DNA of 64,000 bases from Candidatus Jorgensenbacteria bacterium. GTDB taxonomy: Bacteria > Patescibacteriota > Minisyncoccia > UBA6257 > GWB1-50-10. Positions 1-64,000 of the stretch are shown in pieces. The translations under genes were made by a program, and so were the position numbers. The notes beneath the pieces were generated by a model. The model was not told the DNA's origin. It searched no databases and saw nothing but the letters and a program-made list of their open reading frames with translations. Positions within the stretch are counted from its first letter, which is position 1; every line of letters begins with the position of its first letter. The DNA is taken from the NCBI GenBank assembly GCA_043807585.1, contig JAZDFV010000002.1:25581-89580 (forward strand), read 5' to 3'.

Positions 1-2583
1 GCGGACCTCTTGAAGGGGAAACAGGGCCGGTTCCGGCAGAATCTCCTCGGGAAGCGGGTGGACTATTCCGGCCGCTCCGTGATCGTGGTGGGTCCCGAGC
101 TTGCCCTGAACGAATGCGGGCTCCCCAAGACGCTCGCGCTCGAGCTCTTCCGCCACTTCGTTATCAATAAGATCATCGAGCGGGGCTTCGCCTACAACAT
201 CAAACAGGCGAACCGCTTCATCGAGCAGGGATCGCCCGAGGTGCTCGCCATCTTGGAGGAGGTGATCCAAGACAAGATGGTGCTCCTGAACCGCGCCCCG
301 ACACTCCACCGGCTCGGCATCCAGGCGTTCAGGCCCGTGCTGATCGAGGACCTCGCTATCCGGATTCCGCCACTGGTTTGCGCCGCTTTCAACGCAGATT
401 TTGACGGCGACCAGATGGCGGTACACCTGCCCCTCACCCTAGAGGCGCAATACGAGGCGAGCACTCTCATGGATGCGAGCAAGAACCTACTGAAGCCCGC
501 GAACGGTGACCCTATCGTCTCACCCTCGAATGATGTGGTGCTCGGTTGCTACTTCTTGACGCGGGAGATGCCTGGCGCGAAGGGAGAGGGGAAGATATTC
601 GGGTGCCACGCGGAGGTGGAGTTTGCCTACGAGTTGGGCGCTATCGACATCAACGCAAAGATAACGCTCTGCGAAGGAAGGGAGCGTCTCGAGACCACCT
701 GCGGGCGCCTCATCTTCAACCGCGTGCTTCCCGAAGGGTTCGGGTTCGTGAATGAGCAGTTGGGGAAGAAGCTTCTCTCAAGGCTCGTGGCACGGCTCAT
801 TGACCAGTGCGGCATTGAATCCACCTACCGATACCTCGACCGCATCAAGAACCTTGGATTTGAATACGCGACTGTTTCCTCCGTCACGTGGGGGATGGCC
901 GACACCTTGACCCCAACTGATAAACCAAAGGTCATTGCCGAGGGTGAAGCGCGGGTGGCGCTTATCGAGTCGCAGTACGGCGAGGGGCTTTTGACCGACG
1001 AAGAACGCCGAGAGAAGGTGATCGGGGCGTGGACCGAGGTGCGTGATGAGATTGCGAAACTCGTGCCTAAGGTGCTCGACCCCAAGAACCCCATCTACTC
1101 GATCATTGATTCCGGCGCCCGCGGGAGCTGGGCACAATCACTCCAAATGATGGGTATGAAGGGGATGGTGATGGATACGAAGGGGGAGATCATCGAGCTC
1201 CCAGTTAAGTCCTCCTACAAGGATGGGCTCTCGGTCCTCGAGTACTTCATTTCCACCCACGGTGCCCGCAAGGGTTCCACTGACACGGCGCTCAAAACCG
1301 CGCAGGCGGGTTACCTCACGCGGCGGCTCGTGGATGTGGCGCAGGACCTCGTGATCCAAGAGGCGGACTGTAAATCGAACGAGGGCATTGAAGTGGTACG
1401 GAAGGAGGGCGAGGAGTTCAGCTATGCGTTCGGTGATCGGCTCTACTCACGCGCGAGCGTGGAGGATATCCGCATTGACCGAAAGCTCATCGTGCGGGCA
1501 GGAGAGGTCATCACCCGCGCCGCCGCAAAGGCGATCCAGGACTCCAAACTTGAGTCGGTGAATGTGCGCTCGCCCATCACCTGTAAGACGGTGGGTGGTA
1601 TCTGTGCCGCCTGCTACGGGTTTGATTTGAGCAAGAATCGTGTGGTGGAGGTAGGGGAGGCGGTGGGGATCGTGGCAGCGCAGTCCATCGGCGAGCCGGG
1701 TACCCAGCTCACGCTCCGCACATTCCACACGGGAGGTGTCGCCGGAGTGGACATCACGCATGGTTTGCCACGCGTTGAGGAAATTTTCGAGGCCCGTCCG
1801 CCGCGCGGGAAAGCCCCCCTCATCAAAGCCGATGGAGTGGTTGGGAGCATTGAGGAACGCGGACTTGTGCGGATAGTTAAGGTGAAACTCGCGGCCCCCC
1901 AGGGCAAGAAGACGAAGAAAACACTGGATGAGTATATGCTCCCAGCCGGCGCCACGCTCTACATGAAGGAAGGAGACAAGGTGAAGAAAGGAGACATGCT
2001 CTCGGAGGGCTCCCTCGATCTCCGTGAGCTTCTCGTGTACCGCGGTCTCCAGGCACTCCAGCACTACATTATCAACGAGATCCAGCGCATCTATATCTCG
2101 CAGGGTGCCGGCATCAACGATAAGCACATTGAGGTCATCGTGCGCCAAATGCTCTCGCGCGTGGTGGTGCGGGAGGCGGGCGACACGGAGTTTATGCCCG
2201 GTGACGTGGTGAACCGGTGGGAGTTCGTGCGGGTGAATCGGGAAATGCGCCGTCTGAAAAAACAGGGCGCGAAGGCGGTCCTGAAGGTCATGGGTATTAC
2301 CCGCGTGGCGCTTGATTCCTCAAGCTTTCTCTCCGCGGCGTCCTTCCAGGAGACGAGCCGGGTGCTCGTGGGGGCTGCGGTGGAAGGCCGCGTGGATCCG
2401 CTCCGTGGTTTGAAGGAGAACGTCATCATTGGGAAGCTCATCCCCGCCGGTACCGGCTTCCGCGGGATACCGCCTGAGGCAATCGAGGCGATGCGGCCGA
2501 AGCGCGAGGAAATTCCTCCCGCGGAAGAAGCTTTGCCGACTGGGGAAGCCCCGAAGATTATTGACGCATCCCCGAGTGCGTGA
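1..2583 (+). CDS. rpoC: DNA-directed RNA polymerase subunit beta' (C-terminal part; 5' end lies outside the window)
   Basis: The ORF translation carries the conserved beta' motifs NADFDGDQM and trigger-loop-like regions. The ORF continues upstream of base 1. Confidence 0.95.
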
Positions 2584-2758
2584 TACGGTTACGATTGCTA
2601 CGAATTACGAATTTGGTACGAATATACGAAACGCTCCGCTTCTCTACGAATTACTAATTTCTTACGAATATACGAAAACGACTTCACATCTTATTAACAA
2701 TTTCGTATATTCGTATACTTTTCGTATTTCGTAGCCCTTTGGTACTTTCGTATGTTTT
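2584..2758. repeat. TACGAA/TTCGTA word-palindrome element (tandem TACGAA words followed by tandem TTCGTA words)
   Basis: Repeated tacgaa units occur on the left and ttcgta units on the right. The element is near-identical to 4126-4236. Confidence 0.8.
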
Positions 2759-3190
2759 ATGAATATTGAGACAGAAACAGAGAATGGTACGCACTTCGAG
2801 GTATCCTACCTCGAGCGGAGTGAAGGTGCCGCCGGTCTCAAGGCCGCGATTGAGCGGCACCGCGGCCGCGTGATTGCGGAAAAACCGCTGGAGAAGGTGC
2901 GCCTTTCTTATCCGATAAAGAAGCAATCTTATGCGTTCTTGGGATGCGTGGAATTCACTATGGAACCAGCGGAGCTCACTGAATTCCAAGCGGAGCTTCG
3001 TCTGAACGGCGAGATGCTCCGGATGCTCCTGCACCGTGCGGAACATCCGGATGTAGGTTCCGCTAGGGAAACCCCAACGCCCGCTGCGGCGCCGAGAGTT
3101 CAGCCCACGCGCCCCGCGCGGCAAAAGGAAGAACCTCCCATTCTCACTAACGAGGCGCTTGAAAAGAAGATAGAAGAGATACTGCAGTAG
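2759..3190 (+). CDS. rpsF: 30S ribosomal protein S6
   Basis: The 143-aa ORF has an S6-like sequence. It sits in the conserved rpsF-ssb-rpsR arrangement. Confidence 0.8.
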   Translation: MNIETETENGTHFEVSYLERSEGAAGLKAAIERHRGRVIAEKPLEKVRLSYPIKKQSYAFLGCVEFTMEPAELTEFQAELRLNGEMLRMLLHRAEHPDVGSARETPTPAAAPRVQPTRPARQKEEPPILTNEALEKKIEEILQ

Positions 3191-3262
3191 GTTTACGATG
3201 ACTATGACTATAACTATGACTGGAATTCGTGGTCATCGTCATTGTCATTAGTCATTGTTTTT
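3191..3262. repeat. ATGAC/GTCAT word-palindrome upstream of ssb
   Basis: Words gactatgac x3 are followed by gtcatcgtcattgtcattagtcatt. Confidence 0.7.
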
Positions 3263-3300
3263 TGTTACTATTTACCTACAGGAAACAATAGACAAAATAT

Positions 3301-3828
3301 ATGAATCTAAATAAAGTTTTTTTAATTGGGCGTCTCACTGCCGATCCCCAGCTCCGAACCACTACGGCTGGCCAGTCGGTGGCAAGTTTTTCCGTGGCGA
3401 CGAACCGCACATGGACCAACAAGCAGGGAGAACGGCAGGAGGACGTGCAGTTCCACAATGTGGTGCTGTGGGGGCGGCAGGCGGAGATCGCGAACCAGTT
3501 CCTCCGGAAGGGGAGCATGGTGATGGTGGAGGGGCGCCTCCAGAACCGCAGCTGGCAGGATAAGCAGGGGCAGAACCGCACTACGACCGAGGTTGTTGGC
3601 GAGCGCATCCAGCTCGGACCCCGCGGCGCGGGTGTGGGTGGCCCTTCGACGGGTTCGACAGGCACTTCGGCCGTGAGCTCAGTGCCGAACGGCTCACCGC
3701 AGGCAAGTTCAGGATTTGGAAACAAACAGGGTTCTCCTGTAGAGGGCACTGATGAGGCAAAGGAGGAGCCGCTCCCCGAGATCAACGTGGATGATGGTGA
3801 AGTAAAACCAGAGAACATCCCGTTTTAA
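3301..3828 (+). CDS. ssb: single-stranded DNA-binding protein
   Basis: An OB-fold SSB sequence is followed by a Gly/Ser-rich linker and an acidic C-terminal tip (DDGEVKPENIPF). Confidence 0.9.
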   Translation: MNLNKVFLIGRLTADPQLRTTTAGQSVASFSVATNRTWTNKQGERQEDVQFHNVVLWGRQAEIANQFLRKGSMVMVEGRLQNRSWQDKQGQNRTTTEVVGERIQLGPRGAGVGGPSTGSTGTSAVSSVPNGSPQASSGFGNKQGSPVEGTDEAKEEPLPEINVDDGEVKPENIPF

Positions 3829-3924
3829 ACCACCATGACCATGACAATAACAATGACAGGGGAAGGGAAGGAAAGAAATTATTTTCCTGCTCGTCATAGT
3901 CATCGGTCATCGTTATCGTAATTT
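3829..3924. repeat. ATGAC/GTCAT word-palindrome downstream of ssb
   Basis: catgaccatgacaataacaatgaca ... tcgtcatagtcatcggtcatcg form an inverted word array. Confidence 0.7.
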
Positions 3925-4125
3925 ATGCGACAGTGCGTTTTTTGTTCCCAGAACGCGAAGACCATTGATTACCGGAGCGTGGACGTGCTCCGCCGTTTTG
4001 TTTCCGGCCAGGCAAAGATCATAGATCCGCGCCACACGGGGGTCTGCGCCAAGCACCAGCGGCGTCTCGCACGCGCGGTGAAGCGCGCGCGCATCATGGG
4101 GCTACTACCCTTCGTGCGCAGATAG
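3925..4125 (+). CDS. rpsR: 30S ribosomal protein S18
   Basis: The 66-aa S18 sequence includes [13 protein letters not shown]...[11 protein letters not shown]. Confidence 0.9.
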
Positions 4126-4236
4126 CTACGAAATACGAATTTTTTACGAATTTACGAAAACGATTTATAACAGTTTCGTATATTCGTATTATTTCGTATT
4201 TCGTAGCCCTTAGGTATTTTCATATTTCGTAGCGCT
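4126..4236. repeat. TACGAA/TTCGTA word-palindrome element (second copy)
   Basis: About 100 nt are near-identical to 2620-2750 (acgaat.tacgaaaacga...tttcgtatattcgtat..tttcgtatttcgtagccctt.ggta). Confidence 0.8.
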
Positions 4237-4758
4237 ATGGACCTCATACTTTTCAACTTTATTCATTCGTTTGCGGAGAAGTGGTCACTCGTTGACTGGG
4301 GTAGCGTGCTCGTCGCCCAGTACCTCCCCTACGCGATGGGAATCGCCGCTGTCGTGTTTCTCTTTCGTATGGAGCCGTGGAAGGTGCGGGTAGAGGCCTT
4401 TTTAGCAACCGCGCTTTCTCTTCTCCTCGCGCGCGGGTTGCTCACGGAGCTCATCCGTTTCCTTTATGACCGCCCGCGGCCGTTTGTGGAACTCGGGTTC
4501 ACGCCGCTCATCTCGGAGAACAGTGCTTCGTTCCCCTCGGGGCACGCGGCGTTTTTCTTTGCCCTCTCCGCTGTGATTTTCTCCGTGAACCGCACGTGGG
4601 GGTGGTGGTTCCTCGGTCTCTCGCTCTTGAACGGCATTGCGCGCGTCTACGCTGGCGTGCATTGGCCGAGCGACATCCTCGCGGGCGCGGCGGTAGGTGT
4701 CTTCTCGTTCCTCGCGGTGCAGAAGCTTCTCAAACGGGCGCCGGAGCGCGCTTCTTAA
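4237..4758 (+). CDS. PAP2-family membrane phosphatase
   Basis: PAP2 motifs PSGH and SR...H...D are present (RVYAGVHWPSDIL), along with several TM segments. Confidence 0.75.
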   Translation: MDLILFNFIHSFAEKWSLVDWGSVLVAQYLPYAMGIAAVVFLFRMEPWKVRVEAFLATALSLLLARGLLTELIRFLYDRPRPFVELGFTPLISENSASFPSGHAAFFFALSAVIFSVNRTWGWWFLGLSLLNGIARVYAGVHWPSDILAGAAVGVFSFLAVQKLLKRAPERAS

Positions 4759-4768
4759 CCCCAGCTGT

Positions 4769-4803
4769 CCGGAGGCCTCACCTCCTCAGGAGGTGAGGCC
4801 TCC
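4769..4803 (+). terminator. GC-rich hairpin (ggaggcctcacctcc / ggaggtgaggcctcc) after the PAP2 gene
   Basis: It is a perfect 15-bp inverted repeat that belongs to the recurring CCTCC-loop-GGAGG hairpin family. Confidence 0.6.
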
Positions 4804-4822
4804 CCAAATTGAACCAAATAGA

Positions 4823-5101
4823 TTACACAAAAAACGACAGTAGCTTGAGTTTTATTTTTTCTACCTCGCTCGCGTCCAAATTGTCCGAAGCGTTGAGTTT
4901 CAGATCGCGGATGGCCCGCGCGGCCTCTTCTTTTGAAATACCCTCGGAGAGATAGCGGCCGAAAACCGCCTTCACATACTCCTGCTCCTCTGGGGAGAGC
5001 GCCGAAATCTGCCGGAGGAGCATATCAAGCTTCTCTCTTGAGAGGTGTTTCCCGCCGGAAGGCGAGAGAAAGTCAAAGATACCCATATCAATAAATATCA
5101 A
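4823..5101 (-). CDS. hypothetical small protein (92 aa), AT-rich
   Basis: It is an ORF in the AT-rich islet with no recognised domain. Confidence 0.4.
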   Translation of the reverse strand: MIFIDMGIFDFLSPSGGKHLSREKLDMLLRQISALSPEEQEYVKAVFGRYLSEGISKEEAARAIRDLKLNASDNLDASEVEKIKLKLLSFFV

Positions 5102-5141
5102 GTATTAAGAATCAAATGTCAAATATGTTGTAGGCATACTT

Positions 5142-5165
5142 TCTTATTCGCGCGAATAAGAAAGT
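5142..5165. promoter_or_regulatory. 24-bp perfect palindrome tttcttattcgcgcgaataagaaa (core ATTCGCGCGAAT)
   Basis: The palindrome is perfect, and the same core recurs at 19558 and 32978 upstream of genes. Confidence 0.5.
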
Positions 5166-5234
5166 ACGAGATTTTGAGAGATTGAGAAGCATAAAATAGG
5201 TAAATGCCGAACCACAAGTTTTTTCTTTGGATCG

Positions 5235-6281
5235 CTAAGCGTTCCTTTTATCCCGCTTAGCGGGAATGGCGGCAAATTCTTTCAAATATTTTTTGACCTT
5301 TCCAATAAATAAATCAATTAATAGTATAAAAATTATTAAAAGCAAAATTACCAATAGTTTATGCGTTACCCAAAAGGCATTGATATATATCCAAATATCA
5401 TAGAAAAATCTGTCAAACCAATTGTAATCAGGCGAGGGGAATCTTATTACTTCTTTATTAGCTTTATCGCCATTAACATCTACTTTGATATAGTGATAAA
5501 AATAATGGTCGGGGTCCGTTCCCATTAGTTCAGAACCAGCGCCGCCGGTAATAATATAATTTATTCCATTTTTTGTTTCATCGAAATAAGCATGAATATG
5601 GGAAGCAAAAACAGTATCAACTTTATACTTTTCCATTAAATTAATAAATTCTTGAGCATTCTGTTTGTCGGATAGGGAATGATTGGTGTTGGGACGGGGG
5701 TCAAAAGCTGGCACATGTAAAAAGACAAATTTATGTTGATAGTTTCTCTGCAATTGTTCCTCCAGCCATTTCATCTGCACCGCATCAATTCTTGTTTCAT
5801 TAGCATCGTCTAAGACAACGAATAAAGAATTGCCATAATCAAATGAATAATAAAATTTGCCAAAAATATCAAAATAGTTTTCTGCCCCGCCCTCTCGGAT
5901 ATCGTGATTGCCAACCGCGACCAAAAACGGTGTCTGCTCGTTTTTTATCATATTGTAAAAGATCCGGTATTTTGCTTTTTCACCGTCATACACCAAATCC
6001 CCAACATCAATGGCAAAAGTATAGTGGTTGTTGTCAATATCTTTCAGAATTTTACTAAATATTTTGAAGCTATTTTTATTATCGCCCATCACGGCAAAGC
6101 TGAAGTTGTCTGAAGGCGCGGAAGAATGAATTTTATCAATTTGTTTTTGATTATAATTGCCCGGGCCAACCGGCAAATAATCGTTTAGGCCAATGGTTAT
6201 TAGCAAAATAGCAATGACAACAACGGCAGCAATATGACGCTTTTTAGAGAAATATTTTTTAAAATTATCTTTTAATGACAT
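5235..6281 (-). CDS. membrane-anchored calcineurin-like metallophosphoesterase
   Basis: Phosphoesterase motifs GD, GDLVYDG, GNHD and ASHIH are present, with N- and C-terminal hydrophobic segments. The start was chosen at the internal Met (MSLKDN) because the longer ORF runs into the tRNA-like fragment. Confidence 0.7.
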   Translation of the reverse strand: MSLKDNFKKYFSKKRHIAAVVVIAILLITIGLNDYLPVGPGNYNQKQIDKIHSSAPSDNFSFAVMGDNKNSFKIFSKILKDIDNNHYTFAIDVGDLVYDGEKAKYRIFYNMIKNEQTPFLVAVGNHDIREGGAENYFDIFGKFYYSFDYGNSLFVVLDDANETRIDAVQMKWLEEQLQRNYQHKFVFLHVPAFDPRPNTNHSLSDKQNAQEFINLMEKYKVDTVFASHIHAYFDETKNGINYIITGGAGSELMGTDPDHYFYHYIKVDVNGDKANKEVIRFPSPDYNWFDRFFYDIWIYINAFWVTHKLLVILLLIIFILLIDLFIGKVKKYLKEFAAIPAKRDKRNA

Positions 6282-6317
6282 ATGTTTGTGGGACGCTGAG
6301 CGTCCCGATAACAACGC

Positions 6318-6354
6318 TAAGCGTTGTGCCCGGGGTGGGGGTCGAACCCACACG
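6318..6354 (-). other. degenerate tRNA 3'-half-like fragment (T-arm plus acceptor 3' strand)
   Basis: The minus-strand sequence GTGGG-TTCGACC-CCCAC-CCCGGGC-A looks like a tRNA 3' half. It shares gaacccacacgg with the fragment at 9046-9115. Confidence 0.5.
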
Positions 6355-6363
6355 GCCTTGCGA

Positions 6364-6630
6364 TCACAGGAGTTCTTCAAGCCGTTCGCGTTCCTCGTTG
6401 ATCAGTTCTTGCCATGTGAACGTGCTTTTCCCGCACAGAAATTCCCGCTTCATTTTTTGGTTGTTGTAGAAGAAATTTATCCACGCCCTGCCTTCGGTCG
6501 CGAGATTCACAAAATTTGCTAGCTCTTGGTCGTTCGCCCTGCTGAACAATCTCATCAATTCGCCTCGCTCGATCCCTCCAAGGGTCGAATTTCTTACAAT
6601 GGTTTCAAGTTTGTATAAGTTCGATTCCAT
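6364..6630 (-). CDS. hypothetical protein (88 aa), translationally coupled to the upstream large gene
   Basis: The ORF lies 5 nt after the stop of the 6636..9044 gene, and the region is AT-rich. Confidence 0.4.
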   Translation of the reverse strand: MESNLYKLETIVRNSTLGGIERGELMRLFSRANDQELANFVNLATEGRAWINFFYNNQKMKREFLCGKSTFTWQELINEERERLEELL

Positions 6631-6635
6631 GTTGG

Positions 6636-9044
6636 TTATTTTTCCGGCGATAGGATTTTGTTGTAGGCCTTGAGGAAAAGCACGCCAAGGTTTTTGTCCG
6701 GAGCGACGTAATTTTTGAAATCCTTGTTATTTTTGAAGAGGTTGCCCGCTTTAGCCCAAAGTTCCTGCCATTTTATATTCTTGCCGCTTCGTATCTCATT
6801 GTTGAGCATCTTGAGAAGCTGGTCATTCACCAATTTTACCCCAGTTCCTTTTGTCGAGATGATGTGAGCGTTCGGCGCGCGTTCGAGAACCGCTGCCATG
6901 TTGTTATACCCGCCGCACGAGCCGAGCGATACTATTTTTGCGATTGGAGGTATTCTCTCGATTGTTTTATGGGCGTGATAGCTGTGCCCGCGATGAACTA
7001 CCACGATTGTTTCTATATGTTTCTGCGCGAGAATCTCGTCTATCTTTTTTGGACCCTCGTCCTCATAACTTGGACGGTTCGCATATATTTCGACTTTCTT
7101 TCCGATTCCTTGGGAAACGATCCGCACGTATTCTTTTTTTGCTTCTATGCGCCATTCCGGACTGCCGGCATATTGTGAAAGAAAATTTTTGAACGACCCA
7201 TCGCCGTCTTTGTCGTTATAGAAAAAATATTGCTGGATGTTCGTTCCGTCTTTGTTGAAGAGGTCTTTTGAGGGGATTTCAGTTAGGTTCTGAAGTTTAT
7301 ATTTCTCCGACATTTCGTGTATCCATTCCTTGTTTGCTATAGCTTTCTCGCCAAACATGCCGCTCAAAAGTCCGTAGAGCGTTTTTCCCTCTTCGCTGTT
7401 TTCATTTTTTGCGCGTTCGTATTCGTCTTTGATTTTATCCTGAAACACTTCCAATATTTTTTTGTCTTTCACTATACCAAAGATTTCAGCGACGGTTGTG
7501 GCTTGCATGAGCTTATCTCCCTCTTTCTCTATATTAGAAATAGATCTTTCGAGGACGGTTTTACGCGCGGTTTCGTCCATAGTGTTCAAAAAATCATCCA
7601 ATCTGTTAAAACTAGCGCAGAGTTTTATCAATGTTCTGAATTTATTGTAGCCGTTTTGCTCAAGCAATTGATCGCCGGAGACGTGTTCACTTTTCATTTT
7701 CTCCACAAATCTATTGAACAAACCATTGAACGATGAGGTAAACAACTCCTCATCCCCATAGGTCATGAGAAGGTAGAGTTTCTGTGAAGAATGGTTTTCA
7801 ACCGATTTGAAACGCACGGGGTCCGTTGCTTCATGCAGGTCATTTATTTGCCTTACTTCTTTCAGCACCATCGTCTTTAGATATTTATCAGCTATTTCAC
7901 TTCCAAGGTGGTCCGGACGACTTTTAATCTCCATTAGTTTTTCTAGGAATTTTCCATCGTTTTTTGCGATATTGGCCGTTTCCTCAAGGCTCGTATTTTT
8001 TCTTACGATTTCATCGGTTAGTGCACACATTTTTTCTTGAATGTCGGGCGCGTATGTTGATTTTTTAATTTTTGACAATGTCTGTATGAACGGATCTTTG
8101 CTTTCGTTAAGTATTTTATTCACTTCTCTCTCAATGCCTTTTTCATTATCGATTGTATTGTACGGATCTATAATACCTTCTGGAAATTGCTTGATTGCAT
8201 GCTCAATCATTTCCCTTGCATCGGTAGCAGACGCAAGATTATCTGCGTGTCTTAAAACTGCCCACGGTTCAGTGAAAGCCACTCTCTCAACTATTTTCTT
8301 TCCCCACGGTGTGTTTACAAAATTCTCTGCATGGAAAATTATTGTTGGTGCAGTATTTATTTGCGTTGCCGCTTTTTCTAGAATTTTTTGCGCGTATGGT
8401 TGTGTAATAAAACGGTCTGCAAATTCAAAGGCACCCCAAGGGTCGAAATCTGCCGCTTTTTCTATTATTTTTTCTGCGTAGGGCTCATCTATAAAACGGT
8501 CGGCGAACTCAAGTACTAAGGAATGATTTGTTTTGATAGCTTGCTCTACAACTCGTTTGAGAATATCTTTTCCATTTGGGATGTTTTTATAGTTTTCCGC
8601 ATAACGGAGTGCGCCATAACATCTAGAATAGGGAGGGGGTTGGAATCGCTGCGGATCTAGCATCCCTGCACTCTCATTAACAGCTCCCTCAATGATTTTG
8701 TATGCCCATGGTTTGTACTCGTAGCTATCCGCGACCTCAAGCGCATCAATTGGTTGAAGTCTTGCTAATTCTGCGTACGCTTGTTCATCCAATGAACGTT
8801 TTCCTTCAATCTCCTGTTCGTGGAATCTTGTATATTTGCTGTGCGCAGATTCTGGCCGATCCCTCATCTCCACGATCGAGAGGGTGGTAATGAGGGTAAG
8901 CGCTTTAATGACCAAGCCGCTTTTTTCACGGATTCGCCCGAGTATCGTTTTCTCTTCGGTCTCCAACTTCTCAACGCCCTTTTCCGCGGCGTTTTCTTGA
9001 ATTTCGTTCCCTTCCGGTGAATCGTTTTGTTTTTCGAAATCCAT
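6636..9044 (-). CDS. large helical-repeat (HEAT/TPR-like) protein with a C-terminal putative CHAT (caspase-like) peptidase domain
   Basis: About 38-aa repeats (ADRFI..PYA.KI.EKAA.FDPWGAFE) are followed by a His/Cys dyad-like VVVHRGHSYH ... IVSLGSCGGYN. The start was chosen at MDFEKQN because the longer ORF overlaps tRNA-Leu. Confidence 0.6.
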   Translation of the reverse strand: MDFEKQNDSPEGNEIQENAAEKGVEKLETEEKTILGRIREKSGLVIKALTLITTLSIVEMRDRPESAHSKYTRFHEQEIEGKRSLDEQAYAELARLQPIDALEVADSYEYKPWAYKIIEGAVNESAGMLDPQRFQPPPYSRCYGALRYAENYKNIPNGKDILKRVVEQAIKTNHSLVLEFADRFIDEPYAEKIIEKAADFDPWGAFEFADRFITQPYAQKILEKAATQINTAPTIIFHAENFVNTPWGKKIVERVAFTEPWAVLRHADNLASATDAREMIEHAIKQFPEGIIDPYNTIDNEKGIEREVNKILNESKDPFIQTLSKIKKSTYAPDIQEKMCALTDEIVRKNTSLEETANIAKNDGKFLEKLMEIKSRPDHLGSEIADKYLKTMVLKEVRQINDLHEATDPVRFKSVENHSSQKLYLLMTYGDEELFTSSFNGLFNRFVEKMKSEHVSGDQLLEQNGYNKFRTLIKLCASFNRLDDFLNTMDETARKTVLERSISNIEKEGDKLMQATTVAEIFGIVKDKKILEVFQDKIKDEYERAKNENSEEGKTLYGLLSGMFGEKAIANKEWIHEMSEKYKLQNLTEIPSKDLFNKDGTNIQQYFFYNDKDGDGSFKNFLSQYAGSPEWRIEAKKEYVRIVSQGIGKKVEIYANRPSYEDEGPKKIDEILAQKHIETIVVVHRGHSYHAHKTIERIPPIAKIVSLGSCGGYNNMAAVLERAPNAHIISTKGTGVKLVNDQLLKMLNNEIRSGKNIKWQELWAKAGNLFKNNKDFKNYVAPDKNLGVLFLKAYNKILSPEK

Positions 9045-9045
9045 A

Positions 9046-9115
9046 TTTTGTGTGGTGCCCGAGGTGGGAATCCCAGCCTTCGCCTGACTACGGACGGGCA
9101 GGGAACCCACACGGT
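9046..9115 (-). other. tRNA-like 3'-end fragment abutting tRNA-Leu
   Basis: The minus-strand sequence ends ...GATTCCCACCTCGGGCACCA, which resembles the tRNA-Leu 3' end GATTCCCTCCTCGCCCA. It shares ccgtgtgggttc with the 6318-6354 fragment. Confidence 0.45.
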
Positions 9116-9197
9116 GTGGGCGAGGAGGGAATCGAACCCTCATGGGTTGCCCCACACGATTTTGAGTCGTGCGCGTATACCGTTCCGCCACTCGCCC
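9116..9197 (-). tRNA. tRNA-Leu (anticodon CAA)
   Basis: Manual fold: acceptor GGGCGAG/CTCGCCC, anticodon stem CACGA/TCGTG with loop CTCAAAA, a long variable arm and T-arm GAGGG-TTCGATT-CCCTC. Confidence 0.85.
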
Positions 9198-9343
9198 TCT
9201 CCTTTCGCGTTGATATTACCACAAAAATTCGGTACAGTAAATTAAACTATGGCTCGCGTAACCCTTCGACAGGCTCAGGGTTTCCAATCACAGAATCAAG
9301 TTTGTTCGGTATTTATGTGGAGAATCCAAATTTTATACAAAAC

Positions 9344-10201
9344 ATGGCAAGAGTAATCGCCATCTTCAACCAGAAGGGGGGCGTGGGGAAAACTACGACC
9401 TCCATGAACCTCTCCGCGTACCTCGCGATGCGCGGCAAGAAAACGCTCCTCATTGATTTTGATCCGCAGTTCAACGCGACCATCGGCCTCGGGGTCACGC
9501 ATGCGCCGGACGAGACCGTCTACCACGCGCTCCTCGCGGGGCAGGACGTGGAGCGGGTGGTGAAACCCACCTATCTCACCCACTTCCACTTGGCGCCCTC
9601 CTCTGCGGACCTCGCGGGAGCACTTATAGAACTCGTTTATCTCCCGGACCGCGAGCAGTATCTCCAACACTTTGTGGAGAAGGTACGCGACCGCTACGAT
9701 TTCATTTTTATCGATCTTGGGCCCAACCTAAACCTCCTCACGGTGAACGGTCTTGTGGCGGCCGACGAGGTCATCGCTCCCATCCAGTGCGAGTATTTCA
9801 GCTTGGAGGGATTGAGCCAGCTCCTCCAAACCATCACCCTCGTGAGGGAGAATCTGGAGCATCCGCTTAAAGTCACGGGAGCGCTCCTCACTATGTACGA
9901 CAAACGGGAACGCCACTCCCGTGAGATCGCGCGCGAGGTGCGGCGGCGTTTCCCGCACAAAGTATTTGATGTGGAAATCCCGCGCTCGGTGGCGCTCGCG
10001 GAGGCACCCCACTACAAGAAACCAATCATGCTCTATGCGCCGCTCTCGCCCGGCGCCTTGGCCTATGAGGCGCTTGCCGATGAGGTGTTGCGGGAGGCGT
10101 ACGGTGTTCCCACGGCGGGGAGCGTACCGCCCGCGCCACCCATGCCAGCGGATTATCCACAATATCCCCGACTTGACCCCGTTAGAGACAGCCCGCCCTA
10201 A
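9344..10201 (+). CDS. parA: ParA/Soj chromosome-partitioning ATPase
   Basis: The ORF carries a deviant Walker A (NQKGGVGKTTT) and ParA-family sequence. The start was taken at MARVIAIF. Confidence 0.85.
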   Translation: MARVIAIFNQKGGVGKTTTSMNLSAYLAMRGKKTLLIDFDPQFNATIGLGVTHAPDETVYHALLAGQDVERVVKPTYLTHFHLAPSSADLAGALIELVYLPDREQYLQHFVEKVRDRYDFIFIDLGPNLNLLTVNGLVAADEVIAPIQCEYFSLEGLSQLLQTITLVRENLEHPLKVTGALLTMYDKRERHSREIAREVRRRFPHKVFDVEIPRSVALAEAPHYKKPIMLYAPLSPGALAYEALADEVLREAYGVPTAGSVPPAPPMPADYPQYPRLDPVRDSPP

Positions 10202-10247
10202 GGGTCCTTTGGACCGCGCTTGCGCGCGGGCGCGGTCTCTAACGGGG
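10177..10247. repeat. CCGTTAG-TIR element copy A
   Basis: ccccgttagagac ... gtctctaacgggg is a perfect 13-bp TIR enclosing a GC-rich palindromic core. Confidence 0.8.
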
Positions 10248-10780
10248 TTGACCCCACATACAACTTGATTAGGTGAGGGGTTGACCACTTTTTCTAATCA
10301 TTTATTATTGTATTCGGCTCGCGTTGATGTGGGTGCTTTTGCAGGGGGCGGCGCATCCGGCCGGTGCGTAGTTCACTGCGGGGCGTTCAATAAAACGCGG
10401 ACCCGCGTGTATACACGTGCGCTAAGACAGAGGAAAGTTGGCGGCACGCGCGCGGGGCACTACTTCACATTCCGAGTTGCTCTTTATATTTCTTTTATTT
10501 TAGAACCTCGGAATGATAAACGAAGGAACGCACCGTGCACGGGCGGCTATACGCCTCTGTTTTAGTTTCCGTTGCTGGACCAAAAATCCCCATGGTGTGG
10601 GGATTTTTGCTGTCAGCAACAGGACCCAGCACCAATTTCGCCGTAGCCCCCGGTAAATTGTGTTTTATGAATTGATTGCGGGTCGCGCTCGCGGCGCGCG
10701 CGTGCCGTATAGGCACACCCCGTTGTGGGCGAAGCGCGTCGCTGCTACGCACTCCGCGAAATTGGTGCTGTGGTGCAGAC

Positions 10781-10796
10781 GGGATATAATAAACTC
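10781..10796 (+). promoter_or_regulatory. putative -10 element (tataat) 7 nt upstream of the parB start
   Basis: The sequence reads gggatataataaactcATG. Confidence 0.4.
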
Positions 10797-11816
10797 ATGT
10801 CCGGCCTCGGTATTTTTTCACTCATTCCAAAAAAAGGAACCGATAAGAAAGAGCAGCTGCCTCCGGGCGGCGTGACCGCTCCCCCGGAGCGGGCATGGGA
10901 AACACGCGTTCCGGCCCACTCCGAGCGGGATCGGCAGGGCGGCGCGCTCCGCAACGGTTCGGCGGTTCTATCCTCAGCGCCGAAGGAGGGCGAACGGAGG
11001 CCCGGTTCCGAACGAAAGATATCAGATGGAAACGAAGCTATTTTCCACATTGAAGTCCACCTAATCAAGCCGAATCCGTTCCAGCCGCGGAGGGAGTTCA
11101 GCGAGATAAACATTGAGGAACTCGCCAGGTCCATCCGCGATTTCGGAATTCTCCAGCCCCTCGTGGTTTCCAAAGTGGTACGCGAGACGGAGGGAGGAAC
11201 CGCGGTGGAATACGAACTCATCGCCGGGGAGCGGCGCCTCCTCGCGGCAAGGAAACTCGGCTTGGAGCGTGTGCCAGTGGTGGTGAAGAGGGTGGATGAG
11301 AACCGGGCGAAGCTCGAGATGTCCTTGATCGAAAACCTCCAGCGGAGCGACCTCTCCGCGCTCGAAATGGCCCGCGCCTACGCGCGTCTCCAAGATGAGT
11401 TCGGGCTCTCCCAGCGTGAGGTGGCGGCGCGGGTGGGGAAGAGCCGCGAGGTGGTGGCGAATGCTCTCCGGCTTCTCGGTCTCCCCCAGGAGATACAGAT
11501 GGCGCTCGGGGCCGGCAGAATCAACGAATCGCAGGCGCGGGCACTCCTTGCCATCGGGAACGCGCCGGAGCAGGAGCGCGTTTTCCAGGAATTTCTCTCG
11601 CGGGGAGGTGCCGTACGCGCGCGACGCGAGAAAACGCCCACGCCGCCGGCGGATCCGGAGGGTGCGTTTTGGGAACGGCGTCTTGAAGAAAAGTTCGGGG
11701 CGCCGGTGAAGGTGGTAAAGAAAGGGAACCGCGGGAAAATCGAGATGCGCTTCCACTCCGAAGAAGAGTGGCACGGGCTGGTAGAAAAACTGGTGGGAGA
11801 AGGTTTGGCAGAATGA
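10797..11816 (+). CDS. parB: ParB/Spo0J partition protein
   Basis: ParB N-terminal box (LQPLVV...ELIAGERR) and an HTH are present. Confidence 0.85.
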   Translation: MSGLGIFSLIPKKGTDKKEQLPPGGVTAPPERAWETRVPAHSERDRQGGALRNGSAVLSSAPKEGERRPGSERKISDGNEAIFHIEVHLIKPNPFQPRREFSEINIEELARSIRDFGILQPLVVSKVVRETEGGTAVEYELIAGERRLLAARKLGLERVPVVVKRVDENRAKLEMSLIENLQRSDLSALEMARAYARLQDEFGLSQREVAARVGKSREVVANALRLLGLPQEIQMALGAGRINESQARALLAIGNAPEQERVFQEFLSRGGAVRARREKTPTPPADPEGAFWERRLEEKFGAPVKVVKKGNRGKIEMRFHSEEEWHGLVEKLVGEGLAE

Positions 11817-13156
11817 CCTCTCGCGCATCATTCACCCTCACCTGCCCGCTTCGCCTTGCGAAGCAAGGCGGGCGGGTTGAGCCCCGCAAAGGTTTTACCT
11901 TGATAGAGCTCCTCGTGGTCATCGCCATTCTTGGCACCATCGCCGTGGCCGTGGTTTTAGTCATCAACCCCGCCGAGCTTATCAAGCAGGCGCGGGACTC
12001 GACCCGCCTCGAGGACCTTGGAACCATCAATCGTATCCTCGGTCTCTTCCAGGCCGACCAAGTGGATGCCTTCATGGGCACCTCCTCAATCGTATACGTC
12101 TCGGTCCCCGATACCTCCGCCACCTGCGTGAACCTCGGCCTCCCGACGCTTCCCAGTGGTTGGAGCTACGCCTGTGCCCCCACGAGCACCCTTCAGAAGG
12201 CGGACGGCACGGGCTGGATTCCTGTGAATCTCACCGCCTTCTCCGCTGGTTCCCCCCTCTCCAAGTTCCCCGTGGACCCCGTGAACGCTACCTCCACGGG
12301 CGAATACTATGCCTACGTCACTGGCTCATCTTGGGAACTGACGGCTTTTCTCAAGTCCGACAAATACAAAATGGGCGGTGGGAGTGATAAAGCCAGCAAA
12401 GACAGTGGCCAACACCCCGAGCTCTATGAACTTGGCTCCACTCTCAAACTCACCCCGGTCACAAGAGACCCTTCTTTGGTCGGGTACTGGAAGCTTGATG
12501 AAACGAGCGGTACCCTCTATGACACATCTGGCCACGGGAACAACGGCACGCAATCGGGGGGTGTAACCTACGGCGCGACCGGCAAGGTGGGGAACGCTTT
12601 GAGTTTTGATGGGGTGGATGATTATGTTTCTACGATCCTCTCGCCGCCATCAACAGTTCCTGTGTCGGTTCTTCTCTGGATTTACCCCACTGACAATACT
12701 GTGTCTCATTGTGTTGTTTCTCGTCCCCCCGCTGGTTGGTTTCCCCTCTATGGGGTTTGTCCATATTTATCAACAAATGAAGTATATAACTATACTAACG
12801 GATTATACGGTCTATATCTACAGACGACGGAATCCTACGGCGCTGCTATGCGTGTTACTTCAAACGTTTCACCGCCCAACAACACTTGGAGTCAGGTGGG
12901 ATTTACCTATGACGGGAGTAGTTTCACCTTGTTTTACAACGGTCAAGCTACTGGGAAAACGCTTTGGTGCAAGACAGGGGGATGCAATGAGAATCAAAAC
13001 TATTTGAGTATCTCAGGTTCTCAGACACATTCTTTGGGTAAAGCAAATGATGCCTGGAAGTCAAACCTTTTCCAAGGCAGTATCGACGACATCCGTATCT
13101 ATAATCGTGCCCTCTCCGCGGCTGAAATTAGTGCTATTTACAGTGCCACGCAATAG
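11813..13156 (+). CDS. type IV pilin-like protein with C-terminal LamG/ConA-like lectin domain (copy 1)
   Basis: It has a prepilin leader (RKGFTLIELLVVIAIL) and a C-terminal LamG-like region (FDGVDDYV...IDDIRIYNRALSAAEISAIY). ATGA overlaps the parB stop. Confidence 0.75.
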   Translation: MTSRASFTLTCPLRLAKQGGRVEPRKGFTLIELLVVIAILGTIAVAVVLVINPAELIKQARDSTRLEDLGTINRILGLFQADQVDAFMGTSSIVYVSVPDTSATCVNLGLPTLPSGWSYACAPTSTLQKADGTGWIPVNLTAFSAGSPLSKFPVDPVNATSTGEYYAYVTGSSWELTAFLKSDKYKMGGGSDKASKDSGQHPELYELGSTLKLTPVTRDPSLVGYWKLDETSGTLYDTSGHGNNGTQSGGVTYGATGKVGNALSFDGVDDYVSTILSPPSTVPVSVLLWIYPTDNTVSHCVVSRPPAGWFPLYGVCPYLSTNEVYNYTNGLYGLYLQTTESYGAAMRVTSNVSPPNNTWSQVGFTYDGSSFTLFYNGQATGKTLWCKTGGCNENQNYLSISGSQTHSLGKANDAWKSNLFQGSIDDIRIYNRALSAAEISAIYSATQ

Positions 13157-13178
13157 CAAATTAATGACATCGTAAAGA

Positions 13179-14384
13179 ATGACCTCTTGCGCATCATTCA
13201 CCCTCATAGAGCTCCTCGTCGTGATAGCGATCCTGGGGGTCTTGGCCACAGTCGTCATCCTCGTCATCAACCCCGCCGAGCTCATCAAGCAGGCGCGGGA
13301 CTCGACCCGCCTCGAGGACCTTGGAACCATCAATCGTATCCTCGGTCTCTTCCAGGCCGACCAAGTGGATGCCTTCATGGGCACCTCCTCAATCGTATAC
13401 GCCTCGGTCCCCGATACCTCCGCCACCTGCGTGAACCTCGGCCTCCCGACGCTTCCCAGTGGTTGGAGCTACGCCTGTGCCCCCACGAGCACCCTTCAGA
13501 AGGCGGACGGCACGGGCTGGATTCCTGTGAATCTTACCGCCTTCTCCGCTGGTTCCCCCCTCTCCAAGTTCCCCGTGGACCCCGTGAACACCACCTCCAC
13601 GAGCCAGTACTACACCTATGTAACGGGGGGGAGTTGGGAGCTGACCGCAGTCACCGAATCCTCAAAGTATGCTTCCAAATCCTCATCTGATGGCGGGGTA
13701 GACCCCGCCATGCTTGAGGTAGGGTCCGATCCTGGACTCGATCTCTCGCCCTTCGCCCATGGGATGGTGGGGTATTGGATGTTTGATGAGACGGGCACGA
13801 CCGCCAATGACAGCTCGGGTTATGCAAACACTGGCACCATGTATTCATCTTCAACTATCTCCGACTTACATACTTCTTCTAATTGTAAAGCTGGAAGTTG
13901 TGTGAGTCTTGATGGGACAGATGATTATGTGAGAATTCCAACGCTAGGGCCTTATGGTAGCTTCACATACCTTGCATGGATAAAATCAACAAATATTAAC
14001 AGTCCTTCTACACAACCTATTATTCATGGTCCCTCTGAAGGATGGAATAGTTTTAATATTAACTCCTCGAAATTAAGATATGGTAGTTATGGTGGTGTTG
14101 GGTGCGGCGGTGCAAACTCATTCAGCAATACCTCTCTTGCATCTAATACATCTTATTTTGTCGCAATGACCTATAACAGGAACGGACAATGGCAATCCTT
14201 TATTAATGGAGCTCTTGACAGTAGTACCAACCATAATTGTTCTCCAGGGTCAGGAGTATACGATATCGGCTCTGCAAGTAGCTACTCAGCACAAAAGTTT
14301 TATGGGATCATCGACGACGTCCGCATCTACAACAGGGCACTATCGGCATCAGAAATTAGCGCTATTTACAATGCAACGCAATAA
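13179..14384 (+). CDS. type IV pilin-like protein with divergent C-terminal LamG-like domain (copy 2)
   Basis: The N-terminal roughly 140 codons are near-identical to copy 1 at nucleotide level, and the C-terminal half is different. Confidence 0.75.
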   Translation: MTSCASFTLIELLVVIAILGVLATVVILVINPAELIKQARDSTRLEDLGTINRILGLFQADQVDAFMGTSSIVYASVPDTSATCVNLGLPTLPSGWSYACAPTSTLQKADGTGWIPVNLTAFSAGSPLSKFPVDPVNTTSTSQYYTYVTGGSWELTAVTESSKYASKSSSDGGVDPAMLEVGSDPGLDLSPFAHGMVGYWMFDETGTTANDSSGYANTGTMYSSSTISDLHTSSNCKAGSCVSLDGTDDYVRIPTLGPYGSFTYLAWIKSTNINSPSTQPIIHGPSEGWNSFNINSSKLRYGSYGGVGCGGANSFSNTSLASNTSYFVAMTYNRNGQWQSFINGALDSSTNHNCSPGSGVYDIGSASSYSAQKFYGIIDDVRIYNRALSASEISAIYNATQ

Positions 14385-14427
14385 AGCATATCCGCATCTA
14401 CCAAAGCCCTATCTGGCACCACGAAAT

Positions 14428-14466
14428 AAACCCCCACACCCATGCATAGGTGTGGGGGTAAAATTT
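14428..14466 (+). terminator. rho-independent terminator-like hairpin
   Basis: The stem-loop is cccccacaccc-atgcata-gggtgtggggg followed by aaaatttt. Confidence 0.7.
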
Positions 14467-14510
14467 TCAATATTGATTTGATGAAACCGCCCTCAGTCAC
14501 CGGTGAGAGT

Positions 14511-14528
14511 GCTATGCTGTAGCATAGC
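14511..14528. promoter_or_regulatory. palindromic operator-like site GCTATGCTgTAGCATAGC (copy 1 of 3)
   Basis: It is an 18-bp palindrome with one mismatch, and the same palindrome occurs at 14611 and 15111. Confidence 0.55.
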
Positions 14529-14610
14529 GCCTGACTTGACCTTCATCTTCTTTCCATCCCGTTTCTTCTTTCCATCCCGCCTCCTCTTTTTCCATCCTGC
14601 CTTCCTGCCC

Positions 14611-14628
14611 GCTATGCTATAGCATAGC
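14611..14628. promoter_or_regulatory. palindromic operator-like site GCTATGCTATAGCATAGC (copy 2)
   Basis: It is a perfect 18-bp palindrome about 30 nt upstream of the TrpR-like gene. Confidence 0.55.
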
Positions 14629-14655
14629 AGCATGCTATACTAGTTTTGTGAATTT

Positions 14656-15108
14656 ATGAACAAAAAAGTCGCCGACAAGACGAACGAGATGAAGAAGGAA
14701 AAAAACGGGGTGATGCCGCTCGTCAGCGATTATTCTTCCCGGACAGAGTGGGAAACCGCTTGCTGGCGGAAGCTCCTCCAATCCAAAGAATTACTCCGAT
14801 TACTCGTTACTTCTCACGAACGTCATAACTTGGTAATGCGGGCCGCGGCTTTAGACCGACTTATTGCCGGTAAAAGCTACAAGCAAATTGGTAGAGAACT
14901 ATGGCTTTCGCCCCAAACCATCAGCGGTATCAAAAAAGCTCTAAAGGAAAAGAGCTATCAGAGCTATCAGAGCTATCAGAGCTATCTGGAGCGGAGTAAA
15001 AAAGAACGAAAAAAGAGAAAATACAGCTTCAATTCCCTCCCTGCCAAAGCAAGGTCTCGCGGCCGGCCTCACCGCACAAAGTACGGGACGATTTATCTGC
15101 CCTTCTAA
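14656..15108 (+). CDS. TrpR/YerC-YecD-like small DNA-binding protein
   Basis: An HTH region (SYKQIGRELWLSPQTISGIKKA) resembles the Trp-repressor/YerC family. It contains an SYQSYQSYQSY run encoded by a 9-nt tandem repeat. Confidence 0.6.
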   Translation: MNKKVADKTNEMKKEKNGVMPLVSDYSSRTEWETACWRKLLQSKELLRLLVTSHERHNLVMRAAALDRLIAGKSYKQIGRELWLSPQTISGIKKALKEKSYQSYQSYQSYLERSKKERKKRKYSFNSLPAKARSRGRPHRTKYGTIYLPF

Positions 15109-15110
15109 GT

Positions 15111-15128
15111 ACTATGCTATAGCATAGC
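15111..15128. promoter_or_regulatory. palindromic operator-like site (copy 3), immediately after the TrpR-like gene
   Basis: The sequence is actatgctatagcatagcgg. Confidence 0.5.
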
Positions 15129-15589
15129 GGGACAGATGAGTTTATTTATCAAGGAGGGATTTGCGGGCGAAACCGACTAAAACCGCATCCATCCTCCTTC
15201 GCTCCAACTTTTCGTCGGAGTTTCGGAAGGACAAGCAGCCGCGCCCTCCTTGCCTTCGCTCAATCCTCGGCAGGTGGGCCTGCCCGTCCGAAGCTGCAGC
15301 GGAGGAGGGTCCGCCGCAGAAATTCAGGCAATTTATAACCCCGCTCAATAGAGCCATCCCTGCCTGCCGCCCGCCCGTCGCCTGCCTGCCGGTAGGCAGG
15401 GTCGGCAGGACAGGCAGGTACAACGCAGGCCAATAATTAATCAAGGCGTACTTGTGCACCGCTCATCTTTTGGAGGATTGCCCCAAGGGTGAGGAGGATC
15501 GGTTCCGACCTCGCCTCTTGACAAGTCAAGGTTCCTCCCTATACTTATCAATTGTGATTAGCAACAAAAGGTCGTTGGTGCTAACAACC

Positions 15590-15696
15590 GATCCGAAACC
15601 ACGAATCCATCCGAATGCTCCGAATGAATCCGAATGTTTCGTAGCAATTTGTAGATTCGGATGTGTTCGTAGATTAGGATCGCGAAAGCGAAGCGC
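15590..15696. repeat. CCGAATG/CATTCGG word-palindrome upstream of groES
   Basis: ccgaatgctccgaatgaatccgaatg is followed by ttcggatg..ttcgtagattagg. Confidence 0.6.
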
Positions 15697-15990
15697 ATGT
15701 TCAAACCACTCTCAAATAAAGTATTCATAGAGGCGGCGGAGGATGAGCAGCAGAAGACCAAGTCTGGTATCGTGCTCCCCGAGACCGCCGAGAAGGAGAA
15801 ATTTGTGAAAGGTTCCGTGGTCGCGGTGGGGCCGGGTAAGATGAACGACAAAGGTGAGCGCCTACCCATGGCGGTGAAGGTTGGCGACCGCGTCCTTTTC
15901 AAGAAACCCTGGTCGGGGGATGAGCTTGAGGCGGACGGGAAGAAGCTCTTGGTGGTGGATGAGGAGGATATACTCGCGATCGTAGAATGA
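15697..15990 (+). CDS. groES: co-chaperonin GroES
   Basis: The 97-aa ORF has a GroES sequence. Confidence 0.95.
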   Translation: MFKPLSNKVFIEAAEDEQQKTKSGIVLPETAEKEKFVKGSVVAVGPGKMNDKGERLPMAVKVGDRVLFKKPWSGDELEADGKKLLVVDEEDILAIVE

Positions 15991-16000
15991 TCGCGACAAG

Positions 16001-16127
16001 CACCAAATCCCAAGCACCAAATCCCAAATAAACTCCAATCGCTGAAATCTTGGTACAATAATTGAGACGGTTTTGAATTTGGAATTTGAGATTTATTTGT
16101 AATTTGGAATTTGTGGTTTGGAATTTC
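16001..16127. repeat. CCAAAT/ATTTGG word-palindrome element (copy upstream of groEL)
   Basis: caccaaatcccaagcaccaaatcccaaat ... ttggaatttgagatttatttgtaatttggaatttgtggtttggaatttc; the same family occurs at 50641 and 56311. Confidence 0.75.
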
Positions 16128-16135
16128 AACTAATT

Positions 16136-17761
16136 ATGGCCAAAGAAATTAAATTCAACGAAGAGGCCCGCGTGGCCTTGAAGAAAGGCATTGATAAGCT
16201 TGCCGAGGCGGTCCGGATGACCCTGGGTCCGCGCGGCCGCGCGGTGGTCATAGAGAAGGGCTATGGCGCCCCGCAGGTGACCTTTGACGGTGTTACGGTG
16301 GCGAAGGAGATAGAGCTTGAAGGGAAGTACGAGAACCTCGGCGCAGAGTTCATCAAGCAGGCTGCCGAGAAAACGAACGACACGGTGGGAGATGGCACCT
16401 CGACGGCGGTGGTGTTGGCCCACGCGATGATAGAGGAGGGAGAAAAAGCCATCCGCGAGAAGGGGTTCAACGTCATCCACCTTGCGGAGGAGATCCGGAG
16501 GGCGAGCGAGAAGATCGTGAAATACCTCAACGAGCATAAAGAACCGATCAACGACAATAAGAAGGTGGAGGAGGTAGCGACCCTCTCCGCGAAGGATGCG
16601 GAGATAGGGAAGCTCATCGCCGAGGTGATGGCGAAGGTCGGCAAGGAGGGCGTGGTCTCGGTGGAGGATTCCAACACCATCGGGAATTCTTACGATATGG
16701 TGGAGGGACTCCAATTCGACCGCGGCTACATTTCACCCTACATGATCACCAACCAGGAGCGCATGGAGGCGGTCTTGGAAGACCCCTACATTCTCCTCAC
16801 GGATAAGAAAATTTCTTCCATCAACGATCTTCTGCCACTCCTGGAGAAGATCGTGACGAGCGGCAAGAAAGAGCTCCTCATCATCGCCGACGAGGTGGAG
16901 GGTGAAGCGCTCGCCACGCTCGTGGTGAACAAACTCCGCGGCGTCTTCAGCGTTTTGGCGGTGAAGGCACCCGGTTTCGGCGACCGGAAGAAAGAAATGC
17001 TTCAGGATATCGCCATTGTGACCGGTGCGACGTTCGTTTCGGAAGATCTCGGGAAGAAACTTGAGAATGTGAGCGTGGCGGAACTCGGCCACGCGCACCG
17101 CGTGGCGGCGACCAAGGACAATACCACCATCGTGGGCGGCAAAGGCGACAAAAAGCAAATCGAGGACCGCATCGCTCAGATCAAGACGCAGGTGAAGAAG
17201 ACCGACTCCGAGTTTGACAAGGAGAAATTGCAGGAGCGGCTGGGGAAGCTCGCGGGAGGTGTCGCGGTCATCAAGGTGGGTGCGCCTACGGAATCCGCCC
17301 AGAAAGAATTGAAGCAGAGGGTTGAGGACGCGGTAGCGGCGACCCGCGCGGCGATGGAGGAAGGTATTGTGCCGGGCGGCGGAATCGCGCTTTTCAACGC
17401 CACGAGTGCCCTGGCGGCCGGTTCTGGGGAGGCTCCGTCGGTTGAGGCGGAACTCATCCTCCGGAGGACATTGGAGGCGCCGCTCAAGGCGATTATCGCT
17501 AACAGCGGAGAATCACCGGATGGTATGATCCTGGAAATCAGGAAGCAGAATCCGAAGAACCCCTGGGTTGGCTTCAACGCGATGACGAACGCGATCGGAG
17601 ACCTCAAGGAGGCCGGTATCATTGATCCCCTGAAGGTGGTGAAGACAGCATTCGTAAACGCCGTTTCAGTTGCCGCGAACTACCTTACTATCGGCGCCGC
17701 TATCACCGAGATTCCGAAGAGGGAACCGCCCCCGCCGCCCGGCGGAATGGGGGAGTACTGA
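16136..17761 (+). CDS. groEL: chaperonin GroEL
   Basis: It is a full-length GroEL whose C-terminus is PPPPPGGMGEY. Confidence 0.95.
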   Translation: MAKEIKFNEEARVALKKGIDKLAEAVRMTLGPRGRAVVIEKGYGAPQVTFDGVTVAKEIELEGKYENLGAEFIKQAAEKTNDTVGDGTSTAVVLAHAMIEEGEKAIREKGFNVIHLAEEIRRASEKIVKYLNEHKEPINDNKKVEEVATLSAKDAEIGKLIAEVMAKVGKEGVVSVEDSNTIGNSYDMVEGLQFDRGYISPYMITNQERMEAVLEDPYILLTDKKISSINDLLPLLEKIVTSGKKELLIIADEVEGEALATLVVNKLRGVFSVLAVKAPGFGDRKKEMLQDIAIVTGATFVSEDLGKKLENVSVAELGHAHRVAATKDNTTIVGGKGDKKQIEDRIAQIKTQVKKTDSEFDKEKLQERLGKLAGGVAVIKVGAPTESAQKELKQRVEDAVAATRAAMEEGIVPGGGIALFNATSALAAGSGEAPSVEAELILRRTLEAPLKAIIANSGESPDGMILEIRKQNPKNPWVGFNAMTNAIGDLKEAGIIDPLKVVKTAFVNAVSVAANYLTIGAAITEIPKREPPPPPGGMGEY

Positions 17762-17904
17762 TGAGCAGTTGATAGAAAGTAGATAGTATTTAAGGAAGAA
17801 CGATTGACTACGAAAACGAAGCCGCTCTTGCTCTAAGGGCGGCTTTTGGTTTAGGGTGGGGGCAGTTCACTTCAGTCAAACAATTTCATATAGGAGGATT
17901 TGCC

Positions 17905-18813
17905 ATGACTACGACAAAGGAACGGCTGGAGCTCGAAACGCACGGGACAAAACGGCTGATAAGCGAGGGCGCCGAAAAATGGCTTGGGGTGCCGATTAAA
18001 TGTCTGGATCAGGGTTTTGTCTATCTCGTCGATTATATGGGAAATGATTATGCGATCGTGCGAGCGGCACGTGTGTCATATGGGCAGGGCACGAAAAACG
18101 TGCAGGATGACCGGGGATTGATCCGGTATCTGATGCGCCACAATCACACCACGCCGTTTGAAATGGCCGAGCTGGGGTTCCACGTGCGCGTGCCGATGGA
18201 CTGCTGGCGGCAGTGGATCAGACATCGTACTGCGAACGTGAACGAATATTCAACCCGTTATTCGATTGCGGTCGATGCAACGCAAAAGACGCCGCCAGAC
18301 GGATGGCGCAGGCAGTCAAAGGGCAACAAGCAGGGGAGTGAAGGCCTTCTGGAAATAGAACTGGGAAAGGACATTTCGGAAGAAGAGGAGGCGTTTCATG
18401 AGCACGCCCGCAGTGTTTACAAAGGACGTATCGTTGCTGGAGTCGCCCGCGAGCAGGCACGGAAAGACCTCCCGCTTTCCACATACACGGAAGCATATTG
18501 GAAAATGGATCTCCATAACCTGCTCCATTTCTTGGGGCTTCGTCTCGACGTACACGCACAGGAGGAAATCAGGATATACGCGACGGCAATGGCGTGTATC
18601 GTAAAAGATGCTTTCCCTCTCACCTTCGAGGCCTTCGAGGATTACCGGCTTCATGCGCTCACGCTTTCACGGCTTGAAACGGAATTCGTGAAAGGTCACG
18701 CGTGGCCTCAGGGGGAAATTACCGTCCGTCCGCTCCTCGAGAGTGCATTCAAGAACAAGCGGGAAATCGAGGAATGTCTCGAGAAGCTCAAGTTGTTCGG
18801 GTTCGTGGTGTAG
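17905..18813 (+). CDS. thyX: FAD-dependent thymidylate synthase ThyX
   Basis: The ThyX motif RHRTANVNEYSTRYS is present. Confidence 0.9.
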   Translation: MTTTKERLELETHGTKRLISEGAEKWLGVPIKCLDQGFVYLVDYMGNDYAIVRAARVSYGQGTKNVQDDRGLIRYLMRHNHTTPFEMAELGFHVRVPMDCWRQWIRHRTANVNEYSTRYSIAVDATQKTPPDGWRRQSKGNKQGSEGLLEIELGKDISEEEEAFHEHARSVYKGRIVAGVAREQARKDLPLSTYTEAYWKMDLHNLLHFLGLRLDVHAQEEIRIYATAMACIVKDAFPLTFEAFEDYRLHALTLSRLETEFVKGHAWPQGEITVRPLLESAFKNKREIEECLEKLKLFGFVV

Positions 18814-18916
18814 TGTTAATGGAGGTTTGCCCAAAAGCCGTTCCGGATTCATCGGGGCGGCTTTTTAGTTTGTTTTCTGCTACGATATAGGAAAGGTCAA
18901 AGCACGCAAAAATACT

Positions 18917-19471
18917 ATGAAAAAAGTTTGGTGGATCATTCTGGCGGTAGTGGTCGTGGTGCTCCTCTACGGGTGGAGCGCATACAACGGGTTTGTCGGG
19001 AAGAACGAGGCGGTCGACAATCAGTGGGCGCAGGTGGAGAGCCAGTACCAGCGCCGGCTGGACCTCATCCCGAACCTCGTGGAATCGGTGAAGGGGATGA
19101 TGAAGCAGGAGCAGGCCATTTTTGATACCTTAGCCGAGGCGCGGACGAAGTATGCGGGGGCGGCGACAGTGGACGCAAAAGCCGCCGCGGCGGGGGCTGT
19201 GGAAACCGCACTCGGGCGTTTGCTCGCGGTCGTGGAGAACTACCCGACGCTCAAATCGTCCGAGAACGTGCAGACGCTCATGGCGCAGCTTGAGGGCACC
19301 GAGAACCGGGTTTCGGTGGAACGCCAGCGCTTCAACGATACTGTGCGTGTGCTGAACGTAGCGGTGAAAACGTTTCCCTCGAACGTGATTGCCGGCATTT
19401 TCGGGTTCGGCGAGCGCACCTACTTTGAGGCGGCGGCAGGCGCCGAGAATGCTCCCGCGGTTCAGTTTTAA
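18917..19471 (+). CDS. lemA: LemA family protein
   Basis: It has an N-terminal TM segment and a LemA-like sequence. Confidence 0.85.
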   Translation: MKKVWWIILAVVVVVLLYGWSAYNGFVGKNEAVDNQWAQVESQYQRRLDLIPNLVESVKGMMKQEQAIFDTLAEARTKYAGAATVDAKAAAAGAVETALGRLLAVVENYPTLKSSENVQTLMAQLEGTENRVSVERQRFNDTVRVLNVAVKTFPSNVIAGIFGFGERTYFEAAAGAENAPAVQF

Positions 19472-19476
19472 TGTTT

Positions 19477-19508
19477 TGAGGTTCGACCTCCCCAAGGAGG
19501 TCGAACCT
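19477..19508 (+). terminator. hairpin gaggttcgacctcc/ggaggtcgaacctc after lemA
   Basis: It is a 14-bp perfect inverted repeat of the CCTCC/GGAGG hairpin family. Confidence 0.6.
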
Positions 19509-19557
19509 CCCAAAATTGGGATAGAAGAGAATCCCTTATGCTGTGTTTATCTTCTCT

Positions 19558-19581
19558 AATTCGCGCGAATAAGCGAATAGT
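19558..19581. promoter_or_regulatory. TAATTCGCGCGAATAAGCGAATAG motif upstream of the TPM-domain gene
   Basis: The ATTCGCGCGAAT palindrome is shared with 5142 and 32978. The copy at 32978 shares a longer motif: taattcgcgcgaata..gaatagtt. Confidence 0.5.
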
Positions 19582-19591
19582 TGTCGGCGCG

Positions 19592-20470
19592 ATGGCGGTT
19601 GCAATATTGGTGCCGCTCACCGCTTTTACGTACACAAGTCCAGGAAAGCCCGCGGGGTTTGTGAACGATTTTGCTGGAATGCTCGCCCCGAACGAAGTCG
19701 AAGTGCTTGAGGCGAAACTCACGGCGTTCGAGAAAAGCACCGGCAATGAAATTTCCATTGTCACTACACCGTCGCTTGGAGGCGATACGATAGAGAATTT
19801 TGCGGTGCAACTGTTTCAAGAGTGGGGCATTGGCAAGAAAGACAAAGACAACGGCGCGCTCGTTTTAGTTTCGCGCGATGACCATAAAATACGCATTGAG
19901 GTGGGGTATGGTTTGGAACCGGTGTTGACCGACGCGCAGAGTTACTGGCTCATCCAGGACATCATCACGCCGGCGTTCCGCGACGGAAATTACTATGCGG
20001 GATTGGATGGCGCGGCTGACAAGATCATCGCGGCGGTGGGAGGCCTGCCTGCGCAGGCAGGAGAAGTCATTCCCTCGGCGGAAGTGTCCGCGGGAGACCA
20101 AGGTGGTCGGATAAACATTGATTGGTTCTGGCTCGTCTTTTTCCTGCCCCTCTGGCTCGGGAGCGTTTTGGCGCGCTCCAAATCATGGTGGGCGGGCGGG
20201 GTTATCGGGGGCATTGCCGGTGTCGTGATCGGGCTCTTTCAGGGGTTTCTCTACACGGGCGTGATTGCGGTGGGGCTGCTCATTCCGATTGGTTTGTTTT
20301 TTGACTACGTCGTTTCCAAAAATTACGGAAAGTTCAAATCGAAGGGCAAAATGCCTCCGTGGTGGATCGGCGGTGCTGGCTTCGGCGGCGGCGGCTCTTC
20401 GTCTAGCTCGGGATTCGGCGGCTTCGGCGGCGGCAGTTCGGGTGGGGGCGGTTCCAGCGGGAGTTGGTGA
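19592..20470 (+). CDS. TPM-domain (YgcG/TLP18.3-like) protein with C-terminal TM and Gly/Ser-rich tail
   Basis: It has a TPM domain sequence and is paired with lemA. The start is placed at the signal-peptide-like Met, and an alternative start lies at 19538. Confidence 0.8.
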   Translation: MAVAILVPLTAFTYTSPGKPAGFVNDFAGMLAPNEVEVLEAKLTAFEKSTGNEISIVTTPSLGGDTIENFAVQLFQEWGIGKKDKDNGALVLVSRDDHKIRIEVGYGLEPVLTDAQSYWLIQDIITPAFRDGNYYAGLDGAADKIIAAVGGLPAQAGEVIPSAEVSAGDQGGRINIDWFWLVFFLPLWLGSVLARSKSWWAGGVIGGIAGVVIGLFQGFLYTGVIAVGLLIPIGLFFDYVVSKNYGKFKSKGKMPPWWIGGAGFGGGGSSSSSGFGGFGGGSSGGGGSSGSW

Positions 20471-20508
20471 TTTCTAGTTTTAGGATTCAGCGTTGTAGTG
20501 GTATATCG

Positions 20509-20546
20509 TTATCACATTAAATCGCGACCGCGATTTAATGTGATAA
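20509..20546. repeat. 38-bp near-perfect palindrome ttatcacattaaatcgcgaccgcgatttaatgtgataa
   Basis: It is palindromic and has a near-identical copy at 21153-21190, on the other side of the PaaX-like gene. Confidence 0.8.
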
Positions 20547-20570
20547 ATGCCGAGCGACTAGATCTTATTT

Positions 20571-21152
20571 TTAGAGGTGGAAATGGTGTTTTAACTTCTC
20601 CGCACCTTCGAAATTGCCGACCTCTAAAATGAGAACATTATTCCGATCAATCTCAAAAACACTGCAGATAAAATCTATTTCATTCTCACACTCATAAGGG
20701 GTAATAAACACGCTCTTTTGGAGCGGATAAAATCCCAAATCTTTTACTTTAGCTCGTAATGCATTTCTCGCATTCTTTTGGTAGTCGGGTATATCGAATG
20801 TGACAAGTCGCCATTTCCCGTCCCATGACCGCTCTTCCAATTTCATTTGGTCGAGATCGTAGGTGAGTATCTTATTCTTTCCCAGTTTGGTGAGCGTGAT
20901 TTTTATCTTTCCGTCCGGCAATTGAACATAGTCAATGAGTTCCCTGTCCTGGAGCCTTTTGAGGTCCTGAAGAAACCTTTCTTTCCGTATTTTCTTGTTC
21001 TTGAGATATTGTTTTATCAGTTTCCTTACTATAAGTGCGCCGCTTGTCGGTGAAATGGTGCCGATGAGGAGAACGCCGCCGGCCGCGAGAACGGTTTTTA
21101 GAACGTGATAGGGTTTGGAATTTTTCCTCATCTTTGCGACCATAGCTTTCAT
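20571..21152 (-). CDS. membrane-anchored PaaX-like protein (C-terminal Cas2-fold PaaX_C-like region), AT-rich
   Basis: The C-terminal region WDGKWRLVTFDIPDYQK..R..LR..VKDLGFYPLQKSVFITP resembles a PaaX C-domain. One N-terminal TM segment is predicted. Confidence 0.5.
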   Translation of the reverse strand: MKAMVAKMRKNSKPYHVLKTVLAAGGVLLIGTISPTSGALIVRKLIKQYLKNKKIRKERFLQDLKRLQDRELIDYVQLPDGKIKITLTKLGKNKILTYDLDQMKLEERSWDGKWRLVTFDIPDYQKNARNALRAKVKDLGFYPLQKSVFITPYECENEIDFICSVFEIDRNNVLILEVGNFEGAEKLKHHFHL

Positions 21153-21190
21153 TATATCACATTAACTCTCGGTCGCGATTTAATGTGATA
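21153..21190. repeat. second copy of the 38-bp palindrome (tatatcacattaactctcggtcgcgatttaatgtgata)
   Basis: See 20509-20546. Confidence 0.8.
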
Positions 21191-21257
21191 CAACAGGATT
21201 TGAAGAGGGGTTGAGGAACCGGTGAGGTTTGCGCTACAATGACGTTTGTGCGAACAA

Positions 21258-21342
21258 GGAGGGGTGCGCGAGTGGTTTAAACGGCAGTCCTGGAAAGACT
21301 GTGTACCGCAAGGTACCGCGAGTTCGAATCTCGCCCCCTCCG
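21258..21342 (+). tRNA. tRNA-Ser (anticodon GGA)
   Basis: Manual fold: acceptor GGAGGGG/CCCCTCC, anticodon stem CAGTC/GACTG with loop CTGGAAA, a long variable arm and a T-arm around GTTCGAATC. Confidence 0.8.
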
Positions 21343-21465
21343 CTTTGTGCGGGAGAAAGCGAAAAAAGTTGTAGGAGAATCCCTCCCCCTCCGCTACAAC
21401 AATGCAGTGCCTCTTTGCGTGGCGCCGCGCTGGCGCTATGATAGAGAGGATTTTCTGAATCACGC

Positions 21466-21813
21466 ATGCCCCATAAATTTCTCCATTGGGCGCCGCGCAT
21501 CCTCTCCATCCTTTTTGTCGCGTTCCTTTCTCTCTTTGCGCTGGATACCTTTGACACATATTCGGGGTGGGCTGCCGTTCTGCCTCTCCTTATGCACCTT
21601 ATTCCATCCTTCGTTTTGCTTGTGGTAATCATCATTGCCTGGAAATACGATTTGGTTGGCGCCATTCTTTTTCTCGTTTTCGCCGCGCTTTATGTGGGTA
21701 TGGCAGGATTGGACCGTCCCTGGAGTTGGTACTTGTTAATATCGGGTCCGGCTGCCCTCGTCGGCATTTTCTTCCTTTTGAACTGGTTTTATAAAAGAAA
21801 GAACCAACCGTGA
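21466..21813 (+). CDS. small hydrophobic membrane protein (115 aa)
   Basis: It contains multiple predicted TM helices. Confidence 0.5.
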   Translation: MPHKFLHWAPRILSILFVAFLSLFALDTFDTYSGWAAVLPLLMHLIPSFVLLVVIIIAWKYDLVGAILFLVFAALYVGMAGLDRPWSWYLLISGPAALVGIFFLLNWFYKRKNQP

Positions 21814-22307
21814 ATTTGCCGCCAAAGAAAAATAGTATAATCCTTAAAGGTCGATGTACTTCATTAACCTCATTATAAAAATATGGTAAAAGGAAACTTT
21901 CTTGGTGCCGCGATTGTTGCAATAATCTACACGATCTATATTTTAATGAACCCCCTTCCAACAAAATGGCAGATGGTGCTAGCGTTGGTGGTTCTTAATG
22001 CTTTGACTATCGTGTTGATGGCTTTTGCATTCAAAGAGTAAAAAAGAGTAATAAGAATTTACCGCCAAAGAAAAACTTGACCCATTCGATAAACTCAGGG
22101 TCAATGCTGAGCAAAGTTGAAGCATTGAAATCAATAAGTAATTTATAGCAATATGCGAAATATGCGGAAAAATTGGCCCTTGGGATTTTTAGGGTTCCTA
22201 TTTTTGCTCGGTATCCCGGGAATATTAACTCAAGATTGGCTTGATGTGGTCTGGCTCGTATGGGTTGTTTGGTTTATTTATTTTATTCCGGAGAAAAAAT
22301 AATTAGC

Positions 22308-22766
22308 ATGGACAACAAAACAATCATTCTCGCGGTTGTTGCGGTTGTGGTTATCGTCGGTGTATATTTTCTCTTTGGGAACAATAATAAAAATATGACA
22401 CAAGATAACTCACTTCAGGCAAGCGAATTCACATTACTGGACGGATTGAAGATAAACGACCTCGTGGTAGGTGCCGGCGCCGAGGCGAAAGTTGGGCAAA
22501 CGGTTACCGTGAACTACGTGGGTACCCTCGTGGACGGCACAAAGTTTGACAGCTCCTACGACCGCGGCCAGCCGTTCTCGTTCTCCTTGGGCGCGGGGCA
22601 GGTCATTAAGGGATGGGATGAGGGTGTGGCTGGGATGAAGGTGGGCGGCAAGCGGCAACTCACCATTCCGCCGGAACTTGGATACGGGAGCGCGGGTGCC
22701 GGAGGTGGCCTAATCCCCCAGAACGCCACTTTAATTTTTGAGGTGGAGCTTTTGGGGGTTCAGTAA
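22308..22766 (+). CDS. FKBP-type peptidyl-prolyl cis-trans isomerase with N-terminal membrane anchor
   Basis: An FKBP domain is present ([51 protein letters not shown]). Confidence 0.85.
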
Positions 22767-22768
22767 GT

Positions 22769-23032
22769 TTGGTAAAACACGGCAATCCTATGGAACATAA
22801 AGATTTTGATTACACAAATAGCCGGGGAGAAAAAGAGCACATTTCTTTTCCGCCTGAGGATATTGATGAGCAAGTGCAAGAACAGCGAAAGAAGGAATTT
22901 GAACTTGCAGAAAAATTATTACAGGGCCCAGAACCTGACACGACAGAAGAAGGCAAGGAAAAGAAAGGTGAGGAGTTGGTAGAAAAACCCCCAGAAAAGG
23001 AAGTGCCCTTTCCGTGGCAAAAAGCGGCGTAA
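22769..23032 (+). CDS. hypothetical acidic small protein
   Basis: It is an 87-aa ORF rich in E/K residues. Confidence 0.35.
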   Translation: MVKHGNPMEHKDFDYTNSRGEKEHISFPPEDIDEQVQEQRKKEFELAEKLLQGPEPDTTEEGKEKKGEELVEKPPEKEVPFPWQKAA

Positions 23033-23059
23033 TGGGTGTGGAAATAAAATATCCAACCT

Positions 23060-23707
23060 ATGAAATTGCACAGAAGTGAGATAGTGGCGTTTGTGATGAT
23101 ACTCCTCTCGTTCGTGGTCGGGTGGTATTTCTATCCGATGTTGCCGGAGCGGGTGGCTTCGCACTGGAACGCGCAAGGAGATGTGAATGGCACTATGCCG
23201 CGGTTCTGGGGCGCGTTCCTCATGCCGCTCATTGTGCTCATAATTCTCGCGATTTTTATGGTCGTTCCGCGGATAGACCCTAAGCGCGAGAACATAGAGA
23301 AATTCAGGAAGTATCTTGACGCGTTCATTATCGTCATTTCTCTCTTCTTCATCTATGTATACGGACTCACGCTTGCATTGAATCTTGGGTACCACTTTTC
23401 CCTCATCCCGCATCTCCTGCCGGCGCTCGCCGTTCTCCTCTATTCCGCGGGTCTCCTCATTTCTAAATCTGAACAGAACTGGACCATCGGCATCCGGACG
23501 CCGTGGGCGCTCTCGAGCGAGACGGTGTGGCGGAAGACGCACAAATTGGGAGGGATGTTGTTCAAGATCGCGGCGGTCGTCGTACTCGTAGGCACGGCGT
23601 TTCCCGGTGCGGAGCTGTGGTTCATACTTTTCCCAATTCTCATGGCCGCGCTCGTGCCTACGGTGTATTCATACTTCTGGTATCGCGACGAAAAGCGGCA
23701 GAACTGA
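23060..23707 (+). CDS. SdpI/YhfL-family membrane protein
   Basis: The sequence resembles the SdpI/YhfL family (HWNAQGDVNG..). Confidence 0.65.
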   Translation: MKLHRSEIVAFVMILLSFVVGWYFYPMLPERVASHWNAQGDVNGTMPRFWGAFLMPLIVLIILAIFMVVPRIDPKRENIEKFRKYLDAFIIVISLFFIYVYGLTLALNLGYHFSLIPHLLPALAVLLYSAGLLISKSEQNWTIGIRTPWALSSETVWRKTHKLGGMLFKIAAVVVLVGTAFPGAELWFILFPILMAALVPTVYSYFWYRDEKRQN

Positions 23708-23713
23708 TTTTCT

Positions 23714-24349
23714 ATGACTCTTACCAAGTTTGGCCATTGTTGCATGCTTATAGAAGAGCAGGGACTTCGGATTTTAACTGACCCTGGGAATTATACGACC
23801 GCGCAGAATGAGGTGAAGAATATTGATGTGGTGCTTATCACCCACGAGCATGCGGATCACCTTCACATCGAGTCGCTGAAAGAGGTGCTTGCGAATAATC
23901 CACAGGCGAAGGTAATTACAAACCGTGGCGTGGGTGCCATTCTCGATAAGGAGGGAATACCCTACACCGTGGTTGATGATGGAAAACGAACCACCGAGAA
24001 GGGCGTGCTTATTGAAGGTTTAGGGAAAGACCACGCGGAAATCTACAAGACGTGGAAGACGGTGGAGAATACTTCCTACTTCATTGGGCCACGATTATTT
24101 TACCCCGGCGATGCGTTCTATAATCCCCACCGCGCCGTGGAAATTCTCGCCCTGCCGGTCGCGGGTCCGTGGTGTAAGATCTCGGAATGCGTGGACTACG
24201 GGCTACTCGTAAAACCGAAGAAATGTTTTCCGGTCCACGACGGCAACCTTAATGTGTACGGCACCTACCATCGGATCCCGGCGACGGTACTCGCCGAGAA
24301 CGGCATCGAGTTTTTCGTGCCCGAGCTTGGGAAAGCACTCGAGTTATGA
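23714..24349 (+). CDS. MBL-fold metallo-hydrolase
   Basis: The HxHxDH motif is present (THEHADHL). Confidence 0.85.
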   Translation: MTLTKFGHCCMLIEEQGLRILTDPGNYTTAQNEVKNIDVVLITHEHADHLHIESLKEVLANNPQAKVITNRGVGAILDKEGIPYTVVDDGKRTTEKGVLIEGLGKDHAEIYKTWKTVENTSYFIGPRLFYPGDAFYNPHRAVEILALPVAGPWCKISECVDYGLLVKPKKCFPVHDGNLNVYGTYHRIPATVLAENGIEFFVPELGKALEL

Positions 24350-24930
24350 AGAAACGCGTTTTCGTCGTCCACGGGTGGGACGGACACCCTGGGGAAGGGT
24401 GGTTCCCATGGCTGAAGCGCGAGCTCGAGGCGCGCGGATTCGAGGTCCATGTGCCGCAATTGCCCGACGCTTCGCTTCCGCGCATTGAAAAATGGGTTCC
24501 CGTGCTCGCACAAGCGGTGGGTGTAGCCGATGAGCAGACATATTTTGTGGGGCACAGTATGGGAGTTCAAACCATCGCGCGATACCTCGAATCTCTCCCC
24601 GTGGAGGTGAGGGTAGGCGGTGCTGTGTTCGTGGCAGGATTTTTTAAACATCTTTCAGGGTTGGAAGACGACCCCGATGTTCGAGAAACCGATCGTTTGT
24701 GGCTTGGTGCTCCTATTGACCTTGCGAAAGTGAGTTCTCATTTTCCCGCAAGCGTCGCGATTTTTTCTGATGACGACCCCTACGTGCCGCTCGATAATCA
24801 GGATGATTTCCGCGACAAGCTCGGCTCAAAGATCGTGGTGCTTCACGCCCGCAGCCACTTCAGCGGCTCTACAGGGGCCACCGAGCTTCCCGAGGCCCGC
24901 GACGCGGTTCTTGAGATGGCGGGGGAGTGA
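24346..24930 (+). CDS. alpha/beta hydrolase (RBBP9/YdeN-like serine hydrolase)
   Basis: It has the GHSMG nucleophile elbow and a family-like N-terminus (VFVVHGW). Confidence 0.75.
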   Translation: MKKRVFVVHGWDGHPGEGWFPWLKRELEARGFEVHVPQLPDASLPRIEKWVPVLAQAVGVADEQTYFVGHSMGVQTIARYLESLPVEVRVGGAVFVAGFFKHLSGLEDDPDVRETDRLWLGAPIDLAKVSSHFPASVAIFSDDDPYVPLDNQDDFRDKLGSKIVVLHARSHFSGSTGATELPEARDAVLEMAGE

Positions 24931-25009
24931 TTTTGACTTCCCGGGCCTTTCGGGGGTATGGTGAGGGCAGATTCACTTTTACTTTTTCTAGGAAAGGAGG
25001 ATAGGAACT

Positions 25010-25378
25010 ATGGAGCGGAATGATAGTGATTGCCGGTGGTTTATCCAACCGCGCACGTCGGACGTGAATGCGAACGTTGCCGAATTTTTGAGCCGCCACG
25101 GCGTTACCCTCGAGGAGGGCTTCGGCACTGCGGAGGGGGCGTGCGACAAGCGAGCCATCCCGCGGAGTGCGTATGAATTCCCGGGAGTGCTTTTGAGCAT
25201 CATCCTCGATCACGTGTGGGGTGACTCCAACTTCAAGGTGCGCATCTTCCGCCAGCGGCCGAACGAGCCGCTCGAGGAGTGTGCGTTCCTTCTGAAGCGC
25301 ACGAGGCAAAAGGTTAACCTGGTGAGCTTGGGAGGCAAAGCGTTTGCGGAGCGAGCGGCGGCGATGCAGCGGGAGTGA
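25010..25378 (+). CDS. hypothetical protein (122 aa)
   Basis: A strong SD (aaggaggat) precedes the start. Confidence 0.5.
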   Translation: MERNDSDCRWFIQPRTSDVNANVAEFLSRHGVTLEEGFGTAEGACDKRAIPRSAYEFPGVLLSIILDHVWGDSNFKVRIFRQRPNEPLEECAFLLKRTRQKVNLVSLGGKAFAERAAAMQRE

Positions 25379-25440
25379 ACGATAAGACAAGAACGAGGGG
25401 CACCAAAACGGTGCCCCTTGTGCTTTTTTGTTCGGGAGGG

Positions 25441-25518
25441 GTACACCCCGTTAGAGACAAGCCGCCCCTTGGCGGCTGTAGCCCCGCCTTTGGCATGGCG
25501 GTCTCTAACGGGGTACAC
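25441..25518. repeat. CCGTTAG-TIR element copy B
   Basis: gtacaccccgttagagac ... gtctctaacggggtacac is a perfect 18-bp TIR. Confidence 0.8.
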
Positions 25519-25529
25519 TGGGAAGTGCC

Positions 25530-27281
25530 ATGGCCACTTCCACCGACGTTGACCGCATCAAGGAAAAACTGAATATCGTTGATTTCATCCGCGGTTACCT
25601 CACCCTCCTGCCGGCGGGGAAGAATTTCAAGGCGCTCTGTCCGTTCCACCCCGAGAAGACCCCCTCGTTCATCGTCTCGCCGGACCGGCAGCGGTTCCAC
25701 TGCTTCGGGTGCGCCGCGGACGGGGACCTCGTCACGTTCCTCATGCGTTACGAGAATCTGGAGTTCCCGGAGGCGCTCCGCGTCCTCGCCGAGAAGGCCG
25801 GCGTTCCGCTCCAGACGCTCTCGCCGCGGGAGCAGCGCGAGTTCGGGGTGCTCTACGACATCCACGAGAAGGCGAAGGAATTTTTTCAACAGACGCTCCG
25901 CGAGCACGGGGCGGCGCAGGCGTATCTCAAAAACCGTGGCTTGAAGGGAGAAACCGCGGCGGCGTTCGAGCTGGGATTCGCGCCTGGCGGTGAATCGCTC
26001 ACCGTGCACCTCATCAACCAGGGGTTTGACGTGGGCGATATCGTGCGCGCGGGGCTCTCGCACAAGAACACCGCGGGGCTCTACCGCGACCGGTTCATTA
26101 ATCGCATCATCTTTCCCATCATGAATAGTGTGGGGAAGACAGTGGCGTTCACGGGGCGGTTATTGCCGTTGTCCTCCGAAGCTTTAGCGAAGGATGGAGA
26201 GGGTGCTGCGGGGGAGGGTACGGACGCGCCAAAGTATTTAAATAGTCCCGAGACGCCAATTTTCAACAAATCAAAGATCCTCTATGGGTTCCACCTGACC
26301 AAGAACGACATCGCGAAGGCGCGGAATGCCCTCTTCGTAGAGGGGCAGATGGATCTCTTGATGGCGTGGCAGGCCGGTGTGAAGAACGTGGTCGCGGTCT
26401 CGGGCACGGCGCTTACCCCGTTCCATTTGGAGAAGCTCCGGCGGCTCGCCGAAACGATGATCTTGAGCTTTGACAGCGACGAGGCGGGCATACATGCGCT
26501 TGAGCGGAGTTTGGACCTTTTGAACAACTTTGATTTTCACGTGAAGGTGGTGGATTTGGGCGGGTTCAAGGACCCGGCCGAGGCGGCGGAGAAGGATCCG
26601 GGGTTCCTCGCGGGCGCGGTGGCCTCCGCCACGTCGGCATTCTCGCACCTCTTTGCACATTACTTTCCGCGCGACAATGCGGGAGCCCGCGAGCTCACGG
26701 AGACGAAGCGCATCGTCCGGAATATTTTGCAGAGGATAAGGCGCTTGAAGAGCGCCACCGAGCAAACCGCATGGATCAAGGACCTCGCAAAATACTCCGG
26801 AATCTCGGAGGTGATGCTTCTCCAGGAACTCTCGTCGCTCCCCGCGCCATCTGCCGGGAGCACGGGCGCACCCGAGGAAGCTGTCGGCGAAAAACCGAAA
26901 CTCACGGACCGCGCTGACGTTCTCGCGGAGCGCCTCCTCGGGCTCGCCTTTACAAACGGCGATTTTTTGGCTACACTGCGGGAAAAGGGGTCGTGGTTAC
27001 CGGCACGCTACCAGACGGTGCTCGGCGAACCCGATGGAGAAGCGGGAGCCGCGTTGCAGATGCAGGCGAGTTATCTCTCGGCCCAGCTTTCCCCCGACCG
27101 TATTGCAAAGGAGTTCAGCGATCTGATCCGCCAGCTCGAGATCTCGGTGCTCGAGCGGGAACAGCGGGAACTCAAAGGAACCATTCAGAAGGCGGAGGGA
27201 GCCGGTGACGAAAAAACGCTTACCCGCGCCGCAGAACGTTTTCATTCACTTGCGAAGAGGATCGACGAATTGAAGCTGTAG
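25530..27281 (+). CDS. dnaG: DNA primase
   Basis: A zinc ribbon ([11 protein letters not shown]...HCFGC) and TOPRIM (EGQMDLL) are present. Confidence 0.9.
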
Positions 27282-27327
27282 TGCCCGCATCCTTCCCGGG
27301 TTGCGCCGTGTCCCAACTCCAACCTAC

Positions 27328-28596
27328 ATGAAAAAGAAATCACAAAAGAAGGGCCGCTTGCCTCCTGCCAGCGCAGGCGGGGAGCAGGCAGGCCTCCGCG
27401 GAAAAGCGAAGCGGCGGTTTCGCATTTCCAAGCGGCGCCCCGCGAAGGGGAAGGCGAAGGGAAAAACGAAGGCCGCGCGGAAAGCCGCGCCGAAACAGAA
27501 AGCCATTCCGCCGGAGCTCCTTGAGGAGTACCGGAAGTCCCTCGCGGAACTCGTACACCGGGGGCGCGGGCGCGGTTTTGTGACGGATGCGGAGGTTCTG
27601 AACTACTTCCCCAATATTGAGCGCAATCTCGGGTTCCTGGAGGAGGTCTATGCGCGTTTGGAGAAGGATGGGATCAAAGTGCAGGAGCCGAGCCCGCTCG
27701 GCGGCAAATCAACCCGGGACGAGGTGACGGCGGAGGAGCTCCGAAACGCCACGCGCGTTGAGGGCGACCTCCCCGACGCCGTGCAGATGTACCTGAAGGA
27801 GATCGGGAGGACCGCGCTCCTCACCTCCAAGGAGGAAAAAGAGCTCGCGCGGCGCATTGAGGAGGGAGACGAATCGGCGCGCCAGAAACTTATCCAGGCG
27901 AATCTCCGGCTTGTGGTCTCCATAGCCAAGCGCTACGTGAACCGCTCGCCGCACCTCTCAATTTTAGACCTCATCCAGGAGGGGAACATCGGCCTTTCGC
28001 GCGCCGTCGACAAATTTGACTACCACAAGGGATTCAAGTTCTCCACCTACGCCACGTGGTGGATCCGCCAGGCGGTGACGCGGGCGTTGGCCGACTACTC
28101 CCGCACCATCCGCATCCCGGTCCACATGGTGGAGACCATCACGAAATACATGCAGACGAAGCGGCGCCTCATGCAGGAGCTTGGCCGCGAGCCGCTCCCC
28201 GATGAGATTGCCGTGGAGCTTGGCGTGGACGTGGAGAAGGTCCACTACATCCAGAAGATATCGCAGGAGGTGATCTCACTCGAAACTCCCATCGGCGGCG
28301 ACGACGAGGACTCGGTGCTCTCCGATTTCATCAAGGATGAGCAGAGCTTGAGCCCGGACCAGCTCGCGAGCGCGGCGCTCCTCCGCGACCAGATCAAGGA
28401 GATTCTCATAGACCTGAACGAGCGCGAGCGGAAGATCCTCTCCATGCGGTTCGGCCTGGAGGACAACATCCCACACACCCTGGAAGAGGTGGGGAAGATC
28501 TTCGGGGTCACCCGAGAGCGCATCCGGCAGATAGAGGCGAAGGCGTTGGATAAAATCCGCGGCCACGCGAAAGTGAAAAAGTTGGAGGGGTACTAA
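27328..28596 (+). CDS. rpoD: RNA polymerase sigma factor RpoD (K/R-rich N-terminus)
   Basis: Regions 2-4 carry motifs YATWWIRQA and LTLEEVG. The start could alternatively be at 27301. Confidence 0.9.
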
Positions 28597-28733
28597 CTTT
28601 TCTGTTTCATTTTGATGAACCGCGGTTCGCTTGCTCCGGCGGCAAGCGACCGCTACGCTCTCGCCGCGACGTCCGCCTTGGGCGGAACCAAGCCGTCGCG
28701 GCTCCGAGAGTTTCCTTAAAATGAAACAGAAAA
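28597..28733. repeat. 137-nt element with perfect 17-bp terminal inverted repeats (cttttctgtttcatttt / aaaatgaaacagaaaag) and a GC-rich structured core
   Basis: The perfect TIRs are read directly. The interior contains several short hairpins. Confidence 0.75.
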
Positions 28734-28874
28734 GCTTTTACGGGGTGAGATTGTGTGGGAAACCCTGTTTTGTGAGGCACCACGTCTGTCCTGTCTCCGA
28801 GACATTTTTCTTAAAGGCAAAGTTCCGCCTTTGGAGCTGAATCAAAAGGCGTGCTACAATCAGAAATGTTCACC

Positions 28875-30629
28875 ATGACTTCGCAGGAAATTCGCAAGGC
28901 ATTCCTGAATTTTTTTACAGAGCGTGGGCACACCGTGGTGCCCTCCGCCTCGCTCGTACCCGACGACCCCTCGGTGCTCTTCACGACCGCGGGGATGCAG
29001 CAGTTCAAGCGGTACTACGCCGAACTTGACCCCACAAAGACGGCGCACCCCTCCTTGGGGAAGCCCGTCGGGAAGAACGCCGTCTCGATTCAGAAATGTT
29101 TCCGTACCTCCGACATTGACGAGGTTGGGGACTCCTCGCACCTTACGTTTTTCGAGATGCTCGGAAACTTCTCCTTCGGCGGCTACTTCAAGGAGAAAGC
29201 CATTCACTATGGCCATGAGTTCATCACGGAGGTGATGAAACTTCCCATCGACAAGGTGAGCGTGTTTGAAGGTGACCGTGAGGTTCCGGCCGACGGCGAA
29301 TCCGAGAAAATTTGGCGTTCGCTCGGCGTCACGAACATTGAGAAAGCGGGACGCGAAGATAATTTTTGGGGTCCCACGGGCACCGAAGGCCCCTGCGGCC
29401 CCACGTCCGAGGTCTATGTGAACACTGCCCTTCGACAAGCTCAGGGCAAACCTCCTTTGGAGGTTTGGAATCTCGTTTTCAACGAGTTTTACTCCGACAA
29501 GAGCAAAAAGCTCACAAAGCTCAAAGCTCCGGGTGTTGATACGGGGATGGGGCTCGAGCGCCTCACGATGGTGTCGCAGGGCGTTCACACAATTTTCGAA
29601 ACAGATCTCTTTACGCCACTTATGCGGCTCCTCCCTGCGGGGATGGAGACAAGGACAAAGCGCATTCTCGCCGACCACGTGCGCGGCATCGCCTTCCTCA
29701 TCTCGGACGGTTTCCGCCCGTCGAACAAGGACGCTGGCTACGTGCTCCGCCGTCTCATTCGCCGCGTCGTGACCCACATCCACCTCGCGGGCGATCCAGT
29801 CGACCCCGCGCATCTTTTCGCGGAGGTGAACGAGCATTACGAAAAATTCTATCCGGAACTGAATGCCGAGGCGGTGCTCGAGGTGTTCGGCGAGGAGCGG
29901 GAGCGGTTCACGAAAACGCTCGAGAACGGTCTCCGTGAGCTCAAGAAGATCCCAAAGCTCGACGCGAAGTCGGCATTCACCCTCTACGAGAGCTACGGTC
30001 TCCCCTATGAGGTGGTGAAGGAATTGGGCGGTGCGCAGGCGCGGGACCTGCGGCGTGAGGATTTTGACCGCGAGTTCTCGCGCCATCAGGAAATTTCGCG
30101 CGCGGGCGCGGAGAAGAAGTTCGGGGGTCACGGACTCGTCTTGAACACAGGCGAGCTCAAAGCGGGGAGCGAGGAAGAACTCCAGCGGGTCACGCGTCTC
30201 CACACGGCGACCCACCTCCTCCAGCGCGCGCTCCGCGAGGTGCTGGGCGCGGAAGTGGAGCAGCGCGGGTCCGACATCACGCCCGAGCGCACTCGGTTCG
30301 ACCTTTCGTTTCCCCGAAAGATTGAGAAGGAAGAGATTTGGCGTGTGGAGGAGATAGTGAATGAAAAGATCAAAGAGGACCTCCCTGTGGGGTTCGTTGA
30401 ACTCCCCAAGGAGGAAGCGGTGAAGACCGGCGCGCTCTTTTTCTTCCGCGAGAAGTACCCTGATCGCGTGAAGGTATATTACGTGGGATGCTCGCTCGAT
30501 GGTGCGTGGAGTAAGGAGTTCTGCGGCGGGCCCCACGTTGCGCGCACGGGGGAGATCGGTCACTTCAGGATCATCAAAGAGGAAGCGGTCGGCGCCGGCG
30601 TCCGCCGCATCCGCGCGACAGTGATTTAA
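28875..30629 (+). CDS. alaS: alanine--tRNA ligase, short form (catalytic plus editing domains, no C-Ala domain)
   Basis: Class II AlaRS motifs and an editing site (TATHLL ... CGGPHV) are present. Confidence 0.9.
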   Translation: MTSQEIRKAFLNFFTERGHTVVPSASLVPDDPSVLFTTAGMQQFKRYYAELDPTKTAHPSLGKPVGKNAVSIQKCFRTSDIDEVGDSSHLTFFEMLGNFSFGGYFKEKAIHYGHEFITEVMKLPIDKVSVFEGDREVPADGESEKIWRSLGVTNIEKAGREDNFWGPTGTEGPCGPTSEVYVNTALRQAQGKPPLEVWNLVFNEFYSDKSKKLTKLKAPGVDTGMGLERLTMVSQGVHTIFETDLFTPLMRLLPAGMETRTKRILADHVRGIAFLISDGFRPSNKDAGYVLRRLIRRVVTHIHLAGDPVDPAHLFAEVNEHYEKFYPELNAEAVLEVFGEERERFTKTLENGLRELKKIPKLDAKSAFTLYESYGLPYEVVKELGGAQARDLRREDFDREFSRHQEISRAGAEKKFGGHGLVLNTGELKAGSEEELQRVTRLHTATHLLQRALREVLGAEVEQRGSDITPERTRFDLSFPRKIEKEEIWRVEEIVNEKIKEDLPVGFVELPKEEAVKTGALFFFREKYPDRVKVYYVGCSLDGAWSKEFCGGPHVARTGEIGHFRIIKEEAVGAGVRRIRATVI

Positions 30630-30739
30630 CGGCGAATAGCAAGGAGCAGACAATGAACATTGGAACTAAAGTAAAAGATTGGAAGGGTGGGTACTACACG
30701 ATAGCGTAGTACCCTGCCATCAGAACAAAAACCGTGACC

Positions 30740-30866
30740 GAACCACAAACCAAGGTTTGCCAAAATTGTCCCGATTTTGTATGAGCAAAGCGAATGGACA
30801 AAATCGAGTCCCGATTTGTCCTGCGCGAAGTGCAGATGACAAATCGAGGATTCTCGATACAATCGG
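30740..30866. promoter_or_regulatory. array of three related palindromic sites (ACAAAATCGAG..CTCGATTTTGT-like) upstream of the Cys-rich gene
   Basis: The three sites are ccaaaattgtcccgattttg, ggacaaaatcgagtcccgatttgtcc and acaaatcgaggattctcgatacaat. Confidence 0.45.
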
Positions 30867-31090
30867 AAGATCCCGCGCAGCGGGATAAAGAATTATGAAC
30901 AAAGAGATCATCTACTGTGAGCAGTGCTATCAAAGCGAGGTGACTTAAATAAAACGCTATGACATGTCATAGCGCCATACCATGGTTATAGCACCGAGAG
31001 AATCTAAGAAAAGTTAGGATATGACACAAGAGACCAGAACCTACCAGAACTGTCCCGCTACGCGGGATCTCGCGAAGCGAGACAAACACT

Positions 31091-32890
31091 ATGTCTGAAT
31101 CAGAAACAATAGTTTGTCAGAATTGTCATAGTTCCTTCGTCATTGAATCGGAGGATTTTACGTTCTACGAGAAAATAAAAGTCCCGCCGCCGACGTGGTG
31201 CCCGGAGTGCGACAGTGCAAAGAGAATGACTTGGAGAAACGAGAGATCTTTGTATTGGCGCGATTGCGGTTTGTGCGGTAAGAAAACACTCTCGATGTAT
31301 TCAAAAGAAAATCCTTTTACTGTTTATTGTCATAAATGTTGGATATCGGATAAGTGGGACTCATTAGTATTCGGGAGAGATTATGATTTTCAGAAAGATT
31401 TTTTCACGCAATTTTCAGAACTCCAAAAAAGCGTACCCCGCGCCTCGGTTCTCCAATATGGGACCAGTGTAAATTGCGAATTTACAAACTACACCAGAAA
31501 CACAAAAAATGTCCTCCTAGCCTATTCGGTTTCTACCGGTGAAAATATATATTATTCATTCACTGTAGATTGGTCTAAAGACGCGTTGGATTCTTTAATG
31601 TTGAAGAATTCCGAATTGATATTTGAAGGATTTAATTCGGATCATTGTTATAATTCTCAATTTCTCGTAGATTGCCGCGATTGCACCGAATCATCGTATT
31701 TGTATGATTGTGTGAACTGCCAGAATTGTTTTATGTCGGTGAACCTTAGAAACAAACAGTTCGTTTTTTATGGAAGACAGCTTTCGAAAGAAGAATATAG
31801 CAAAGCAATTTTAGAAATTGATATCGGAAGTTTTGAGACGAGGGGAAGATTAAAAGAAGAATTTCATAATGTTATTTTGCAAACAATTCATAAGTATGGA
31901 GATGTAGTTAAGGTTGTTAACTGCACCGGCAACTATCTTTCGAATTGCAAAAACGTGAAAAATTCATATAGCGTGTATGATTCCGAGAACGTAAGAAACA
32001 CCATTCGCGCCTTGAAAGCGAGAGACATCAGGAGTGTTTTTAGCTGCGGAGAAGGGAGCGAACTTATTTATAGCGGGATTGTCGGTGGCAAAACCAGTTC
32101 TAATATAAAATTTTTTGCAAGTGCGGATGTGCTACGCGAATCGCAATACACCGATTGGTGTTTAAGTTCATCAAATCTCTTCGGCTGCATCGGCCTTCGC
32201 AACAAGCAGTACTGCATCCTTAACAAGCAATACACGAAGGAGGAATATGAAGCCCTTGTACCCCGCATCATCGACCACATGAACACCATGCCCTATGTAG
32301 ATACCAAGGGCAGGATATACAAATATGGCGAGTTCTTCCCCCCGGAATTGTCTCCCTTCGCCTACAACGAAACCATCGCACAGGAGTATTTCCCCCTGAC
32401 CAAGGATAAAGCTATTCAACAGGGCTACCGCTGGAGGGACGCGGATACGAGAGATTACAAAATAACCAAGAGACCGGAGGATCTCCCCGACCACATCAAA
32501 GATGTAGAGGATGCAATATTGAAAGAAACCATCCAATGCATGCACCACCCTTCGGCAGGCTCAGGGCAGGCCGCCTGCAATCACCAATGCACCACCGCCT
32601 TCAAGGTTATCCCAGAAGAACTTGCCTTCTACCGCAGAATGAACCTCCCGCTCCCACGTCTTTGCCCCAACTGCCGGCACTACGAACGCCTAAAGCAGCG
32701 GAATCCCCTGAAGCTCTGGCACCGCACCTGCCAGTGTGCGGGAGGAAAAAGCGAGAACGGTGTCTACGAGAACACCATAACCCACCCACACGGCACCGGC
32801 CACTGCCTAAACGAATTCGAGACCAGTTACGCTCCAGAGAGAAAGGAAATCGTGTACTGCGAGAGTTGTTATAATACTGAAGTGGTATGA
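31091..32890 (+). CDS. Cys-rich protein (599 aa) with homologous N- and C-terminal double zinc-ribbon modules flanking internal Cys/Asn-rich repeats
   Basis: Multiple CxxC pairs are present. The termini are related (F.I..E..FY......P..CP.C ... LW.R.C), and there is an internal repeat (CFMSVNLRNKQFVFYGRQLSKEEYSKA / CIGLRNKQYCILNKQYTKEEYEAL). Confidence 0.7.
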   Translation: MSESETIVCQNCHSSFVIESEDFTFYEKIKVPPPTWCPECDSAKRMTWRNERSLYWRDCGLCGKKTLSMYSKENPFTVYCHKCWISDKWDSLVFGRDYDFQKDFFTQFSELQKSVPRASVLQYGTSVNCEFTNYTRNTKNVLLAYSVSTGENIYYSFTVDWSKDALDSLMLKNSELIFEGFNSDHCYNSQFLVDCRDCTESSYLYDCVNCQNCFMSVNLRNKQFVFYGRQLSKEEYSKAILEIDIGSFETRGRLKEEFHNVILQTIHKYGDVVKVVNCTGNYLSNCKNVKNSYSVYDSENVRNTIRALKARDIRSVFSCGEGSELIYSGIVGGKTSSNIKFFASADVLRESQYTDWCLSSSNLFGCIGLRNKQYCILNKQYTKEEYEALVPRIIDHMNTMPYVDTKGRIYKYGEFFPPELSPFAYNETIAQEYFPLTKDKAIQQGYRWRDADTRDYKITKRPEDLPDHIKDVEDAILKETIQCMHHPSAGSGQAACNHQCTTAFKVIPEELAFYRRMNLPLPRLCPNCRHYERLKQRNPLKLWHRTCQCAGGKSENGVYENTITHPHGTGHCLNEFETSYAPERKEIVYCESCYNTEVV

Positions 32891-32893
32891 AGT

Positions 32894-32942
32894 GCTCCGA
32901 CGCCGCGGAGCGGGTCGGAGCCCCGACTGTAAACGTCGGGGC
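32894..32942. repeat. double-hairpin element gctccgacgc..gggtcggag-ccccgactgtaaacgtcgggg
   Basis: A second copy lies at 54358-54398, immediately after tuf. Confidence 0.7.
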
Positions 32943-32977
32943 TACAACGCGGAAGTCGTGTAATCCCACCCGGCCCT

Positions 32978-33000
32978 AATTCGCGCGAATAGTAGAATAG
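32978..33000. promoter_or_regulatory. TAATTCGCGCGAATAGTAGAATAG motif immediately upstream of tsaC
   Basis: It shares a motif of about 24 nt with 19558-19581. Confidence 0.5.
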
Positions 33001-33003
33001 TTC

Positions 33004-33522
33004 ATGATCGATAAAAAACTCATCGCGGTAATAAAGAAAGGCGGCGTGGGGGTGATGCCGACAGATACCATCTATGGCCTCGTGGGTTCCGCGCTTCTCC
33101 CAAAGACCGTGGAGCGCATCTACCGCCTCCGCAAGCGCAATCCAAAGAAGCCGGTTATTGTGCTCATTGCGGACCTTCGCGACCTCGTGCGTTTTGGCAT
33201 AAAGCTCGAGCCGCGCGTGAAGACCTTTCTTTGGAAGATCTGGCCGGGGCCTTACAGCGTCGTGTTGCCGTGCCCGAGCAAAAAATTTGCCTACCTCCAT
33301 CGCGGCACGGAAACGCTCGCGGTGCGGTTGCCCAAACCCCAATGGCTTCGAACGCTCCTCAAGGCCACGGGATCCCTCGTGGCGCCGAGTGCGAACCCCC
33401 AAGGGAAACTGCCCGCGCGCACCGTTGCGGAGGCCAAGAAATATTTTGGTGAAAGGGTGGATTTCTATGTTCACGGCGCCGCGCACGACACACCTTCCAC
33501 TCTCCTAGAAGTGAAACGTTAG
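33004..33522 (+). CDS. tsaC: L-threonylcarbamoyladenylate synthase (YrdC/TsaC family)
   Basis: The YrdC-domain sequence is present. Confidence 0.85.
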   Translation: MIDKKLIAVIKKGGVGVMPTDTIYGLVGSALLPKTVERIYRLRKRNPKKPVIVLIADLRDLVRFGIKLEPRVKTFLWKIWPGPYSVVLPCPSKKFAYLHRGTETLAVRLPKPQWLRTLLKATGSLVAPSANPQGKLPARTVAEAKKYFGERVDFYVHGAAHDTPSTLLEVKR

Positions 33523-33546
33523 TGAAAAAAGATTATACTGAAAGCA

Positions 33547-35454
33547 ATGGCCGAAGAGAACGAGCATAACGTAGCGTATTTCGGGCGGGTGGATTTCAGG
33601 AGCTCCGAGCGCCTTTTTGGCATCCGGCGGCAGGACCGCCGGCAGCACATGTACGTCATCGGGAAGAGCGGTACCGGGAAGAGCGCGATGCTCCACAACC
33701 TCATCGTGCAGGACATCGCGAATGGTGAAGGTCTCTGCGTTGTGGACCCCCACGGCGATCTCGTGGAGAGCATCCTGCCGAAGATCCCGAAAGAGCGCAT
33801 AAACGATGTCATCTATTTCAACCCCGCGGACTCCGACTTCAACATCGGGTTCAACGTGCTGGAGCTTCCGGACCCAAAGTACAAGCACCTTGTGGCCTCC
33901 GGGCTCATGGGGATTTTCACCAAAATTTGGTCCAACGTCTGGTCCGCGCGGATGGAGTACATTCTGAACAACGCCATCCTCGCGCTCTTGGATACGCCCG
34001 GCACGACGCTCCTCGGGGTGAGCCGCATCCTCGTGGACAAGGAGTTCCGCCAGAAGATCCTTGCGAACGTGAAGGACCCCGTGGTGCGCTCGTTCTGGTT
34101 GAACGAGTTCGAGGAGTGGCGTGACCAGTTCAGGAACGAGGCCATCGCGCCGATCCAGAACAAGGTGGGGCAGTTCCTCTCCACCGCAATGGTGCGGAAC
34201 ATCGTGGGGCAGGCGAAGAGCACCATTGACATCTTCAGCATCATGAACGAGGGGAAGATCTTCCTCGTGAACGTTTCCAAGGGGCGCATCGGCGAGGACA
34301 ACTCGGCGCTCTTGGGTGCGATGCTCATCACCAAGATCCAGCTCGCGGCCATGGAACGGGTGCGGGTGTCGGAGGAGGAACGGGTGGATTTCTACCTCTA
34401 CGTGGATGAGTTTCAGAACTTTGCAACCGATTCGTTCGCGGGCATCCTCTCCGAGGCGCGGAAGTACCGCCTGAACCTTATCCTCGCCCACCAGTATGTG
34501 GGCCAGCTCGTCACGATGGGGGCGGGCGCGATCTCGACCAAGGTGCGGGACGCGGTCTTCGGGAACGTCGGCACCATGGTGGTGTTCCGCGTGGGGGCCG
34601 CCGATGCCGAATATTTGGAGACCGAATTTACACCCGAGTTCCTCCCAGAGGACATTGTGAACCTCCCGAACTACTCGGTGTATCTGAAGCTCATGGTGGA
34701 TGGGGTCACGAGCCGCCCCTTTTCCGCGCACACCCTCCCACCATTCAAGGTGCAGGCCTCGGAAACCATCAGCGAAGAAATCATCAACAATTCACGCAAG
34801 CGGTACGCGCGCCCCCGCTACGCGGTGGAGGAGGAAATAGCCATCTGGAGCGGCATGGCGCCGGGAGCAGGCCCGGGGGAGTTCGTGCCGCGCCCTGGCG
34901 TGGGGGGGAAGTATCAGGCAGTCTGCTCTTCCTGCGGTAAGGAGACCACTGTTCCCTTCGAGCCCCAGCAGGGCCGCCCGGTGTACTGCAAAGAATGTTT
35001 GGAGAAAATAAAGGCGGGAGAATTGGAGCCGGTGCGGGTGATGCCGGCTTTTGAGAGGCGGGGAACGGAGCAGACGGCGGACATGTCGGCGCTCGCGGGT
35101 TTGGGGATCGAGTTCAGCGGGAAGGGTTCGGCAGGGGCACCGCGGGAGGGGGGTGGTCCGTCGCGGCGCGAGGAGCGTGGGGGGTTCCACCCGAGGCCGC
35201 AGGACGAGCGCGCACCCTCCCACCGGCCAGCCGGTCCCTCTAGGCCCTCCTTCGAGCCTCGCCCCTCCATTTTGCGTGGTACGAGAACCGAGAGTGCCTT
35301 GACTTCGTCGGAAGAGGAAGAGCATGAACTTCGGTTGAGCGAGCTCACGCCGACAGAGAAAAAGGATGCCCACCCGCCGCAGGGCGGCAGGGAACCGGAT
35401 ATCACCGGTCTCCGCGAGGCGCTCCGGGATGCGCTGGGGAAATTGAAGGAGTAA
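33547..35454 (+). CDS. TraD/VirD4-like type IV coupling-protein-family ATPase with C-terminal C4 zinc ribbon and R/G/P-rich disordered tail
   Basis: It has Walker A (GKSGTGKS), Walker B (YVDEFQNF), a T4CP-like RKYRLNLILAHQ, a zinc ribbon (CSSCGKE...CKEC) and a low-complexity tail. Confidence 0.75.
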   Translation: MAEENEHNVAYFGRVDFRSSERLFGIRRQDRRQHMYVIGKSGTGKSAMLHNLIVQDIANGEGLCVVDPHGDLVESILPKIPKERINDVIYFNPADSDFNIGFNVLELPDPKYKHLVASGLMGIFTKIWSNVWSARMEYILNNAILALLDTPGTTLLGVSRILVDKEFRQKILANVKDPVVRSFWLNEFEEWRDQFRNEAIAPIQNKVGQFLSTAMVRNIVGQAKSTIDIFSIMNEGKIFLVNVSKGRIGEDNSALLGAMLITKIQLAAMERVRVSEEERVDFYLYVDEFQNFATDSFAGILSEARKYRLNLILAHQYVGQLVTMGAGAISTKVRDAVFGNVGTMVVFRVGAADAEYLETEFTPEFLPEDIVNLPNYSVYLKLMVDGVTSRPFSAHTLPPFKVQASETISEEIINNSRKRYARPRYAVEEEIAIWSGMAPGAGPGEFVPRPGVGGKYQAVCSSCGKETTVPFEPQQGRPVYCKECLEKIKAGELEPVRVMPAFERRGTEQTADMSALAGLGIEFSGKGSAGAPREGGGPSRREERGGFHPRPQDERAPSHRPAGPSRPSFEPRPSILRGTRTESALTSSEEEEHELRLSELTPTEKKDAHPPQGGREPDITGLREALRDALGKLKE

Positions 35455-35456
35455 TT

Positions 35457-35495
35457 AAAAAACCGTCCTGAGTTTACCGAAGGGCGGTTTTTTTG
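35457..35495. terminator. bidirectional terminator hairpin between the convergent T4CP-like gene and efp
   Basis: aaaaaccgtcctgagtttaccgaagggcggttttttt forms the hairpin. Confidence 0.7.
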
Positions 35496-36110
35496 TTATG
35501 CTTTCTCTACCCGCTCAACATACTCTCCAGTCACGGTATTCACGCGCACCACGTCGCCTTCGTTGATGAAGAGGGGGACGTTCGCTTTCGCGCCGGTCTC
35601 GAGCGTGACCGATTTTGTGCCGCCCTGCGCGGTGTCACCGCGGATGGCCGGTGGCGCCTCCGTAACTTTCAGATCCACCTTCACGGGGAGCTCAATGTTG
35701 ATGATCTTTTCGCCGAATTTGAACGCGGTAACCTCCGCATTTGCTTTGAGATATTGACCGGCGTCGCCCATCGCCTCGTCGGCGAGGGAAAACCGGTTGC
35801 CGGGCTTGCCAACCTCATGGAACCAGTATTCACCTCCCGCCTCGCCTTCGCGAGCTTGGCGAGTCGAGGCTGGGTTATTGCGGTAAATGAAATTCACTTT
35901 TTGCCTTTCTATCTCAACCTCATAGAAGCTCTCGTTCTGATGAGCTGCGTAGTCCTGCACCTTGCCGGTGAGGAGGTTCTTGATCTTGAGCTGGGTGACC
36001 GGCTTCCGCTGCTGCATGCGGATGAAGGCGTACTCCAGGACCTCATAGGGATCCGGGTCCTCGTTCTTAGTGAAGATGGTGCCGGCTTTGAGTTCGTTGT
36101 AGGAAAGCAT
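35496..36110 (-). CDS. efp: elongation factor P (with an internal insertion of about 15 aa)
   Basis: It is an EF-P sequence with an extra NPASTRQAREGEAGG segment. Confidence 0.9.
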   Translation of the reverse strand: MLSYNELKAGTIFTKNEDPDPYEVLEYAFIRMQQRKPVTQLKIKNLLTGKVQDYAAHQNESFYEVEIERQKVNFIYRNNPASTRQAREGEAGGEYWFHEVGKPGNRFSLADEAMGDAGQYLKANAEVTAFKFGEKIINIELPVKVDLKVTEAPPAIRGDTAQGGTKSVTLETGAKANVPLFINEGDVVRVNTVTGEYVERVEKA

Positions 36111-36307
36111 CGCCCGGTAGTAGAAACTCGATAATTATTATCTTTGGTACGACGTTTTTTGATAACTTTGCGTTAGATTGCCTAGTGTGAAAACTGGTTG
36201 AATTTCTTTTGCCGCTCCGCGGCCAATCGAGTTTTCACTACCGGGCATCGCGGGGCTATTTTACACGATAGTTTCCATATACGCAAGATTTTTGATACGC
36301 TGGGACA

Positions 36308-37594
36308 ATGAGTATTGATCTGAACAAGGTTCGAATGGTGCACTGCGTCGGAATCGGCGGCATCGGAGTCTCCGCCATCGCGCGGATGCTCCACCTGCAG
36401 GGTAAACGGGTTACAGGTTCTGATACCGCGCGCTCGCCCGTAACAGCGATGCTCCGAAAGCTCGGTATCAAAATTATCATCGGGCACCGCGCCAGCAATG
36501 TGGACGGTGCCGGGCTCGTTGTGTACACGAAAGCGGTGGGAAGCGGCAATCCCGAGCTCCGTGCCGCCCGCCGCCGAGGCATTCCGTGTTTCTCCTACGC
36601 CGAGATGCTGGGGCTTATCTCCCGCCACCGCTACACCATCGCGGTCGCCGGCGCGCACGGAAAAACGACCACGACGGCCATGGTCGGGCACATACTTCAC
36701 AAAGCGAAGTTCAACCCCACCATCATCGTTGGGGGCGTCATGGCGGATACGGGGACTAACTTTGTTGCAGGGCGCGGACGGTACTTCGTCGTGGAAGCAT
36801 GCGAGTATAAGAAGTCATTTTTGGATATCAACCCGCGCATCATAGTTATCACGAACATCGATAACGACCACCTGGACTACTACAAGAATCTCACAAACAT
36901 CAAACGTGCCTTCGGCGAGTTTGCGGCGAAATTAGGGAATGGCGGTTTTCTTGTGTGCGACCCCAATGACCCAAATGTGCGCGGGGTGGCGCGCAAGACA
37001 TCGGCTCGCGTGGTGAACTATCGCCGGATGCCGCTCCGCGTGAAACTCCACGTGTTAGGTGCGCACCACAGGAGGAACGCGCAGGCGGCGCTCGCTGTGG
37101 CGCGCGTGCTCGGGGTGCCGATGGAAACCGCGGAGCGTGCCTTGAAAACGTTCCACGGCGTGGGGCGTCGGTTTGAGTACAAGGGTACGTGGCGCGGAGT
37201 GAAGTTCTACGATGATTACGCGCACCACCCGACGGAGATTCGTGCGACACTCAAGGCGGCGCGGGAGCACTTCGGGAAAAAGAGGCGGATTTGGTGCGTA
37301 TTCCAACCGCACCTCTACAGCCGCACGCGCCTCCTCATGAAAGATTTTGCCAGGAGCTTTGGCGATGCGGATCAGGTGCTCCTCGCCGATATCTATGCGG
37401 CGCGGGAAAAGGATGACGGAAAAACGAACTCGCGGGTTTTAGCCGAAAAGATAAACATAAACACGCCAGCACTTTATTTGGGCACGTTCCCACGCATCGC
37501 GGCGTTCTTAAGAATGCACTCAAAAGGGGGAGATGTTGTGATAACGATGGGAGCAGGGGAGGCGTATAAAGTATGGGAGTTAGTTAGAAAATAA
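36308..37594 (+). CDS. murC: UDP-N-acetylmuramate--L-alanine ligase
   Basis: The Mur ligase sequence is present (GTNGKTTTT-like GAHGKTTTT). Confidence 0.9.
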   Translation: MSIDLNKVRMVHCVGIGGIGVSAIARMLHLQGKRVTGSDTARSPVTAMLRKLGIKIIIGHRASNVDGAGLVVYTKAVGSGNPELRAARRRGIPCFSYAEMLGLISRHRYTIAVAGAHGKTTTTAMVGHILHKAKFNPTIIVGGVMADTGTNFVAGRGRYFVVEACEYKKSFLDINPRIIVITNIDNDHLDYYKNLTNIKRAFGEFAAKLGNGGFLVCDPNDPNVRGVARKTSARVVNYRRMPLRVKLHVLGAHHRRNAQAALAVARVLGVPMETAERALKTFHGVGRRFEYKGTWRGVKFYDDYAHHPTEIRATLKAAREHFGKKRRIWCVFQPHLYSRTRLLMKDFARSFGDADQVLLADIYAAREKDDGKTNSRVLAEKININTPALYLGTFPRIAAFLRMHSKGGDVVITMGAGEAYKVWELVRK

Positions 37595-37641
37595 AAGGCG
37601 TACCGAAGCACGCCTTATGATGTTACGCACGCAAGCGAAAC

Positions 37642-37839
37642 TTACGGTTTCGGGATTCTGAAGCCAGTATCGTTCCGATACCGTCGGATAACCTCTCTTG
37701 AAACCCCGAACGATGATATTAGAACGCCGCCAAAGAAAACTGCGTTATTCACGGTTCCGCCGAGCGGGAATTGTTGGGTGGCAACGACAATCGCTGCCAT
37801 AATGAAGCCGATAACGATAAGAGCAAGGTTGAGTTTCAT
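37642..37839 (-). CDS. small hydrophobic peptide (65 aa)
   Basis: A TM-like ORF with a weak call. Confidence 0.3.
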   Translation of the reverse strand: MKLNLALIVIGFIMAAIVVATQQFPLGGTVNNAVFFGGVLISSFGVSREVIRRYRNDTGFRIPKP

Positions 37840-37918
37840 GAAATATCTCCATAATATAGTGCAAGGAATGTGTGTTATTTACAGTTACTGTTTCAATTTT
37901 AGCATATATTAGAAGTAT

Positions 37919-39403
37919 ATGTCAAGTACTAAGAAAAGGGTATTCATTGCGATGTCCCCGAAGCAATCCCTTCGGGATGCTACGGGGCAGGCCGGCGGCG
38001 TGAAGCGGCCGAGGGTTTTTGTTGCGATGAGTGGGGGCGTGGATTCCTCCGTCGCGGCATTGCTGTTGAAAAAAGCCGGCTACGATTGCGTGGGCGTTTT
38101 TATGAAATGCTGGAGTGGAAACGGCCCCTCGGCATCGCTCGGGGCAAGTTGCGCGGAGCGGGATGCGGAGGATGCGCGGCGGGTCGCGGAACATATCGGC
38201 ATACCGTTCTACGTCTTTGATTTTGAGGAGGAATACAAAAAGCGGGTGGTGGAATATATGGTGGAGGGCTACCGCGCTGGTATTACGCCCAACCCTGACG
38301 TGATGTGCAACCGGGAGATAAAGTTCGGGCTGTTCTTGAAACGGGCGCTCGCGCTCGGGGCGGATTATGTGGCGACGGGGCACTACGTCCGTCTGCGGCG
38401 GAATGATGAATTTAGAATTTCTAATTTTGAATCAATTTCTAATTCCAGAATTAACAATTCAAACATTCAATCAAAATTCAAAATTGAGAATTCAAAATTT
38501 GGTCTTTTTCAGGCGAAGGACTTGAATAAAGACCAAAGTTATTTTTTATGGACATTGACCCAGAAGCAACTAAAATACTGCCTTTTCCCCATCGGTGATT
38601 ATCTGAAGTCCGAGGTGCGCGAAATTGCACGGAAGGCGGGGCTCCCCACCGCGGAGAAAAAGGACTCGCAGGGCATCTGTTTCCTGGGCGATGTCCCACT
38701 CAAGGACTTTTTGAAGCAGTATTTGCCGGAGCGGGAGGGGCCAGTGGTGCTTGCCCTGAGCGGAGCCGAAGGGACGGTGTATAAGAAAATAGGGGAGCAT
38801 GAGGGGGCGCATTTCTACACTATCGGTCAGCGCCACGGATTTTTGGTGCAAATGGCAAAGGGCTCCGATGGCAGAGCCATCGCGAGTCCACGACAAAGTC
38901 GGGACAAAGGGCAAAGCAAGGGAGAAACTAAGCCGCACTACATAGCGGCGAAGGATGTCGCAACAAATACGCTTATAGTTGCCGAAGGGAGTGATCACCC
39001 GTCGCTCTTTCAAAGAGAGGTCTCATTAACCGACATCAATTTCATCAATCCACATTCATTAGAAATTGGAAATTGTCTCGCTACGCGAGATCCCGCGAAG
39101 CGGGAGAAATTGGAAATTCCCGTGCTCGCACGGGTGCGGTACCGCCAGCCGCTCTTTGAAGCGACGCTGATTTACTCTGATGGGGAGCGGATAAATGCTG
39201 ATGGAAATCCGTATAAATCAGTTTCAAAATCCGCATCAATCCGCATAGTTTTCAAAAACCCTCAAAAATTCGTCGCTCCCGGCCAGTCCGCGGTGTTTTA
39301 TTTACCCGCCCGTAGCGGTGCGAAGGCGGGCTTGCCCGTCCGAAGCTCGGCGAAGGAGGGTCGCGAGGAGCTTGAAATGTTGGGTGGCGGAATGATTTTG
39401 TAA
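37919..39403 (+). CDS. mnmA: tRNA 2-thiouridine synthase MnmA carrying three in-frame repeat-derived insertions
   Basis: A PP-loop (SGGVDSS) is present, and the ORF is about 130 aa longer than typical MnmA. Insertions sit at 38401-38505 (AT word-palindrome), about 38870-38945, and 39073-39106 (palindromic repeat), and a repeat-derived C-terminal tail follows from about 39325. Confidence 0.85.
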   Translation: MSSTKKRVFIAMSPKQSLRDATGQAGGVKRPRVFVAMSGGVDSSVAALLLKKAGYDCVGVFMKCWSGNGPSASLGASCAERDAEDARRVAEHIGIPFYVFDFEEEYKKRVVEYMVEGYRAGITPNPDVMCNREIKFGLFLKRALALGADYVATGHYVRLRRNDEFRISNFESISNSRINNSNIQSKFKIENSKFGLFQAKDLNKDQSYFLWTLTQKQLKYCLFPIGDYLKSEVREIARKAGLPTAEKKDSQGICFLGDVPLKDFLKQYLPEREGPVVLALSGAEGTVYKKIGEHEGAHFYTIGQRHGFLVQMAKGSDGRAIASPRQSRDKGQSKGETKPHYIAAKDVATNTLIVAEGSDHPSLFQREVSLTDINFINPHSLEIGNCLATRDPAKREKLEIPVLARVRYRQPLFEATLIYSDGERINADGNPYKSVSKSASIRIVFKNPQKFVAPGQSAVFYLPARSGAKAGLPVRSSAKEGREELEMLGGGMIL

Positions 39404-39489
39404 TGGCTTCAATTTGTACGTATATGCGTACAAATTGAAGCATCGCGGTTTTGTGAGGTGCGGTGGTATAATTGCTGAAAGTCGTTAGT

Positions 39490-39600
39490 TATTGGTCGTA
39501 AGTTATTTGTTAGACGCTGATAAACGCTGATTTGCAGAACGCTGATTTACGCCGATGTTATCAGTCATAAGTTATCAGTCATAAGTTATAAGTTACTCCC
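39490..39600. repeat. CGCTGAT/ATCAG word-palindrome upstream of comEC
   Basis: acgctgat x3 is followed by atcagtcataagtt x2. Confidence 0.6.
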
Positions 39601-41076
39601 ATGCGCTCCTACGATGTTTTCTTCTTTGGGGCGCTCTTCTTTCTCCTTGGAGTGCTCCTCGCGAGCATGGGTGTGAAGGCCGGGACACTGTGGATATTCC
39701 TCGCCCTGGAGGTGGGTTGCCTCGCGGCGTGGGCGTTTTTTGAGCGCATCCCAAGCCGCTTCCGGTGGCGCATTGCGCGGAAAGGATGGCTCGCGCTAAT
39801 CGCCCTTTTATTTTTGCTCCCCGTGGGGGCGCTCTACTACACATGGGATGATAGGGACTTCCGCGCGGCGCGGTTTCCGAGCGGGGAGGTAGGGTTTTCC
39901 GGCGTCGTGGTCGGCGACCCCAAGGGGAGCGGCACGACGCAGGAGGCAGTGGTGGAACTCTCCACTCCCCACGCCGGAAAGGTTCTCGTGAAGCTCCGCT
40001 CCTTCCCGCGCGTGGCCTACGGCGACACGCTCGCGCTCACGGGCACCGTTGAACCCCCATCGCCCGCTTCTTACGCGCGCTACCTCGCCAAGGAGCGCGT
40101 GGGCTGCATCGTGGCGTTCCCTGTATTTTCCGTCGTGGCGAGCGGAAACGGCTCTCCTGTGCGGGCGTTTCTCTACGAGGTGAAGCATCGCGTCATCGGC
40201 GCGTTCCAGAGGGCGCTCCCCGTGGAAGAGGCCGCGTTCCTCGGAGGCCTCACTGTGGGTGAGCGGAGCGAGTTCAGCAGGGAGTTCAGGGATGCGATGC
40301 AGAGGAGCGGTACCACGCACCTCGTCGCGCTCTCGGGGTACAACATTTCCATCGTGGCGTGGGTGGCGATGGGGTTCTTCATCACGTTCCTCCGGAGGCG
40401 GTGGGCGTTCGCGGCGACCGTTCTCGTCATCCTCGGGTTCGTGCTCATGACGGGCGGCGAGGCCTCGGTGGTGCGGGCGGCGATCATGGGGGTGCTCCTG
40501 CTCATCGCCCGCGAGGTGGGGCGTGTCTACAGCATCCGTAACGCGGTTCTCTTCGCGGCGCTCGCGATGGTGCTCGTGAACCCCAAGGTGCTCGCGTTCG
40601 ACGTGGGGTTCCAGCTCTCATTCCTCGCTTTCCTCGGCATCGCGTACCTGCGGCCCGCCATCGTTTCACTGCTGAGGTTCCCCGAGGAGCCGGGGTTCCT
40701 CTCGTGGCGCGACAACCTCACGGCTACCGCCTCGGCCCAGCTCGCCGTGGTGCCGCTTCTCATCTCCTCCTTTGGCGGGTTCTCGGTGTTTTCCCTCGTC
40801 GCGAACGTCATTGTCCTGGAGCTCGTCCCGGTCACCATGGGGCTTGGGTTCCTCATGGCGTTCCTCACGGCGGCGGGGGAGTACGCCGCACTCGCCTTCG
40901 GGTGGCTCACCTGGGTGCTTTTGCGGTTCGAGGTTGCGGTGATAAAGTTCTTCGGGGTGCTCTACATTCCGCTCGCGCCGGAACTGAACTGGTTCCTCAT
41001 CACTTTCTACTACGCGGCCCTTGTGGGTTTCATCATCTATGTTCGAAGGCATACGCTCGCTCGTCGCACGGCATAA
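39601..41076 (+). CDS. comEC: ComEC/Rec2 competence channel, membrane domain portion
   Basis: It is a polytopic ComEC-like sequence. Confidence 0.8.
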   Translation: MRSYDVFFFGALFFLLGVLLASMGVKAGTLWIFLALEVGCLAAWAFFERIPSRFRWRIARKGWLALIALLFLLPVGALYYTWDDRDFRAARFPSGEVGFSGVVVGDPKGSGTTQEAVVELSTPHAGKVLVKLRSFPRVAYGDTLALTGTVEPPSPASYARYLAKERVGCIVAFPVFSVVASGNGSPVRAFLYEVKHRVIGAFQRALPVEEAAFLGGLTVGERSEFSREFRDAMQRSGTTHLVALSGYNISIVAWVAMGFFITFLRRRWAFAATVLVILGFVLMTGGEASVVRAAIMGVLLLIAREVGRVYSIRNAVLFAALAMVLVNPKVLAFDVGFQLSFLAFLGIAYLRPAIVSLLRFPEEPGFLSWRDNLTATASAQLAVVPLLISSFGGFSVFSLVANVIVLELVPVTMGLGFLMAFLTAAGEYAALAFGWLTWVLLRFEVAVIKFFGVLYIPLAPELNWFLITFYYAALVGFIIYVRRHTLARRTA

Positions 41077-41914
41077 AAACAAAGCGCTCATCCTCCTCGC
41101 GGCGCTCGCGGTTCTGGACGCGCTCATTTTCGCGCAGATCGGCGCATCACGCTCTGGCTATAAGCCATTTGCTATTAGCTTTCTCAACGTGGGGCAGGGG
41201 GACGCATCGCTCCTCATCTTTCCCACCGGAGTGAAGATGCTCATTGACGGCGGTCCGCCGAACGGCAGGGTGCTCGCCGAGCTCGAGGAGATCCTCCCGC
41301 ACACCGACCGCTACCTTGACCTTGTGATGATGAGCCACCCGCAGGTGGACCACTTCGGGGGTTTGATCGAGGTGGTGCGGCGTTACTCGGTGGGTGCATT
41401 CCTCATGTCGGTCCGGAATGGGGAAGGTGAGGCCCTCACTGAACTGCAGAAGGTGATCGCGGAGCGCGGCATTCGCACCGTCACTCTCGGGAGGGGCGAT
41501 GCGGTGAGAAACGGCGCCACCGTCGCCTCCGTGCTCTCTCCCACCCCGGCGCTCCTCATGAGCAAAGAGGCGAACGATGCGAGTATGGTGGTGGAAGTTT
41601 TGAGTGCGGGGGTGACGTCGCTTTTCACCGGGGATATGGGGAGCAAAGCGGAAGCGGCACTCCTGCCGCTTCTCCCAGGGCGCATTGATATCCTCAAGGT
41701 GCCGCACCACGGTTCCAAGTTCGCTTCTGGTGCGGCGTTCCTGAAGGCGGTCCACCCCGTGCTCGCGGTGATTGAAGTGGGGAAGAACAGCTACGGCCAC
41801 CCTACGCCAGAGGTGCTCGCGCGTCTCGCCGAGGTGGGTGCAAAGATATTCCGCACCGATGAGGGTGGGGTGACGGTCACGGCCGACGGTGAATCGCTGC
41901 GGATTTTCCGGTAG
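41039..41914 (+). CDS. ComEC C-terminal MBL-fold domain encoded as a separate overlapping ORF
   Basis: The MBL sequence is present (ISFLNVGQGDASLL). It lies in a different frame that overlaps the end of the previous ORF. Confidence 0.7.
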   Translation: MFEGIRSLVARHKNKALILLAALAVLDALIFAQIGASRSGYKPFAISFLNVGQGDASLLIFPTGVKMLIDGGPPNGRVLAELEEILPHTDRYLDLVMMSHPQVDHFGGLIEVVRRYSVGAFLMSVRNGEGEALTELQKVIAERGIRTVTLGRGDAVRNGATVASVLSPTPALLMSKEANDASMVVEVLSAGVTSLFTGDMGSKAEAALLPLLPGRIDILKVPHHGSKFASGAAFLKAVHPVLAVIEVGKNSYGHPTPEVLARLAEVGAKIFRTDEGGVTVTADGESLRIFR

Positions 41915-41957
41915 TGTTCCATGTTCCATTAACGACTTACGATGTCGTTAATTTGAT

Positions 41958-41988
41958 TTGACAATAATGTAGTTGGAGTGCTATAATC
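41958..41988 (+). promoter_or_regulatory. sigma70-like promoter TTGACA-N19-TATAAT upstream of the 42072 gene
   Basis: Both hexamers are read directly, and a good SD (ggagga) precedes the ATG at 42072. Confidence 0.55.
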
Positions 41989-42071
41989 CAAACCAGCTTG
42001 TTTAACAGTGGCGCGTCTAGGGCCTGCCAGGGTGGCGGGTGAAGGGTGGCCACAAAAATGCGGAGGATACA

Positions 42072-42770
42072 ATGAGCAAGAAGCAAACGACCCCACTTGA
42101 ACAGTACGCCGGGCACCTGCAATCGGTGATGAGTTACCTTTCCAAAGGATTCACCGAGCGTGGCATCAATACCGTTGAGTTGCTCGCGAAAGCCGCGCAA
42201 CCGGAGAGCGAGCCAGCACTGGATGAAATTATTGAGGTGTGCGCGGGATTAATGGTCGGGGCGAGAGAACTCGCTTTGAAACACCCCGCCCTCATAGAAC
42301 CCCGCATCATCATCGCCACCCCCGCCTTCTCCAAGGCCCAATTCTTCGGCTCCCAGATGGGCGTGGGTATCTCCATGGGAACCAATTTTGAAAATTGGGT
42401 TTTGAGTGAGGTATCCGATGAGGTGCCCGCGTCGCAAGGCCTCGTGCTCGCATCCCTGGATCTCTCGCAACAAATGAGAGACACGGAGATCAGGGGTGAG
42501 ATTGGCGCGGATAATCCCCTCACCCCCGACCAGTGGGCACAAGCGCTCTACTTCAACCTCACCCGCCAACCCAATGGAGAGAAGGGATATTTCAAAACCA
42601 ACGATTTCTTCAGCAACCTCTCTTACCTGAAGTTGAGGGGCGGAGAAATTGTTGCGGCGGGCGCGTACTGGGACCCCGACGATCGCGTGTGGGGCCTGGG
42701 CGCCGATCGCCTTGATGCTGATCCGTGGGGTGTCGGCGATCGCGTTTTCCCCGCAGCTCCGACGGTTTAG
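42072..42770 (+). CDS. hypothetical protein (232 aa)
   Basis: It has a promoter and SD. Its last 100 nt or so are duplicated downstream at 43108-43200. Confidence 0.55.
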   Translation: MSKKQTTPLEQYAGHLQSVMSYLSKGFTERGINTVELLAKAAQPESEPALDEIIEVCAGLMVGARELALKHPALIEPRIIIATPAFSKAQFFGSQMGVGISMGTNFENWVLSEVSDEVPASQGLVLASLDLSQQMRDTEIRGEIGADNPLTPDQWAQALYFNLTRQPNGEKGYFKTNDFFSNLSYLKLRGGEIVAAGAYWDPDDRVWGLGADRLDADPWGVGDRVFPAAPTV

Positions 42771-43107
42771 TCGGAGCGGGCTGGCCCTTCGTTCTTGAAT
42801 CCTTAGTCCCTTGGATTCTTGAACTTAATCTTCAGCCCTTTTCGCACTACGCGAAAAGGGCTGTATATTTTTGTATAATGAAAGCGGAGTTCCCGAATCT
42901 GCCGCGGCCAATACTGTTTGCTGGCGAAGCAGGGTTTCGGCGGGGGATTCCAAGTTTATAACGAAGGGCCAGCTGGTGCCGGGCGCTAGCGAGCTCACGG
43001 CTCGGAATAAAATTCAGCATTGAGAATTCGCCAAAGACGCCAGTCGCGATTCAAAATGCGGTGACACGGGAGGCGCGCGGCAATGGTTAACGGCGGTTGC
43101 GGCGAAC

Positions 43108-43200
43108 GCGTACTGGAACCCCGACGATCGCGTGTGGAACCTGAACGCCAATCGCCTTGATGATGATCCGTGGAATGTCGGCAATCGCGTTTTCCCCGCA
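43108..43200 (+). pseudogene. decayed duplicate of the 3' end of the 42072..42770 gene
   Basis: About 95 nt are alignable with 42661-42756, and nearly all differences are G to A. Confidence 0.6.
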
Positions 43201-43294
43201 GGTTGCCCTTCTCTTGCTCTCCGGTTCAATACCGGAGAGTTTTATTCTTGACGCATCTGGTATTTCGCGGGATTTTCGGCTATACTTTTTCCAC

Positions 43295-44713
43295 ATGAGA
43301 ATTCTTTCCTCGGAGATTACAGCGCATGAGGGCAAGGAGGTGGAGCTCGCCGGGTGGGTGGATACCCGCCGTGATCACGGCAAGCTCATTTTTATTGACC
43401 TGCGCGACCGGGGCGGAATTGCCCAAGTGGTGTTCCCGGCGGCCGACAAAACGCTCCTTGAAAAGGCGGAGCGGCTGCGCCCCGAGTGGGTTGTGCGGGT
43501 GAGGGGGATGGTGCAGAAACGTCCCAAGGGGATGGAGAATGAGAAACTCCAGAACGGCTCCCACGAGGTGGCGGCGAGCGTGCTCGAAATATTCACCGAA
43601 GCGAAGACCCCGCCGTTCGACATCGCGGGTAGCGGACTCGAGGTGAACGAGGAAGTGCGAATGAAGTACCGCTACCTCGACCTCCGCCGGCCCCGGCTCC
43701 AGAAAAACATCCGCATTCGGTCGAAGATACTCGGTTTCATCAGGGAGTTCCTCGGCGCGCGTGACTTTGTGGAGGTGGAAACGCCCATCCTCGGCAAATC
43801 CACTCCCGAGGGCGCGCGGGATTACCTTGTGCCTTCGCGGCTCCAGCCGGGAGCTTTCTACGCATTGCCGCAGTCGCCCCAGCAGTACAAGCAGCTCCTC
43901 ATGGTGGCGGGGATGGAACGGTATTTCCAGGTGGCCCGCTGCTTTCGCGACGAGGATACCCGCGGCGACCGCCAGCCGGAGTTCACCCAACTTGACCTTG
44001 AGATGAGCTTCACGAGCGAGGAAGAGGTGCTCGCCATCACGGAGGAATTCTATGTGGCGCTCGTGAAACGGTTTTACCCCGGGAAGAAGATCGCGCAGGT
44101 GCCCTTTCCCCGCCTCACCCATAAGGAAGTGATGGAGAGGTACGGTTCCGACAAGCCGGACCTCCGGACGGACAAGGACAACGGTAATGAGCTTGCCTTC
44201 GCGTTCGTGACCGATTTCCCCATGTTCGAGTGGAAGGGTGGGGAGAAACGCTGGGATGCGGTGCACCATCCCTTCACCATGCCGCGTGTGATGGATGTGA
44301 ACGATTTCAACATCAAGTTCAAGGAAGGTCCCAGCAAGATGCTCGCGCGGCAGTACGACGCGGTGCTGAACGGTTTTGAGATCGGGGGCGGCTCCATCCG
44401 CATCCACGAGCCCAAGCTCCTCGCGGCGGTCTTTGAGGCTATGGGCAACGAACCGGAAGAGGTGCGGGAGAAATTTGGGCACATGCTCGAGGCCTTTGAT
44501 TACGGCGTGCCGCCGCACGGCGGCATCGCGCTGGGGTTGGATCGCCTCTTTGCGATTTTGGAGGGTGAGCCGAACATCCGCGAGGTCATCGCGTTCCCGA
44601 AGACCGGCGACGGGCGCGATCTCCTGATGGGAGCGCCCTCGCCTGTGGACGCGAAACAGTTGAAGGAACTGCACATCGCGGTCGAGGAGGAAAAGAAGAA
44701 CGGGAAGAAATAA
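43295..44713 (+). CDS. aspS: aspartate--tRNA ligase
   Basis: Class IIb motifs (FRDEDTR, GGGSIRIH) and an N-terminal OB fold are present. Confidence 0.9.
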   Translation: MRILSSEITAHEGKEVELAGWVDTRRDHGKLIFIDLRDRGGIAQVVFPAADKTLLEKAERLRPEWVVRVRGMVQKRPKGMENEKLQNGSHEVAASVLEIFTEAKTPPFDIAGSGLEVNEEVRMKYRYLDLRRPRLQKNIRIRSKILGFIREFLGARDFVEVETPILGKSTPEGARDYLVPSRLQPGAFYALPQSPQQYKQLLMVAGMERYFQVARCFRDEDTRGDRQPEFTQLDLEMSFTSEEEVLAITEEFYVALVKRFYPGKKIAQVPFPRLTHKEVMERYGSDKPDLRTDKDNGNELAFAFVTDFPMFEWKGGEKRWDAVHHPFTMPRVMDVNDFNIKFKEGPSKMLARQYDAVLNGFEIGGGSIRIHEPKLLAAVFEAMGNEPEEVREKFGHMLEAFDYGVPPHGGIALGLDRLFAILEGEPNIREVIAFPKTGDGRDLLMGAPSPVDAKQLKELHIAVEEEKKNGKK

Positions 44714-44715
44714 TT

Positions 44716-45306
44716 GTGTACAGATTCAAAGAAGAAAAAACACTGGTGCTCATCAAACCCGATGGCGTGAAGCGGGGACTCGTGGGAGAGATCATCCGCC
44801 GCGTGGAACAGCGCGGTCTGAAGATTGTCGCTTTGAAGATGTTCCAGGCCGCACCCGATGAGCTTGAAAAGCACTATCCGAAAACCAAAGAATATTTTGC
44901 GAGTTTGGGAGGCAAAACGCTTGCCACCTACGCGAAGTACGGGATGGATCCCGTGAAGGAGATGGGAACGTCGGACCCGGAAAAGATCGGGGAACAGGTG
45001 CACCAGTGGGTTGTGGACTTTATGACCTCGGGGCCGCTTGTCAAGATGGTGGTGCAGGGTCTCCATGCGGTGGAAATGGTGCGGAAACTGGTAGGGCCTA
45101 CCATGCCGGCCCAGGCGGAGATGGGGACCGTGAGGGGCGACTTTTCGGTTGATTCCGCGGCGCTTGCGAATACGCAAAAACGGGCCGTCCACAACCTCGT
45201 GCACGCCTCCGGGTCCGTTGAAGAGGCGGAAAAAGAGATAGCGCTGTGGCTCACCCCGTTAGAAATCCACGAATACAAGCGGGCGGAGGAGGACATCATG
45301 TTTTAG
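44716..45306 (+). CDS. ndk: nucleoside diphosphate kinase (long form with insertions)
   Basis: The NDK sequence is present (LVLIKPDGV...NLVHAS). Confidence 0.8.
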   Translation: MYRFKEEKTLVLIKPDGVKRGLVGEIIRRVEQRGLKIVALKMFQAAPDELEKHYPKTKEYFASLGGKTLATYAKYGMDPVKEMGTSDPEKIGEQVHQWVVDFMTSGPLVKMVVQGLHAVEMVRKLVGPTMPAQAEMGTVRGDFSVDSAALANTQKRAVHNLVHASGSVEEAEKEIALWLTPLEIHEYKRAEEDIMF

Positions 45307-45330
45307 CACCTTCGCAGGAGTATCAATATT

Positions 45331-46266
45331 ATGACGCGTGAGAACGCACCGCGCTTCGGAGTCGCAGGGAATCCGCCGAACTTTTGGAAGTCAAAATATA
45401 AATCTGACCGGCTAAATGCGGTAGAGTGGCTTCAAGGGATTGGTCTCAATGCCCTGGAATTACAGGCAACCTATGGCATCAAGATGCCGAGAGAGCGGGC
45501 GCTTCAATTCAGAGAGAAAGCGGAGAAGTGTGGGATATCTCTATCGTTGCATGCACCATATTTTGTTAATTTAGCGAGCAAAGATGCAGGTGTGGTTAAT
45601 CGTTCCATCCATCGGGTTCTTGATGCATTTCAGCTTGCAAGATGGTTGGGGACAGACCGAATCGTTTTTCACCCCGGTGGATTCGCCGGTGACCGAAATA
45701 GAGCTGTAGAGCAATTAATTTCGGGTGTCAAAATAATACAGAATCAGTTACCCGACGATGGCATCTTTTTAAGGGCTGAAGTGGGGGGTAAGATTAATCA
45801 GTTGGGCTCGCTGGACGAGATTATCACCATCTGCAAGGAAACGAGCATCGTAAAACCATGCATTGATTTCGCCCATCTTCATGCGCGTGAACATGGCTCT
45901 TTGATAAGTACGGAGGATTTTCGAAGAGTCTTCAGAAGGATTGAGGGTGATCTGGGTTCTGAGGTCTTAGAATTTTTACACTGCCACGTCTATCCTGTTG
46001 ACTTCAATAATTCGGGTGAGAAGTCCCACAAAAAATTCACCGATCGGAGACACACCGAACCACAACTTACTTTCTTCAGTAAATCTAACCCCCCAATTCA
46101 GGACAGGTACTATCCGCGCTTCGAACCATTTCTTGATGCCGTCATTGAATTTAACATGCAACCCACGATTATCTGCGAGGCAAAGGATTCTCAAGATGAG
46201 GGTGCCTTATTGATGAAAGCTTACTATACTAAAAAGACCAGTCAGATGGCACAATCTCTTTCATAG
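45331..46266 (+). CDS. xylose-isomerase-like TIM-barrel protein (AP endonuclease family 2/Nfo-like)
   Basis: The pattern GVAGNPP...LSLHAPYFVNLAS...VFHPG resembles the endonuclease IV fold. Confidence 0.55.
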   Translation: MTRENAPRFGVAGNPPNFWKSKYKSDRLNAVEWLQGIGLNALELQATYGIKMPRERALQFREKAEKCGISLSLHAPYFVNLASKDAGVVNRSIHRVLDAFQLARWLGTDRIVFHPGGFAGDRNRAVEQLISGVKIIQNQLPDDGIFLRAEVGGKINQLGSLDEIITICKETSIVKPCIDFAHLHAREHGSLISTEDFRRVFRRIEGDLGSEVLEFLHCHVYPVDFNNSGEKSHKKFTDRRHTEPQLTFFSKSNPPIQDRYYPRFEPFLDAVIEFNMQPTIICEAKDSQDEGALLMKAYYTKKTSQMAQSLS

Positions 46267-46277
46267 GTGTAATAACC

Positions 46278-55878: not shown

Positions 55879-56310
55879 AAAATCACGTGCAAAAAAGTGA
55901 AGATGACCCAGGTCTGGAAAACAGACCGCGTGGTGCCGGTCACGGTACTCAAGGTGGAACCATCCGCAAGCGAAGGGATATTCGACGCGCTCAAAGAAGG
56001 GGCGCGTGTTCGTGTTTCCGGCGTGAGCAAAGGAAAGGGATTCCAAGGCGTGGTGAAGCGGCACGGGTTCCACGGCGGCCCCAAGTCCCACGGCCAGAAG
56101 GATCGTCTCCGCGCACCGGGCTCGATCGGTCCCACCGCCCCGCAGCGGGTGCTCCCCGGGCGGAAGATGGCAGGCCACATGGGGGCGCGGAAAGTCACGG
56201 TGCGGAATCTTGTGGTGGCGGAGGTGCACCCCGAGGAACGGTTGGTGTTCGTGCGTGGAGCGGTGCCGGGGGCGCGCGGTACTAAAGTAGAAATGAGAAC
56301 CGCAGAGTAG
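55876..56310 (+). CDS. rplC: 50S ribosomal protein L3 (short form)
   Basis: It is an L3 sequence shortened to 144 aa (KKVKMTQVW...[14 protein letters not shown]). Confidence 0.9.
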
Positions 56311-56462
56311 AAAATTGAAATTTGAGTCCAACCCATAAAAATTCCAAATGACAAATTCCAAATCTCAAATAATATCCAATAGCCTAAATTCCAAACTTTT
56401 CGGAGGTTGGTATTTGAGATTTGGTATTTATTTGTTATTTGGTGCTTGGAATTTGAGATTTC
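56311..56462. repeat. CCAAAT/ATTTGG word-palindrome element (copy upstream of rplD)
   Basis: aaattccaaatgacaaattccaaatctcaaat ... ggtatttgagatttggtatttatttgttatttggtgcttggaatttgagatttc. Confidence 0.75.
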
Positions 56463-56469
56463 TAAACTT

Positions 56470-57093
56470 ATGATCGTTGATGTTTTCAATCAAGAGAATA
56501 AAAAGGTGGGCACCGTGGAGCTCCCAAACACTGTGTTTGGCGTGAAGTGGAATCCGACGCTGGTTCAGCAAGTGACGGTCTCCCAGCTTGCGAACCGACG
56601 GAAGCCTATGGCGCACACGAAAACGCGCGGCGAGGTCCGCGGCGGCGGCAAGAAACCCTGGCGCCAGAAGCATACGGGGCGGGCCCGCCACGGTTCCACG
56701 CGTTCGCCGCTCTGGGCAGGCGGCGGCGTGACATTTGGTCCACGCAAGGACCGCATATTTGAAAAGCGTATCCCCATCGCTATGCGGCGCGCGGCGCTCC
56801 ACGCGGTGCTCTCCAAAAAACTTGCCGAAGATGAGGTGAGGGTCGTGGATACCTTCACGCTCACCGCGCCCAAGACCAAGCACGTGGCGGCGCTCGTGAG
56901 GTCCTTTTTCGGAAAACCTGCGAGCGTTCTTTTTGTGCCCGGGAAAGGCGAAGGAGATTTTTTCCGTGCGGGGCGTAACCTCCCCAAAACCAAAATTCTG
57001 CATGCTCGCTCCTTGAACGTGTATGATTGCCTTTCCCATCACTACCTGTTACTGGAACGGAACGCCATTGGCGAGCTCCGGGGCGCGAAGTAA
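56470..57093 (+). CDS. rplD: 50S ribosomal protein L4
   Basis: The L4 sequence is present. Confidence 0.9.
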   Translation: MIVDVFNQENKKVGTVELPNTVFGVKWNPTLVQQVTVSQLANRRKPMAHTKTRGEVRGGGKKPWRQKHTGRARHGSTRSPLWAGGGVTFGPRKDRIFEKRIPIAMRRAALHAVLSKKLAEDEVRVVDTFTLTAPKTKHVAALVRSFFGKPASVLFVPGKGEGDFFRAGRNLPKTKILHARSLNVYDCLSHHYLLLERNAIGELRGAK

Positions 57094-57124
57094 TTTTTCA
57101 TGATCATGAATCCCGTTAGAGACA

Positions 57125-57235
57125 ACTAAGATACCTACCTATGCAACTCCATATTTATAAACACAAAACATTAATTAGCAGCGAAAGGGCCGTGGCTATT
57201 ACGGTCGCCTATGGCGACCTGTCTCTAACGGGATG
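57125..57235. repeat. CCGTTAG-TIR element copy E whose right TIR contains the rplW start codon
   Basis: catgaatcccgttagagaca ... tgtctctaacgggATGaaa. Confidence 0.8.
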
Positions 57236-57604
57236 AAACTCTTCTCCCGAACCAAAAAAGAGGAAAAGAAGCCGGCGGTGACTGCGGCGCCCGCGGCACC
57301 GGCATTGCGCGGCGAGCACGCCCAGCCGCTCGAAGGGTTTTCCCCGGTCCAGCGCCCCTATGTGAGTGAGAAGACGCACGGGCTCGAGCGACACCGCGCG
57401 TACGCGTTCCTGATAAACCCTTCAGCGAACAAGGAGATGATTAAGCGGTATGTGGAGGAGCGTTATAAAGTGAACGTGGAACACGTGAACATCACCAGCA
57501 TTGCCTCAAAGGCAAAGCAGTTCCGGGGGCGCGTCCATCACGTCGGCAAGCGGAAAAAGGCCATCGTGCGGGTCCGCGAGGGACAGCGTATAGAAATTTC
57601 GTAA
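57233..57604 (+). CDS. rplW: 50S ribosomal protein L23 (N-terminally extended)
   Basis: An L23 core follows an Ala/Pro-rich N-terminal stretch of about 30 aa. Confidence 0.9.
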   Translation: MKLFSRTKKEEKKPAVTAAPAAPALRGEHAQPLEGFSPVQRPYVSEKTHGLERHRAYAFLINPSANKEMIKRYVEERYKVNVEHVNITSIASKAKQFRGRVHHVGKRKKAIVRVREGQRIEIS

Positions 57605-57650
57605 TGGCTTTGTCTAAAATTACAAGACAAAATCGCAGGAATTTTAGGTC
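57605..57650 (+). terminator. conserved post-stop hairpin gggctttgtctaaaatt-loop-aattttag (copy after rplW; others lie after rpsS, rplV, rplP and rpsN)
   Basis: The same 45-nt motif follows five r-protein stop codons (57605, 59031, 59821, 61299, 63949). Confidence 0.6.
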
Positions 57651-57687
57651 CTCGACTGAGCTCGGCCGAACGTCCCACAAAACCTTA

Positions 57688-57790
57688 CCCAGCACATAAA
57701 AGTATGAAAACATCAACCAATCTTAAAGTAATTACTTCTCGATTGAACGATTTGTACCAAGAAAGTCGCTTGGTTACTTTTATGTGCTGG
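57688..57790. repeat. CAGCACATAAA-TIR element R1 (about 103 nt, TIR cccagcacataaaagta / tacttttatgtgctggg)
   Basis: There are six copies in the r-protein operon spacers (57688, 59087, 60742, 61355, 62013 and 63592). R1, R2 and R4 are near-identical. Confidence 0.85.
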
Positions 57791-57852
57791 GTGCTCAAAT
57801 TTTCAGCAAAATTTAGCATCGCCTTCGGCTCGCAAATTTTGGTAAATTTGGC

Positions 57853-58674
57853 ATGAAACAGCACCGTCCATACACGCCTTCCCGTCGCCACATGACCGTG
57901 GTGGACTATTCGTCCATTACCGCGAAGGAACCCTTGAAGTCGCTCACGCGCCGCTTCCCCAAGCGGGGCGGGAGGAATTCCCAGGGGCGCATCACCATGC
58001 GCCACCAGGGCGGCGGCAATAAAGCGCTCTACCGCATGGTGGATTTCCGTATGAACAAAGCGGGTGTTCCAGCCAGGGTGGAAGCGATCGAATACGATCC
58101 ATACCGCACCGCTTTCATTGCGCGGCTCCTCTATCGGGACGGCGAGCGGCGCTACGCGCTTGCCTCCCATGGACTCGCGGTAGGCGATGTGGTGACAACG
58201 GGTGAAGAGGCGCCGGCAAAGCCGGGCAACCGAACGTCCCTTCAGCGCATTCCGGTAGGCACTTTTGTGTATAATATAGAGCTCTCGCCTGGCCGCGGCG
58301 GCCAGATCGCCCGTTCCGCCGGCTCAACGGTGCAGGTGCTCGCGAACGAGGACGGCTACACGCATCTTAAAATGCCGTCGGGGGAGGTTCGAAAGGTGCC
58401 ATGGAACGGCTGCGCCTCCATCGGTCAGGTATCGAATCCGGAACATAAATTCGTGACCATAGGGAAAGCGGGCCGCTCGCGGTGGCTCGGGGTGCGCCCG
58501 ACGGTGCGCGCAAAGGCGATGAACCCGCGTGACCACAAGTACGGCGGCGGCGAGGGGAGTACCCAGCGCGGCACCAAGCGTCCCAAGGACAAGTGGGGGA
58601 ATATCACCGGAGGCCGGAGGACCCGCAATAAGAAAAAGTGGTCGAGCGTGCTCATCATGAAGCGAAGATCTTAA
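57853..58674 (+). CDS. rplB: 50S ribosomal protein L2
   Basis: The L2 sequence is present. Confidence 0.95.
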   Translation: MKQHRPYTPSRRHMTVVDYSSITAKEPLKSLTRRFPKRGGRNSQGRITMRHQGGGNKALYRMVDFRMNKAGVPARVEAIEYDPYRTAFIARLLYRDGERRYALASHGLAVGDVVTTGEEAPAKPGNRTSLQRIPVGTFVYNIELSPGRGGQIARSAGSTVQVLANEDGYTHLKMPSGEVRKVPWNGCASIGQVSNPEHKFVTIGKAGRSRWLGVRPTVRAKAMNPRDHKYGGGEGSTQRGTKRPKDKWGNITGGRRTRNKKKWSSVLIMKRRS

Positions 58675-58700
58675 CCCCAACAAGCGATCCCTATAACTCT

Positions 58701-59030
58701 ATGTCCAGAAGCATTCGCAAAGGTCCGTGGGTTGACCCCAAGCTCTTGAAGAAGGTGAGCCGGCTCAAGCTTGGCGATCGCACGGTCATCAAAACGTGGT
58801 CGCGCGATTCTGAGATTGCGCCCGAGATGGTAGGGTTTGTCTTCGACATCCATAACGGCAGGCAGTTCATCGAGGTGACGATTTCGGAAGATATGGTGGG
58901 ACATCGTTTGGGTGAGTTCTCGCTGACCCGGAAGTTCGTGAAGCATGGAGGGAAAATGCAGCGTGACATCGAGAAAAGTGCCGAAGCGACCGCCGCCACC
59001 CCCAAGCCGCCCGCGCCTGCCGGTAAGTAA
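58701..59030 (+). CDS. rpsS: 30S ribosomal protein S19 (C-terminally extended)
   Basis: The S19 sequence is followed by an extended C-terminal tail. Confidence 0.9.
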   Translation: MSRSIRKGPWVDPKLLKKVSRLKLGDRTVIKTWSRDSEIAPEMVGFVFDIHNGRQFIEVTISEDMVGHRLGEFSLTRKFVKHGGKMQRDIEKSAEATAATPKPPAPAGK

Positions 59031-59086
59031 GGGCTTTGTCTAAAATTACAAGACGAAATCGCAGGAATTTTAGCAACAAAACCTTA

Positions 59087-59190
59087 CCCAGCACATAAAA
59101 GTATGAAAACATCAACCAATCTTAAAGTAATTACTTCTCGATTGAACGATTTGTACCAAGAAAGTCGCTTGGTTACTTTTATGTGCCGGG
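59087..59190. repeat. CAGCACATAAA-TIR element R2
   Basis: It is near-identical to R1. Its right flank, gtggacattcggctgagctcagtcgaagccctcg, is shared with R6 and, in inverse orientation, with the R1 left flank. Confidence 0.85.
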
Positions 59191-59262
59191 TGGACATTCG
59201 GCTGAGCTCAGTCGAAGCCCTCGGTTTTATAATCGCTCGTAAAACTCGCGAATAAAAACGGC

Positions 59263-59820
59263 ATGCCCGAAACCACCACCGCAAAACTCAAATATCTTCA
59301 CATCACGCCGCGCAAAACGCGTGCGGTGGCGGACCTCATCCGCGGGCTCTCCGTGAATGAGGCGGAGGCGCAACTTTCCCTCACCGCACGGCGCGCGGGA
59401 GTACCCCTCCTGAAGCTCCTACGTTCGGCGGTAGCGAACGCAAAGCAAGTGTTGAAGAAAGAGCCAGCCGAACTCTTCGTAAAGGAGATACGGGTGGATT
59501 TGGGTCCCCGGTTCAAACGGTGGAACCCCCGAGCCCGCGGAGCGGTGAACCTTGTGGAGAAAAAGATGAGCCATGTGACAGTGGTCCTCGGCGTCATGGA
59601 GCATCCGCGCCCGGCGCGCTTCGTGTTCCCCGAAAAACCGAAAAAGGAGAAAAAGGAGAAAAAGGAGAAACGCGGGCACAAGCACGAACATGAAGCCAAA
59701 GAGAAACCCGCTGGTGAGGCGCCCCGCGGGGAGGAGAAAAAGAAAGCGAAGGAGGAACCGTGGCGCGGCGGCGGGCGCAAAGGGTTTCTCGGGCGCTTGT
59801 TCCGGCGCAAGGCCGTCTAG
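59263..59820 (+). CDS. rplV: 50S ribosomal protein L22 with K/E-rich C-terminal extension
   Basis: An L22 core is followed by an extension containing KKEKKEKKEK. Confidence 0.9.
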   Translation: MPETTTAKLKYLHITPRKTRAVADLIRGLSVNEAEAQLSLTARRAGVPLLKLLRSAVANAKQVLKKEPAELFVKEIRVDLGPRFKRWNPRARGAVNLVEKKMSHVTVVLGVMEHPRPARFVFPEKPKKEKKEKKEKRGHKHEHEAKEKPAGEAPRGEEKKKAKEEPWRGGGRKGFLGRLFRRKAV

Positions 59821-59871
59821 GTTTGTCTGAAATTTGAAGATGAAATCGCACAAATTTCAGCAACAAACCGT

Positions 59872-59980
59872 GACCCCGTTAGATAGCGGTAATAATATGA
59901 AATTTCAATACAAAAATGGAGTATTAGGGATAACAATCGTCGAACCACTCCGAGCGGGTCCGTCCGCATCTAACGGGGTG
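59872..59980. repeat. CCGTTAG-TIR element copy G (between rplV and rpsC)
   Basis: gaccccgttagatagcggtaa ... ccgcatctaacggggtg. Confidence 0.8.
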
Positions 59981-60039
59981 CTCAAATTTATGGCGGAATA
60001 TGACTTCGCCTTCGGCTCGTAAATTTCGATAAATTTGGC

Positions 60040-60720
60040 ATGGCACAAAAAATAAATCCAACAACTTTCCGATTAGGCATTACCATCCCGTGGCGGAGCC
60101 GCTGGTTCTTCAAGCGGAGCCTCCGGTTTTTCCTTGAGGAGGATTACCTTATCCGCGAACTGATCCGCGAGAAGATTCTCGAGGCCGGTATCGCGGGGAT
60201 CGAGATTGAGCGGACCGCCGACGCCATCCGCGTGAGCATCCGCGCGAGCCGCCCCGGCCTCATCATCGGGCGCGGCGGCAAGGGCATTGACGAAATTCGC
60301 AAACTCCTGGAAAAAGAGATCCGCGCGCTCCGACAAAAAAACCGTATGACGCGCCCCTTCGCGCTCCACTTGAACGTGGAGGAGCTGAAGCGCACCGAGA
60401 TATCCGCCCCGGTGGTAGCCCAGCAGATCGCTTTCGATCTTGAGAAACGGCTCCCATACCGCCGCGTGATGAAGCGGCATCTCGAGCTCATGATGCAGAA
60501 CCGCGAGGTGAAGGGGGCAAAGATTAAGTTGAGCGGACGGCTGAATGGAGCCGAGATTTCGAGGACTGACTGGCTTGCCAAAGGCAAAATGCCTCTCCAA
60601 ACCCTCCGCGCGAACGTGGATTACGGCGAGGCGACCGCGTTCAACTCCTACGGGACCGTGGGTGTAAAGACGTGGATCTATAAGGGAGACATATTCTCAG
60701 AAAAACCCCACGAGCGGTAG
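60040..60720 (+). CDS. rpsC: 30S ribosomal protein S3
   Basis: The S3 sequence is present. Confidence 0.95.
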   Translation: MAQKINPTTFRLGITIPWRSRWFFKRSLRFFLEEDYLIRELIREKILEAGIAGIEIERTADAIRVSIRASRPGLIIGRGGKGIDEIRKLLEKEIRALRQKNRMTRPFALHLNVEELKRTEISAPVVAQQIAFDLEKRLPYRRVMKRHLELMMQNREVKGAKIKLSGRLNGAEISRTDWLAKGKMPLQTLRANVDYGEATAFNSYGTVGVKTWIYKGDIFSEKPHER

Positions 60721-60741
60721 TGAGCGTCGGTTTTTCGAGAA

Positions 60742-60845
60742 CCCAGCACATAAAAGTATGAAAATATCAACTGATTTTAAATTAATTATTTCTGTGTCAA
60801 ATGGCTTGTACCAAGAAGGTCGCTTGGTTACTTTTACGTGCTGGG
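60742..60845. repeat. CAGCACATAAA-TIR element R3
   Basis: It is a family copy with a diverged interior. Confidence 0.8.
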
Positions 60846-60887
60846 TGCGCAATTTTATGATTTCGCTGCCGCTCAAATAAAATTGGC

Positions 60888-61298
60888 ATGCTCCAACCCA
60901 AGAAACAAAGATTTCGCAAGCAGCAGAAGGGGCGCTCCCGGAGCCGCCTCGTGGAGACCCGCGGCACGACGCTCGCATTCGGCCACTTTGGTTTGCAGGC
61001 CCTTGAGGCCGCGTGGGTGACGGCCCAACAGATCGAGGCGGCGCGGAAGGCCATCAGCCACGGCATGGAACGCGAAGGGAAAATGTGGATTCGCGTGTTC
61101 CCCGATAAACCGGTAACCAAGCTGCCGCCCGAGGTGACGCTGGGGGGAGGCAAGGGCGAGGTGGACCATTACGTATTTCCCGTGAAGCCGGGTCGCATCC
61201 TCTTTGAGGTTGATGGGGTGCCGGAGAGTGTCGCATTTCCCGCGCTCCGCAACGCCGGTCATAAGCTGCCGGTGAAGACGAAGATTGTAACAAAGTAA
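60888..61298 (+). CDS. rplP: 50S ribosomal protein L16
   Basis: The L16 sequence is present. Confidence 0.95.
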   Translation: MLQPKKQRFRKQQKGRSRSRLVETRGTTLAFGHFGLQALEAAWVTAQQIEAARKAISHGMEREGKMWIRVFPDKPVTKLPPEVTLGGGKGEVDHYVFPVKPGRILFEVDGVPESVAFPALRNAGHKLPVKTKIVTK

Positions 61299-61354
61299 GG
61301 GCTTGGTATGGATTTTCAAGCCGCAGGCGCAGAAAATACATGAACCAAACCTTA

Positions 61355-61458
61355 CCCAGCACATAAAAGTATGAAAACATCAACCAATCTTAAAGCAATT
61401 ACTTCTCGATTGAACGATTTGTACCAAGGAGGTCGCTTGGTTACTTCTATGTGCTGGG
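61355..61458. repeat. CAGCACATAAA-TIR element R4
   Basis: It is near-identical to R1 and R2. Confidence 0.85.
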
Positions 61459-61519
61459 TGCTCGGTTTTATAGCTAAATTTCCGTCGCGTGCTCGCTTGG
61501 AAATTTAGATAAAAACAGC

Positions 61520-61735
61520 ATGAAAAAGAAAGAACTTCACACCTATCGTGAGAAGCCCATGCCGGAAATCGAGAAGGAGATCCGGGAAGCTCGGGCGCGC
61601 CTTGAAGCGCTCAAGTTTGACTTGGTGAGGGGCAAAGTGAAGAATATACGCGAAGTGCGGGCGGTGAAGAAGACCATCGCGCAGCTCCTCACGCTTCGGG
61701 AGGCCAGGGTGCGCGAGGGAACGCACGTTTCATAA
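61520..61735 (+). CDS. rpmC: 50S ribosomal protein L29
   Basis: The L29 sequence is present. Confidence 0.9.
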   Translation: MKKKELHTYREKPMPEIEKEIREARARLEALKFDLVRGKVKNIREVRAVKKTIAQLLTLREARVREGTHVS

Positions 61736-61739
61736 AACC

Positions 61740-61991
61740 ATGCGAAAGCTTAAAGGCACCATCGTGTCCGATAAAATGACCCGCACCCGGGTGGTGGAGA
61801 TTGCGCGAACGAAGAAGCACCCCCGCTATGAGCGCTACGTTACAGTGACGAAGCGCGTGAAGGCGGACGATCCAAAGAACGAATACAAAACGGGAGAGAT
61901 GGTGGTGATCGAGGAAACCCGGCCGCTCTCCAAGGAAAAGCGGTGGAGAATCGTTGGCTTGGTCCAAAAATCGGAGCCGAAGGCGAAATGA
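61740..61991 (+). CDS. rpsQ: 30S ribosomal protein S17
   Basis: The S17 sequence is present. Confidence 0.9.
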   Translation: MRKLKGTIVSDKMTRTRVVEIARTKKHPRYERYVTVTKRVKADDPKNEYKTGEMVVIEETRPLSKEKRWRIVGLVQKSEPKAK

Positions 61992-62012
61992 TTTTTGGCT
62001 ACCAAACAACAA

Positions 62013-62116
62013 CCCTGCACATAAATTTATGAACACGGTTTTCAACCAAAAAATGAATAAGATATCGGTCAATCGCTCTGGTTATCGAAAGCGTACGGTT
62101 AAATTTATGTGCGGGG
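62013..62116. repeat. CAGCACATAAA-TIR element R5 (diverged: ccctgcacataaatttatg ... aaatttatgtgcgggg)
   Basis: The TIRs are related and the interior differs. Confidence 0.7.
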
Positions 62117-62186
62117 TGCTCATTGTGGTAGCTGAATATTCTTCGCTACGCAGTGAGCTTCGCTTGAATATTCAGACCACAATGGC

Positions 62187-62552
62187 ATGATCCAAGAACG
62201 TTCCATCATTAAAGTGGCCGACAACAGCGGAGCGAAAACCGTCCGTTGTTTTCGCATCCCTGGGGGAACCCGGAGGCGGTACGCGCGGATTGGCGACATT
62301 CTCGTGGCCTCGGTGCAGGTCGCCGAACCCCGGAAACAGGTAAAGAAGAAGGACATCATCCGCGCCCTCGTGGTGCGTACGCGAAACCCCCTCAGGCGTC
62401 CCGACGGCTCCGTGGTGCGGTTCGATGAAAATGCCGTGGTGCTTGTGGATAAGAAAGAACCTCGCGGGACCCGCGTATTCGGTCCAATCCCGCGGGAAAT
62501 AAAAGAAAAGGGATATGACGCCATCGCGTCGTTGGCGGAGGAACTCGTGTAA
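62187..62552 (+). CDS. rplN: 50S ribosomal protein L14
   Basis: The L14 sequence is present. Confidence 0.95.
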   Translation: MIQERSIIKVADNSGAKTVRCFRIPGGTRRRYARIGDILVASVQVAEPRKQVKKKDIIRALVVRTRNPLRRPDGSVVRFDENAVVLVDKKEPRGTRVFGPIPREIKEKGYDAIASLAEELV

Positions 62553-62559
62553 CGCGATG

Positions 62560-62700
62560 CAAAACTATAAATTCATGCGAATCTACAAATATGATACGAA
62601 TATATCCGCATAAATCCGTTTCAATCCGCATAAATCCGTGTTTAGTAAATCAGCGTAAATCAGCGTCCAATAAATCAGCATCAATCCGCGTGTTTAGTAA
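62560..62700. repeat. direct-repeat word array upstream of rplX (ccgcataaatccg x2, aaatcagcgt x2, gtgtttagtaaa x2)
   Basis: Direct repeats of several words are present rather than an inverted arrangement. Confidence 0.6.
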
Positions 62701-62706
62701 AACAAT

Positions 62707-63012
62707 ATGAAAATAAAAAAAGGAGATACCGTAAAAGTGCAAAAAGGAAAAGACCGCGGGAAGAGCGGGAAGGTGGTGCATGTTAACCCGGTCACCGGTC
62801 GTGTCATGGTGGAGGGGTTGAATCTCGTGAAGAAGCACGTGCGCCCGCGCCGGCAGGGCGAGAAAGGCGAGGTAGTGCAGGTGCCGCGTTCCGTCCCCGT
62901 AGCGAACGTGGCGCTCGTCTGCCCGCACTGCAGCGCCGCGACCCGCGTCGGTTTTCGCGCCGAGGAGACCCGAAAGGTGCGGTACTGCAAAAAGTGCCGC
63001 GCGGCGATCTGA
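62707..63012 (+). CDS. rplX: 50S ribosomal protein L24 with C-terminal C4 zinc-ribbon-like extension
   Basis: An L24 KOW region is followed by CPHCS...CKKC. Confidence 0.9.
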   Translation: MKIKKGDTVKVQKGKDRGKSGKVVHVNPVTGRVMVEGLNLVKKHVRPRRQGEKGEVVQVPRSVPVANVALVCPHCSAATRVGFRAEETRKVRYCKKCRAAI

Positions 63013-63014
63013 AT

Positions 63015-63548
63015 ATGGCACACCGAACGGCAGGCAAACCAATAGAGAAAGTGGTGGTGAATGTGGGGGTTGGGAAGCTCCGTAGCCAACCGCAGTTTGA
63101 CGAGAAAGTGCTCCCCGAGGTGGCGCAGGAACTCGCGCTCCTCACGGGCCAAAAGCCGGCGCCACGGCAGGCCGCAAAAGCGGTGGCGAGTTTCAAGACC
63201 CGTGAGGGTGATATCGTAGGGTTGCAGGTGACGCTCCGCGGGAAGCGCGCACAGGCGTTCCTCGAAAAACTGGTGCGCCTCATACTCCCGCGCGTGAAGG
63301 ATTTCCGCGGCGTGGATATGAAGAATGTGGACGAAGGGGGCAATCTGAACCTTGGGTTCCGCGAGCAATACGTGTTCCCGGAGATCAACATGGAGAAATC
63401 ACGCACTCACTTTGGCTTGCAGGTGACGGTGGTCCCCGTGGTGCGGGATCGCGTCCGCGCGCTCGAACTCTATCGGTCGCTAGGGGTTCCGCTGAAGGGC
63501 TTGGTTGAAAAATACAAGCCGCAGGCGCCGCGCCCGACTTCGCATTGA
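63015..63548 (+). CDS. rplE: 50S ribosomal protein L5
   Basis: The L5 sequence is present, and its start overlaps the rplX stop. Confidence 0.9.
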   Translation: MAHRTAGKPIEKVVVNVGVGKLRSQPQFDEKVLPEVAQELALLTGQKPAPRQAAKAVASFKTREGDIVGLQVTLRGKRAQAFLEKLVRLILPRVKDFRGVDMKNVDEGGNLNLGFREQYVFPEINMEKSRTHFGLQVTVVPVVRDRVRALELYRSLGVPLKGLVEKYKPQAPRPTSH

Positions 63549-63591
63549 CGAAGTCAAGGCGGGCGGGTAGGATTTTTCAACACCAAACCTT

Positions 63592-63676
63592 CACCGAGCA
63601 CATAAAGCATTATGTTATGAATATGAAGAACAAACACCACGAGGTTGCGCAACCAAGTTCCTTTATGTGCTCGGTG
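63592..63676. repeat. CAGCACATAAA-TIR element R6 (diverged)
   Basis: caccgagcacataaagcat ... ctttatgtgctcggtg is followed by the shared flank gacattcggctgagctcagtcgaagccctcg. Confidence 0.7.
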
Positions 63677-63762
63677 GACATTCGGCTGAGCTCAGTCGAA
63701 GCCCTCGATTCCGTAGATAAATTTTCATCGTCCGCTAACTCGAAAATTTATACATAATCGGC

Positions 63763-63948
63763 ATGGCCAAAACATCCGTCATTGCACGATCCAAAAAGCA
63801 GCCGAAGTTTTCCACCCGCGTGGTTCGGCGGTGCTTCCGCTGCGGGCGGAAGCGCGGCTATATGCGCGATTTCAATCTCTGTCGCATTTGCTTCCGCGAG
63901 TTCGCGAGCCGCGGTGAAATTCCCGGGGTGAAAAAAGCGTCATGGTAA
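63763..63948 (+). CDS. rpsN: 30S ribosomal protein S14 (type Z, zinc-binding)
   Basis: It is a 61-aa ORF with the type-Z cysteine pattern CFRCGRKRG...CRICFRE. Confidence 0.9.
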
Positions 63949-64000
63949 GGGCTTTGTTCGAAATTGCGAGCCACAGGCGAAGAAATTTCGATGACAAAAC

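Follow-up and report, generated by a model that had tools for sequence, protein, structure and literature searches.

Word arrays at the rpsF-ssb-rpsR operon

The window analysed here, a 64-kb stretch of DNA from Candidatus Jorgensenbacteria, carries a rpsF-ssb-rpsR operon between the 3' part of rpoC and a PAP2-family gene, a gene order (rpoC-rpsF-ssb-rpsR-PAP2) that is kept in most of 73 Paceibacterota loci. All four gaps between these genes hold arrays in which short tandem words are followed by their reverse complements (Table 1). The two outer elements, A1 and A4, are built from TACGAA and TTCGTA: A4 has the canonical 4+4 layout, and A1 is a composite with seven TACGAA words on the + strand in two left arms (2599-2676), followed by five TTCGTA words (2702-2752). 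When 2644-2758 is aligned with 4126-4236, 90 of 121 columns are identical, including the tail AGCCCTT(T/A)GGTA, and because this tail is common to both, the elements share one orientation. The first-pass annotation, made from the letters alone, had described two such elements with about 100 nt in common flanking the operon in the same direction, which is borne out, as are the ATGAC/GTCAT arrays that it placed on either side of ssb. In the latter, the left arm reads ATGAC-ATGAC-ATAAC-ATGAC before the GTCAT arrays; A3 is a paralogue of A2, and in both the third word is the variant ATAAC. A T-run (3259-3267) comes after the A2 dyad, and a promoter-like TTGTCA-18-TG-TACTAT lies at 3242-3271. A third TACGAA array had been noted 5' of tuf and is indeed found there (A10).

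Table 1. Coordinates of word arrays and associated genes, numbered from the first letter of the window.
Feature	Position	Strand	Context	Description
rpoC, 3' part	to 2583		5' neighbour of rpsF operon	
A1	2584-2758		occupies rpoC-rpsF gap	composite TACGAA element; array 2597-2752; left arms 2599-2630 and 2645-2676; right arm 2702-2733; tail AGCCCTTTGGTA; extra TTCGTA 2747-2752
rpsF	2759-3190	+	first gene inside bracket	
A2	3191-3300		rpsF-ssb gap	ATGAC/GTCAT dyad 3198-3258
ssb	3301-3828	+	middle bracketed gene	
A3	3829-3924		occupies ssb-rpsR gap	ATGAC/GTCAT dyad 3835-3918
rpsR	3925-4125	+	last bracketed gene	
A4	4126-4236		occupies rpsR-PAP2 gap	canonical TACGAA 4+4 dyad 4127-4205; TACGAA x4 4127-4158; TTCGTA 4+1 4175-4231; tail AGCCCTTAGGTA; extra word 4226-4231
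PAP2-family gene	4237-4758		3' neighbour of rpsR	
A5	15589-15682		groES 5' leader	ATCCGAA/TTCGGAT-type dyad
A6	15997-16126		occupies groES-groEL gap	CCAAAT/ATTTGG dyad, period 7
mnmA	37919-39403			carries A7
A7	38402-38499		in frame within mnmA	AT-rich dyad array, GAATT/TCAAAAT words
A8	39404-39600		mnmA-comEC gap	composite arrays GCTGAT / ATCAG, GTTATCAGTCATAA x2.6
A9	50641-50770		rpsG-fusA gap inside str operon	CCAAAT/ATTTGG dyad
A10	53026-53154		fusA-tuf gap	TACGAA-family palindrome; words 53051-53126
tuf	53155-54354		directly 3' of A10 gap	
A11	56339-56461		rplC-rplD gap	CCAAAT/ATTTGG dyad

Word palindromes elsewhere in the window

The same architecture, written in other words, adjoins groES, groEL, fusA, rplD and comEC and lies in frame within mnmA, and the window holds at least five word families, with a word period of 6-9 nt in both arms of the dyads. 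Word arrays are borne by 10 of the 46 gaps of at least 50 nt, all 10 between co-directional genes, and eight of these dyad-bearing gaps sit 5' of translation, chaperone or ssb genes. Where consensus promoters are found, they precede the arrays and do not overlap them: A5 comes 3' of both a groES promoter (15518-15545) and a CIRCE-like inverted repeat (15558-15588), and the single strong promoter of the str operon, which contains A9, is that of rpsL (49490-49517). A8 also holds a perfect small hairpin.

In-frame dyads occur in the mnmA genes of three genomes (the window, L203 and L134; L numbers denote loci and contigs of the comparison). In the window, A7 contributes ~27 residues between the GHYVR and KDQSYFL motifs of MnmA; in the other two the same loop carries a canonical in-frame TACGAA 4+4 dyad (L203, 1905-1990). 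Comparison with solved MnmA structures maps the insertion to one loop, whose length among relatives ranges from ~13 to more than 90 residues.

TACGAA occurs 48 times in the window against 25.0 +/- 4.6 in shuffles (maximum 35). A dyad detector that requires a 5-mer in three or more copies, and then its reverse complement in three or more, finds nine dyads in the window, none in 30 composition-preserving block shuffles and none in a 50 kb homologous str/S10/spc region of E. coli, and the arrays are thus as unusual as had been supposed. The earlier suggestion that they form hairpins also holds at the level of predicted single-strand folding, with energies of -24 to -40 kcal/mol and z-scores of -2.3 to -6.7 (A1, -39.5 kcal/mol, z -6.5; A2, -23.8 kcal/mol, z -3.7; A4, -36.7 kcal/mol, z -6.7; z -4.1, -3.7 and -5.3 for A9, A10 and A11). 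The A2 stem is A+U-rich and followed by TTGTTTTTTG, where a consensus terminator scan makes no call; A1, A3 and A4 have no T-run after the dyad.

Turnover at orthologous sites

Relatives were gathered via Ssb; an exact S18 sequence look-up for strain variants returned no record. The coding DNA of L081 is 93-95% identical to that of the window; the L081 gaps corresponding to A2, A3 and A4 align with it at 37-46%, which is about random, and contain unrelated words. The A2 site there holds a CACTAAT/CACGAAT dyad and the A3 site an AAATCC(G/T)A / T(C/A)GAATTT dyad, and the A4 site carries a different word family in L081 and L075. The A1 ortholog in L081 is ~95% identical apart from a 35-nt indel. 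ssb over its first ~80 nt and rpsR over its last ~30 nt are also more divergent, and the replacement in L081 could instead be due to homologous recombination with a diverged allele. Other sites are empty: A1 is missing from L074, where the rpoC-rpsF gap is 22 nt, and the ssb-rpsR gap of L075-L080 is just 18 nt. The A2 ortholog of the latter six strains has an identical left arm and seven to eight GTCAT words, compared with four in the window, and although the strains are otherwise identical, the gap measures 130, 131 or 137 nt as the GTCAT arm varies; the T-run and promoter-like site after A2 are also kept in L075. On a broader scale, the rpsF-ssb gap has a bimodal length among 71 relatives (up to 20 nt or ~80-210 nt), and the rpoC-rpsF gap ranges from -8 to more than 300 nt among 68 relatives. 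Orthologous sites are therefore empty, filled or differently filled, even among near-identical genomes, and arms win and lose words between strains.

Copies of a single family are also found at non-orthologous sites. The TACGAA layout recurs between rpsF and ssb in L024 and between ssb and rplK in L035, and the left 40 nt of A10 are ~95% identical to an element 5' of groES in L075. Loci L001-L073 (764 kb) contain 11 dyads, of which six flank rpsF or ssb. In other Paceibacterota the rpsF-ssb gap holds GC-rich hairpins and then a conserved promoter-like TTTTAATG...TGCTAGAAT, and roughly one in two filled gaps reaches a folding z of -3 or lower. The nesting of ATGAC arrays inside TACGAA arrays, highlighted in the first-pass annotation, is real in this genome but is not kept in its closest relatives, and rpsF-ssb-rpsR most likely came to be bracketed through local duplication (A2 to A3, A1 to A4) rather than by design.

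A defined arm across metagenomes

The four-word TACGAA arm is present in at least 120 metagenome contigs with a GC content of 32 to 61%, and follows the consensus TTCGTA-ww-TTCGTA-Annnw-TTCGTA-w-TTCGTA-G; its spacers are of fixed length, and 72% of arms have a G behind the final word. Its polarity is fixed: in 38 dyads TACGAA precedes TTCGTA and in none is the order reversed. Complementarity is restricted to the words. The middle spacer pairs in 22% of cases, where permutations give 45%, and unequal lengths are found in 39% of spacer pairs; consecutive words are 7-8 bp apart and hence out of helical phase. Terminal repeats of the form (G)CTACGAA ... TTCGTAG(C) are shared by the window, L024 and numerous metagenomic copies, and in L093 the copies within one contig share arms and spacers and have unrelated centres. 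Many additional word families are found in other metagenome contigs.

A start codon is found at a distance of 3-12 nt from the arm's outer end in 54 of 83 cases, and single arms are oriented towards gene starts 33 times against 16, which hints at a role in expression or at strong selection on the places in which copies survive. The neighbours themselves are diverse: 72 genes adjoining TACGAA arms match 106 Pfam families, none more than twice, and include dnaE, ligA, secA, yidC, gap, tpi, mreB and ruvC, with L16 and L17 as the only translation genes. In the window, the elements do sit mostly beside highly expressed genes. The outcome that the first-pass annotation had named as refuting is thus only half borne out: relatives do show conservation, but what is conserved is the architecture and one element family, and not a link to translation genes.

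Several searches addressed the origin of the family. The TACGAA pattern has no match in 2.9 million viral contigs, so that a phage origin was rejected and a horizontally moving vector is unsupported. Paired arms in L168 were considered as the ends of a composite transposon, but between them lie only ordinary co-directional ORFs and no transposase. No transposase, RAYT-like or other mobilising gene was detected among ~30 window ORFs scanned with Pfam, and no target-site duplication was seen on comparing filled with empty sites and inspecting ~70 copies.

Dispersed palindromic repeats as the best explanation

We lean towards the view that these arrays are dispersed, selfish palindromic repeats acting at the DNA level, for which we use the term 'word palindromes', and that any effect on gene expression is secondary. 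As the best explanation of their plan and host range, we propose that each consists of three to eight tandem words of 5-8 nt, a variable centre and the reverse-complement words, with several families per genome, and that they are found in Candidatus Jorgensenbacteria and other Paceibacterota/Patescibacteria. They occupy 5' leaders, protein loops that tolerate insertions and the gaps that separate co-directional genes. The selfish reading is favoured by generality (dyads at many loci and at least five word families), by turnover (word replacement in L081, empty sites in L074 and L075 and the bimodal gap length), by non-orthologous copies (A1/A4, L024, L035, and tuf versus groES of L075), by slippage in the GTCAT arm, by the defined arm with its strict polarity, by diverse neighbours and tolerance within the mnmA ORF, and by promoters situated 5' of the arrays, which puts the elements in transcribed DNA. 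Counted against it are the missing mobilising gene and target-site duplication, as well as the unrelated centres in L093, which are not obviously expected from whole-unit transposition. The closeness of outer arm ends to start codons, the bias of single arms towards gene starts, the possible recombination with a diverged allele in L081 and the lack of matches in viral contigs also weigh against it.

In the proposed model, word palindromes would behave comparably to Rickettsia palindromic elements, REP/BIME, MITEs or foldback elements, with a putative machinery that reads the words or the folded arm copying or converting them both locally and from site to site, and slipped-strand mispairing would remodel the arms. 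Elements inside operons are probably transcribed, given their position, and would be expected to form long imperfect hairpins; these may attenuate, process or stabilise mRNA, effects that would be secondary and not the reason why the elements exist. The best candidate for such an effect is A2, with its T-run and promoter-like ssb site. It is possible, if doubtful, that the word arrays more specifically serve as recognition ends, either for a hitherto unrecognised kind of bacterial foldback-type mobile element or for hairpin-templated copying, in both cases peculiar to Patescibacteria. A putative enzyme would then read tandem words such as the four-slot TTCGTA arm and write or move palindromes into gaps and loops, and intergenic DNA would be remodelled at the pace of strain divergence.

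Alternative explanations

The strongest competitor, which we nevertheless consider unlikely, holds that the dyads are selected RNA hairpins, serving as attenuators or terminators, as sites of RNase III-type processing or as 3'-end stabilisers that tune the relative output of cistrons within highly expressed operons, and that the word structure is merely how such hairpins arise. Dyads do lie inside operons and 3' of promoters, they fold strongly, most of those in the window precede translation, chaperone or ssb genes, and both the conserved T-run and promoter-like site at A2 and the GC-rich hairpins in the same gap of other Paceibacterota fit this explanation. The sense strand, however, has no excess of G:U over A:C pairs (353 versus 331 across 91 gaps; MFE difference p = 0.75), as would mark constraint at the RNA level, and neither the non-complementary spacers nor the fixed polarity is called for by a hairpin. 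A terminator inside mnmA would do harm, yet a full dyad sits within that ORF, the flanking genes manage without elements where the orthologous gaps are 18-22 nt, and the genome already has ordinary GC-rich terminators (25380-25434 and 35445-35505 in the window).

We give still less credence to the arms being double-stranded DNA operator arrays for one or a few proteins, with ribbon-helix-helix or nucleoid-associated proteins as candidates and inverted pairs acting as back-to-back sites for both flanks. Conserved words and spacing alongside free spacers and centres, the occurrence of arms singly as well as in pairs, the fixed polarity, the outer arm end near start codons and the lack of strand asymmetry would all suit such operators, and recognition of the words by a protein is possible. 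On the other side stand neighbours that share no function, the words without helical phasing, canonical copies in frame within mnmA, and word families swapped at orthologous gaps between genomes with near-identical coding DNA; moreover, at least six word families in one window of ~64 kb would call for a large set of matching proteins from a genome of very small size. The original proposal of an array for one regulator of translation genes fails on the same grounds, since three of the four operon gaps carry unrelated words in L081 and L16 and L17 are the only translation genes among otherwise diverse metagenome neighbours. An operon-specific control device was likewise rejected: the architecture occurs elsewhere, its words are replaced in relatives, the number of word copies varies between strains and no Rfam family matches it. 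Some promoter-like matches exist within A1, A2 and A4, but the right-arm words were dismissed as sigma-70 hexamers in view of the clear consensus promoters outside the arrays and of an inner-spacer 'TATATT' that is not conserved, and the dyad inside mnmA disfavours an obligatory promoter role.

Slightly less probable again is a neutral mutational by-product, in which inverted duplication or template switching, together with slippage, would act on AT-rich spacers under reduced repair and would need neither special machinery nor a function. This explanation accommodates the gain and loss of words at strain level in one arm only, the great diversity of words under one grammar and the word variants left unmirrored between arms, and a similar (unit)n-(complement)n repeat exists in Lentinula mitochondrial DNA (PMC6679062). 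It is at odds with the four slots, fixed spacers and terminal G that are kept in at least 120 contigs of such different GC content, with near-identical copies at non-orthologous sites and with wholesale replacement between near-identical genomes. Finally, a duplicated S6:S18 autoregulatory RNA, as first suggested, or some other leader particular to the rpsF operon is refuted for practical purposes: only position speaks for it, the rpsF leader and the rpsR trailer each holding one element, but Rfam 15 yields no match at the gathering score in the whole window (and only sub-threshold miRNA-precursor and snoRNA chance matches at E up to 1 on 2400-4400), the leader element is missing in L074, the trailer element is swapped for another family in L081 and L075, and the TACGAA family also occurs at tuf, the PAP2 gene, mnmA and dozens of unrelated genes.

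Relation to known repeats

Word palindromes form an apparently undescribed class; our literature search on the motif, and on such repeats in Patescibacteria/Parcubacteria, found no relevant paper. The closest known systems share some of their features. Rickettsia palindromic elements (RPE), which Ogata and colleagues are said to have described in 2000, are reportedly palindromic repeats of ~100-150 nt that lie between genes and in frame within them; they occupy tolerated protein surface positions, have no assigned transposase and are grouped into families by sequence similarity. Word palindromes resemble them in being dispersed through a small genome as intergenic and in-frame copies (mnmA, three genomes), but differ in arms made of tandem words, in their many families, in a strain-variable word number and in their fixed polarity, and homology to RPE-1 to RPE-8 is unlikely on account of phylum, base composition and word structure. 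REP/BIME sequences of enterobacteria and pseudomonads are single stems of ~35 nt that are mobilised by RAYT tyrosine transposases; they are strictly extragenic, lie in operon gaps where they are co-transcribed, form composite, strain-variable clusters and have conserved GTAG/CTAC termini. The TACGAA element similarly ends in CTACGAA...TTCGTAG and sits in operon gaps, but with its word arrays, non-complementary spacers and in-frame mnmA copies it falls outside the REP/BIME definition.

Correia elements and other MITEs are ~100-150 nt long, have terminal inverted repeats, lie near genes and are co-transcribed into hairpins that RNase III can process; MITEs may carry promoter-like hexamers and have target-site duplications, related autonomous insertion sequences and a shared internal sequence. 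Terminal inverted repeats, with a strict polarity, are likewise present in TACGAA elements, but neither target-site duplications nor, among the window ORFs scanned and between the paired arms of L168, a related autonomous element was seen, and the centres are unrelated between copies. Drosophila foldback (FB) transposons are kilobase-scale elements with units of 10-31 bp, whose arm length varies with repeat number; the arms of word palindromes are also tandem short units that vary in number among copies and strains, although these are short bacterial elements and no evolutionary link is implied. Cyanobacterial STRR are intergenic, directly repeated tandem heptamers with several families per genome and of unknown function. 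Word palindromes, too, are intergenic, have a period of ~7 nt and come in several families per genome, but they form inverted pairs of fixed polarity and belong to a different phylum.

Two further systems are known from published papers. The type I variable-number repeats of Lentinula edodes mitochondria consist of (unit)n followed by (complementary unit)n, with GC-rich 9-11-mers as units that are added in replication, a strain-variable copy number and a proposed growth by nested central insertion (PMC6679062). Such growth was rejected for word palindromes, because the mirrored word variants that it predicts are absent from A2/A3 and A1b. TIGR arrays, which are frequent in Patescibacteria, comprise 5-15 units of 36 nt adjoining a Nop-domain gene, each unit with two alternating repeats of 8-12 nt and variable spacers of 9 nt (PMC12045711). 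A TIGR-Tas array was considered since these are common in the phylum, and both are short-period arrays of the same bacterial group that standard repeat annotation misses, but unit length and spacer structure differ: word palindromes are inverted, have a period of 6-8 nt and no variable spacers, and are scattered among housekeeping genes, with rpsF, ssb, rpsR, tuf and the like as neighbours.

Implications

Patescibacteria (the candidate phyla radiation) are ultra-small bacteria with strongly reduced genomes of ~1 Mb. Despite this reduction, palindromes of 100-200 nt lie, in the lineage studied here, in many gaps of the most highly expressed operons and in mnmA, an essential tRNA-modification gene. 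Word palindromes can deceive gene callers and searches for regulatory motifs, and in the present case mimicked the site of an operon-specific regulator. They also inflate apparent variation in protein length, MnmA ranging from 366 to 521 residues among relatives, and provide hypervariable markers able to resolve strains. If they are mobile or enzymatically propagated, they would represent a new class of repeats in a large and uncultured section of bacterial diversity and a strong force in the turnover of its intergenic DNA.

Word arrays of the rpsF-ssb-rpsR operon

Inverted word arrays are found in all four gaps of the operon, exactly as the first-pass annotation had described them, and take the form of word dyads, in which tandem words forming one arm are followed by a variable centre and an arm of reverse-complement words. 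The gene order rpoC-rpsF-ssb-rpsR-PAP2 is kept in most of 73 related genomes. The window belongs to a metagenome-assembled genome of Candidatus Jorgensenbacteria (Paceibacterota, Patescibacteria); its coding DNA has ~55-60% G+C, and its intergenic DNA is A+T-rich. The two outer TACGAA elements are identical at 90 of 121 aligned positions, a non-palindromic tail included, and are therefore direct copies of each other; the two inner ATGAC arrays both carry the variant ATAAC as their third word. The bracketing of rpsF-ssb-rpsR is most simply explained by local duplication into adjacent gaps, a tendency also seen in L081, a contig from a close relative, where a different family fills two adjacent gaps. 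The dyad of the rpsF-ssb gap comes with a T-run and a conserved promoter-like TTGTCA-18-TGnTACTAT, and it lies where other Paceibacterota carry a GC-rich hairpin and then a conserved promoter-like motif. In loci of another Paceibacterota clade (L043, L047, L048, L052, L053, L064, L066, L069 and L072), this gap holds a long GC-rich hairpin, then conserved promoter-like (T)TTTAGAGAGTTTTAATG-N6-8-TGCTAGAAT before ssb.

Genes and repeat elements (window coordinates unless a relative's contig is named)
Feature	Position	Location
rpoC	end at 2583	upstream of rpsF
TACGAA words then TTCGTA words	2597-2752	rpoC-rpsF gap
rpsF	2759-3190	
ATGAC words then GTCAT words	3198-3258	rpsF-ssb gap
ssb	3301-3828	
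ATGAC words then GTCAT words	3835-3918	ssb-rpsR gap
rpsR	3925-4125	
TACGAA words then TTCGTA words	4127-4231	rpsR-PAP2 gap
PAP2-family gene	4237-4758	downstream of rpsR
Additional TACGAA palindrome	53051-53126	before tuf
CCAAAT/ATTTGG dyads		groES-groEL, rpsG-fusA, rplC-rplD gaps
ATCCGAA-type dyad		groES leader
Composite word arrays		before comEC
98-nt dyad word array		in frame in mnmA (37919-39403)
AAGCGAAGCG/GCGTTAGCGTAAGC motif	15683-15696, 53137-53154; L081 580-598; L075 10165-10187	
CCCGTTAGA/TCTAACGGG family	10178-10246, 25447-25512, 50001-50103, 55758-55875, 57112-57232, 59875-59977	
CCCGTTAGA/TCTAACGGG family, single arms	45255, 55593	
ACCCAGCACATAAAAGTA/TACTTTTATGTGCTGGGT family	57687-57792, 59089-59190, 60744-60830, 61357-61431; variants near 61990, 63590	

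Word dyads beyond the operon

The same grammar extends beyond the rpsF operon with other words. A rough gene map has 64 gaps; 46 of them are at least 50 nt long, and 10 of these 46 contain word dyads, every one between co-directional genes. The clearly consensus promoters lie upstream of and outside the arrays (TTGACA-16-TATACT, then a CIRCE-like repeat, before groES; TTGACT-16-TATACT before rpsL), so the dyads of groESL and the str operon are transcribed operon parts. Upstream of groES (15518-15588), the near-consensus promoter is followed by CIRCE-like TTAGCAACA-N9-TGGTGCTAA, an arrangement matched in L075, from a more distant relative. Within ~10 nt upstream of the groES and tuf starts, and of rpsF in L081, stands (T)AAGCGAAGCG or the close variant GCGTTAGCGTAAGC; these sites have no Shine-Dalgarno-like sequence, and the motif may be a small stem-loop or translation-initiation signal. 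Direct-only arrays of AAATCCGC / AAATCAGC words (period ~10; 62600-62701 and 39189-39273) lack an inverted partner next to them; complementary GCTGATTT words are present at 39500-39560, and related words form dyads in other loci (L106, L162, L176, L184).

Word dyads exceed chance. TACGAA occurs 48 times in the window against 25 +/- 4.6 expected, and a detector requiring at least three copies of a 5-mer and then at least three of its complement gave 9 hits in the window; neither 30 block shuffles nor 50 kb of the equivalent E. coli region gave any. Single-strand folding energies of the elements are -24 to -40 kcal/mol, and the operon copies have z-scores of -2.3 to -6.7. If a sense-strand RNA hairpin were under selection, G:U should be preferred over A:C mismatches; across 91 gaps between co-directional genes, sense and antisense folding were equal (Wilcoxon p = 0.75), with 353 G:U pairs in sense and 331 in antisense. 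Strand-specific RNA selection is thus unsupported by this test, with which young or strand-neutral hairpins are still compatible.

As an element, the TACGAA family is both defined and widespread: at least 120 metagenome contigs of 32-61% G+C match a strict pattern of four words, and none of 2.9 million viral contigs does. Among the matches listed, the arm consensus is TTCGTA-ww-TTCGTA-Annnw-TTCGTA-w-TTCGTA-G, and TACGAA precedes TTCGTA in 38 of 38 paired arrays, with none reversed. Complementarity in this family is limited to the words: for the middle spacers of the 26 listed 4+4 dyads, 22% of positions pair (45% in permutations), and the remaining spacers do not pair significantly above chance. 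Over all families, 39% of spacer pairs are of unequal length. Among the same matches there are 83 cases with an ORF start within 80 nt; in 54 of them the arm's outer end is 3-12 nt away from a start codon. Single arms point toward a gene start 33 times versus 16. The genes beside the listed arms (dnaE, ligA, secA, yidC, gap, tpi, mreB, ruvC, queA, RNase J, L16, L17 and many more) are unrelated in function, and a translation regulon is rejected. Dyads of many other words are present on the TACGAA-bearing contigs.

Turnover and insertion into mnmA

Coding DNA of L081 is 93-95% identical to that of the window, and the element upstream of rpsF is retained there at ~95% identity except for a 35-nt indel. 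The other three operon gaps align at only 37-46% identity and contain different word families (CACTAAT/CACGAAT; AAATCC(G/T)A with T(C/A)GAATTT); the replaced stretch reaches from stop codon to start codon. In the next relatives (L074 and L075-L080; Ssb 77% identical), the L074 rpoC-rpsF gap measures 22 nt and the ssb-rpsR gap of L075-L080 18 nt, and the rpsF-ssb ATGAC dyad is kept with an identical left arm and 7-8 GTCAT words (4 in the window). Among six strains that otherwise match exactly, only the GTCAT arm varies, in word number and word type, with gaps of 130, 131 and 137 nt. Over 71 relatives, the length of the rpsF-ssb gap is bimodal (at most 20 nt or ~80-210 nt), and filled gaps hold several kinds of hairpin, some being word dyads made of still different words. 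The window's tuf-upstream element and the groES-upstream element of L075 have 40 nt in common at ~95% identity. These comparisons indicate that the words of a site are unconserved, that a site may lack an element altogether, that copies move from site to site and that arms slip. Directly upstream of rpsF in L075, an rve-family (IS481/IS3-like) transposase gene (97-1098) takes the place of rpoC, breaking the conserved rpoC-rpsF linkage there.

Compared with solved MnmA structures, the in-frame dyad of the window's mnmA contributes ~27 extra residues between GHYVR and KDQSYFL. In L203 (1905-1990), from the species of L075, this loop carries a perfect, canonical 4+4 TACGAA dyad that encodes 28 residues in frame, and in L134, a third genome, a decayed copy occupies the identical loop. 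Among 18 orthologues, the loop ranges from ~13 to >90 residues and MnmA from 366 to 521. No element lying intact within an essential ORF can have an obligatory role as terminator, promoter or repressor site. An alignment of Paceibacterota MnmA proteins (P0121-P0229) has at least four more hypervariable insertion sites besides the GHYV-KDQSYFL loop; their low-complexity, N/S/K/R-rich inserts may also be translated AT-rich repeat insertions.

Other repeats and unusual features

Hairpins with CCCGTTAGA ... TCTAACGGG stems and 50-100-nt loops make up a second dispersed family, with 7 pairs in the window, mainly in ribosomal-protein operon gaps, and copies in the rpsF-ssb gaps of relatives (L003, L005, L012, L023, L028, L033). 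It has no Rfam match, and ATGAAT often stands before the hairpin, giving a possible short ORF starting MNPVR. The third family, a ~105-nt palindrome with 18-nt perfect ends (ACCCAGCACATAAAAGTA ... TACTTTTATGTGCTGGGT), lies as nearly identical copies between successive S10-operon ribosomal-protein genes, in gaps of 140-290 nt compared with ~10-30 nt in E. coli. Palindromes GCTATGCTATAGCATAGC and GCTATGACATGTCATAGC, another small family, recur at 14510-14629 and 30950-30975 and in L203 (3430-3470). A perfect 9-nt tandem repeat (AGAGCTATC x4, 14951-14986) encodes SYQSYQSYQSY in frame in a Trp-repressor/YerC-like helix-turn-helix protein (14656-15108), and perfect 18-nt inverted repeats TTATCACATTAAATCGCG/CGCGATTTAATGTGATAA (20509-20546 and 21150-21195), which look operator-like or terminal-repeat-like, flank a PaaX-like gene (20571-21152, - strand). 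Low-G+C islands (36-44% versus 55-60% for the genome) at 5056-9190, 31091-32007 and 54920-55567 were possibly acquired horizontally. Island ORFs of 851 aa (6636-9191, - strand) and 599 aa (31091-32890) have no Pfam domains, and an ORF of 161 aa (55061-55546) lies as an insertion between rpsJ and rplC. L3 (55876-56310) has only 144 residues, with a Pfam match limited to model positions 211-288, and seems to be missing the central part that bacterial L3 usually has.

Relation to known systems

Word dyads are like Rickettsia palindromic elements in being dispersed palindromes that ORFs tolerate in frame, and their architecture is similar to that of foldback elements and of the symmetric variable-number repeats in Lentinula mitochondrial DNA (PMC6679062). 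RPE-like and foldback-like functional descriptions fit them. With REP/BIME and Correia elements they share a location inside operons, co-transcription, composite clusters and strain variability. REPs are extragenic only, and on that ground word dyads are not REPs. MITE membership fails on two defining features, target duplications and an autonomous partner: comparison of filled with empty sites revealed no target duplication (~70 copies inspected), and there was no transposase in ~30 window ORFs (Pfam) or between the paired arms of L168, a further locus. TIGR arrays (PMC12045711) are ruled out by structure. The full-text literature covered, which excludes many subscription-journal papers, gave no account of Patescibacteria word repeats or the TACGAA motif.

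The first-pass annotation had proposed sites for a regulator or a duplicated S6:S18 RNA; an S6:S18 leader is rejected, and that specific hypothesis is not the explanation. Copies with common arms have unrelated centres. The best-supported reading is that word dyads are, as a population, dispersed DNA-level palindromic repeats built of tandem words, whose effects on expression are plausible, but secondary.

What the first reader, a model, noticed from the sequence alone, without database searches (positions are those of the whole stretch)
4800..9200. AT-rich islet at tRNA-Leu encoding a repeat-scaffold protein with a putative CHAT dyad, a membrane metallophosphoesterase and two small proteins, a candidate uncharacterised defence/stress module
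The region from 4823 to 9044 is visibly AT-rich against a GC-rich background and lies entirely on the minus strand. It ends at an intact tRNA-Leu (9116-9197), and two degenerate tRNA-3'-end-like copies (9046-9115 and 6318-6354) share the 12-mer gaacccacacgg. This is the usual signature of tRNA-targeted integration. The cargo is (i) an 800-aa protein with about 38-aa helical repeats followed by a C-terminal region containing a caspase/CHAT-like His...Cys dyad pattern (VVVHRGHSYH ... IVSLGSCGGYN), (ii) a tightly coupled 88-aa ORF, (iii) a calcineurin-like metallophosphoesterase with TM anchors at both ends, and (iv) a 92-aa ORF. Repeat-scaffold CHAT proteases occur in several conflict systems, and this particular combination with a membrane phosphoesterase is not one I recognise. 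No integrase is present, so the integration may be old or the islet may be a decayed remnant.
Basis: partly seen in the sequence, partly recalled or inferred. Interest (0 to 1): 0.8.

Follow-up and report, generated by a model that had tools for sequence, protein, structure and literature searches.

The report
Foreign gene islet at tRNA-Leu
A 4-kb stretch of foreign, AT-rich DNA sits behind a tRNA-Leu gene in a Candidatus Jorgensenbacteria genome; it holds two unrelated cargo units rather than one defence module, and one unit encodes a member of a large unannotated protein family whose end folds like the separase/CHAT (caspase-like) proteases.

Summary
The AT-rich tract and the tRNA-Leu(CAA) are real. 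The islet runs from about 5102 to 9115, not from 4823. The 92-aa gene has host-like composition and is conserved at this locus in relatives that lack the rest, so it is core.

Relatives keep the order PAP2, a variable gap of 1-4.3 kb, tRNA-Leu(CAA), parAB. The near-empty sites show this is a hot spot. A 46-nt remnant at 6326-6371 is 44/46 identical to the 3' part of the tRNA-Leu(CAA) of close relatives, which shows recombination at a tRNA.

The cargo is two units. One is an 802-aa protein plus an 88-aa partner. The other is a metallophosphoesterase anchored at both ends. No metallophosphoesterase lies within 3 kb of any of 88 other family genes, and PADLOC finds nothing.

An 88-aa-like ORF directly follows 17 of 88 family genes. 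It also precedes an unrelated exported protein at the same hot spot.

Verdict: an ordinary islet carrying a new, probably exported, caspase-fold protein family. The defence reading is unsupported.

The parts
9116..9197 (-). Intact tRNA-Leu(CAA), the anchor of the hot spot. Its acceptor stem is GGGCGAG/CTCGCCC. Its D, anticodon and T arms are nearly identical to those of relative L022.
   Evidence: ARAGORN; Rfam tRNA, 60.6 bits; table of tRNA-Leu(CAA) genes from relatives.
9046..9115 (-). R1, a degenerate tRNA-Leu(CAA) 3' remnant that abuts the intact tRNA. Its CCA end lies 8 nt before the start codon of the 802-aa gene. Two blocks match R2 (12/12 and 13/14), separated by a 34-nt spacer where R2 has 4 nt.
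   Evidence: 19/20 match to the 3' end of the tRNA-Leu(CAA) of relative L025.
6636..9044 (-). Gene for the 802-aa protein (NCBI V1696_00840, annotated hypothetical). Residue numbers are those of the 801-aa translation from 9041. Parts: acidic leader, basic motif and one hydrophobic segment (residues 41-59); about six 28-aa helical repeats (about 140-300); a conserved all-helical domain (about 305-582); a C-terminal alpha/beta domain (583-801).
   Evidence: ORF; 100% identical database protein; AlphaFold model, pLDDT 83; alignment A1; hydropathy.
6639..7295 (-). C-terminal caspase-fold domain. The H686 codon is at 6984-6986 and the C709 codon at 6915-6917. D610, D612, G613, N655, H683, R684, G685, S687, G710 and N739 are each conserved in 96-100% of 216 family sequences.
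6364..6630 (-). 88-aa ORF, 5 nt after the stop of the 802-aa gene. It belongs to a small unannotated family. A member directly follows 17 of 88 testable family genes. Its stop codon lies inside remnant R2.
   Evidence: hhalign to the small ORFs at the hot spot of relatives, probability 88.5%, E 2.7e-6.
6326..6371 (-). R2, a remnant of a tRNA-Leu(CAA) gene. It runs from the 3' strand of the anticodon stem to the discriminator base. It is 44/46 identical to the genes of relatives L036 and L010, and it marks the distal end of the 802-aa/88-aa unit.
   Evidence: nucleotide homology to the related contig L071 ends at 6368.
5235..6281 (-). Calcineurin-like metallophosphoesterase, 348 aa, with a transmembrane segment at each end. 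The catalytic domain is predicted to face outwards (an inference from charge distribution). GC is 0.345. It is an independent cargo unit.
   Evidence: Pfam PF00149, E 3e-12; motifs GD, GD, GNHD, HIH and transmembrane segments 17-35 and 309-327; 346 or more homologues, many 80-89% identical, in unrelated contexts; 83.6% nucleotide identity to L073 over the coding sequence only.
5102..5234 (.). Spacer between the islet and the core gene. It holds a perfect 30-bp palindrome (5137-5166) and a promoter-like site (5122-5094, minus strand) in front of the 92-aa gene. No tRNA remnant was detected here.
4823..5101 (-). 92-aa gene (likely start ATG 5086). It is not part of the islet. It is a host-composition core gene, conserved next to PAP2 or next to tRNA-Leu in relatives. 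It has a borderline PriCT_1 match.

Best explanation
The tract 5102-9115 is a composite, horizontally acquired islet in the variable site behind the tRNA-Leu(CAA) that lies next to parAB. The genome is a Candidatus Jorgensenbacteria (Patescibacteria) assembly.

The islet holds two independent cargo units from AT-richer donors.

Unit 1 (6326-9115) is bracketed by two remnants of a tRNA-Leu(CAA) 3' half. It encodes an 802-aa protein and a translationally coupled 88-aa partner.

The 802-aa protein is most likely exported or membrane-anchored through a basic-plus-hydrophobic N-terminal segment. It has a helical repeat scaffold and a conserved helical domain. Its C-terminal domain has the caspase (clan CD) fold, closest to separase and CHAT.

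In that domain an invariant Cys (C709) and a near-invariant His (H686) follow two adjacent hydrophobic strands. I infer that it is a cysteine peptidase acting outside the cytoplasm. The conserved Asp610 and Asp612 after the first strand may form a pocket for a basic residue.

Unit 2 (5235-6281) is an outward-facing metallophosphoesterase tethered at both ends. It probably scavenges phosphate or nucleotides.

The units are neighbours because they landed in the same hot spot, not because they work together.

Shown: foreign composition, near-empty sites in relatives, the tRNA remnant, the fold match, residue conservation, and the recurrence of the 802-aa/88-aa pair.

Inferred: export, peptidase activity, substrate preference, and the role of the 88-aa protein.
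For: Composition:
- GC3 is 0.35-0.44 for the cargo genes against 0.61-0.75 for the host genes.

Hot spot:
- Relatives with ParA 70-78% identical keep rpsF-ssb-rpsR-PAP2, a gap of 1.0-4.3 kb, tRNA-Leu(CAA), parAB.
- L011 has only 185 bp between the 92-aa gene and the tRNA.
- L018 carries a phage Mu Gam-like gene at that position (PF07352, E 1e-31).

tRNA remnant:
- R2 is 44/46 identical to the tRNA-Leu(CAA) genes of relatives, starting at the anticodon stem.

Unit independence:
- L071 shares 83% nucleotide identity with window 7781-6368 (the 3' part of the 802-aa gene plus the 88-aa gene). The homology stops at the junction with R2, and no phosphoesterase follows.
- The phosphoesterase coding sequence is 83.6% identical to L073, where it sits beside a recombinase and a transposase.
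- No phosphoesterase lies within 3 kb of any of 88 family genes.

Fold and conservation:
- The domain model has pLDDT 92.5.
- C709 is present in 216/216 sequences and H686 in 212/216.
- PMC4626109 describes the clan CD dyad as brought together by two hydrophobic strands.

Export:
- A hydrophobic segment after a basic motif is aligned across the family.
- P0018, P0176 and P0180 have canonical N-terminal signal peptides, and some members have lipobox-like LAGC, LGAC or ILGC.
- A periplasmic TPR-CHAT protein has a solved precedent in DdvA (PMC11506125).

Family size:
- 918 clusters at 50% identity and at least 532 metagenome stretches.
Against: - No sequence HMM links the domain to CHAT or to any peptidase family.
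- Foldseek against PDB returns only generic three-layer alpha/beta folds, with TM 0.25-0.39.
- The His is followed by Ser, not by the Gly that I recall as usual in clan CD.
- I could not superpose the dyad, because no model coordinates were available.
- The export call rests on a crude hydropathy rule that scores 65% of family members against 36% of background ORFs. The window's own hydrophobic segment is weak and contains a Lys.
- No integrase is present, and the order of events at the tRNA is unresolved. R1 and R2 are of the GCCCGGG acceptor type, whereas the intact tRNA is of the GGGCGAG type.
- Homologues of the 802-aa gene lie next to parA in six lineages. Part of the arrangement could therefore be old.
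Confidence: 0.6

Rival explanations
1. One reading: the four genes form one uncharacterised defence or stress module. A repeat-scaffold CHAT protease would be the intracellular effector, working with the membrane phosphoesterase and two small proteins.
For: - The fold resembles CHAT and separase.
- CHAT proteases do act in defence systems such as Craspase, SAVED-CHAT and DdvA (literature found; PMC11506125).
- The tract is a foreign islet.
Against: - PADLOC finds no match for any of the four proteins.
- The 92-aa gene is core.
- No phosphoesterase lies within 3 kb of any of 88 family genes, and phosphoesterase homologues stand alone in unrelated contexts.
- The contexts of family genes are mostly housekeeping.
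- The family has export-like N-termini.
- The family is absent from the viral collections searched.
Confidence: 0.05
2. A DdvA-like transmembrane signalling device. The 802-aa protein would be a single-pass membrane protein with its helical repeats and CHAT-like domain outside the cell. Its short acidic N-terminal tail would hold the 88-aa protein in the cytoplasm. Signal-induced self-cleavage followed by intramembrane proteolysis would release the small protein as a regulator.
For: - The architecture parallels DdvA: a cytoplasmic N-terminus, one transmembrane helix, then periplasmic TPR-CHAT (PMC11506125).
- The 88-aa family is tightly coupled to the large gene, with gaps of -25 to +15 nt in 17 loci.
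- The same small family also pairs with a second, unrelated exported protein that has a similar leader.
- The first 82 residues are predicted to be disordered, as expected for a segment that folds on binding.
Against: - The tail is only about 40 residues long, without a zinc-binding anti-sigma motif.
- The 88-aa protein is far smaller than a sigma factor and has no DNA-binding match.
- Some family members have a lipobox or a cleavable signal peptide, which would remove the tail.
- Only about 19% of family genes have the partner.
Confidence: 0.15
3. The C-terminal domain is not a peptidase. It would be a Rossmann-like domain that uses the conserved His, His, Cys and Asp residues to bind a metal or a small ligand, or it would be a non-catalytic binding module. 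The resemblance to separase and CHAT would then be convergence of a common fold.
For: - Foldseek finds only generic folds such as small GTPases and uridine phosphorylase.
- The conserved set H683, H686, C709, D610, D612 could be a metal site.
- No peptidase HMM matches.
Against: - The Cys and His follow adjacent hydrophobic strands, as in clan CD.
- The helical-repeat-plus-domain layout mirrors TPR-CHAT and separase.
Confidence: 0.15
4. The tract is not an islet. It would be ancestral core genome whose low GC reflects the Lys, Asn, Ile and Glu-rich proteins it encodes.
For: - Homologues of the 802-aa gene lie beside parA and tRNA-Leu in L001, L003, L027, L031, L033 and L090.
- In L031 the homologue is also lower in GC than its flanks.
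Against: - GC3, which is largely free of amino-acid bias, is 0.35-0.44 against 0.61-0.75.
- L010, L011, L012 and L018 lack the cargo genes at the same site.
- The tRNA remnant marks a recombination junction.
- Each unit is about 83% identical in nucleotide sequence to contigs with different flanks.
Confidence: 0.05

Closest known systems
Separase (MEROPS C50) and CHAT-domain proteases (Pfam PF12770; Csx29/TPR-CHAT, SAVED-CHAT)
   Same: - An N-terminal helical-repeat scaffold is followed by a C-terminal caspase-fold domain.
- A conserved His and Cys follow adjacent strands.
- The His-to-Cys spacing is short (23 residues). From memory it is about 26 in separase; this was not checked here.
   Different: - No HMM match at all.
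- The domain is smaller, about 219 aa against about 290 aa.
- The motifs are GHS and GSCGG.
- The repeats have a 28-aa period and are not recognised as TPR.
- The protein is probably extracytoplasmic, whereas separase and Craspase are cytoplasmic.
[quoted passage not shown]
   Same: - A short N-terminal part, one hydrophobic segment, then helical repeats and a CHAT-like domain outside the membrane.
- A small partner is encoded beside it.
   Different: - No zinc-binding anti-sigma domain.
- The partner is an 88-aa protein of unknown fold, not an ECF sigma factor.
- No neighbouring CBASS or CRISPR genes.
- Some family members appear to have cleavable signal peptides.
Secreted clan CD peptidases: clostripain-like C11 and gingipains C25
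   Same: - An acidic pocket for Arg or Lys would be a possible parallel to Asp610 and Asp612. This is an inference.
   Different: - No sequence match.
- No pro-domain or Ig-like domains.
- A different overall architecture, with a large helical N-terminal part.
Genomic islands integrated at tRNA genes
   Same: - The tract lies directly 3' of a tRNA.
- A repeat of the tRNA 3' part, starting at the anticodon stem-loop, marks a cargo boundary.
- Composition is foreign.
- Relatives have empty sites.
- Relatives carry different cargo, including a phage gene, at the same site.
   Different: - No integrase or other recombinase.
- Only 4 kb.
- The remnants are of a different acceptor-stem type from the intact tRNA.
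- No remnant at the outer boundary.
- It is therefore a decayed remnant, or it was acquired by recombination between tRNA sequences.
Icc/CpdA-type calcineurin-like metallophosphoesterases (Pfam PF00149)
   Same: - The HMM match is above the curated cut-off.
- The GD, GNHD and HxH metal-binding motifs are present.
- There are weak matches to the CpdA and SpdA models.
   Different: - Scores are far below the equivalog cut-offs (40 bits against 225-400).
- A transmembrane helix at each end predicts an outward-facing enzyme rather than a cytoplasmic cAMP phosphodiesterase.

Membership tests
CHAT domain (Pfam PF12770) / separase C50 | Significant match to the family HMM | tested here: not met
   Pfam scan of the full protein at E<=1. 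Scan of 19 isolated domains at E<=10. NCBIfam. PDB sequence profile search. None gave a CHAT or peptidase match.
CHAT domain (Pfam PF12770) / separase C50 | Caspase-like alpha/beta fold | tested here: met
   [not shown]
CHAT domain (Pfam PF12770) / separase C50 | Conserved His-Cys catalytic pair at the ends of two adjacent hydrophobic strands | tested here: inconclusive
   H686 follows strand 680-684 and C709 follows strand 703-706. C709 is present in 216/216 sequences and H686 in 212/216. No model coordinates were available, so I could not check equivalence to the catalytic residues by superposition.
CHAT domain (Pfam PF12770) / separase C50 | Fusion to an N-terminal helical repeat (TPR-like) scaffold | tested here: met
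   About six helix-turn-helix repeats of about 28 aa plus a helical domain. They are not recognised as TPR, HEAT or ARM by Pfam.
Known anti-phage defence systems (PADLOC-DB v2) | Match of any component to a defence-system model, and a conserved gene set | tested here: not met
   Zero matches for all four proteins at E<=1. The gene set is not conserved.
tRNA-integrated genomic island | Lies directly 3' of a tRNA gene, with a repeat of the tRNA 3' part at a distal boundary | tested here: met
   tRNA-Leu(CAA) at 9116-9197. R2 at 6326-6371 is 44/46 identical to relatives' tRNA-Leu(CAA). R1 lies at 9046-9115. No remnant at the outermost boundary.
tRNA-integrated genomic island | Atypical composition and absence from related genomes | tested here: met
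   GC and GC3. Near-empty or differently filled sites in 11 relatives.
tRNA-integrated genomic island | Integrase or recombinase gene | tested here: not met
   No such ORF in 4800-9200.
Calcineurin-like metallophosphoesterase (PF00149) | HMM match above the gathering score, and the metal-binding motifs | tested here: met
   47.7 bits against a cut-off of 21.5. Motifs GD66, GD94, GNHD124 and HIH228.

The most novel reading that the evidence does not exclude
The 88-aa family and the extended N-terminal leader (an acidic stretch, an EE-x-IL motif, R/K-K-x-G-K, then a hydrophobic segment) may define a Patescibacteria-specific pairing. A small cytoplasmic protein would be dedicated to large exported enzymes of at least two unrelated families, acting as an export or sorting chaperone or as a releasable signalling partner. 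The two families are the separase-like family described here and a 633-669-aa family with a 'GICGN' motif. On this reading the 802-aa family would be an extracellular separase-like protease used by these reduced-genome bacteria at the cell surface.
Probability: 0.15. Interest if true: 0.7.

Novelty: new variant of a known kind. Interest (0 to 1): 0.45.

Why it matters
The islet itself is ordinary.

The useful result is the protein family. It comprises at least 918 clusters at 50% identity and hundreds of metagenome loci. It is common in Patescibacteria and also occurs in contexts that look like other bacteria. It has no annotation in Pfam, NCBIfam, PADLOC or PHROGs. It now has a confident model and a testable active site.

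If it is an exported clan CD peptidase, it adds a surface or secreted protease class to organisms whose biology depends on contact with host cells.

The recurring small partner gene and the shared leader give a concrete hypothesis about export or signalling in these bacteria.

The locus also documents gene flow between Patescibacteria lineages of different GC content, at a tRNA-Leu(CAA) hot spot next to the chromosome partition genes.

Tried and rejected
- Pfam, NCBIfam, PHROGs and PADLOC on all four proteins: only Metallophos was informative.
- Foldseek-PDB on the full model and on the domain model: only generic folds.
- The afdb50 fold library was not available.
- PDB sequence profile searches with A3 and A1: nothing.
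- Pfam on 11 long or odd family members, looking for fused domains: nothing consistent.
- Rfam at a permissive threshold did not recognise the tRNA remnants. Direct alignment to relatives' tRNAs did.
- Search for a third tRNA remnant between the phosphoesterase and the 92-aa gene: chance level.
- I asked whether the 633-669-aa proteins in relatives' gaps belong to the 802-aa family. They do not.
- Viral collections (IMG/VR and GenBank phages): no family member.
- Promoter and terminator scan: not above the shuffled expectation. The only notable site is a promoter-like one in front of the 92-aa gene.
- Literature search for this family in Patescibacteria: nothing found.
- I considered reading the intact tRNA as foreign because of its acceptor stem. 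I rejected this as unproven, because its other arms match relative L022.
- My signal-peptide heuristic has a 36% background rate, so I use it only as weak support.

Full report
**Source.** The large protein is 100% identical to a hypothetical protein of a Candidatus Jorgensenbacteria metagenome-assembled genome, NCBI V1696_00840. The left flank is rpsF-ssb-rpsR-PAP2 and the right flank is parA-parB.

**Observation.**
- GC drops from 0.55-0.62 to 0.33-0.46 between about 5000 and 9000.
- tRNA-Leu(CAA) lies at 9116-9197 on the minus strand.
- Four minus-strand ORFs are present.
- GC3 separates them. Host genes have 0.61-0.75 and the 92-aa gene 0.64. The phosphoesterase has 0.35, the large gene 0.44 and the 88-aa gene 0.58.
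- The foreign tract is therefore about 5102-9115 (GC 0.41), and the 92-aa gene lies outside it.
- The large gene starts at ATG 9044 and encodes 802 aa. Residue numbers below refer to the 801-aa translation from 9041.
- Its repeats have a period of about 28 aa, not 38. A DNA repeat has 84-nt spacing, and the helix pattern agrees.

**Islet or core?** A scan for ParA relatives in one genome per species gave 27 Patescibacteria loci with ParA 53-78% identical.
- Where the contig reaches far enough, the order is conserved: rpsF-ssb-rpsR-PAP2, a gap of 1.0-4.3 kb, tRNA-Leu(CAA) on the opposite strand, then parA-parB.
- L010, L011, L012 and L018 have a 60-67% identical homologue of the 92-aa gene beside PAP2 and none of the other three genes. 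In L011 only 185 bp separate it from the tRNA.
- L018 has a phage Mu Gam-like gene there (PF07352, E 1e-31).
- L016, L019, L020, L021 and L026 have a different cargo.
- Homologues of the large gene (34-49% identical) also lie next to parA in L001, L003, L027, L031 and L033. L090 shows the corresponding gene-tRNA-Leu(CAA)-PAP2 arrangement, although no ParA was detected near it. In L001, L003, L031 and L090 the gene lies on the other side of the tRNA-Leu(CAA).

**tRNA remnants.**
- The stretch 6326-6371 (R2) is 44/46 identical to the 3' part of the tRNA-Leu(CAA) genes of L036 and L010. The match runs from the 3' strand of the anticodon stem to the discriminator base.
- The stop codon of the 88-aa ORF lies inside R2.
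- Nucleotide homology to the related contig L071 ends at 6368, that is at this junction.
- R1 (9046-9115) abuts the intact tRNA. It shares two blocks with R2 (12/12 and 13/14) around a 34-nt spacer.
- Both remnants are of the GCCCGGG acceptor type. The intact tRNA has GGGCGAG, but its other arms are close to those of relative L022. I therefore cannot say which tRNA copy is native.
- No remnant is detectable between the phosphoesterase and the 92-aa gene, and no integrase is present.

**One module or several units?**
- The 88-aa ORF at first had a single homologue (80% identical). Its contig L071 carries the C-terminal 381 aa of a family gene plus the small ORF with the same short spacing. It is 83% identical in nucleotide sequence to the window, and unrelated genes follow.
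- An iterative search over all fetched loci found 88-aa-like ORFs directly downstream (gap -25 to +15 nt) of 17 of 88 testable family genes.
- The phosphoesterase has 346 or more homologues, many 80-89% identical. They sit beside recG with a recombinase and a transposase upstream (L073), beside NUDIX, HAD and an integrase (L076), or after tsf (L157). No family gene is nearby in any of these.
- Homology to L073 covers only the coding sequence.
- No phosphoesterase lies within 3 kb of any of the 88 family genes.
- The islet therefore holds two unrelated units, and the four-gene module is not supported.

**The 802-aa protein.**
- No Pfam, NCBIfam, PHROGs or PADLOC model matches it.
- The first search gave 22 homologues. 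A profile of the C-terminal domain found 918 clusters at 50% identity, 585 of them at E<=1e-30. A metagenome scan found at least 532 stretches.
- The full-length model (pLDDT 83) shows a disordered N-terminus (residues 1-82), helical repeats, a helical domain, and an alpha/beta domain from about residue 585.
- The domain-only model is confident (pLDDT 92.5, pTM 0.90).
- Foldseek gives only generic folds, and no HMM sees CHAT even at E<=10.
- In 216 distinct family sequences C709 is invariant and H686 is present in 212. D610, D612, G613, N655, H683, R684, G685, S687, G710 and N739 are each conserved in 96-100%.
- H686 and C709 follow adjacent hydrophobic strands, which is the arrangement described for the clan CD dyad (PMC4626109).
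- I conclude that the domain is a distant caspase-fold relative nearest to separase and CHAT, and probably a cysteine peptidase. It is not a member of Pfam CHAT by sequence.

**Location of the protein.**
- The alignment shows a basic motif followed by a 12-16-residue hydrophobic segment at about position 40-60 in most members.
- Some members have a canonical N-terminal signal peptide (P0018, P0176, P0180) or a lipobox-like LAGC, LGAC or ILGC.
- My heuristic scores 65% of full-length members against 36% of background ORFs, so this is suggestive only.
- A solved precedent for a periplasmic TPR-CHAT protein is DdvA (PMC11506125).
- The phosphoesterase has one transmembrane helix at each end, which suggests an outward-facing enzyme.

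**The small partner.**
- The 87-92-aa ORFs that precede the 633-669-aa signal-peptide proteins in relatives' gaps are homologous to the 88-aa family (hhalign probability 88.5%, E 2.7e-6 over 84 columns).
- The leaders of the two large families align in register (probability 58%, E 1e-4). This is a lead, not a result.
- The small family has no Pfam match.

**Verdict.** This is a real but ordinary tRNA-linked islet made of two independent cargo units. It is not a defence module. Its interest lies in a large, unannotated, probably exported caspase-fold family and its recurring small partner.

Noticed in passing
L016:6147-8389, L019:5784-8070, L020:7320-9499, L021:1871-4047, L026:7132-9312: In the same PAP2-to-tRNA-Leu gap, five relatives carry an 88-aa-like small ORF followed by a 633-669-aa protein. 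That protein has a canonical signal peptide (..SSAYA|GE), a conserved 'GICGN' cysteine motif and a C-terminal ..KFY or ..NIF ending. It has no Pfam match and is unrelated to the 802-aa family.
   Followed up: partly
L018:8885-9466: A phage Mu Gam-like gene (PF07352, E 1e-31) sits between the 92-aa core gene and tRNA-Leu(CAA) in a relative. This is the position that the islet occupies in the window.
   Followed up: yes
window 20400-22600, 47100-47800; also 12700-14500, 30900-32300, 45700-46300, 54700-56000: The window has further AT-rich patches. Two of them lie next to tRNA-Ser (21258-21343) and tRNA-Pro (47009-47080). They contain low-GC ORFs, for example 20571-21152 (minus strand), 47049-47843 (plus strand) and 55061-55546 (plus strand). 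Small foreign islets beside tRNAs may be a general feature of this genome.
   Followed up: no
window 9116-9197 compared with L001, L003, L004: The acceptor stem of the intact tRNA-Leu(CAA), GGGCGAG/CTCGCCC, is otherwise seen only in the AT-rich lineage that carries the closest homologues of the large gene. All nearer relatives have GCC..GG-type stems. The rest of the tRNA resembles that of relative L022.
   Followed up: partly
L096:2563-6630 (also L097, L098, L099): A 1203-aa family member with an 88-aa-like ORF overlapping its end lies directly downstream of a tRNA-Leu(GAG) in L096 and L098. This is a second case of the pair sitting behind a leucine tRNA, but behind a different isoacceptor. 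L097 and L099 carry the same gene pair.
   Followed up: no
window 5137-5166 and 4771-4803: A perfect 30-bp palindrome with no loop (TACTTTCTTATTCGC/GCGAATAAGAAAGTA) lies between the phosphoesterase and the 92-aa gene. A perfect 16-bp-arm hairpin lies between PAP2 and the 92-aa gene.
   Followed up: no
L007-L009 and about a dozen metagenome loci (e.g. L111, L142, L150): A subclade of the family, apparently outside Patescibacteria, is flanked by a divergent response regulator and histidine kinase and by a downstream ABC exporter. In L007-L009 a TonB-dependent receptor and the F-ATPase operon lie nearby.
   Followed up: no
window 4823-5101: The core 92-aa protein and its homologues give a borderline match to PriCT_1, the primase C-terminal domain (21.0-21.2 bits against a cut-off of 21.1). 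This hints at an old mobile-element origin.
   Followed up: no

Follow-up and report, generated by a model that had tools for sequence, protein, structure and literature searches.

A probable family of MITE-like hairpin elements in CPR bacteria that rebuild the start codons at which they insert

The window analysed here is a stretch of 64,000 nt from a Candidatus Jorgensenbacteria bacterium (GCA_043807585.1 JAZDFV010000002.1:25581-89580). Its + strand carries rpoC, parA/parB, pilin-like genes, groEL, thyX, dnaG, rpoD, alaS and comEC, together with a contiguous str and S10 operon (S12-S7-EF-G-EF-Tu-S10-L3-L4-L23-L2-S19-L22-S3-L16-L29-S17-L14). The encoded ParB has 100% identity to an NCBI protein of a Candidatus Jorgensenbacteria MAG, which places the genome in the Candidate Phyla Radiation (CPR/Patescibacteria). 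Ribosomal protein L3 (55876-56310) has only 144 aa, the same length as in the relative L119; bacterial L3 usually has roughly 210 aa. Two adjacent pilin-like genes with N_methyl and Laminin_G_3 domains share a 339-nt stretch at 98.5% identity (11960-12298 and 13263-13601), which suggests a recent duplication or gene conversion. Dispersed in the window are short hairpin elements whose terminal inverted repeats (TIRs) contain the motif CCGTTAG. The original prediction described them as a family of seven copies, A to G, concentrated in the spacers of ribosomal-protein genes. Six of these (A, B, D, E, F and G) proved to be complete hairpins and C has only the right arm; the density is about one copy per 10 kb. 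The concentration was confirmed, since C to G are all in the str/S10 region and only A and B elsewhere. The copies, their target-site duplications (TSDs) and the features within them are as follows.

10177-10247, no strand assigned: copy A, short type, 71 nt including the terminal pair C..G (core CCCG..CGGG at 10178-10246), GC-rich, of the three-way-junction type; TSD TTGA at 10173-10176 and 10248-10251
25446-25513, no strand assigned: copy B, short type, 68 nt, terminal pair C..G (core 25447-25512); TSD TACA at 25442-25445 and 25514-25517
50000-50104, + strand: copy F in the S12/S7 spacer, divergent subfamily (core 50001-50103), arms CCCGTTAGATAGCGG / CCGCATCTAACGGG, without TSD
55590-55602, no strand assigned: copy C, right arm alone (ACTTCTAACGGG+G)
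55752-55871, + strand: short ORF across copy D, 39 codons, from the duplicated original start codon (ATG 55752)
55757-55876, + strand: copy D, long type, 118 nt plus terminal T..A (core 55758-55875); TSD TGAA at 55753-55756 and 55877-55880
55845-55862: gene-proximal hairpin of copy D
57111-57233, + strand: copy E, long type, 121 nt plus terminal T..A (core 57112-57232); TSD TGAA at 57107-57110 and 57234-57237
57141-57236, + strand: short ORF within copy E, 31 codons from ATG 57141
57203-57219: gene-proximal hairpin of copy E, GGTCGCC-TAT-GGCGACC
59874-59978, + strand: copy G in the L22/S3 spacer, of the same subfamily and length as copy F (core 59875-59977), without TSD

The motif CCGTTAG occurs 15 times in the window against 6.0 ± 2.4 expected, a count reached by none of 100 shuffles, and the two-arm pattern CCCGTTAGARAC...GTYTCTAACGGG is found at 4 places (8 strand hits) where 0.00 are expected. 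Two further CCGTTAG matches, at 12795 and 45256 within coding sequence, are probably due to chance. All six complete copies fold considerably better than their shuffled sequences (z -3.1 to -6.7). The span 10177-10247 that had been proposed coincides exactly with copy A, including its 13th terminal base pair; the proposed start of copy E, 57125, was about 14 nt off. Copy A is placed on the -35 box (TTGAC) of a promoter, with parA and parB as its neighbours, and a promoter TTGACC-16-TATTAT follows directly downstream at 10281-10308. The dnaG ATG (25530) lies 18 nt downstream of copy B. Copies D and E each end with an A that is also the first base of a start codon, that of L3 (55876) and that of L23 (57233), respectively. 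The ORF across copy D stops at a TAA within the right arm, 4 nt upstream of the L3 ATG, and the TGA that ends the ORF of copy E overlaps the L23 start (ATGA). No sigma-70 promoter was predicted within copy D or E.

Copies F and G, described earlier as equal in length with like ends and unlike middles, are indeed both 103 nt long, with 80/103 positions identical in an ungapped comparison; their boundaries had been drawn too narrowly, since the similarity runs on past the hairpin on both sides. They have variant arms, CCCGTTAGATAG / GCATCTAACGGG, extended to about 16 bp, and common flanks that consist of AAACC.. on the left and, on the right, a conserved hairpin module of about 65 nt, GTGCTCA...GGC, which ends at the next ATG (that of S7 at 50174 for copy F and that of S3 at 60040 for copy G). 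The same hairpin-plus-module composite is present at S3/L16 in the relative L122. We therefore regard F and G as a divergent, TSD-less subfamily that is kin to the others by its arms and embedded in a larger composite repeat. Copy C is followed on its 3' side by TTGA and then by a 31-nt mini-palindrome itself flanked by TTGA, and represents a remnant or the end of a larger insertion. Mini-palindromes are found at 55603-55641 and 10248-10285 (CCCCACACATAACC/GGTTATGTGTGGGG and CCCCACATAC...GGTGAGGGG), both flanked by TTGA and directly beside the ends of CCGTTAG elements, which suggests repeated insertions into one TTGA target by small relatives with CCC...GGG ends.

Other repeats were observed in the spacers of the window.

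57687-57792, 59086-59192, 60741-60848, 61354-61461 and about 62020-62120: second hairpin family
50105-50173, 57794-57852, 59979-60039, 60849-60887, 61462-61519 and 62121-62186: 'GCTCA...GGC' module, about 40-65 nt
2597-2735, 4126-4221, 50641-50770, 56339-56461 and 62553-62706: low-complexity spacers

The second hairpin family (ACCCAGCACATAAAAG.../...CTTTTATGTGCTGGGT) fills the slot of F and G in other spacers; it is about 106-117 nt long, has arms ACCCAGCACATAAAAGTA / TACTTTTATGTGCTGGGT and no obvious TSD, and occupies five ribosomal-protein spacers. It is absent at S19/L22 in L119, where the spacer has 12 nt, and present at other junctions of that relative. The 'GCTCA...GGC' module ends exactly at the ATG of S7, L2, S3, L16, L29 and L14, and its halves are, by eye, inverted repeats that vary between copies yet remain complementary. 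From the hairpin that precedes the module, ORFs of about 50 codons run up to 0-15 nt before the next gene start or overlap it. Low-complexity tandem and inverted motifs (TACGAAT, AAATTCCAAA, CAGCGTAAAT) fill further spacers, some of them common to several, and the spacers of L119 hold similar, not identical arrays.

The breadth of the family was determined by a scan with the arm pattern, one genome per species, which returned at least 118 loci. The inverted repeat, previously put at about 10 bp, comprises 13 bp, Y-CCCGTTAGARAC / GTYTCTAACGGG-R, of which 12 bp were set by the search pattern; the 13th pair is complementary in 119 of 123 copies, as T..A in 73 and C..G in 43, and the family end reads YCCCGTTAGARAC. 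An exact 4-bp TSD flanks 98 of 137 copies, compared with 0-4 copies in six other registers, and 39 copies have no exact TSD. The most frequent duplications are TGAA/TTCA (45), TTGA/TCAA (15), TGAG/CTCA (10) and TGGA/TCCA (10), followed by a tail of other tetramers, the rarer ones including TACA, CAAA, TCTA and CATA. We discarded a model of a 5-bp TSD plus one further base: only 54 of the 98 copies have the element's last base also in the position 5' of the left repeat, and the ATG/GTG mismatches are systematic. Elements are 64-125 nt long, with clusters at 114-121 and 64-99 nt, and have no transposase ORF. Tandem copies that share a repeat were found in L018, L098 and L042, and nested copies in L059 and L095. 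Among the 80 matches listed, 25 came from Saccharibacteria, 36 from other CPR lineages, 11 from further MAGs, and the remainder carried non-CPR labels (3 Omnitrophota, 1 Elusimicrobiota and 4 Planctomycetota). Identical ends of 12-13 bp recur in dozens of CPR lineages. The arm pattern had no match in IMG/VR viral contigs. A search of open-access literature with sequence and keyword terms did not find a description of the family, which is apparently undescribed so far. Integron attC sites, which have an RYYYAAC core 5' and GTTRRRY 3' and lie beside cassette ORFs and an integrase, were discarded as a match, the order of the core sites here being reversed on both strands (GTTAGAG first, CTCTAAC last) and the context being housekeeping operons.

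A protein-guided scan yielded 80 S10-operon loci of relatives, in which orthologous junctions were compared. The closest of these relatives, L119/L120 (EF-Tu 96% and L4 79% identical to the window), has a clean empty site for copy E at the L4/L23 junction: it reads TTTTTCATGATTATGAAACTC in L119 (longer form, GAAGTAATTTTTCATGATTATGAAACTC), and the window has TTTTTCATGATCATGAA-(T..E..A)-TGAAACTC, or with a longer left flank GAAGTAATTTTTCATGATCATGAA-(T-CCCG...CGGG-A)-TGAAACTC. A sister of copy E occupies a different junction in L119/L120, L23/L2, where it is flush with the L2 ATG. Copy D is absent from the S10/L3 spacer of L119, and so is copy G from its L22/S3 spacer, which consists of unrelated sequence. 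Copies were detected at L4/L23 and L2/S19 in L126 and after L23 in L129; most other relatives have tight S10-operon spacers and no copy. Copy A, present in L199, is missing in L201 (ParB 74% identical), where the empty site reads GCGACTTGACCCCACTG...TATGAT with a single -35 box and a single TTGAC. The filled site in the window and in L199 (ParB 73%) reads TTGA-(A)-TTGA, followed by the mini-palindrome and a third TTGA. Because L199 has retained copy A along with its flank, the family includes old copies, which could be exapted. The more distant L044 has short copies between parA and parB and before groEL, both flush against TTGACA-N17-TAnnnT.

The MITE-like behaviour put forward in the original prediction was thus supported by TSDs (4 bp in A, B, D and E, besides the count given above for the whole family), by presence/absence polymorphism and by further copies at >118 loci in other genomes. 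TSDs, empty orthologous sites and many copies elsewhere leave the proposal of a mobile family standing: the elements are neither present at the same position in all relatives nor confined to this genome. In the same comparison we observed that the parA-parB intergenic region of about 550 nt (10250-10796) is conserved at the nucleotide level in L199 and L201, despite a ParB identity of 73-74%. This region starts at the consensus promoter TTGACC-16-TATTAT, has no Rfam match at E<=10 and is a candidate ncRNA, new or highly divergent, in which the stretch CAGAGGAAAGTTGG recalls P4 of RNase P.

We then consider the position of the copies relative to genes. Among the long copies (at least 100 nt), 62 of 93 have an ORF of 50 codons or more immediately at one side, with the start codon right after CGGG. 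The favoured targets are TGAA, which lies within ATGAA at gene starts, and TTGA, which lies within the -35 hexamer TTGACA. At gene starts the A or G that ends the element and the duplicated TG together form the new start codon, ATG or GTG. The use of the element's last base follows from the copies with a C..G terminal pair, in which the left copy of the target reads ATGxxC and the right one GTGxx; these insertions turn the ATG of the gene into GTG. The original start codon is still found upstream, as a decoy, in 50 of the 62 start-codon copies. Many of the short copies lie on TTGA/C(A), and there the right-hand repeat restores the -35 hexamer TTGACA. The bias toward ribosomal-protein operons is accounted for by insertion at ATGAA start codons.

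The orientation of start-codon copies is almost fixed. Six copies of the short type, compared by eye, lie in both orientations relative to TTGA, and from this we infer that the fixed orientation at start codons is due to selection, not to the chemistry of insertion. Of the 62 start-codon copies, 37 have a GC hairpin of 6-10 bp and one T before the gene-proximal arm, with 23 different stems among them; the distal arm has such a hairpin in 6/62 only, mostly weak. The other start-codon copies mostly belong to a subtype whose distal arm is extended as CGCGGTCGC, an extension that can pair with GCGACC before the proximal arm, and the CGCGGTC-type extension is at the distal arm in every aligned copy of that type. 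A register-matched alignment of 16 hairpins revealed strong covariation: 7 of 7 pairs changed on both sides, 96.4% of the cells were paired, compared with 27-53% in slid controls, and none of 500 shuffles matched. On long copies in full length, RNAalifold detected nothing beyond the closing helix, since stems of unequal length are misaligned by MAFFT. The interiors are otherwise A/T-rich and unalignable between subfamilies. Together with the UGUYUCU downstream of it, the hairpin also resembles a terminator in its score. A dsDNA-binding DDE transposase would have no need of a hairpin that covaries, which speaks for selection acting on RNA or ssDNA.

Long copies at start codons frequently contain a bridging ORF, defined as 15 or more codons from an ATG to the TAA of the right arm (within TAACGGGATG, 4 nt before the gene start) or to a TGA that overlaps the start (ATGA). 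Such ORFs were counted in 42 of 62 copies in the direction of the gene versus 7 of 62 reversed sequences (Fisher p = 1e-10), in a set of phylogenetically non-independent copies for all of which an ATGAAT left flank was assumed, the start codon being truly there in 50/62. With shuffled interiors the count averaged 12.3 and never exceeded 21. Translation of the 42 ORFs would begin at the duplicated old start codon in 20 cases and at an internal ATG in 22, and end at TAA in 30 and at TGA in 12. About one third of the start-codon copies, for instance those of the 'GCGGTGGCC' subfamily, have no bridging ORF, and the peptides are not conserved. Lengths of 114-121 show no obvious mod-3 bias by eye, so that survival is not explained solely by an ORF that begins at the duplicated start codon. 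Many genes of the window have spacers without a Shine-Dalgarno sequence. The S10, spc and str operons depend on translational coupling.

All in all, these results indicate, with a probability that we set at about 0.78, that the copies form a widely distributed family of MITE-like hairpins, DNA transposons that are not autonomous and that rebuild the start-codon signal. Mobility is supported by the empty sites, the TSDs and the tandem and nested copies. The partner enzyme aside, the family has what operationally defines a MITE, being short, bounded by TIRs, flanked by TSDs and polymorphic in insertion. In the mechanism that we propose, a putative trans-acting transposase would make a 4-bp staggered cut, copies would survive mainly where the split signal is rebuilt, and selection at start codons would keep one orientation only. 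The orientation kept would offer an A/U-rich loop and the covarying GC hairpin, 1 nt before the right arm, and usually an ORF of 20-40 codons, from the duplicated old start or an internal ATG, which would terminate either at the right-arm UAA (UAACGGGAUG) or at a UGA that shares bases with the new start (AUGA). Ribosomes on the bridging ORF would unwind the closing helix, in which the A of AUG would otherwise be paired, and termination followed by re-initiation on the gene would keep coupling in operons such as S10/str. Judged from the sequences, coupling through the bridging ORF is plausible, and signal rebuilding probably explains survival within essential ribosomal-protein operons. We offer tentatively, at less than even odds, the fuller account in which horizontal spread across the CPR, signal rebuilding and coupling by ORF and hairpin make insertion near-neutral, and in which the elements are mobilised by an as-yet-unlinked transposase, possibly piggyBac/IS1380-like.

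Copies that arrived by transposition could by now be kept by the host as portable expression cassettes, with the bridging ORF, an attenuator-like hairpin or an RNase III site as their useful part. The enrichment of bridging ORFs, the U-rich tail after the hairpin and an arm sequence extremely conserved across phyla would fit such an exaptation, as would the retention in L199 of copy A, directly upstream of a consensus promoter. However, close relatives do well without the element at the genes in question, the junctions differ between lineages, and identical features are expected from the mere filtering of harmful insertions. We consider it quite unlikely that the elements are mainly such exapted modules.

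Enzymes of the HUH/Y1 type, which would move the elements as ssDNA palindromes by reading the covarying hairpin and insert them by a fixed short target, as in the REP/REPIN-RAYT system or the IS200/IS605-derived PATEs, seem quite improbable. Neither REP/REPIN-RAYT elements nor IS200/IS605 PATEs are known to have target duplications or long perfect TIRs, and here we found 4-bp TSDs of variable sequence, TIRs of 13 bp, both orientations relative to TTGA among the six short copies compared by eye, and no GTAG-type REP signature. These observations outweigh the subterminal hairpin that covaries at one end only, the narrow target range TGAA/TTGA, the near-fixed orientation at ATGAA and the fact that a DDE partner was not found.

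A family of structured RNAs with a conserved closing helix had been named as the alternative at the outset. The closing helix would then be functional in a conserved cis-regulatory or stand-alone RNA (e.g. a ribosomal-protein leader), and the copies would be paralogues of an RNA gene without mobility of the DNA. Strong folds (z -3 to -6.7), the covarying hairpin, the orientation fixed relative to the downstream gene and the retention of copy A in L199 all agree with it, and its grain of truth is that gene-proximal hairpin. As a conserved RNA gene or leader it found no support, as positions are not conserved and Rfam gave no match: at the gathering threshold, Rfam 15 identified one tRNA only in the window and no element, at E<=5 the str/S10 operon region gave chance-level miRNA-like matches only, and at E<=10 nothing relevant was returned around copy A. 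This alternative, which we rate as very improbable, is largely refuted by the empty orthologous sites of close relatives, besides which copies precede unrelated genes, are flanked by variable 4-bp duplications, occur in tandem and nested, and have interiors unalignable between subfamilies.

Under the preferred reading as a non-autonomous transposon family, the elements would depend on an enzyme encoded elsewhere. No transposase domain was detected among the approximately 45 ORFs of the window, and a search of the window and of about 1.5 Mb of sequence from other loci detected neither an autonomous element nor a transposase with the family ends; the stretches enclosed by unpaired arms, or by arm pairs at a spacing of 0.4-4 kb, contain nothing but host genes (FemAB, PTPS, PAP2) or an N-masked gap. 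PiggyBac and its prokaryotic relative IS1380 are DDE transposons that duplicate a 4-bp target, TTAA, and have ends that start with CCC (PMC10813416). The present elements are reminiscent of them in the 4-bp TSD of the T..A type and the CCC ends; they differ in that CCC is preceded by a paired Y..R and in that the target is TGAA/TTGA and not TTAA, and the sequences searched contained no IS1380-like transposase. We take the resemblance as a lead only. Between S10 and L3 (region 54860-55600) we also observed an AT-rich ORF of 161 aa (55061-55546) with no Pfam match, which has a degenerate left arm (CCCGTTATAGAAC at 54879) on one side and the right arm C on the other and may be the cargo of a larger element. 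A TATAAT lies 7 nt upstream of its ATG, and its mRNA may therefore be leaderless.

Correia elements of Neisseria, enterobacterial ERIC/IRU and pneumococcal RUP are transposase-less elements of about 100 nt with perfect TIRs, which form a hairpin when transcribed. They have short TSDs, many dispersed intergenic copies and insertion polymorphism, and are co-transcribed with their neighbours. The family described here resembles them in size, in the lack of a transposase gene, in the hairpin formed by the TIRs, in the short TSD and in its dispersed, polymorphic copies. In contrast to them, it has another TIR sequence, a 4-bp TSD that prefers TGAA/TTGA (that of Correia elements being TA), an exact placement at the start codon or -35 box with the signal rebuilt, and a distribution over a superphylum and not one genus. 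Its orientation-specific hairpin and bridging ORF set it apart from described bacterial MITEs. With REP/REPIN and PATE sequences it has in common that they are hairpin-forming intergenic repeats with a covarying stem and no coding capacity; a TSD and long perfect TIRs are present here and are not known from those families. Rickettsia palindromic elements (RPE) enter ORFs in frame, so that they become a segment of the encoded protein. They are similarly palindromic mobile elements that last at essential genes through an insertion compatible with expression, whereas the present elements are flush with the 5' side of the start codon, which they rebuild.

CPR/Patescibacteria have tiny, gene-dense genomes that are usually described as poor in mobile DNA. 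Here, one hairpin element with like ends is distributed across dozens of CPR lineages and, in the window, found within the most conserved operons. In practical terms, start codons are shifted from ATG to GTG, decoy starts can mislead gene callers, operon spacers are inflated, and the copies offer strain-level markers. The family further points to a putative transposase with a 4-bp TGAA/TTGA target preference. If signal rebuilding and the bridging ORF act as proposed, it would be the transposon's own sequence that makes insertion at essential genes tolerable.

Follow-up and report, generated by a model that had tools for sequence, protein, structure and literature searches.

Among modular pilins, the combination of N_methyl with PF13385 is one of the most frequent architectures, and the species that represent the 15 commonest ones include members of CPR phyla (Raynaud et al. 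2021, PMC8179133). PilC of Streptococcus sanguinis, a pilin with a lectin module, binds glycans (PMC9934059), and in Saccharibacteria host binding involves lectin-like minor pilins (PMC11623550). PilX1 of Nanosynbacter lyticus TM7x is a Patescibacteria minor pilin with a C-terminal, L-type-lectin-like beta-jelly-roll head, proposed to act in glycan-dependent host binding and encoded in the T4P locus; its jelly roll is missed by domain searches (PMC11623550). Pilin paralogs that keep a near-identical N-terminal part while the exposed part differs have also been described, including PilA1-6 of Haloferax volcanii, whose H-domain, the assembly-relevant part, is near-identical (PMC4371748), and PilE1/PilE2 of S. 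sanguinis, which are 85% identical (PMC9934059). Ultra-small CPR bacteria are believed to use type IV pili for finding their hosts and staying attached to them, and lectin-headed pilins are obvious candidates for the specificity determinant.

Here we analyse two adjacent genes of this kind from Candidatus Jorgensenbacteria (Patescibacteria/CPR). They lie on the same strand, separated by 22 nt, within a stretch of 64 kb that was analysed as a whole and is referred to below as the window. The genes and their surroundings are as follows.

10725..11816, plus strand: parB (Pfam ParB_N, HTH_ParB, ParB_C), whose TGA stop overlaps the ATG of copy 1 (ATGA)
11813..13156, plus strand: copy 1, a modular pilin-LamG gene of 447 aa (P0005 in the NCBI MAG annotation)
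12608..13132, plus strand: LamG (Laminin_G_3) domain of copy 1 (Pfam residues 266-440)
13179..14384, plus strand: copy 2, a modular pilin-LamG gene of 401 aa (P0001) with the 6-residue leader MTSCAS
13911..14360, plus strand: LamG domain of copy 2 (Pfam residues 245-394)
14430..14459, no strand: a terminator-like 13-bp palindrome, CCCCCACACC..GGTGTGGGGG, after the copy 2 stop
14656..15108, plus strand: TrpR-like HTH gene; in the relatives L004 and L005 a 58% identical homolog comes after the tandem pilin-LamG pair

Prepilin-type N-termini fused to LamG/ConA-like domains had been proposed from the sequence alone, and both Pfam and predicted structures agree. In each copy, N_methyl and Laminin_G_3 score above their curated cut-offs, with N_methyl at 32.6 bits in copy 1 and 26.3 bits in copy 2 (cut-off 21.2) and Laminin_G_3 at E-values of 3.9e-18 and 1.2e-20, and both copies match TIGR02532. 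The lectin-like fold of the C-terminal domains also withstood structure prediction, in which AlphaFold models (pLDDT 92.7 for copy 1 and 83.7 for copy 2) gave ConA/LamG jelly rolls. Foldseek searches of the PDB returned 5hon_A with a TM of 0.76-0.80 and, among the matches, trans-sialidase lectin domains; the copy 1 head matched 5hon, TeNT HCN, and BoNT HCN, and a PDB profile search found 4qvs (2.7e-23). By its domain order, each protein consists of a class III signal peptide, predicted to be cut before Phe+1 and followed by Glu+5, then a pilin module of ~185 residues that combines a long alpha1 helix with a small beta-sheet, the latter carrying an invariant Cys pair; a short linker then leads to a LamG/ConA-like jelly roll. 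Taking the whole explanation together (paralogs, conversion tract, leader scar, and proposed function), we consider it likely that copies 1 and 2 are two old paralogous modular type IV pilins.

This order of parts is that of S. sanguinis PilC and of the N_methyl + PF13385 architecture in general. PilC differs in having a very short pilin moiety, an extra Ig-like module, a place in the pil operon, and Gly at -1, whereas the window proteins, known from their sequence, have the longer pilin module, lie outside any pilus operon, belong to a set of multiple paralogs, and mostly have Ser at -1. By its description, PilX1 resembles them in being a Patescibacteria pilin headed by a lectin-like jelly roll; unlike its head, those of the window are clear Laminin_G_3 domains. 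The resemblance to PilA1-6 and PilE1/PilE2 lies in the conserved N-terminal part of the paralogs; those are, however, small non-modular pilins, described without DNA-level conversion tracts or lectin heads. The N_methyl + LamG architecture is very large, at ~2,040 cluster representatives, and already catalogued, and the locus itself is an ordinary example of it. What it adds is a clean, dated case of scaffold homogenisation by conversion beside foreign-looking heads.

The sequence-only reading had seen some 320 nearly identical nucleotides in the two genes and attributed them to recent gene conversion or duplication. The stretch is real, with limits differing by a few bases from those first proposed, and its edges are sharp.

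11894..11959, plus strand: copy 1 segment coding for FTLIELL and the hydrophobic alpha1-N, with the protein conserved and synonymous sites saturated against copy 2
11960..12286, plus strand: conversion tract on the copy 1 side, the probable donor, 324/327 identical to copy 2 (dS 0.024)
13263..13589, plus strand: conversion tract on the copy 2 side, the probable recipient, 324/327 identical to the copy 1 side

Three mismatches, T/C, T/C, and C/T at 11980, 12099, and 12232, divide the tract into exact runs of 20, 118, 132, and 54 nt. When the mismatches of the N-terminal half were permuted, none of 10,000 permutations reached the tract, and the longest stretch with at most three mismatches never exceeded 93 nt. 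Between the copies, dS is 0.024 in the tract versus 1.73 in the alpha1-N segment, and it is 1.9-2.3 on the 3′ side (1.94 in the conserved 3′ end, about 2.2 in the heads); the protein is conserved in both the alpha1-N segment and the 3′ end despite the saturated synonymous sites. Since saturation on both sides of so young a tract points to old paralogs with one recent conversion event rather than to a recent duplication, the 327-nt identity is best read as an internal gene-conversion tract, and of the two causes first offered only conversion stands. The transfer probably ran from copy 1 to copy 2, as judged from a single outgroup, L007: copy 1 is uniformly identical to it (0.82 in the flank, 0.83 in the tract), and the identity of copy 2 to it jumps from 0.71 in the flank to 0.83 in the tract.

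Two other accounts of the identical stretch were weighed. A recent tandem duplication followed by very fast head divergence under diversifying selection would fit the tandem order, the 99% identical tract, and the conserved gene ends, but it is contradicted by saturated dS exactly where the protein is conserved, by an alpha1-N segment of copy 1 that is nearer to the gene of another sample (82% to L007) than to copy 2 (65%), and by a low GC3 in the heads that cannot come from amino-acid selection alone; we regard it as quite improbable. An assembly artefact, with two strains or loci collapsed or joined into a chimera, has to be considered for a MAG contig in which the repeat exceeds a typical short read. 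The exact runs between mismatches are nevertheless within reach of large k-mers and read pairs, each copy has distinct flanks on both sides within one contig, and independent assemblies from other samples keep the tandem layout and mosaic N-terminal halves, which leaves this account barely credible. An internal conversion between old paralogs thus remains our reading of the tract.

The 5′ end of copy 1 raises a separate question. In relatives, a transketolase gene lies upstream and a TrpR-like gene downstream, whereas in the window parB abuts copy 1, whose long leader sits at this synteny breakpoint. Three features overlap there.

11810..11840, plus strand: 5′ block, 30/31 identical to 13176-13206 of copy 2 (AGA, ATG, and 9 codons, MTS[R/C]ASFTL)
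11841..11903, plus strand: 63-nt in-frame segment absent from copy 2 in the alignment, flanked by the imperfect direct repeat TTCACCCTCA / TTTACCTTGA
11837..11881, plus strand: stable stem-loop in the leader-coding segment (core 11844-11877, loop GAA)

The 21-codon in-frame insertion with a hairpin reported earlier for copy 1 was thereby borne out, at exactly 63 extra bases and with a stable stem-loop: a 70-nt fold has -33.2 kcal/mol (z = -3.8), which none of 200 shuffles equalled. The 10-nt flanking repeats agree at 7/10 positions, and the three differences are all synonymous. No in-frame ATG, GTG, or TTG occurs in the segment (11841-11903). Hairpin-bearing extensions beside duplicated FT(L) codons are also found in the relatives P0013 and P0023/P0079, and relatives with extensions have in-frame TTG or GTG starts, so that what lies upstream of these is probably non-coding or the remnant of a gene fragment. 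On our best reading, a reconstruction, the 63 extra bases would be a scar left when a rearrangement brought parB to lie immediately 5′ of copy 1: behind a new ATG, former untranslated or leader DNA, hairpin included, would have become part of the reading frame. Such a long leader would be harmless, because it is removed by cleavage between Gly and Phe. The 31-nt 5′ block, which the sequence-only reading did not mention, ends exactly at the start of the 63-nt segment; ordinary conversion leaves it unexplained, because there is no homology to its left. As a side observation, the motif GGGTTGASCCC loosely ties the segment to promoter-like elements at 10245 and 55600; its four matches exceed the 0.11 expected, but their contexts differ, and we give this little weight. 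For the hairpin or region, an Rfam search pointed to no known RNA family, giving only two chance-level matches far below gathering scores.

At the cleavage site, the sequence is ...RKG/FTLIELLVVIAILG in copy 1 and CAS/FTLIELLVVIAILG (MTSCAS/FTLIELL) in copy 2, the slash marking the predicted cut. Gly at -1 is the classical bacterial rule for class III signal peptides. The family as a whole departs from it: among 117 proteins, 81 have Ser at -1, 24 have Gly (as in copy 1), and 12 have Ala, whereas F, T, L, and E of the prepilin motif are invariant in 111 relatives. The missing canonical Gly of copy 2, which the sequence-only reading had pointed out, is therefore no anomaly, Ser being the state of the majority; a 6-residue leader with Ser at -1 is the family norm, and the long leader of copy 1 is the odd one.

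The heads had been described as unrelated in sequence, which the alignment contradicts: they align end to end at 34-42% identity, belong to the same Pfam family, and share the conserved ends VGYW..DE and IDD[IV]RIYNRALSA.EISAIY..TQ. Their composition differs from that of the scaffold, with GC3 of about 0.49 in the copy 1 head versus 0.72 in its N-terminal half, and about 0.37 versus 0.76 in copy 2; parA, parB, and groEL lie at 0.70-0.76. Relatives share the pattern of a conserved scaffold, invariant in its Cys pair, and divergent heads: in 59 of 62 informative pairs with at least 80% identical pilin modules, the LamG heads are at most 54% identical. The syntenic tandem pair of L004/L005 carries clustered patches in which one copy took the bases of the other, the partner of the patched gene being identical between the two samples. 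When the heads of the window and L004 are compared, scores within a genome are higher than across genomes. A profile scan of genome contigs with the family alignment, dominated by generic pilin/LamG motifs, gave no close relative among the matches listed, and among the 23 loci that a metagenome scan with a clade-conserved 20-mer found, there were only two pilins, neither of them a close relative. A look-up by exact protein sequence gave no hit for either copy, although the protein collection contains them as P0001 and P0005.

Within a genome, scaffolds would be kept alike by conversion and by the constraint of a common assembly machinery, while heads outside the tracts would be free to diverge or be replaced. 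The pattern of homogenised scaffolds beside foreign-looking heads recurs in relatives, and it therefore points to a testable route for host-range evolution. The looser evolutionary idea of one scaffold with interchangeable heads agrees with the family-wide data. A stronger form, in which the Patescibacteria pilin-LamG family is an evolutionary cassette system whose scaffold is kept uniform within a genome by frequent short conversion tracts and whose heads are both swapped between paralogs and imported, is tentative and to our minds somewhat doubtful. Import of LamG heads from other lineages would explain their low GC3; if the stronger form were true, episymbionts could change host or ligand specificity quickly, and recombination traffic would have left its traces in odd 5′ ends such as the hairpin leader of copy 1 and the duplicated FTLIELL at the start of P0023/P0079.

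Three further alternatives were considered. A programmed cassette or antigenic-variation system of the Neisseria pilE/pilS type, in which frequent directed recombination swaps head-coding cassettes into an expression locus, is suggested by two tandem copies with a common 5′ half, by near-identical scaffolds bearing different heads across the family, and by short identical tracts that also occur at the 5′ ends of paralogs. The two systems indeed share gene conversion between pilin paralogs with a conserved N-terminal and a differing C-terminal part. In Neisseria, however, silent, promoterless, 5′-truncated cassettes pass variable sequence to a single expression locus with the aid of a G4 upstream of it, whereas here each gene is complete and has a start codon and a cleavage motif of its own, and the tract lies in the conserved scaffold, dS being saturated in the heads. 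The further silent LamG or pilin cassettes suggested earlier did not appear in a six-frame motif scan of the 64 kb, which gave only the two complete genes and no truncated fragments; neither strand of 10000-15500 holds a G4 motif (G3+N1-7 x4), no inverted repeats flank or lie near the two genes, and the window ORFs scanned include neither a recombinase nor a reverse transcriptase. The tandem locus is not a programmed switching system, an account we hold to be very improbable for the pair, and the proposed cassette system for varying an adhesive tip is not supported in that programmed sense. The 63-nt segment might be a small mobile palindromic element (MITE/REP-like) inserted in FTL codons with duplication of a ~10 bp target, as its strong hairpin between direct repeats and the similar extensions in P0013 and P0023/P0079 would allow. 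Against this stand the mismatches at 3/10 bases of the repeats, the relatives' alternative starts upstream, the position of the segment exactly at the synteny breakpoint, the lack of a second hairpin copy in the 64-kb window at up to 3 mismatches, and a GCGAAGC loop motif that is not enriched (21 observed, 16 +/- 4.5 expected). The window covers roughly one tenth of the genome size estimated as typical for the group. We judge a mobile element unlikely, and a rearrangement scar remains our reading of the leader.

The third alternative concerns function. On the preferred reading, the pilin module would serve to build each protein into a type IV filament, leaving the LamG head to bind some ligand, most probably a glycan displayed by a host cell or another surface; a scaffold that comes with two different heads would then offer two specificities. 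The proteins could instead be membrane-held surface lectins or competence/secretion pseudopilins, given that the genes lie scattered among housekeeping genes away from pilus operons, that the window encodes ComEC, and that relatives are often named "type II secretion system protein" or PulG; type IV pilus machinery and prepilin peptidase genes were likewise absent among the scanned ORFs of the 64-kb window. Conservation of Glu+5, Phe+1, and the whole pilin module, including the Cys pair, argues otherwise, as do stand-alone forms of the same module, proteins of 170-320 aa that resemble ordinary pilins, and the bulky-headed modular pilins that are pilus components in S. sanguinis (PMC8179133, PMC9934059). 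A non-filament role is accordingly a minority possibility, and we favour candidate filament subunits.

Three other candidates were set aside. A diversity-generating retroelement was rejected: it should show template and variable repeats that differ at adenines, close to a reverse transcriptase gene, and here the tract mismatches are not adenine-specific and no such gene is among the scanned ORFs. Phage origin found no support, phage records having no DNA similarity to the region. The tandem arrangement is not a family rule, since five other loci are singletons among housekeeping genes. Downstream of the pair, the palindrome at 14430-14459 probably marks the end of the transcription unit.

The two pilin-LamG genes are separated by 22 nt, with the parB stop codon overlapping the start of copy 1 (ATGA), and both exact proteins are present in an NCBI metagenome-assembled genome (MAG) of Candidatus Jorgensenbacteria, on a 91.5-kb contig.

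Features of the tandem locus, including parts of the alignment of copy 1 with copy 2 (window coordinates)
11813-13156, plus strand: copy 1, pilin-LamG gene, 447 aa (P0005)
13179-14384, plus strand: copy 2, pilin-LamG gene, 401 aa (P0001)
11810-11840 and 13176-13206: 5′ block, 30/31 identical
11841-11903: 63 extra in-frame bases in copy 1
Directly 5′ of the tract: FTLIELL and alpha1-N coding segment, only 65% identical
11960-12286 and 13263-13589: near-identical tract, 324/327 identical
12600-13150 and 13800-14384: sharp GC3 drop within the genes
14430-14459: terminator-like 13-bp palindrome, 3′ of copy 2
14656-15108: TrpR-like HTH gene, next after the palindrome

Both proteins match Pfam N_methyl and Laminin_G_3 above the curated cut-offs, as well as TIGR02532, bearing out the prepilin N-termini and LamG-type C-terminal domains called from the sequence alone. 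In the AlphaFold2 models, built on 111-sequence alignments (copy 1 pLDDT 83.7, copy 2 pLDDT 92.7), a long helix at the N-terminus is followed by a small module of beta-sheet and then by a beta-sandwich at the C-terminus; the 27-residue leader of copy 1 is disordered. The predicted lectin-like character of the C-terminal domains, or heads, is likewise upheld by Foldseek, whose PDB matches are ConA-like/LamG jelly rolls, namely arabinanase AbnA domain 4 (TM 0.76-0.80 on target), HCN domains from the tetanus and botulinum toxins, and trans-sialidase lectin domains. A profile search of PDB sequences concurs, with pilin and pseudopilin matches confined to the N-terminal helix.

At the DNA level, the alignment of copy 1 with copy 2 is a mosaic of six parts, in which identity falls off fast 3′ of the tract. 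Alignment and folding confirmed the near-identical stretch, the in-frame insertion and the hairpin described in the sequence-only reading, whose sole wrong statement of observation was that the heads are unrelated; they share 34-42% protein identity and conserved ends. By the Nei-Gojobori method, dS is 0.024 over the 109 codons of the tract. The 22-codon alpha1-N segment gives 1.73, the remainder of the pilin module with the linker 2.3, the LamG domain 2.2, and the conserved C-terminal end 1.9. From this contrast, the copies are old paralogs and the tract is a recent, sharply bounded gene-conversion event; of the two origins initially proposed, conversion stands, while the tract as a leftover of recent duplication is rejected by the saturated divergence outside it. 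The observed 327 nt compares with 93 nt for the longest run with at most three mismatches in 10,000 permutations. An assembly artefact could also produce an identical stretch, but in the tract the mismatches leave exact runs of 20, 118, 132, and 54 nt, which common assemblers can resolve, and the same tandem layout occurs in L004 and L005, independent assemblies of two other samples. A DGR reading was also rejected, no signature being found (tract mismatches T/C, T/C, and C/T). As for direction, the relative at locus L007 (P0013, another sample) is 82% identical to copy 1 and 71% to copy 2 in the alpha1-N segment, but 83% identical to both across the tract; judged against this one outgroup, the tract seems to belong originally to copy 1, with copy 2 as the recipient.

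Base composition also changes along the genes. GC3 is 0.72-0.76 in the two pilin modules, or scaffolds, similar to parA, parB, and groEL (0.70-0.76), and falls to 0.49 in the head of copy 1 and 0.37 in that of copy 2, with breaks near 12600 and 13800; the L007 gene drops alike, from 0.78 to 0.49. This pattern is compatible with acquisition of the heads from lower-GC donors.

The combination of similar scaffolds and dissimilar heads recurs in relatives. Among the best 120 matches, in a database whose clustering at 90% identity collapses pairs alike throughout, so that discordant pairs can be called numerous but not given as a fraction, the pilin modules share 80% identity or more in 66 pairs, and in 59 of the 62 informative ones the LamG heads are at most 54% identical. 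L004 and L005 each hold a tandem pair (copies a and b) followed by a TrpR-like gene 58% identical to that of the window; within the pair, the N-terminal half is 70-97% identical in DNA, in patches, and the head about 40-50%. Copy b is identical between the two samples, while copy a, with a 99% identical head, has 58 differing sites within the first 640 nt. The L005 copy a has the b-copy base at 37 of them, clustered at 18-30 and 471-510, a case of conversion caught between two close lineages. Between L006 and L008, identity declines from 95-100% over the first 120 nt to 35-45% in the head. In other genomes, the pilin-LamG genes are singletons amid housekeeping genes, so tandem pairs are one variant and no rule. 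The order conserved in relatives is transketolase, pilin-LamG (one or two copies), TrpR-like HTH gene, and pfkB, which the window follows on the TrpR-like side only, the other side being parAB; the TrpR-like gene might be a regulator of the pilin genes.

Coordinates in the relatives' conserved-order loci
L004: 7359-8348 and 11282-11680
L005: 3130-3507
L007: 3-587

The family is large: a word-indexed search gave more than 2,000 relatives, and HMMER, run exhaustively over 1.84 billion cluster representatives, gave 2,040 at E <= 1e-30 (11,381 at E <= 1e-10), the best 150 being mostly colinear and ~400 aa long. They come from Patescibacteria MAGs under names such as "LamG-like jellyroll fold domain-containing protein" or PulG-like. 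Proteins of 170-320 aa have the pilin module alone, and it is also joined to other heads (TIG/IPT, DUF4215, and PF13287+PF13290 in the set P0120, P0141, P0143, P0187, P0221), including an FGE-sulfatase head, a fold typical of DGR targets, on a 73% identical scaffold in P0120, which fits a role as general carrier scaffold. Giant proteins of 1,300-7,000 aa (P0241, P0242, P0311, P0253, and others) contain 6-23 LamG stretches resembling the pilin heads and could be reservoirs or relatives of head modules. In the family alignment (P0001-P0120), the residue preceding FTLIELL is Ser in 81 of 117 proteins, Gly in 24, and Ala in 12, and the modal leader has 6 residues. Copy 2, whose missing Gly had been taken as a departure, is thus typical of the family, and it is copy 1 that is unusual. 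Since the Gly that is classical at −1 of the prepilin cleavage motif is mostly absent, the Ser-rich position implies a putative prepilin peptidase with relaxed, archaeal-like specificity.

The 63-nt segment in the copy 1 leader contains an interrupted stem-loop of 15 pairs, and the 70-nt fold reaches -33.2 kcal/mol (z = -3.8), equalled by no shuffle. The segment has no in-frame ATG, GTG or TTG, so translation must start at 11813 if the cleavage motif is kept. The segment lies exactly between the 31-nt block common with copy 2 and DNA with saturated synonymous sites, at a synteny break where transketolase is upstream in L004 and L007 but parB adjoins copy 1. Ancestral 5′ UTR or leader DNA, with its hairpin, may have been taken into frame behind a new ATG; GTT GAG CCC CGC AAA GGT/TTT (slash, cleavage site) would give a leader of the modal 6 residues, MEPRKG, if GTT was once GTG. 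Origin from a mobile element is less likely, as the hairpin is found once in the 64-kb window and the repeats bordering the segment agree at just 7 of 10 positions. Other relatives also have distinctive starts. In P0013, an in-frame TTG yields MKLCTG/FTLIELL, and the palindrome upstream resembles the intergenic palindromes of this window. In P0023 and P0079 (doubled starts at L006 276-400 and L008 19-140), a start codon and an orphan MRHSFTLIELL fragment come first; a GC-rich spacer containing a GCCC-TTCG-GGGC hairpin, then a GTG in frame and another SFTLIELL in different codons come after it. This looks like the 5′ fragment of one pilin gene joined in frame to the front of a complete one; this 5′ end is common to the two paralogs, whose heads are 34% identical. 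Because the leader is cut off at G/F, the copy 1 extension should be neutral for the mature protein, and its hairpin could affect coupling to parB or mRNA fate.

Proteins of this kind are already known. Raynaud et al. defined modular pilins and listed the 15 commonest architectures, in which PF13385 is one of the carbohydrate-binding modules and several CPR phyla are among the representative species (PMC8179133); S. sanguinis PilC is a tip-located pilin with a glycan-binding ConA-like module (PMC9934059), and lectin-like minor pilins have been linked to host binding in Saccharibacteria TM7x (PMC11623550). To this the locus adds a scaffold conversion tract with good dating, the family's preference for Ser at −1, and hints that heads are exchanged. 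The cassette system proposed earlier finds no support as stated. The Neisseria pilE/pilS model fails to fit on the three features tested: silent cassettes, for which the 64-kb window was scanned, tract location, and a G4 motif, sought at 10000-15500. The main value of the locus is as an entry point to the question of whether heads are swapped between family members.

Otherwise the window carries ordinary chromosomal genes (rpoC, ssb, parAB, groES/EL, thyX, dnaG, rpoD, alaS, comEC, fusA, tuf, and ribosomal protein genes), and no pilus machinery, recombinase or reverse transcriptase was found among its scanned ORFs. Amid the housekeeping genes are ORFs for a TrwB/VirD4-like coupling ATPase with a treble-clef zinc finger (33547-35454) and a protein with a homing-endonuclease-associated HNH_repeat (47049-47843). 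AT-rich islands (GC 0.36-0.44 against a background of about 0.57) include 5001-9000, 31001-32000, and 55001-56000; two island genes, of 851 aa (6636-9191, minus strand) and 599 aa (31091-32890), have no Pfam match above the cut-off.

Intergenic repeats are also present. The 11-mer TCTAACGGGGT occurs 14 times with at most one mismatch, against about 1 expected, mostly as inverted pairs, ACCCCGTTAGA...TCTAACGGGGT, around 50-105 nt of variable intergenic sequence, and these pairs look like a family of intergenic structured elements.

Sites of the 11-mer repeat
Inverted pairs: 10176-10248, 25445-25514, 49999-50105, 55756-55877, 57110-57234, 59873-59979
Single arms: 45253, 55593

GGGGTTGAC follows the TCTAACGGGGT repeat at 10238 and 55593; the former runs into a promoter-like hexamer pair, and the latter is similar by eye. 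AT-rich arrays of TTTGGAATTTG-like units, direct and inverted (16003-16131, 50636-50775, and 56336-56466; families D7, D8, I1-I3, I9, I10), flank groES/groEL, fusA, and the L4 ribosomal protein gene. At 57600-64000, repeated spacers of 47-168 nt (families D1, D3, D5, D11, D15) separate ribosomal protein genes L2, L22, S3, and L5, an unusual layout, as ribosomal protein operons are normally compact.
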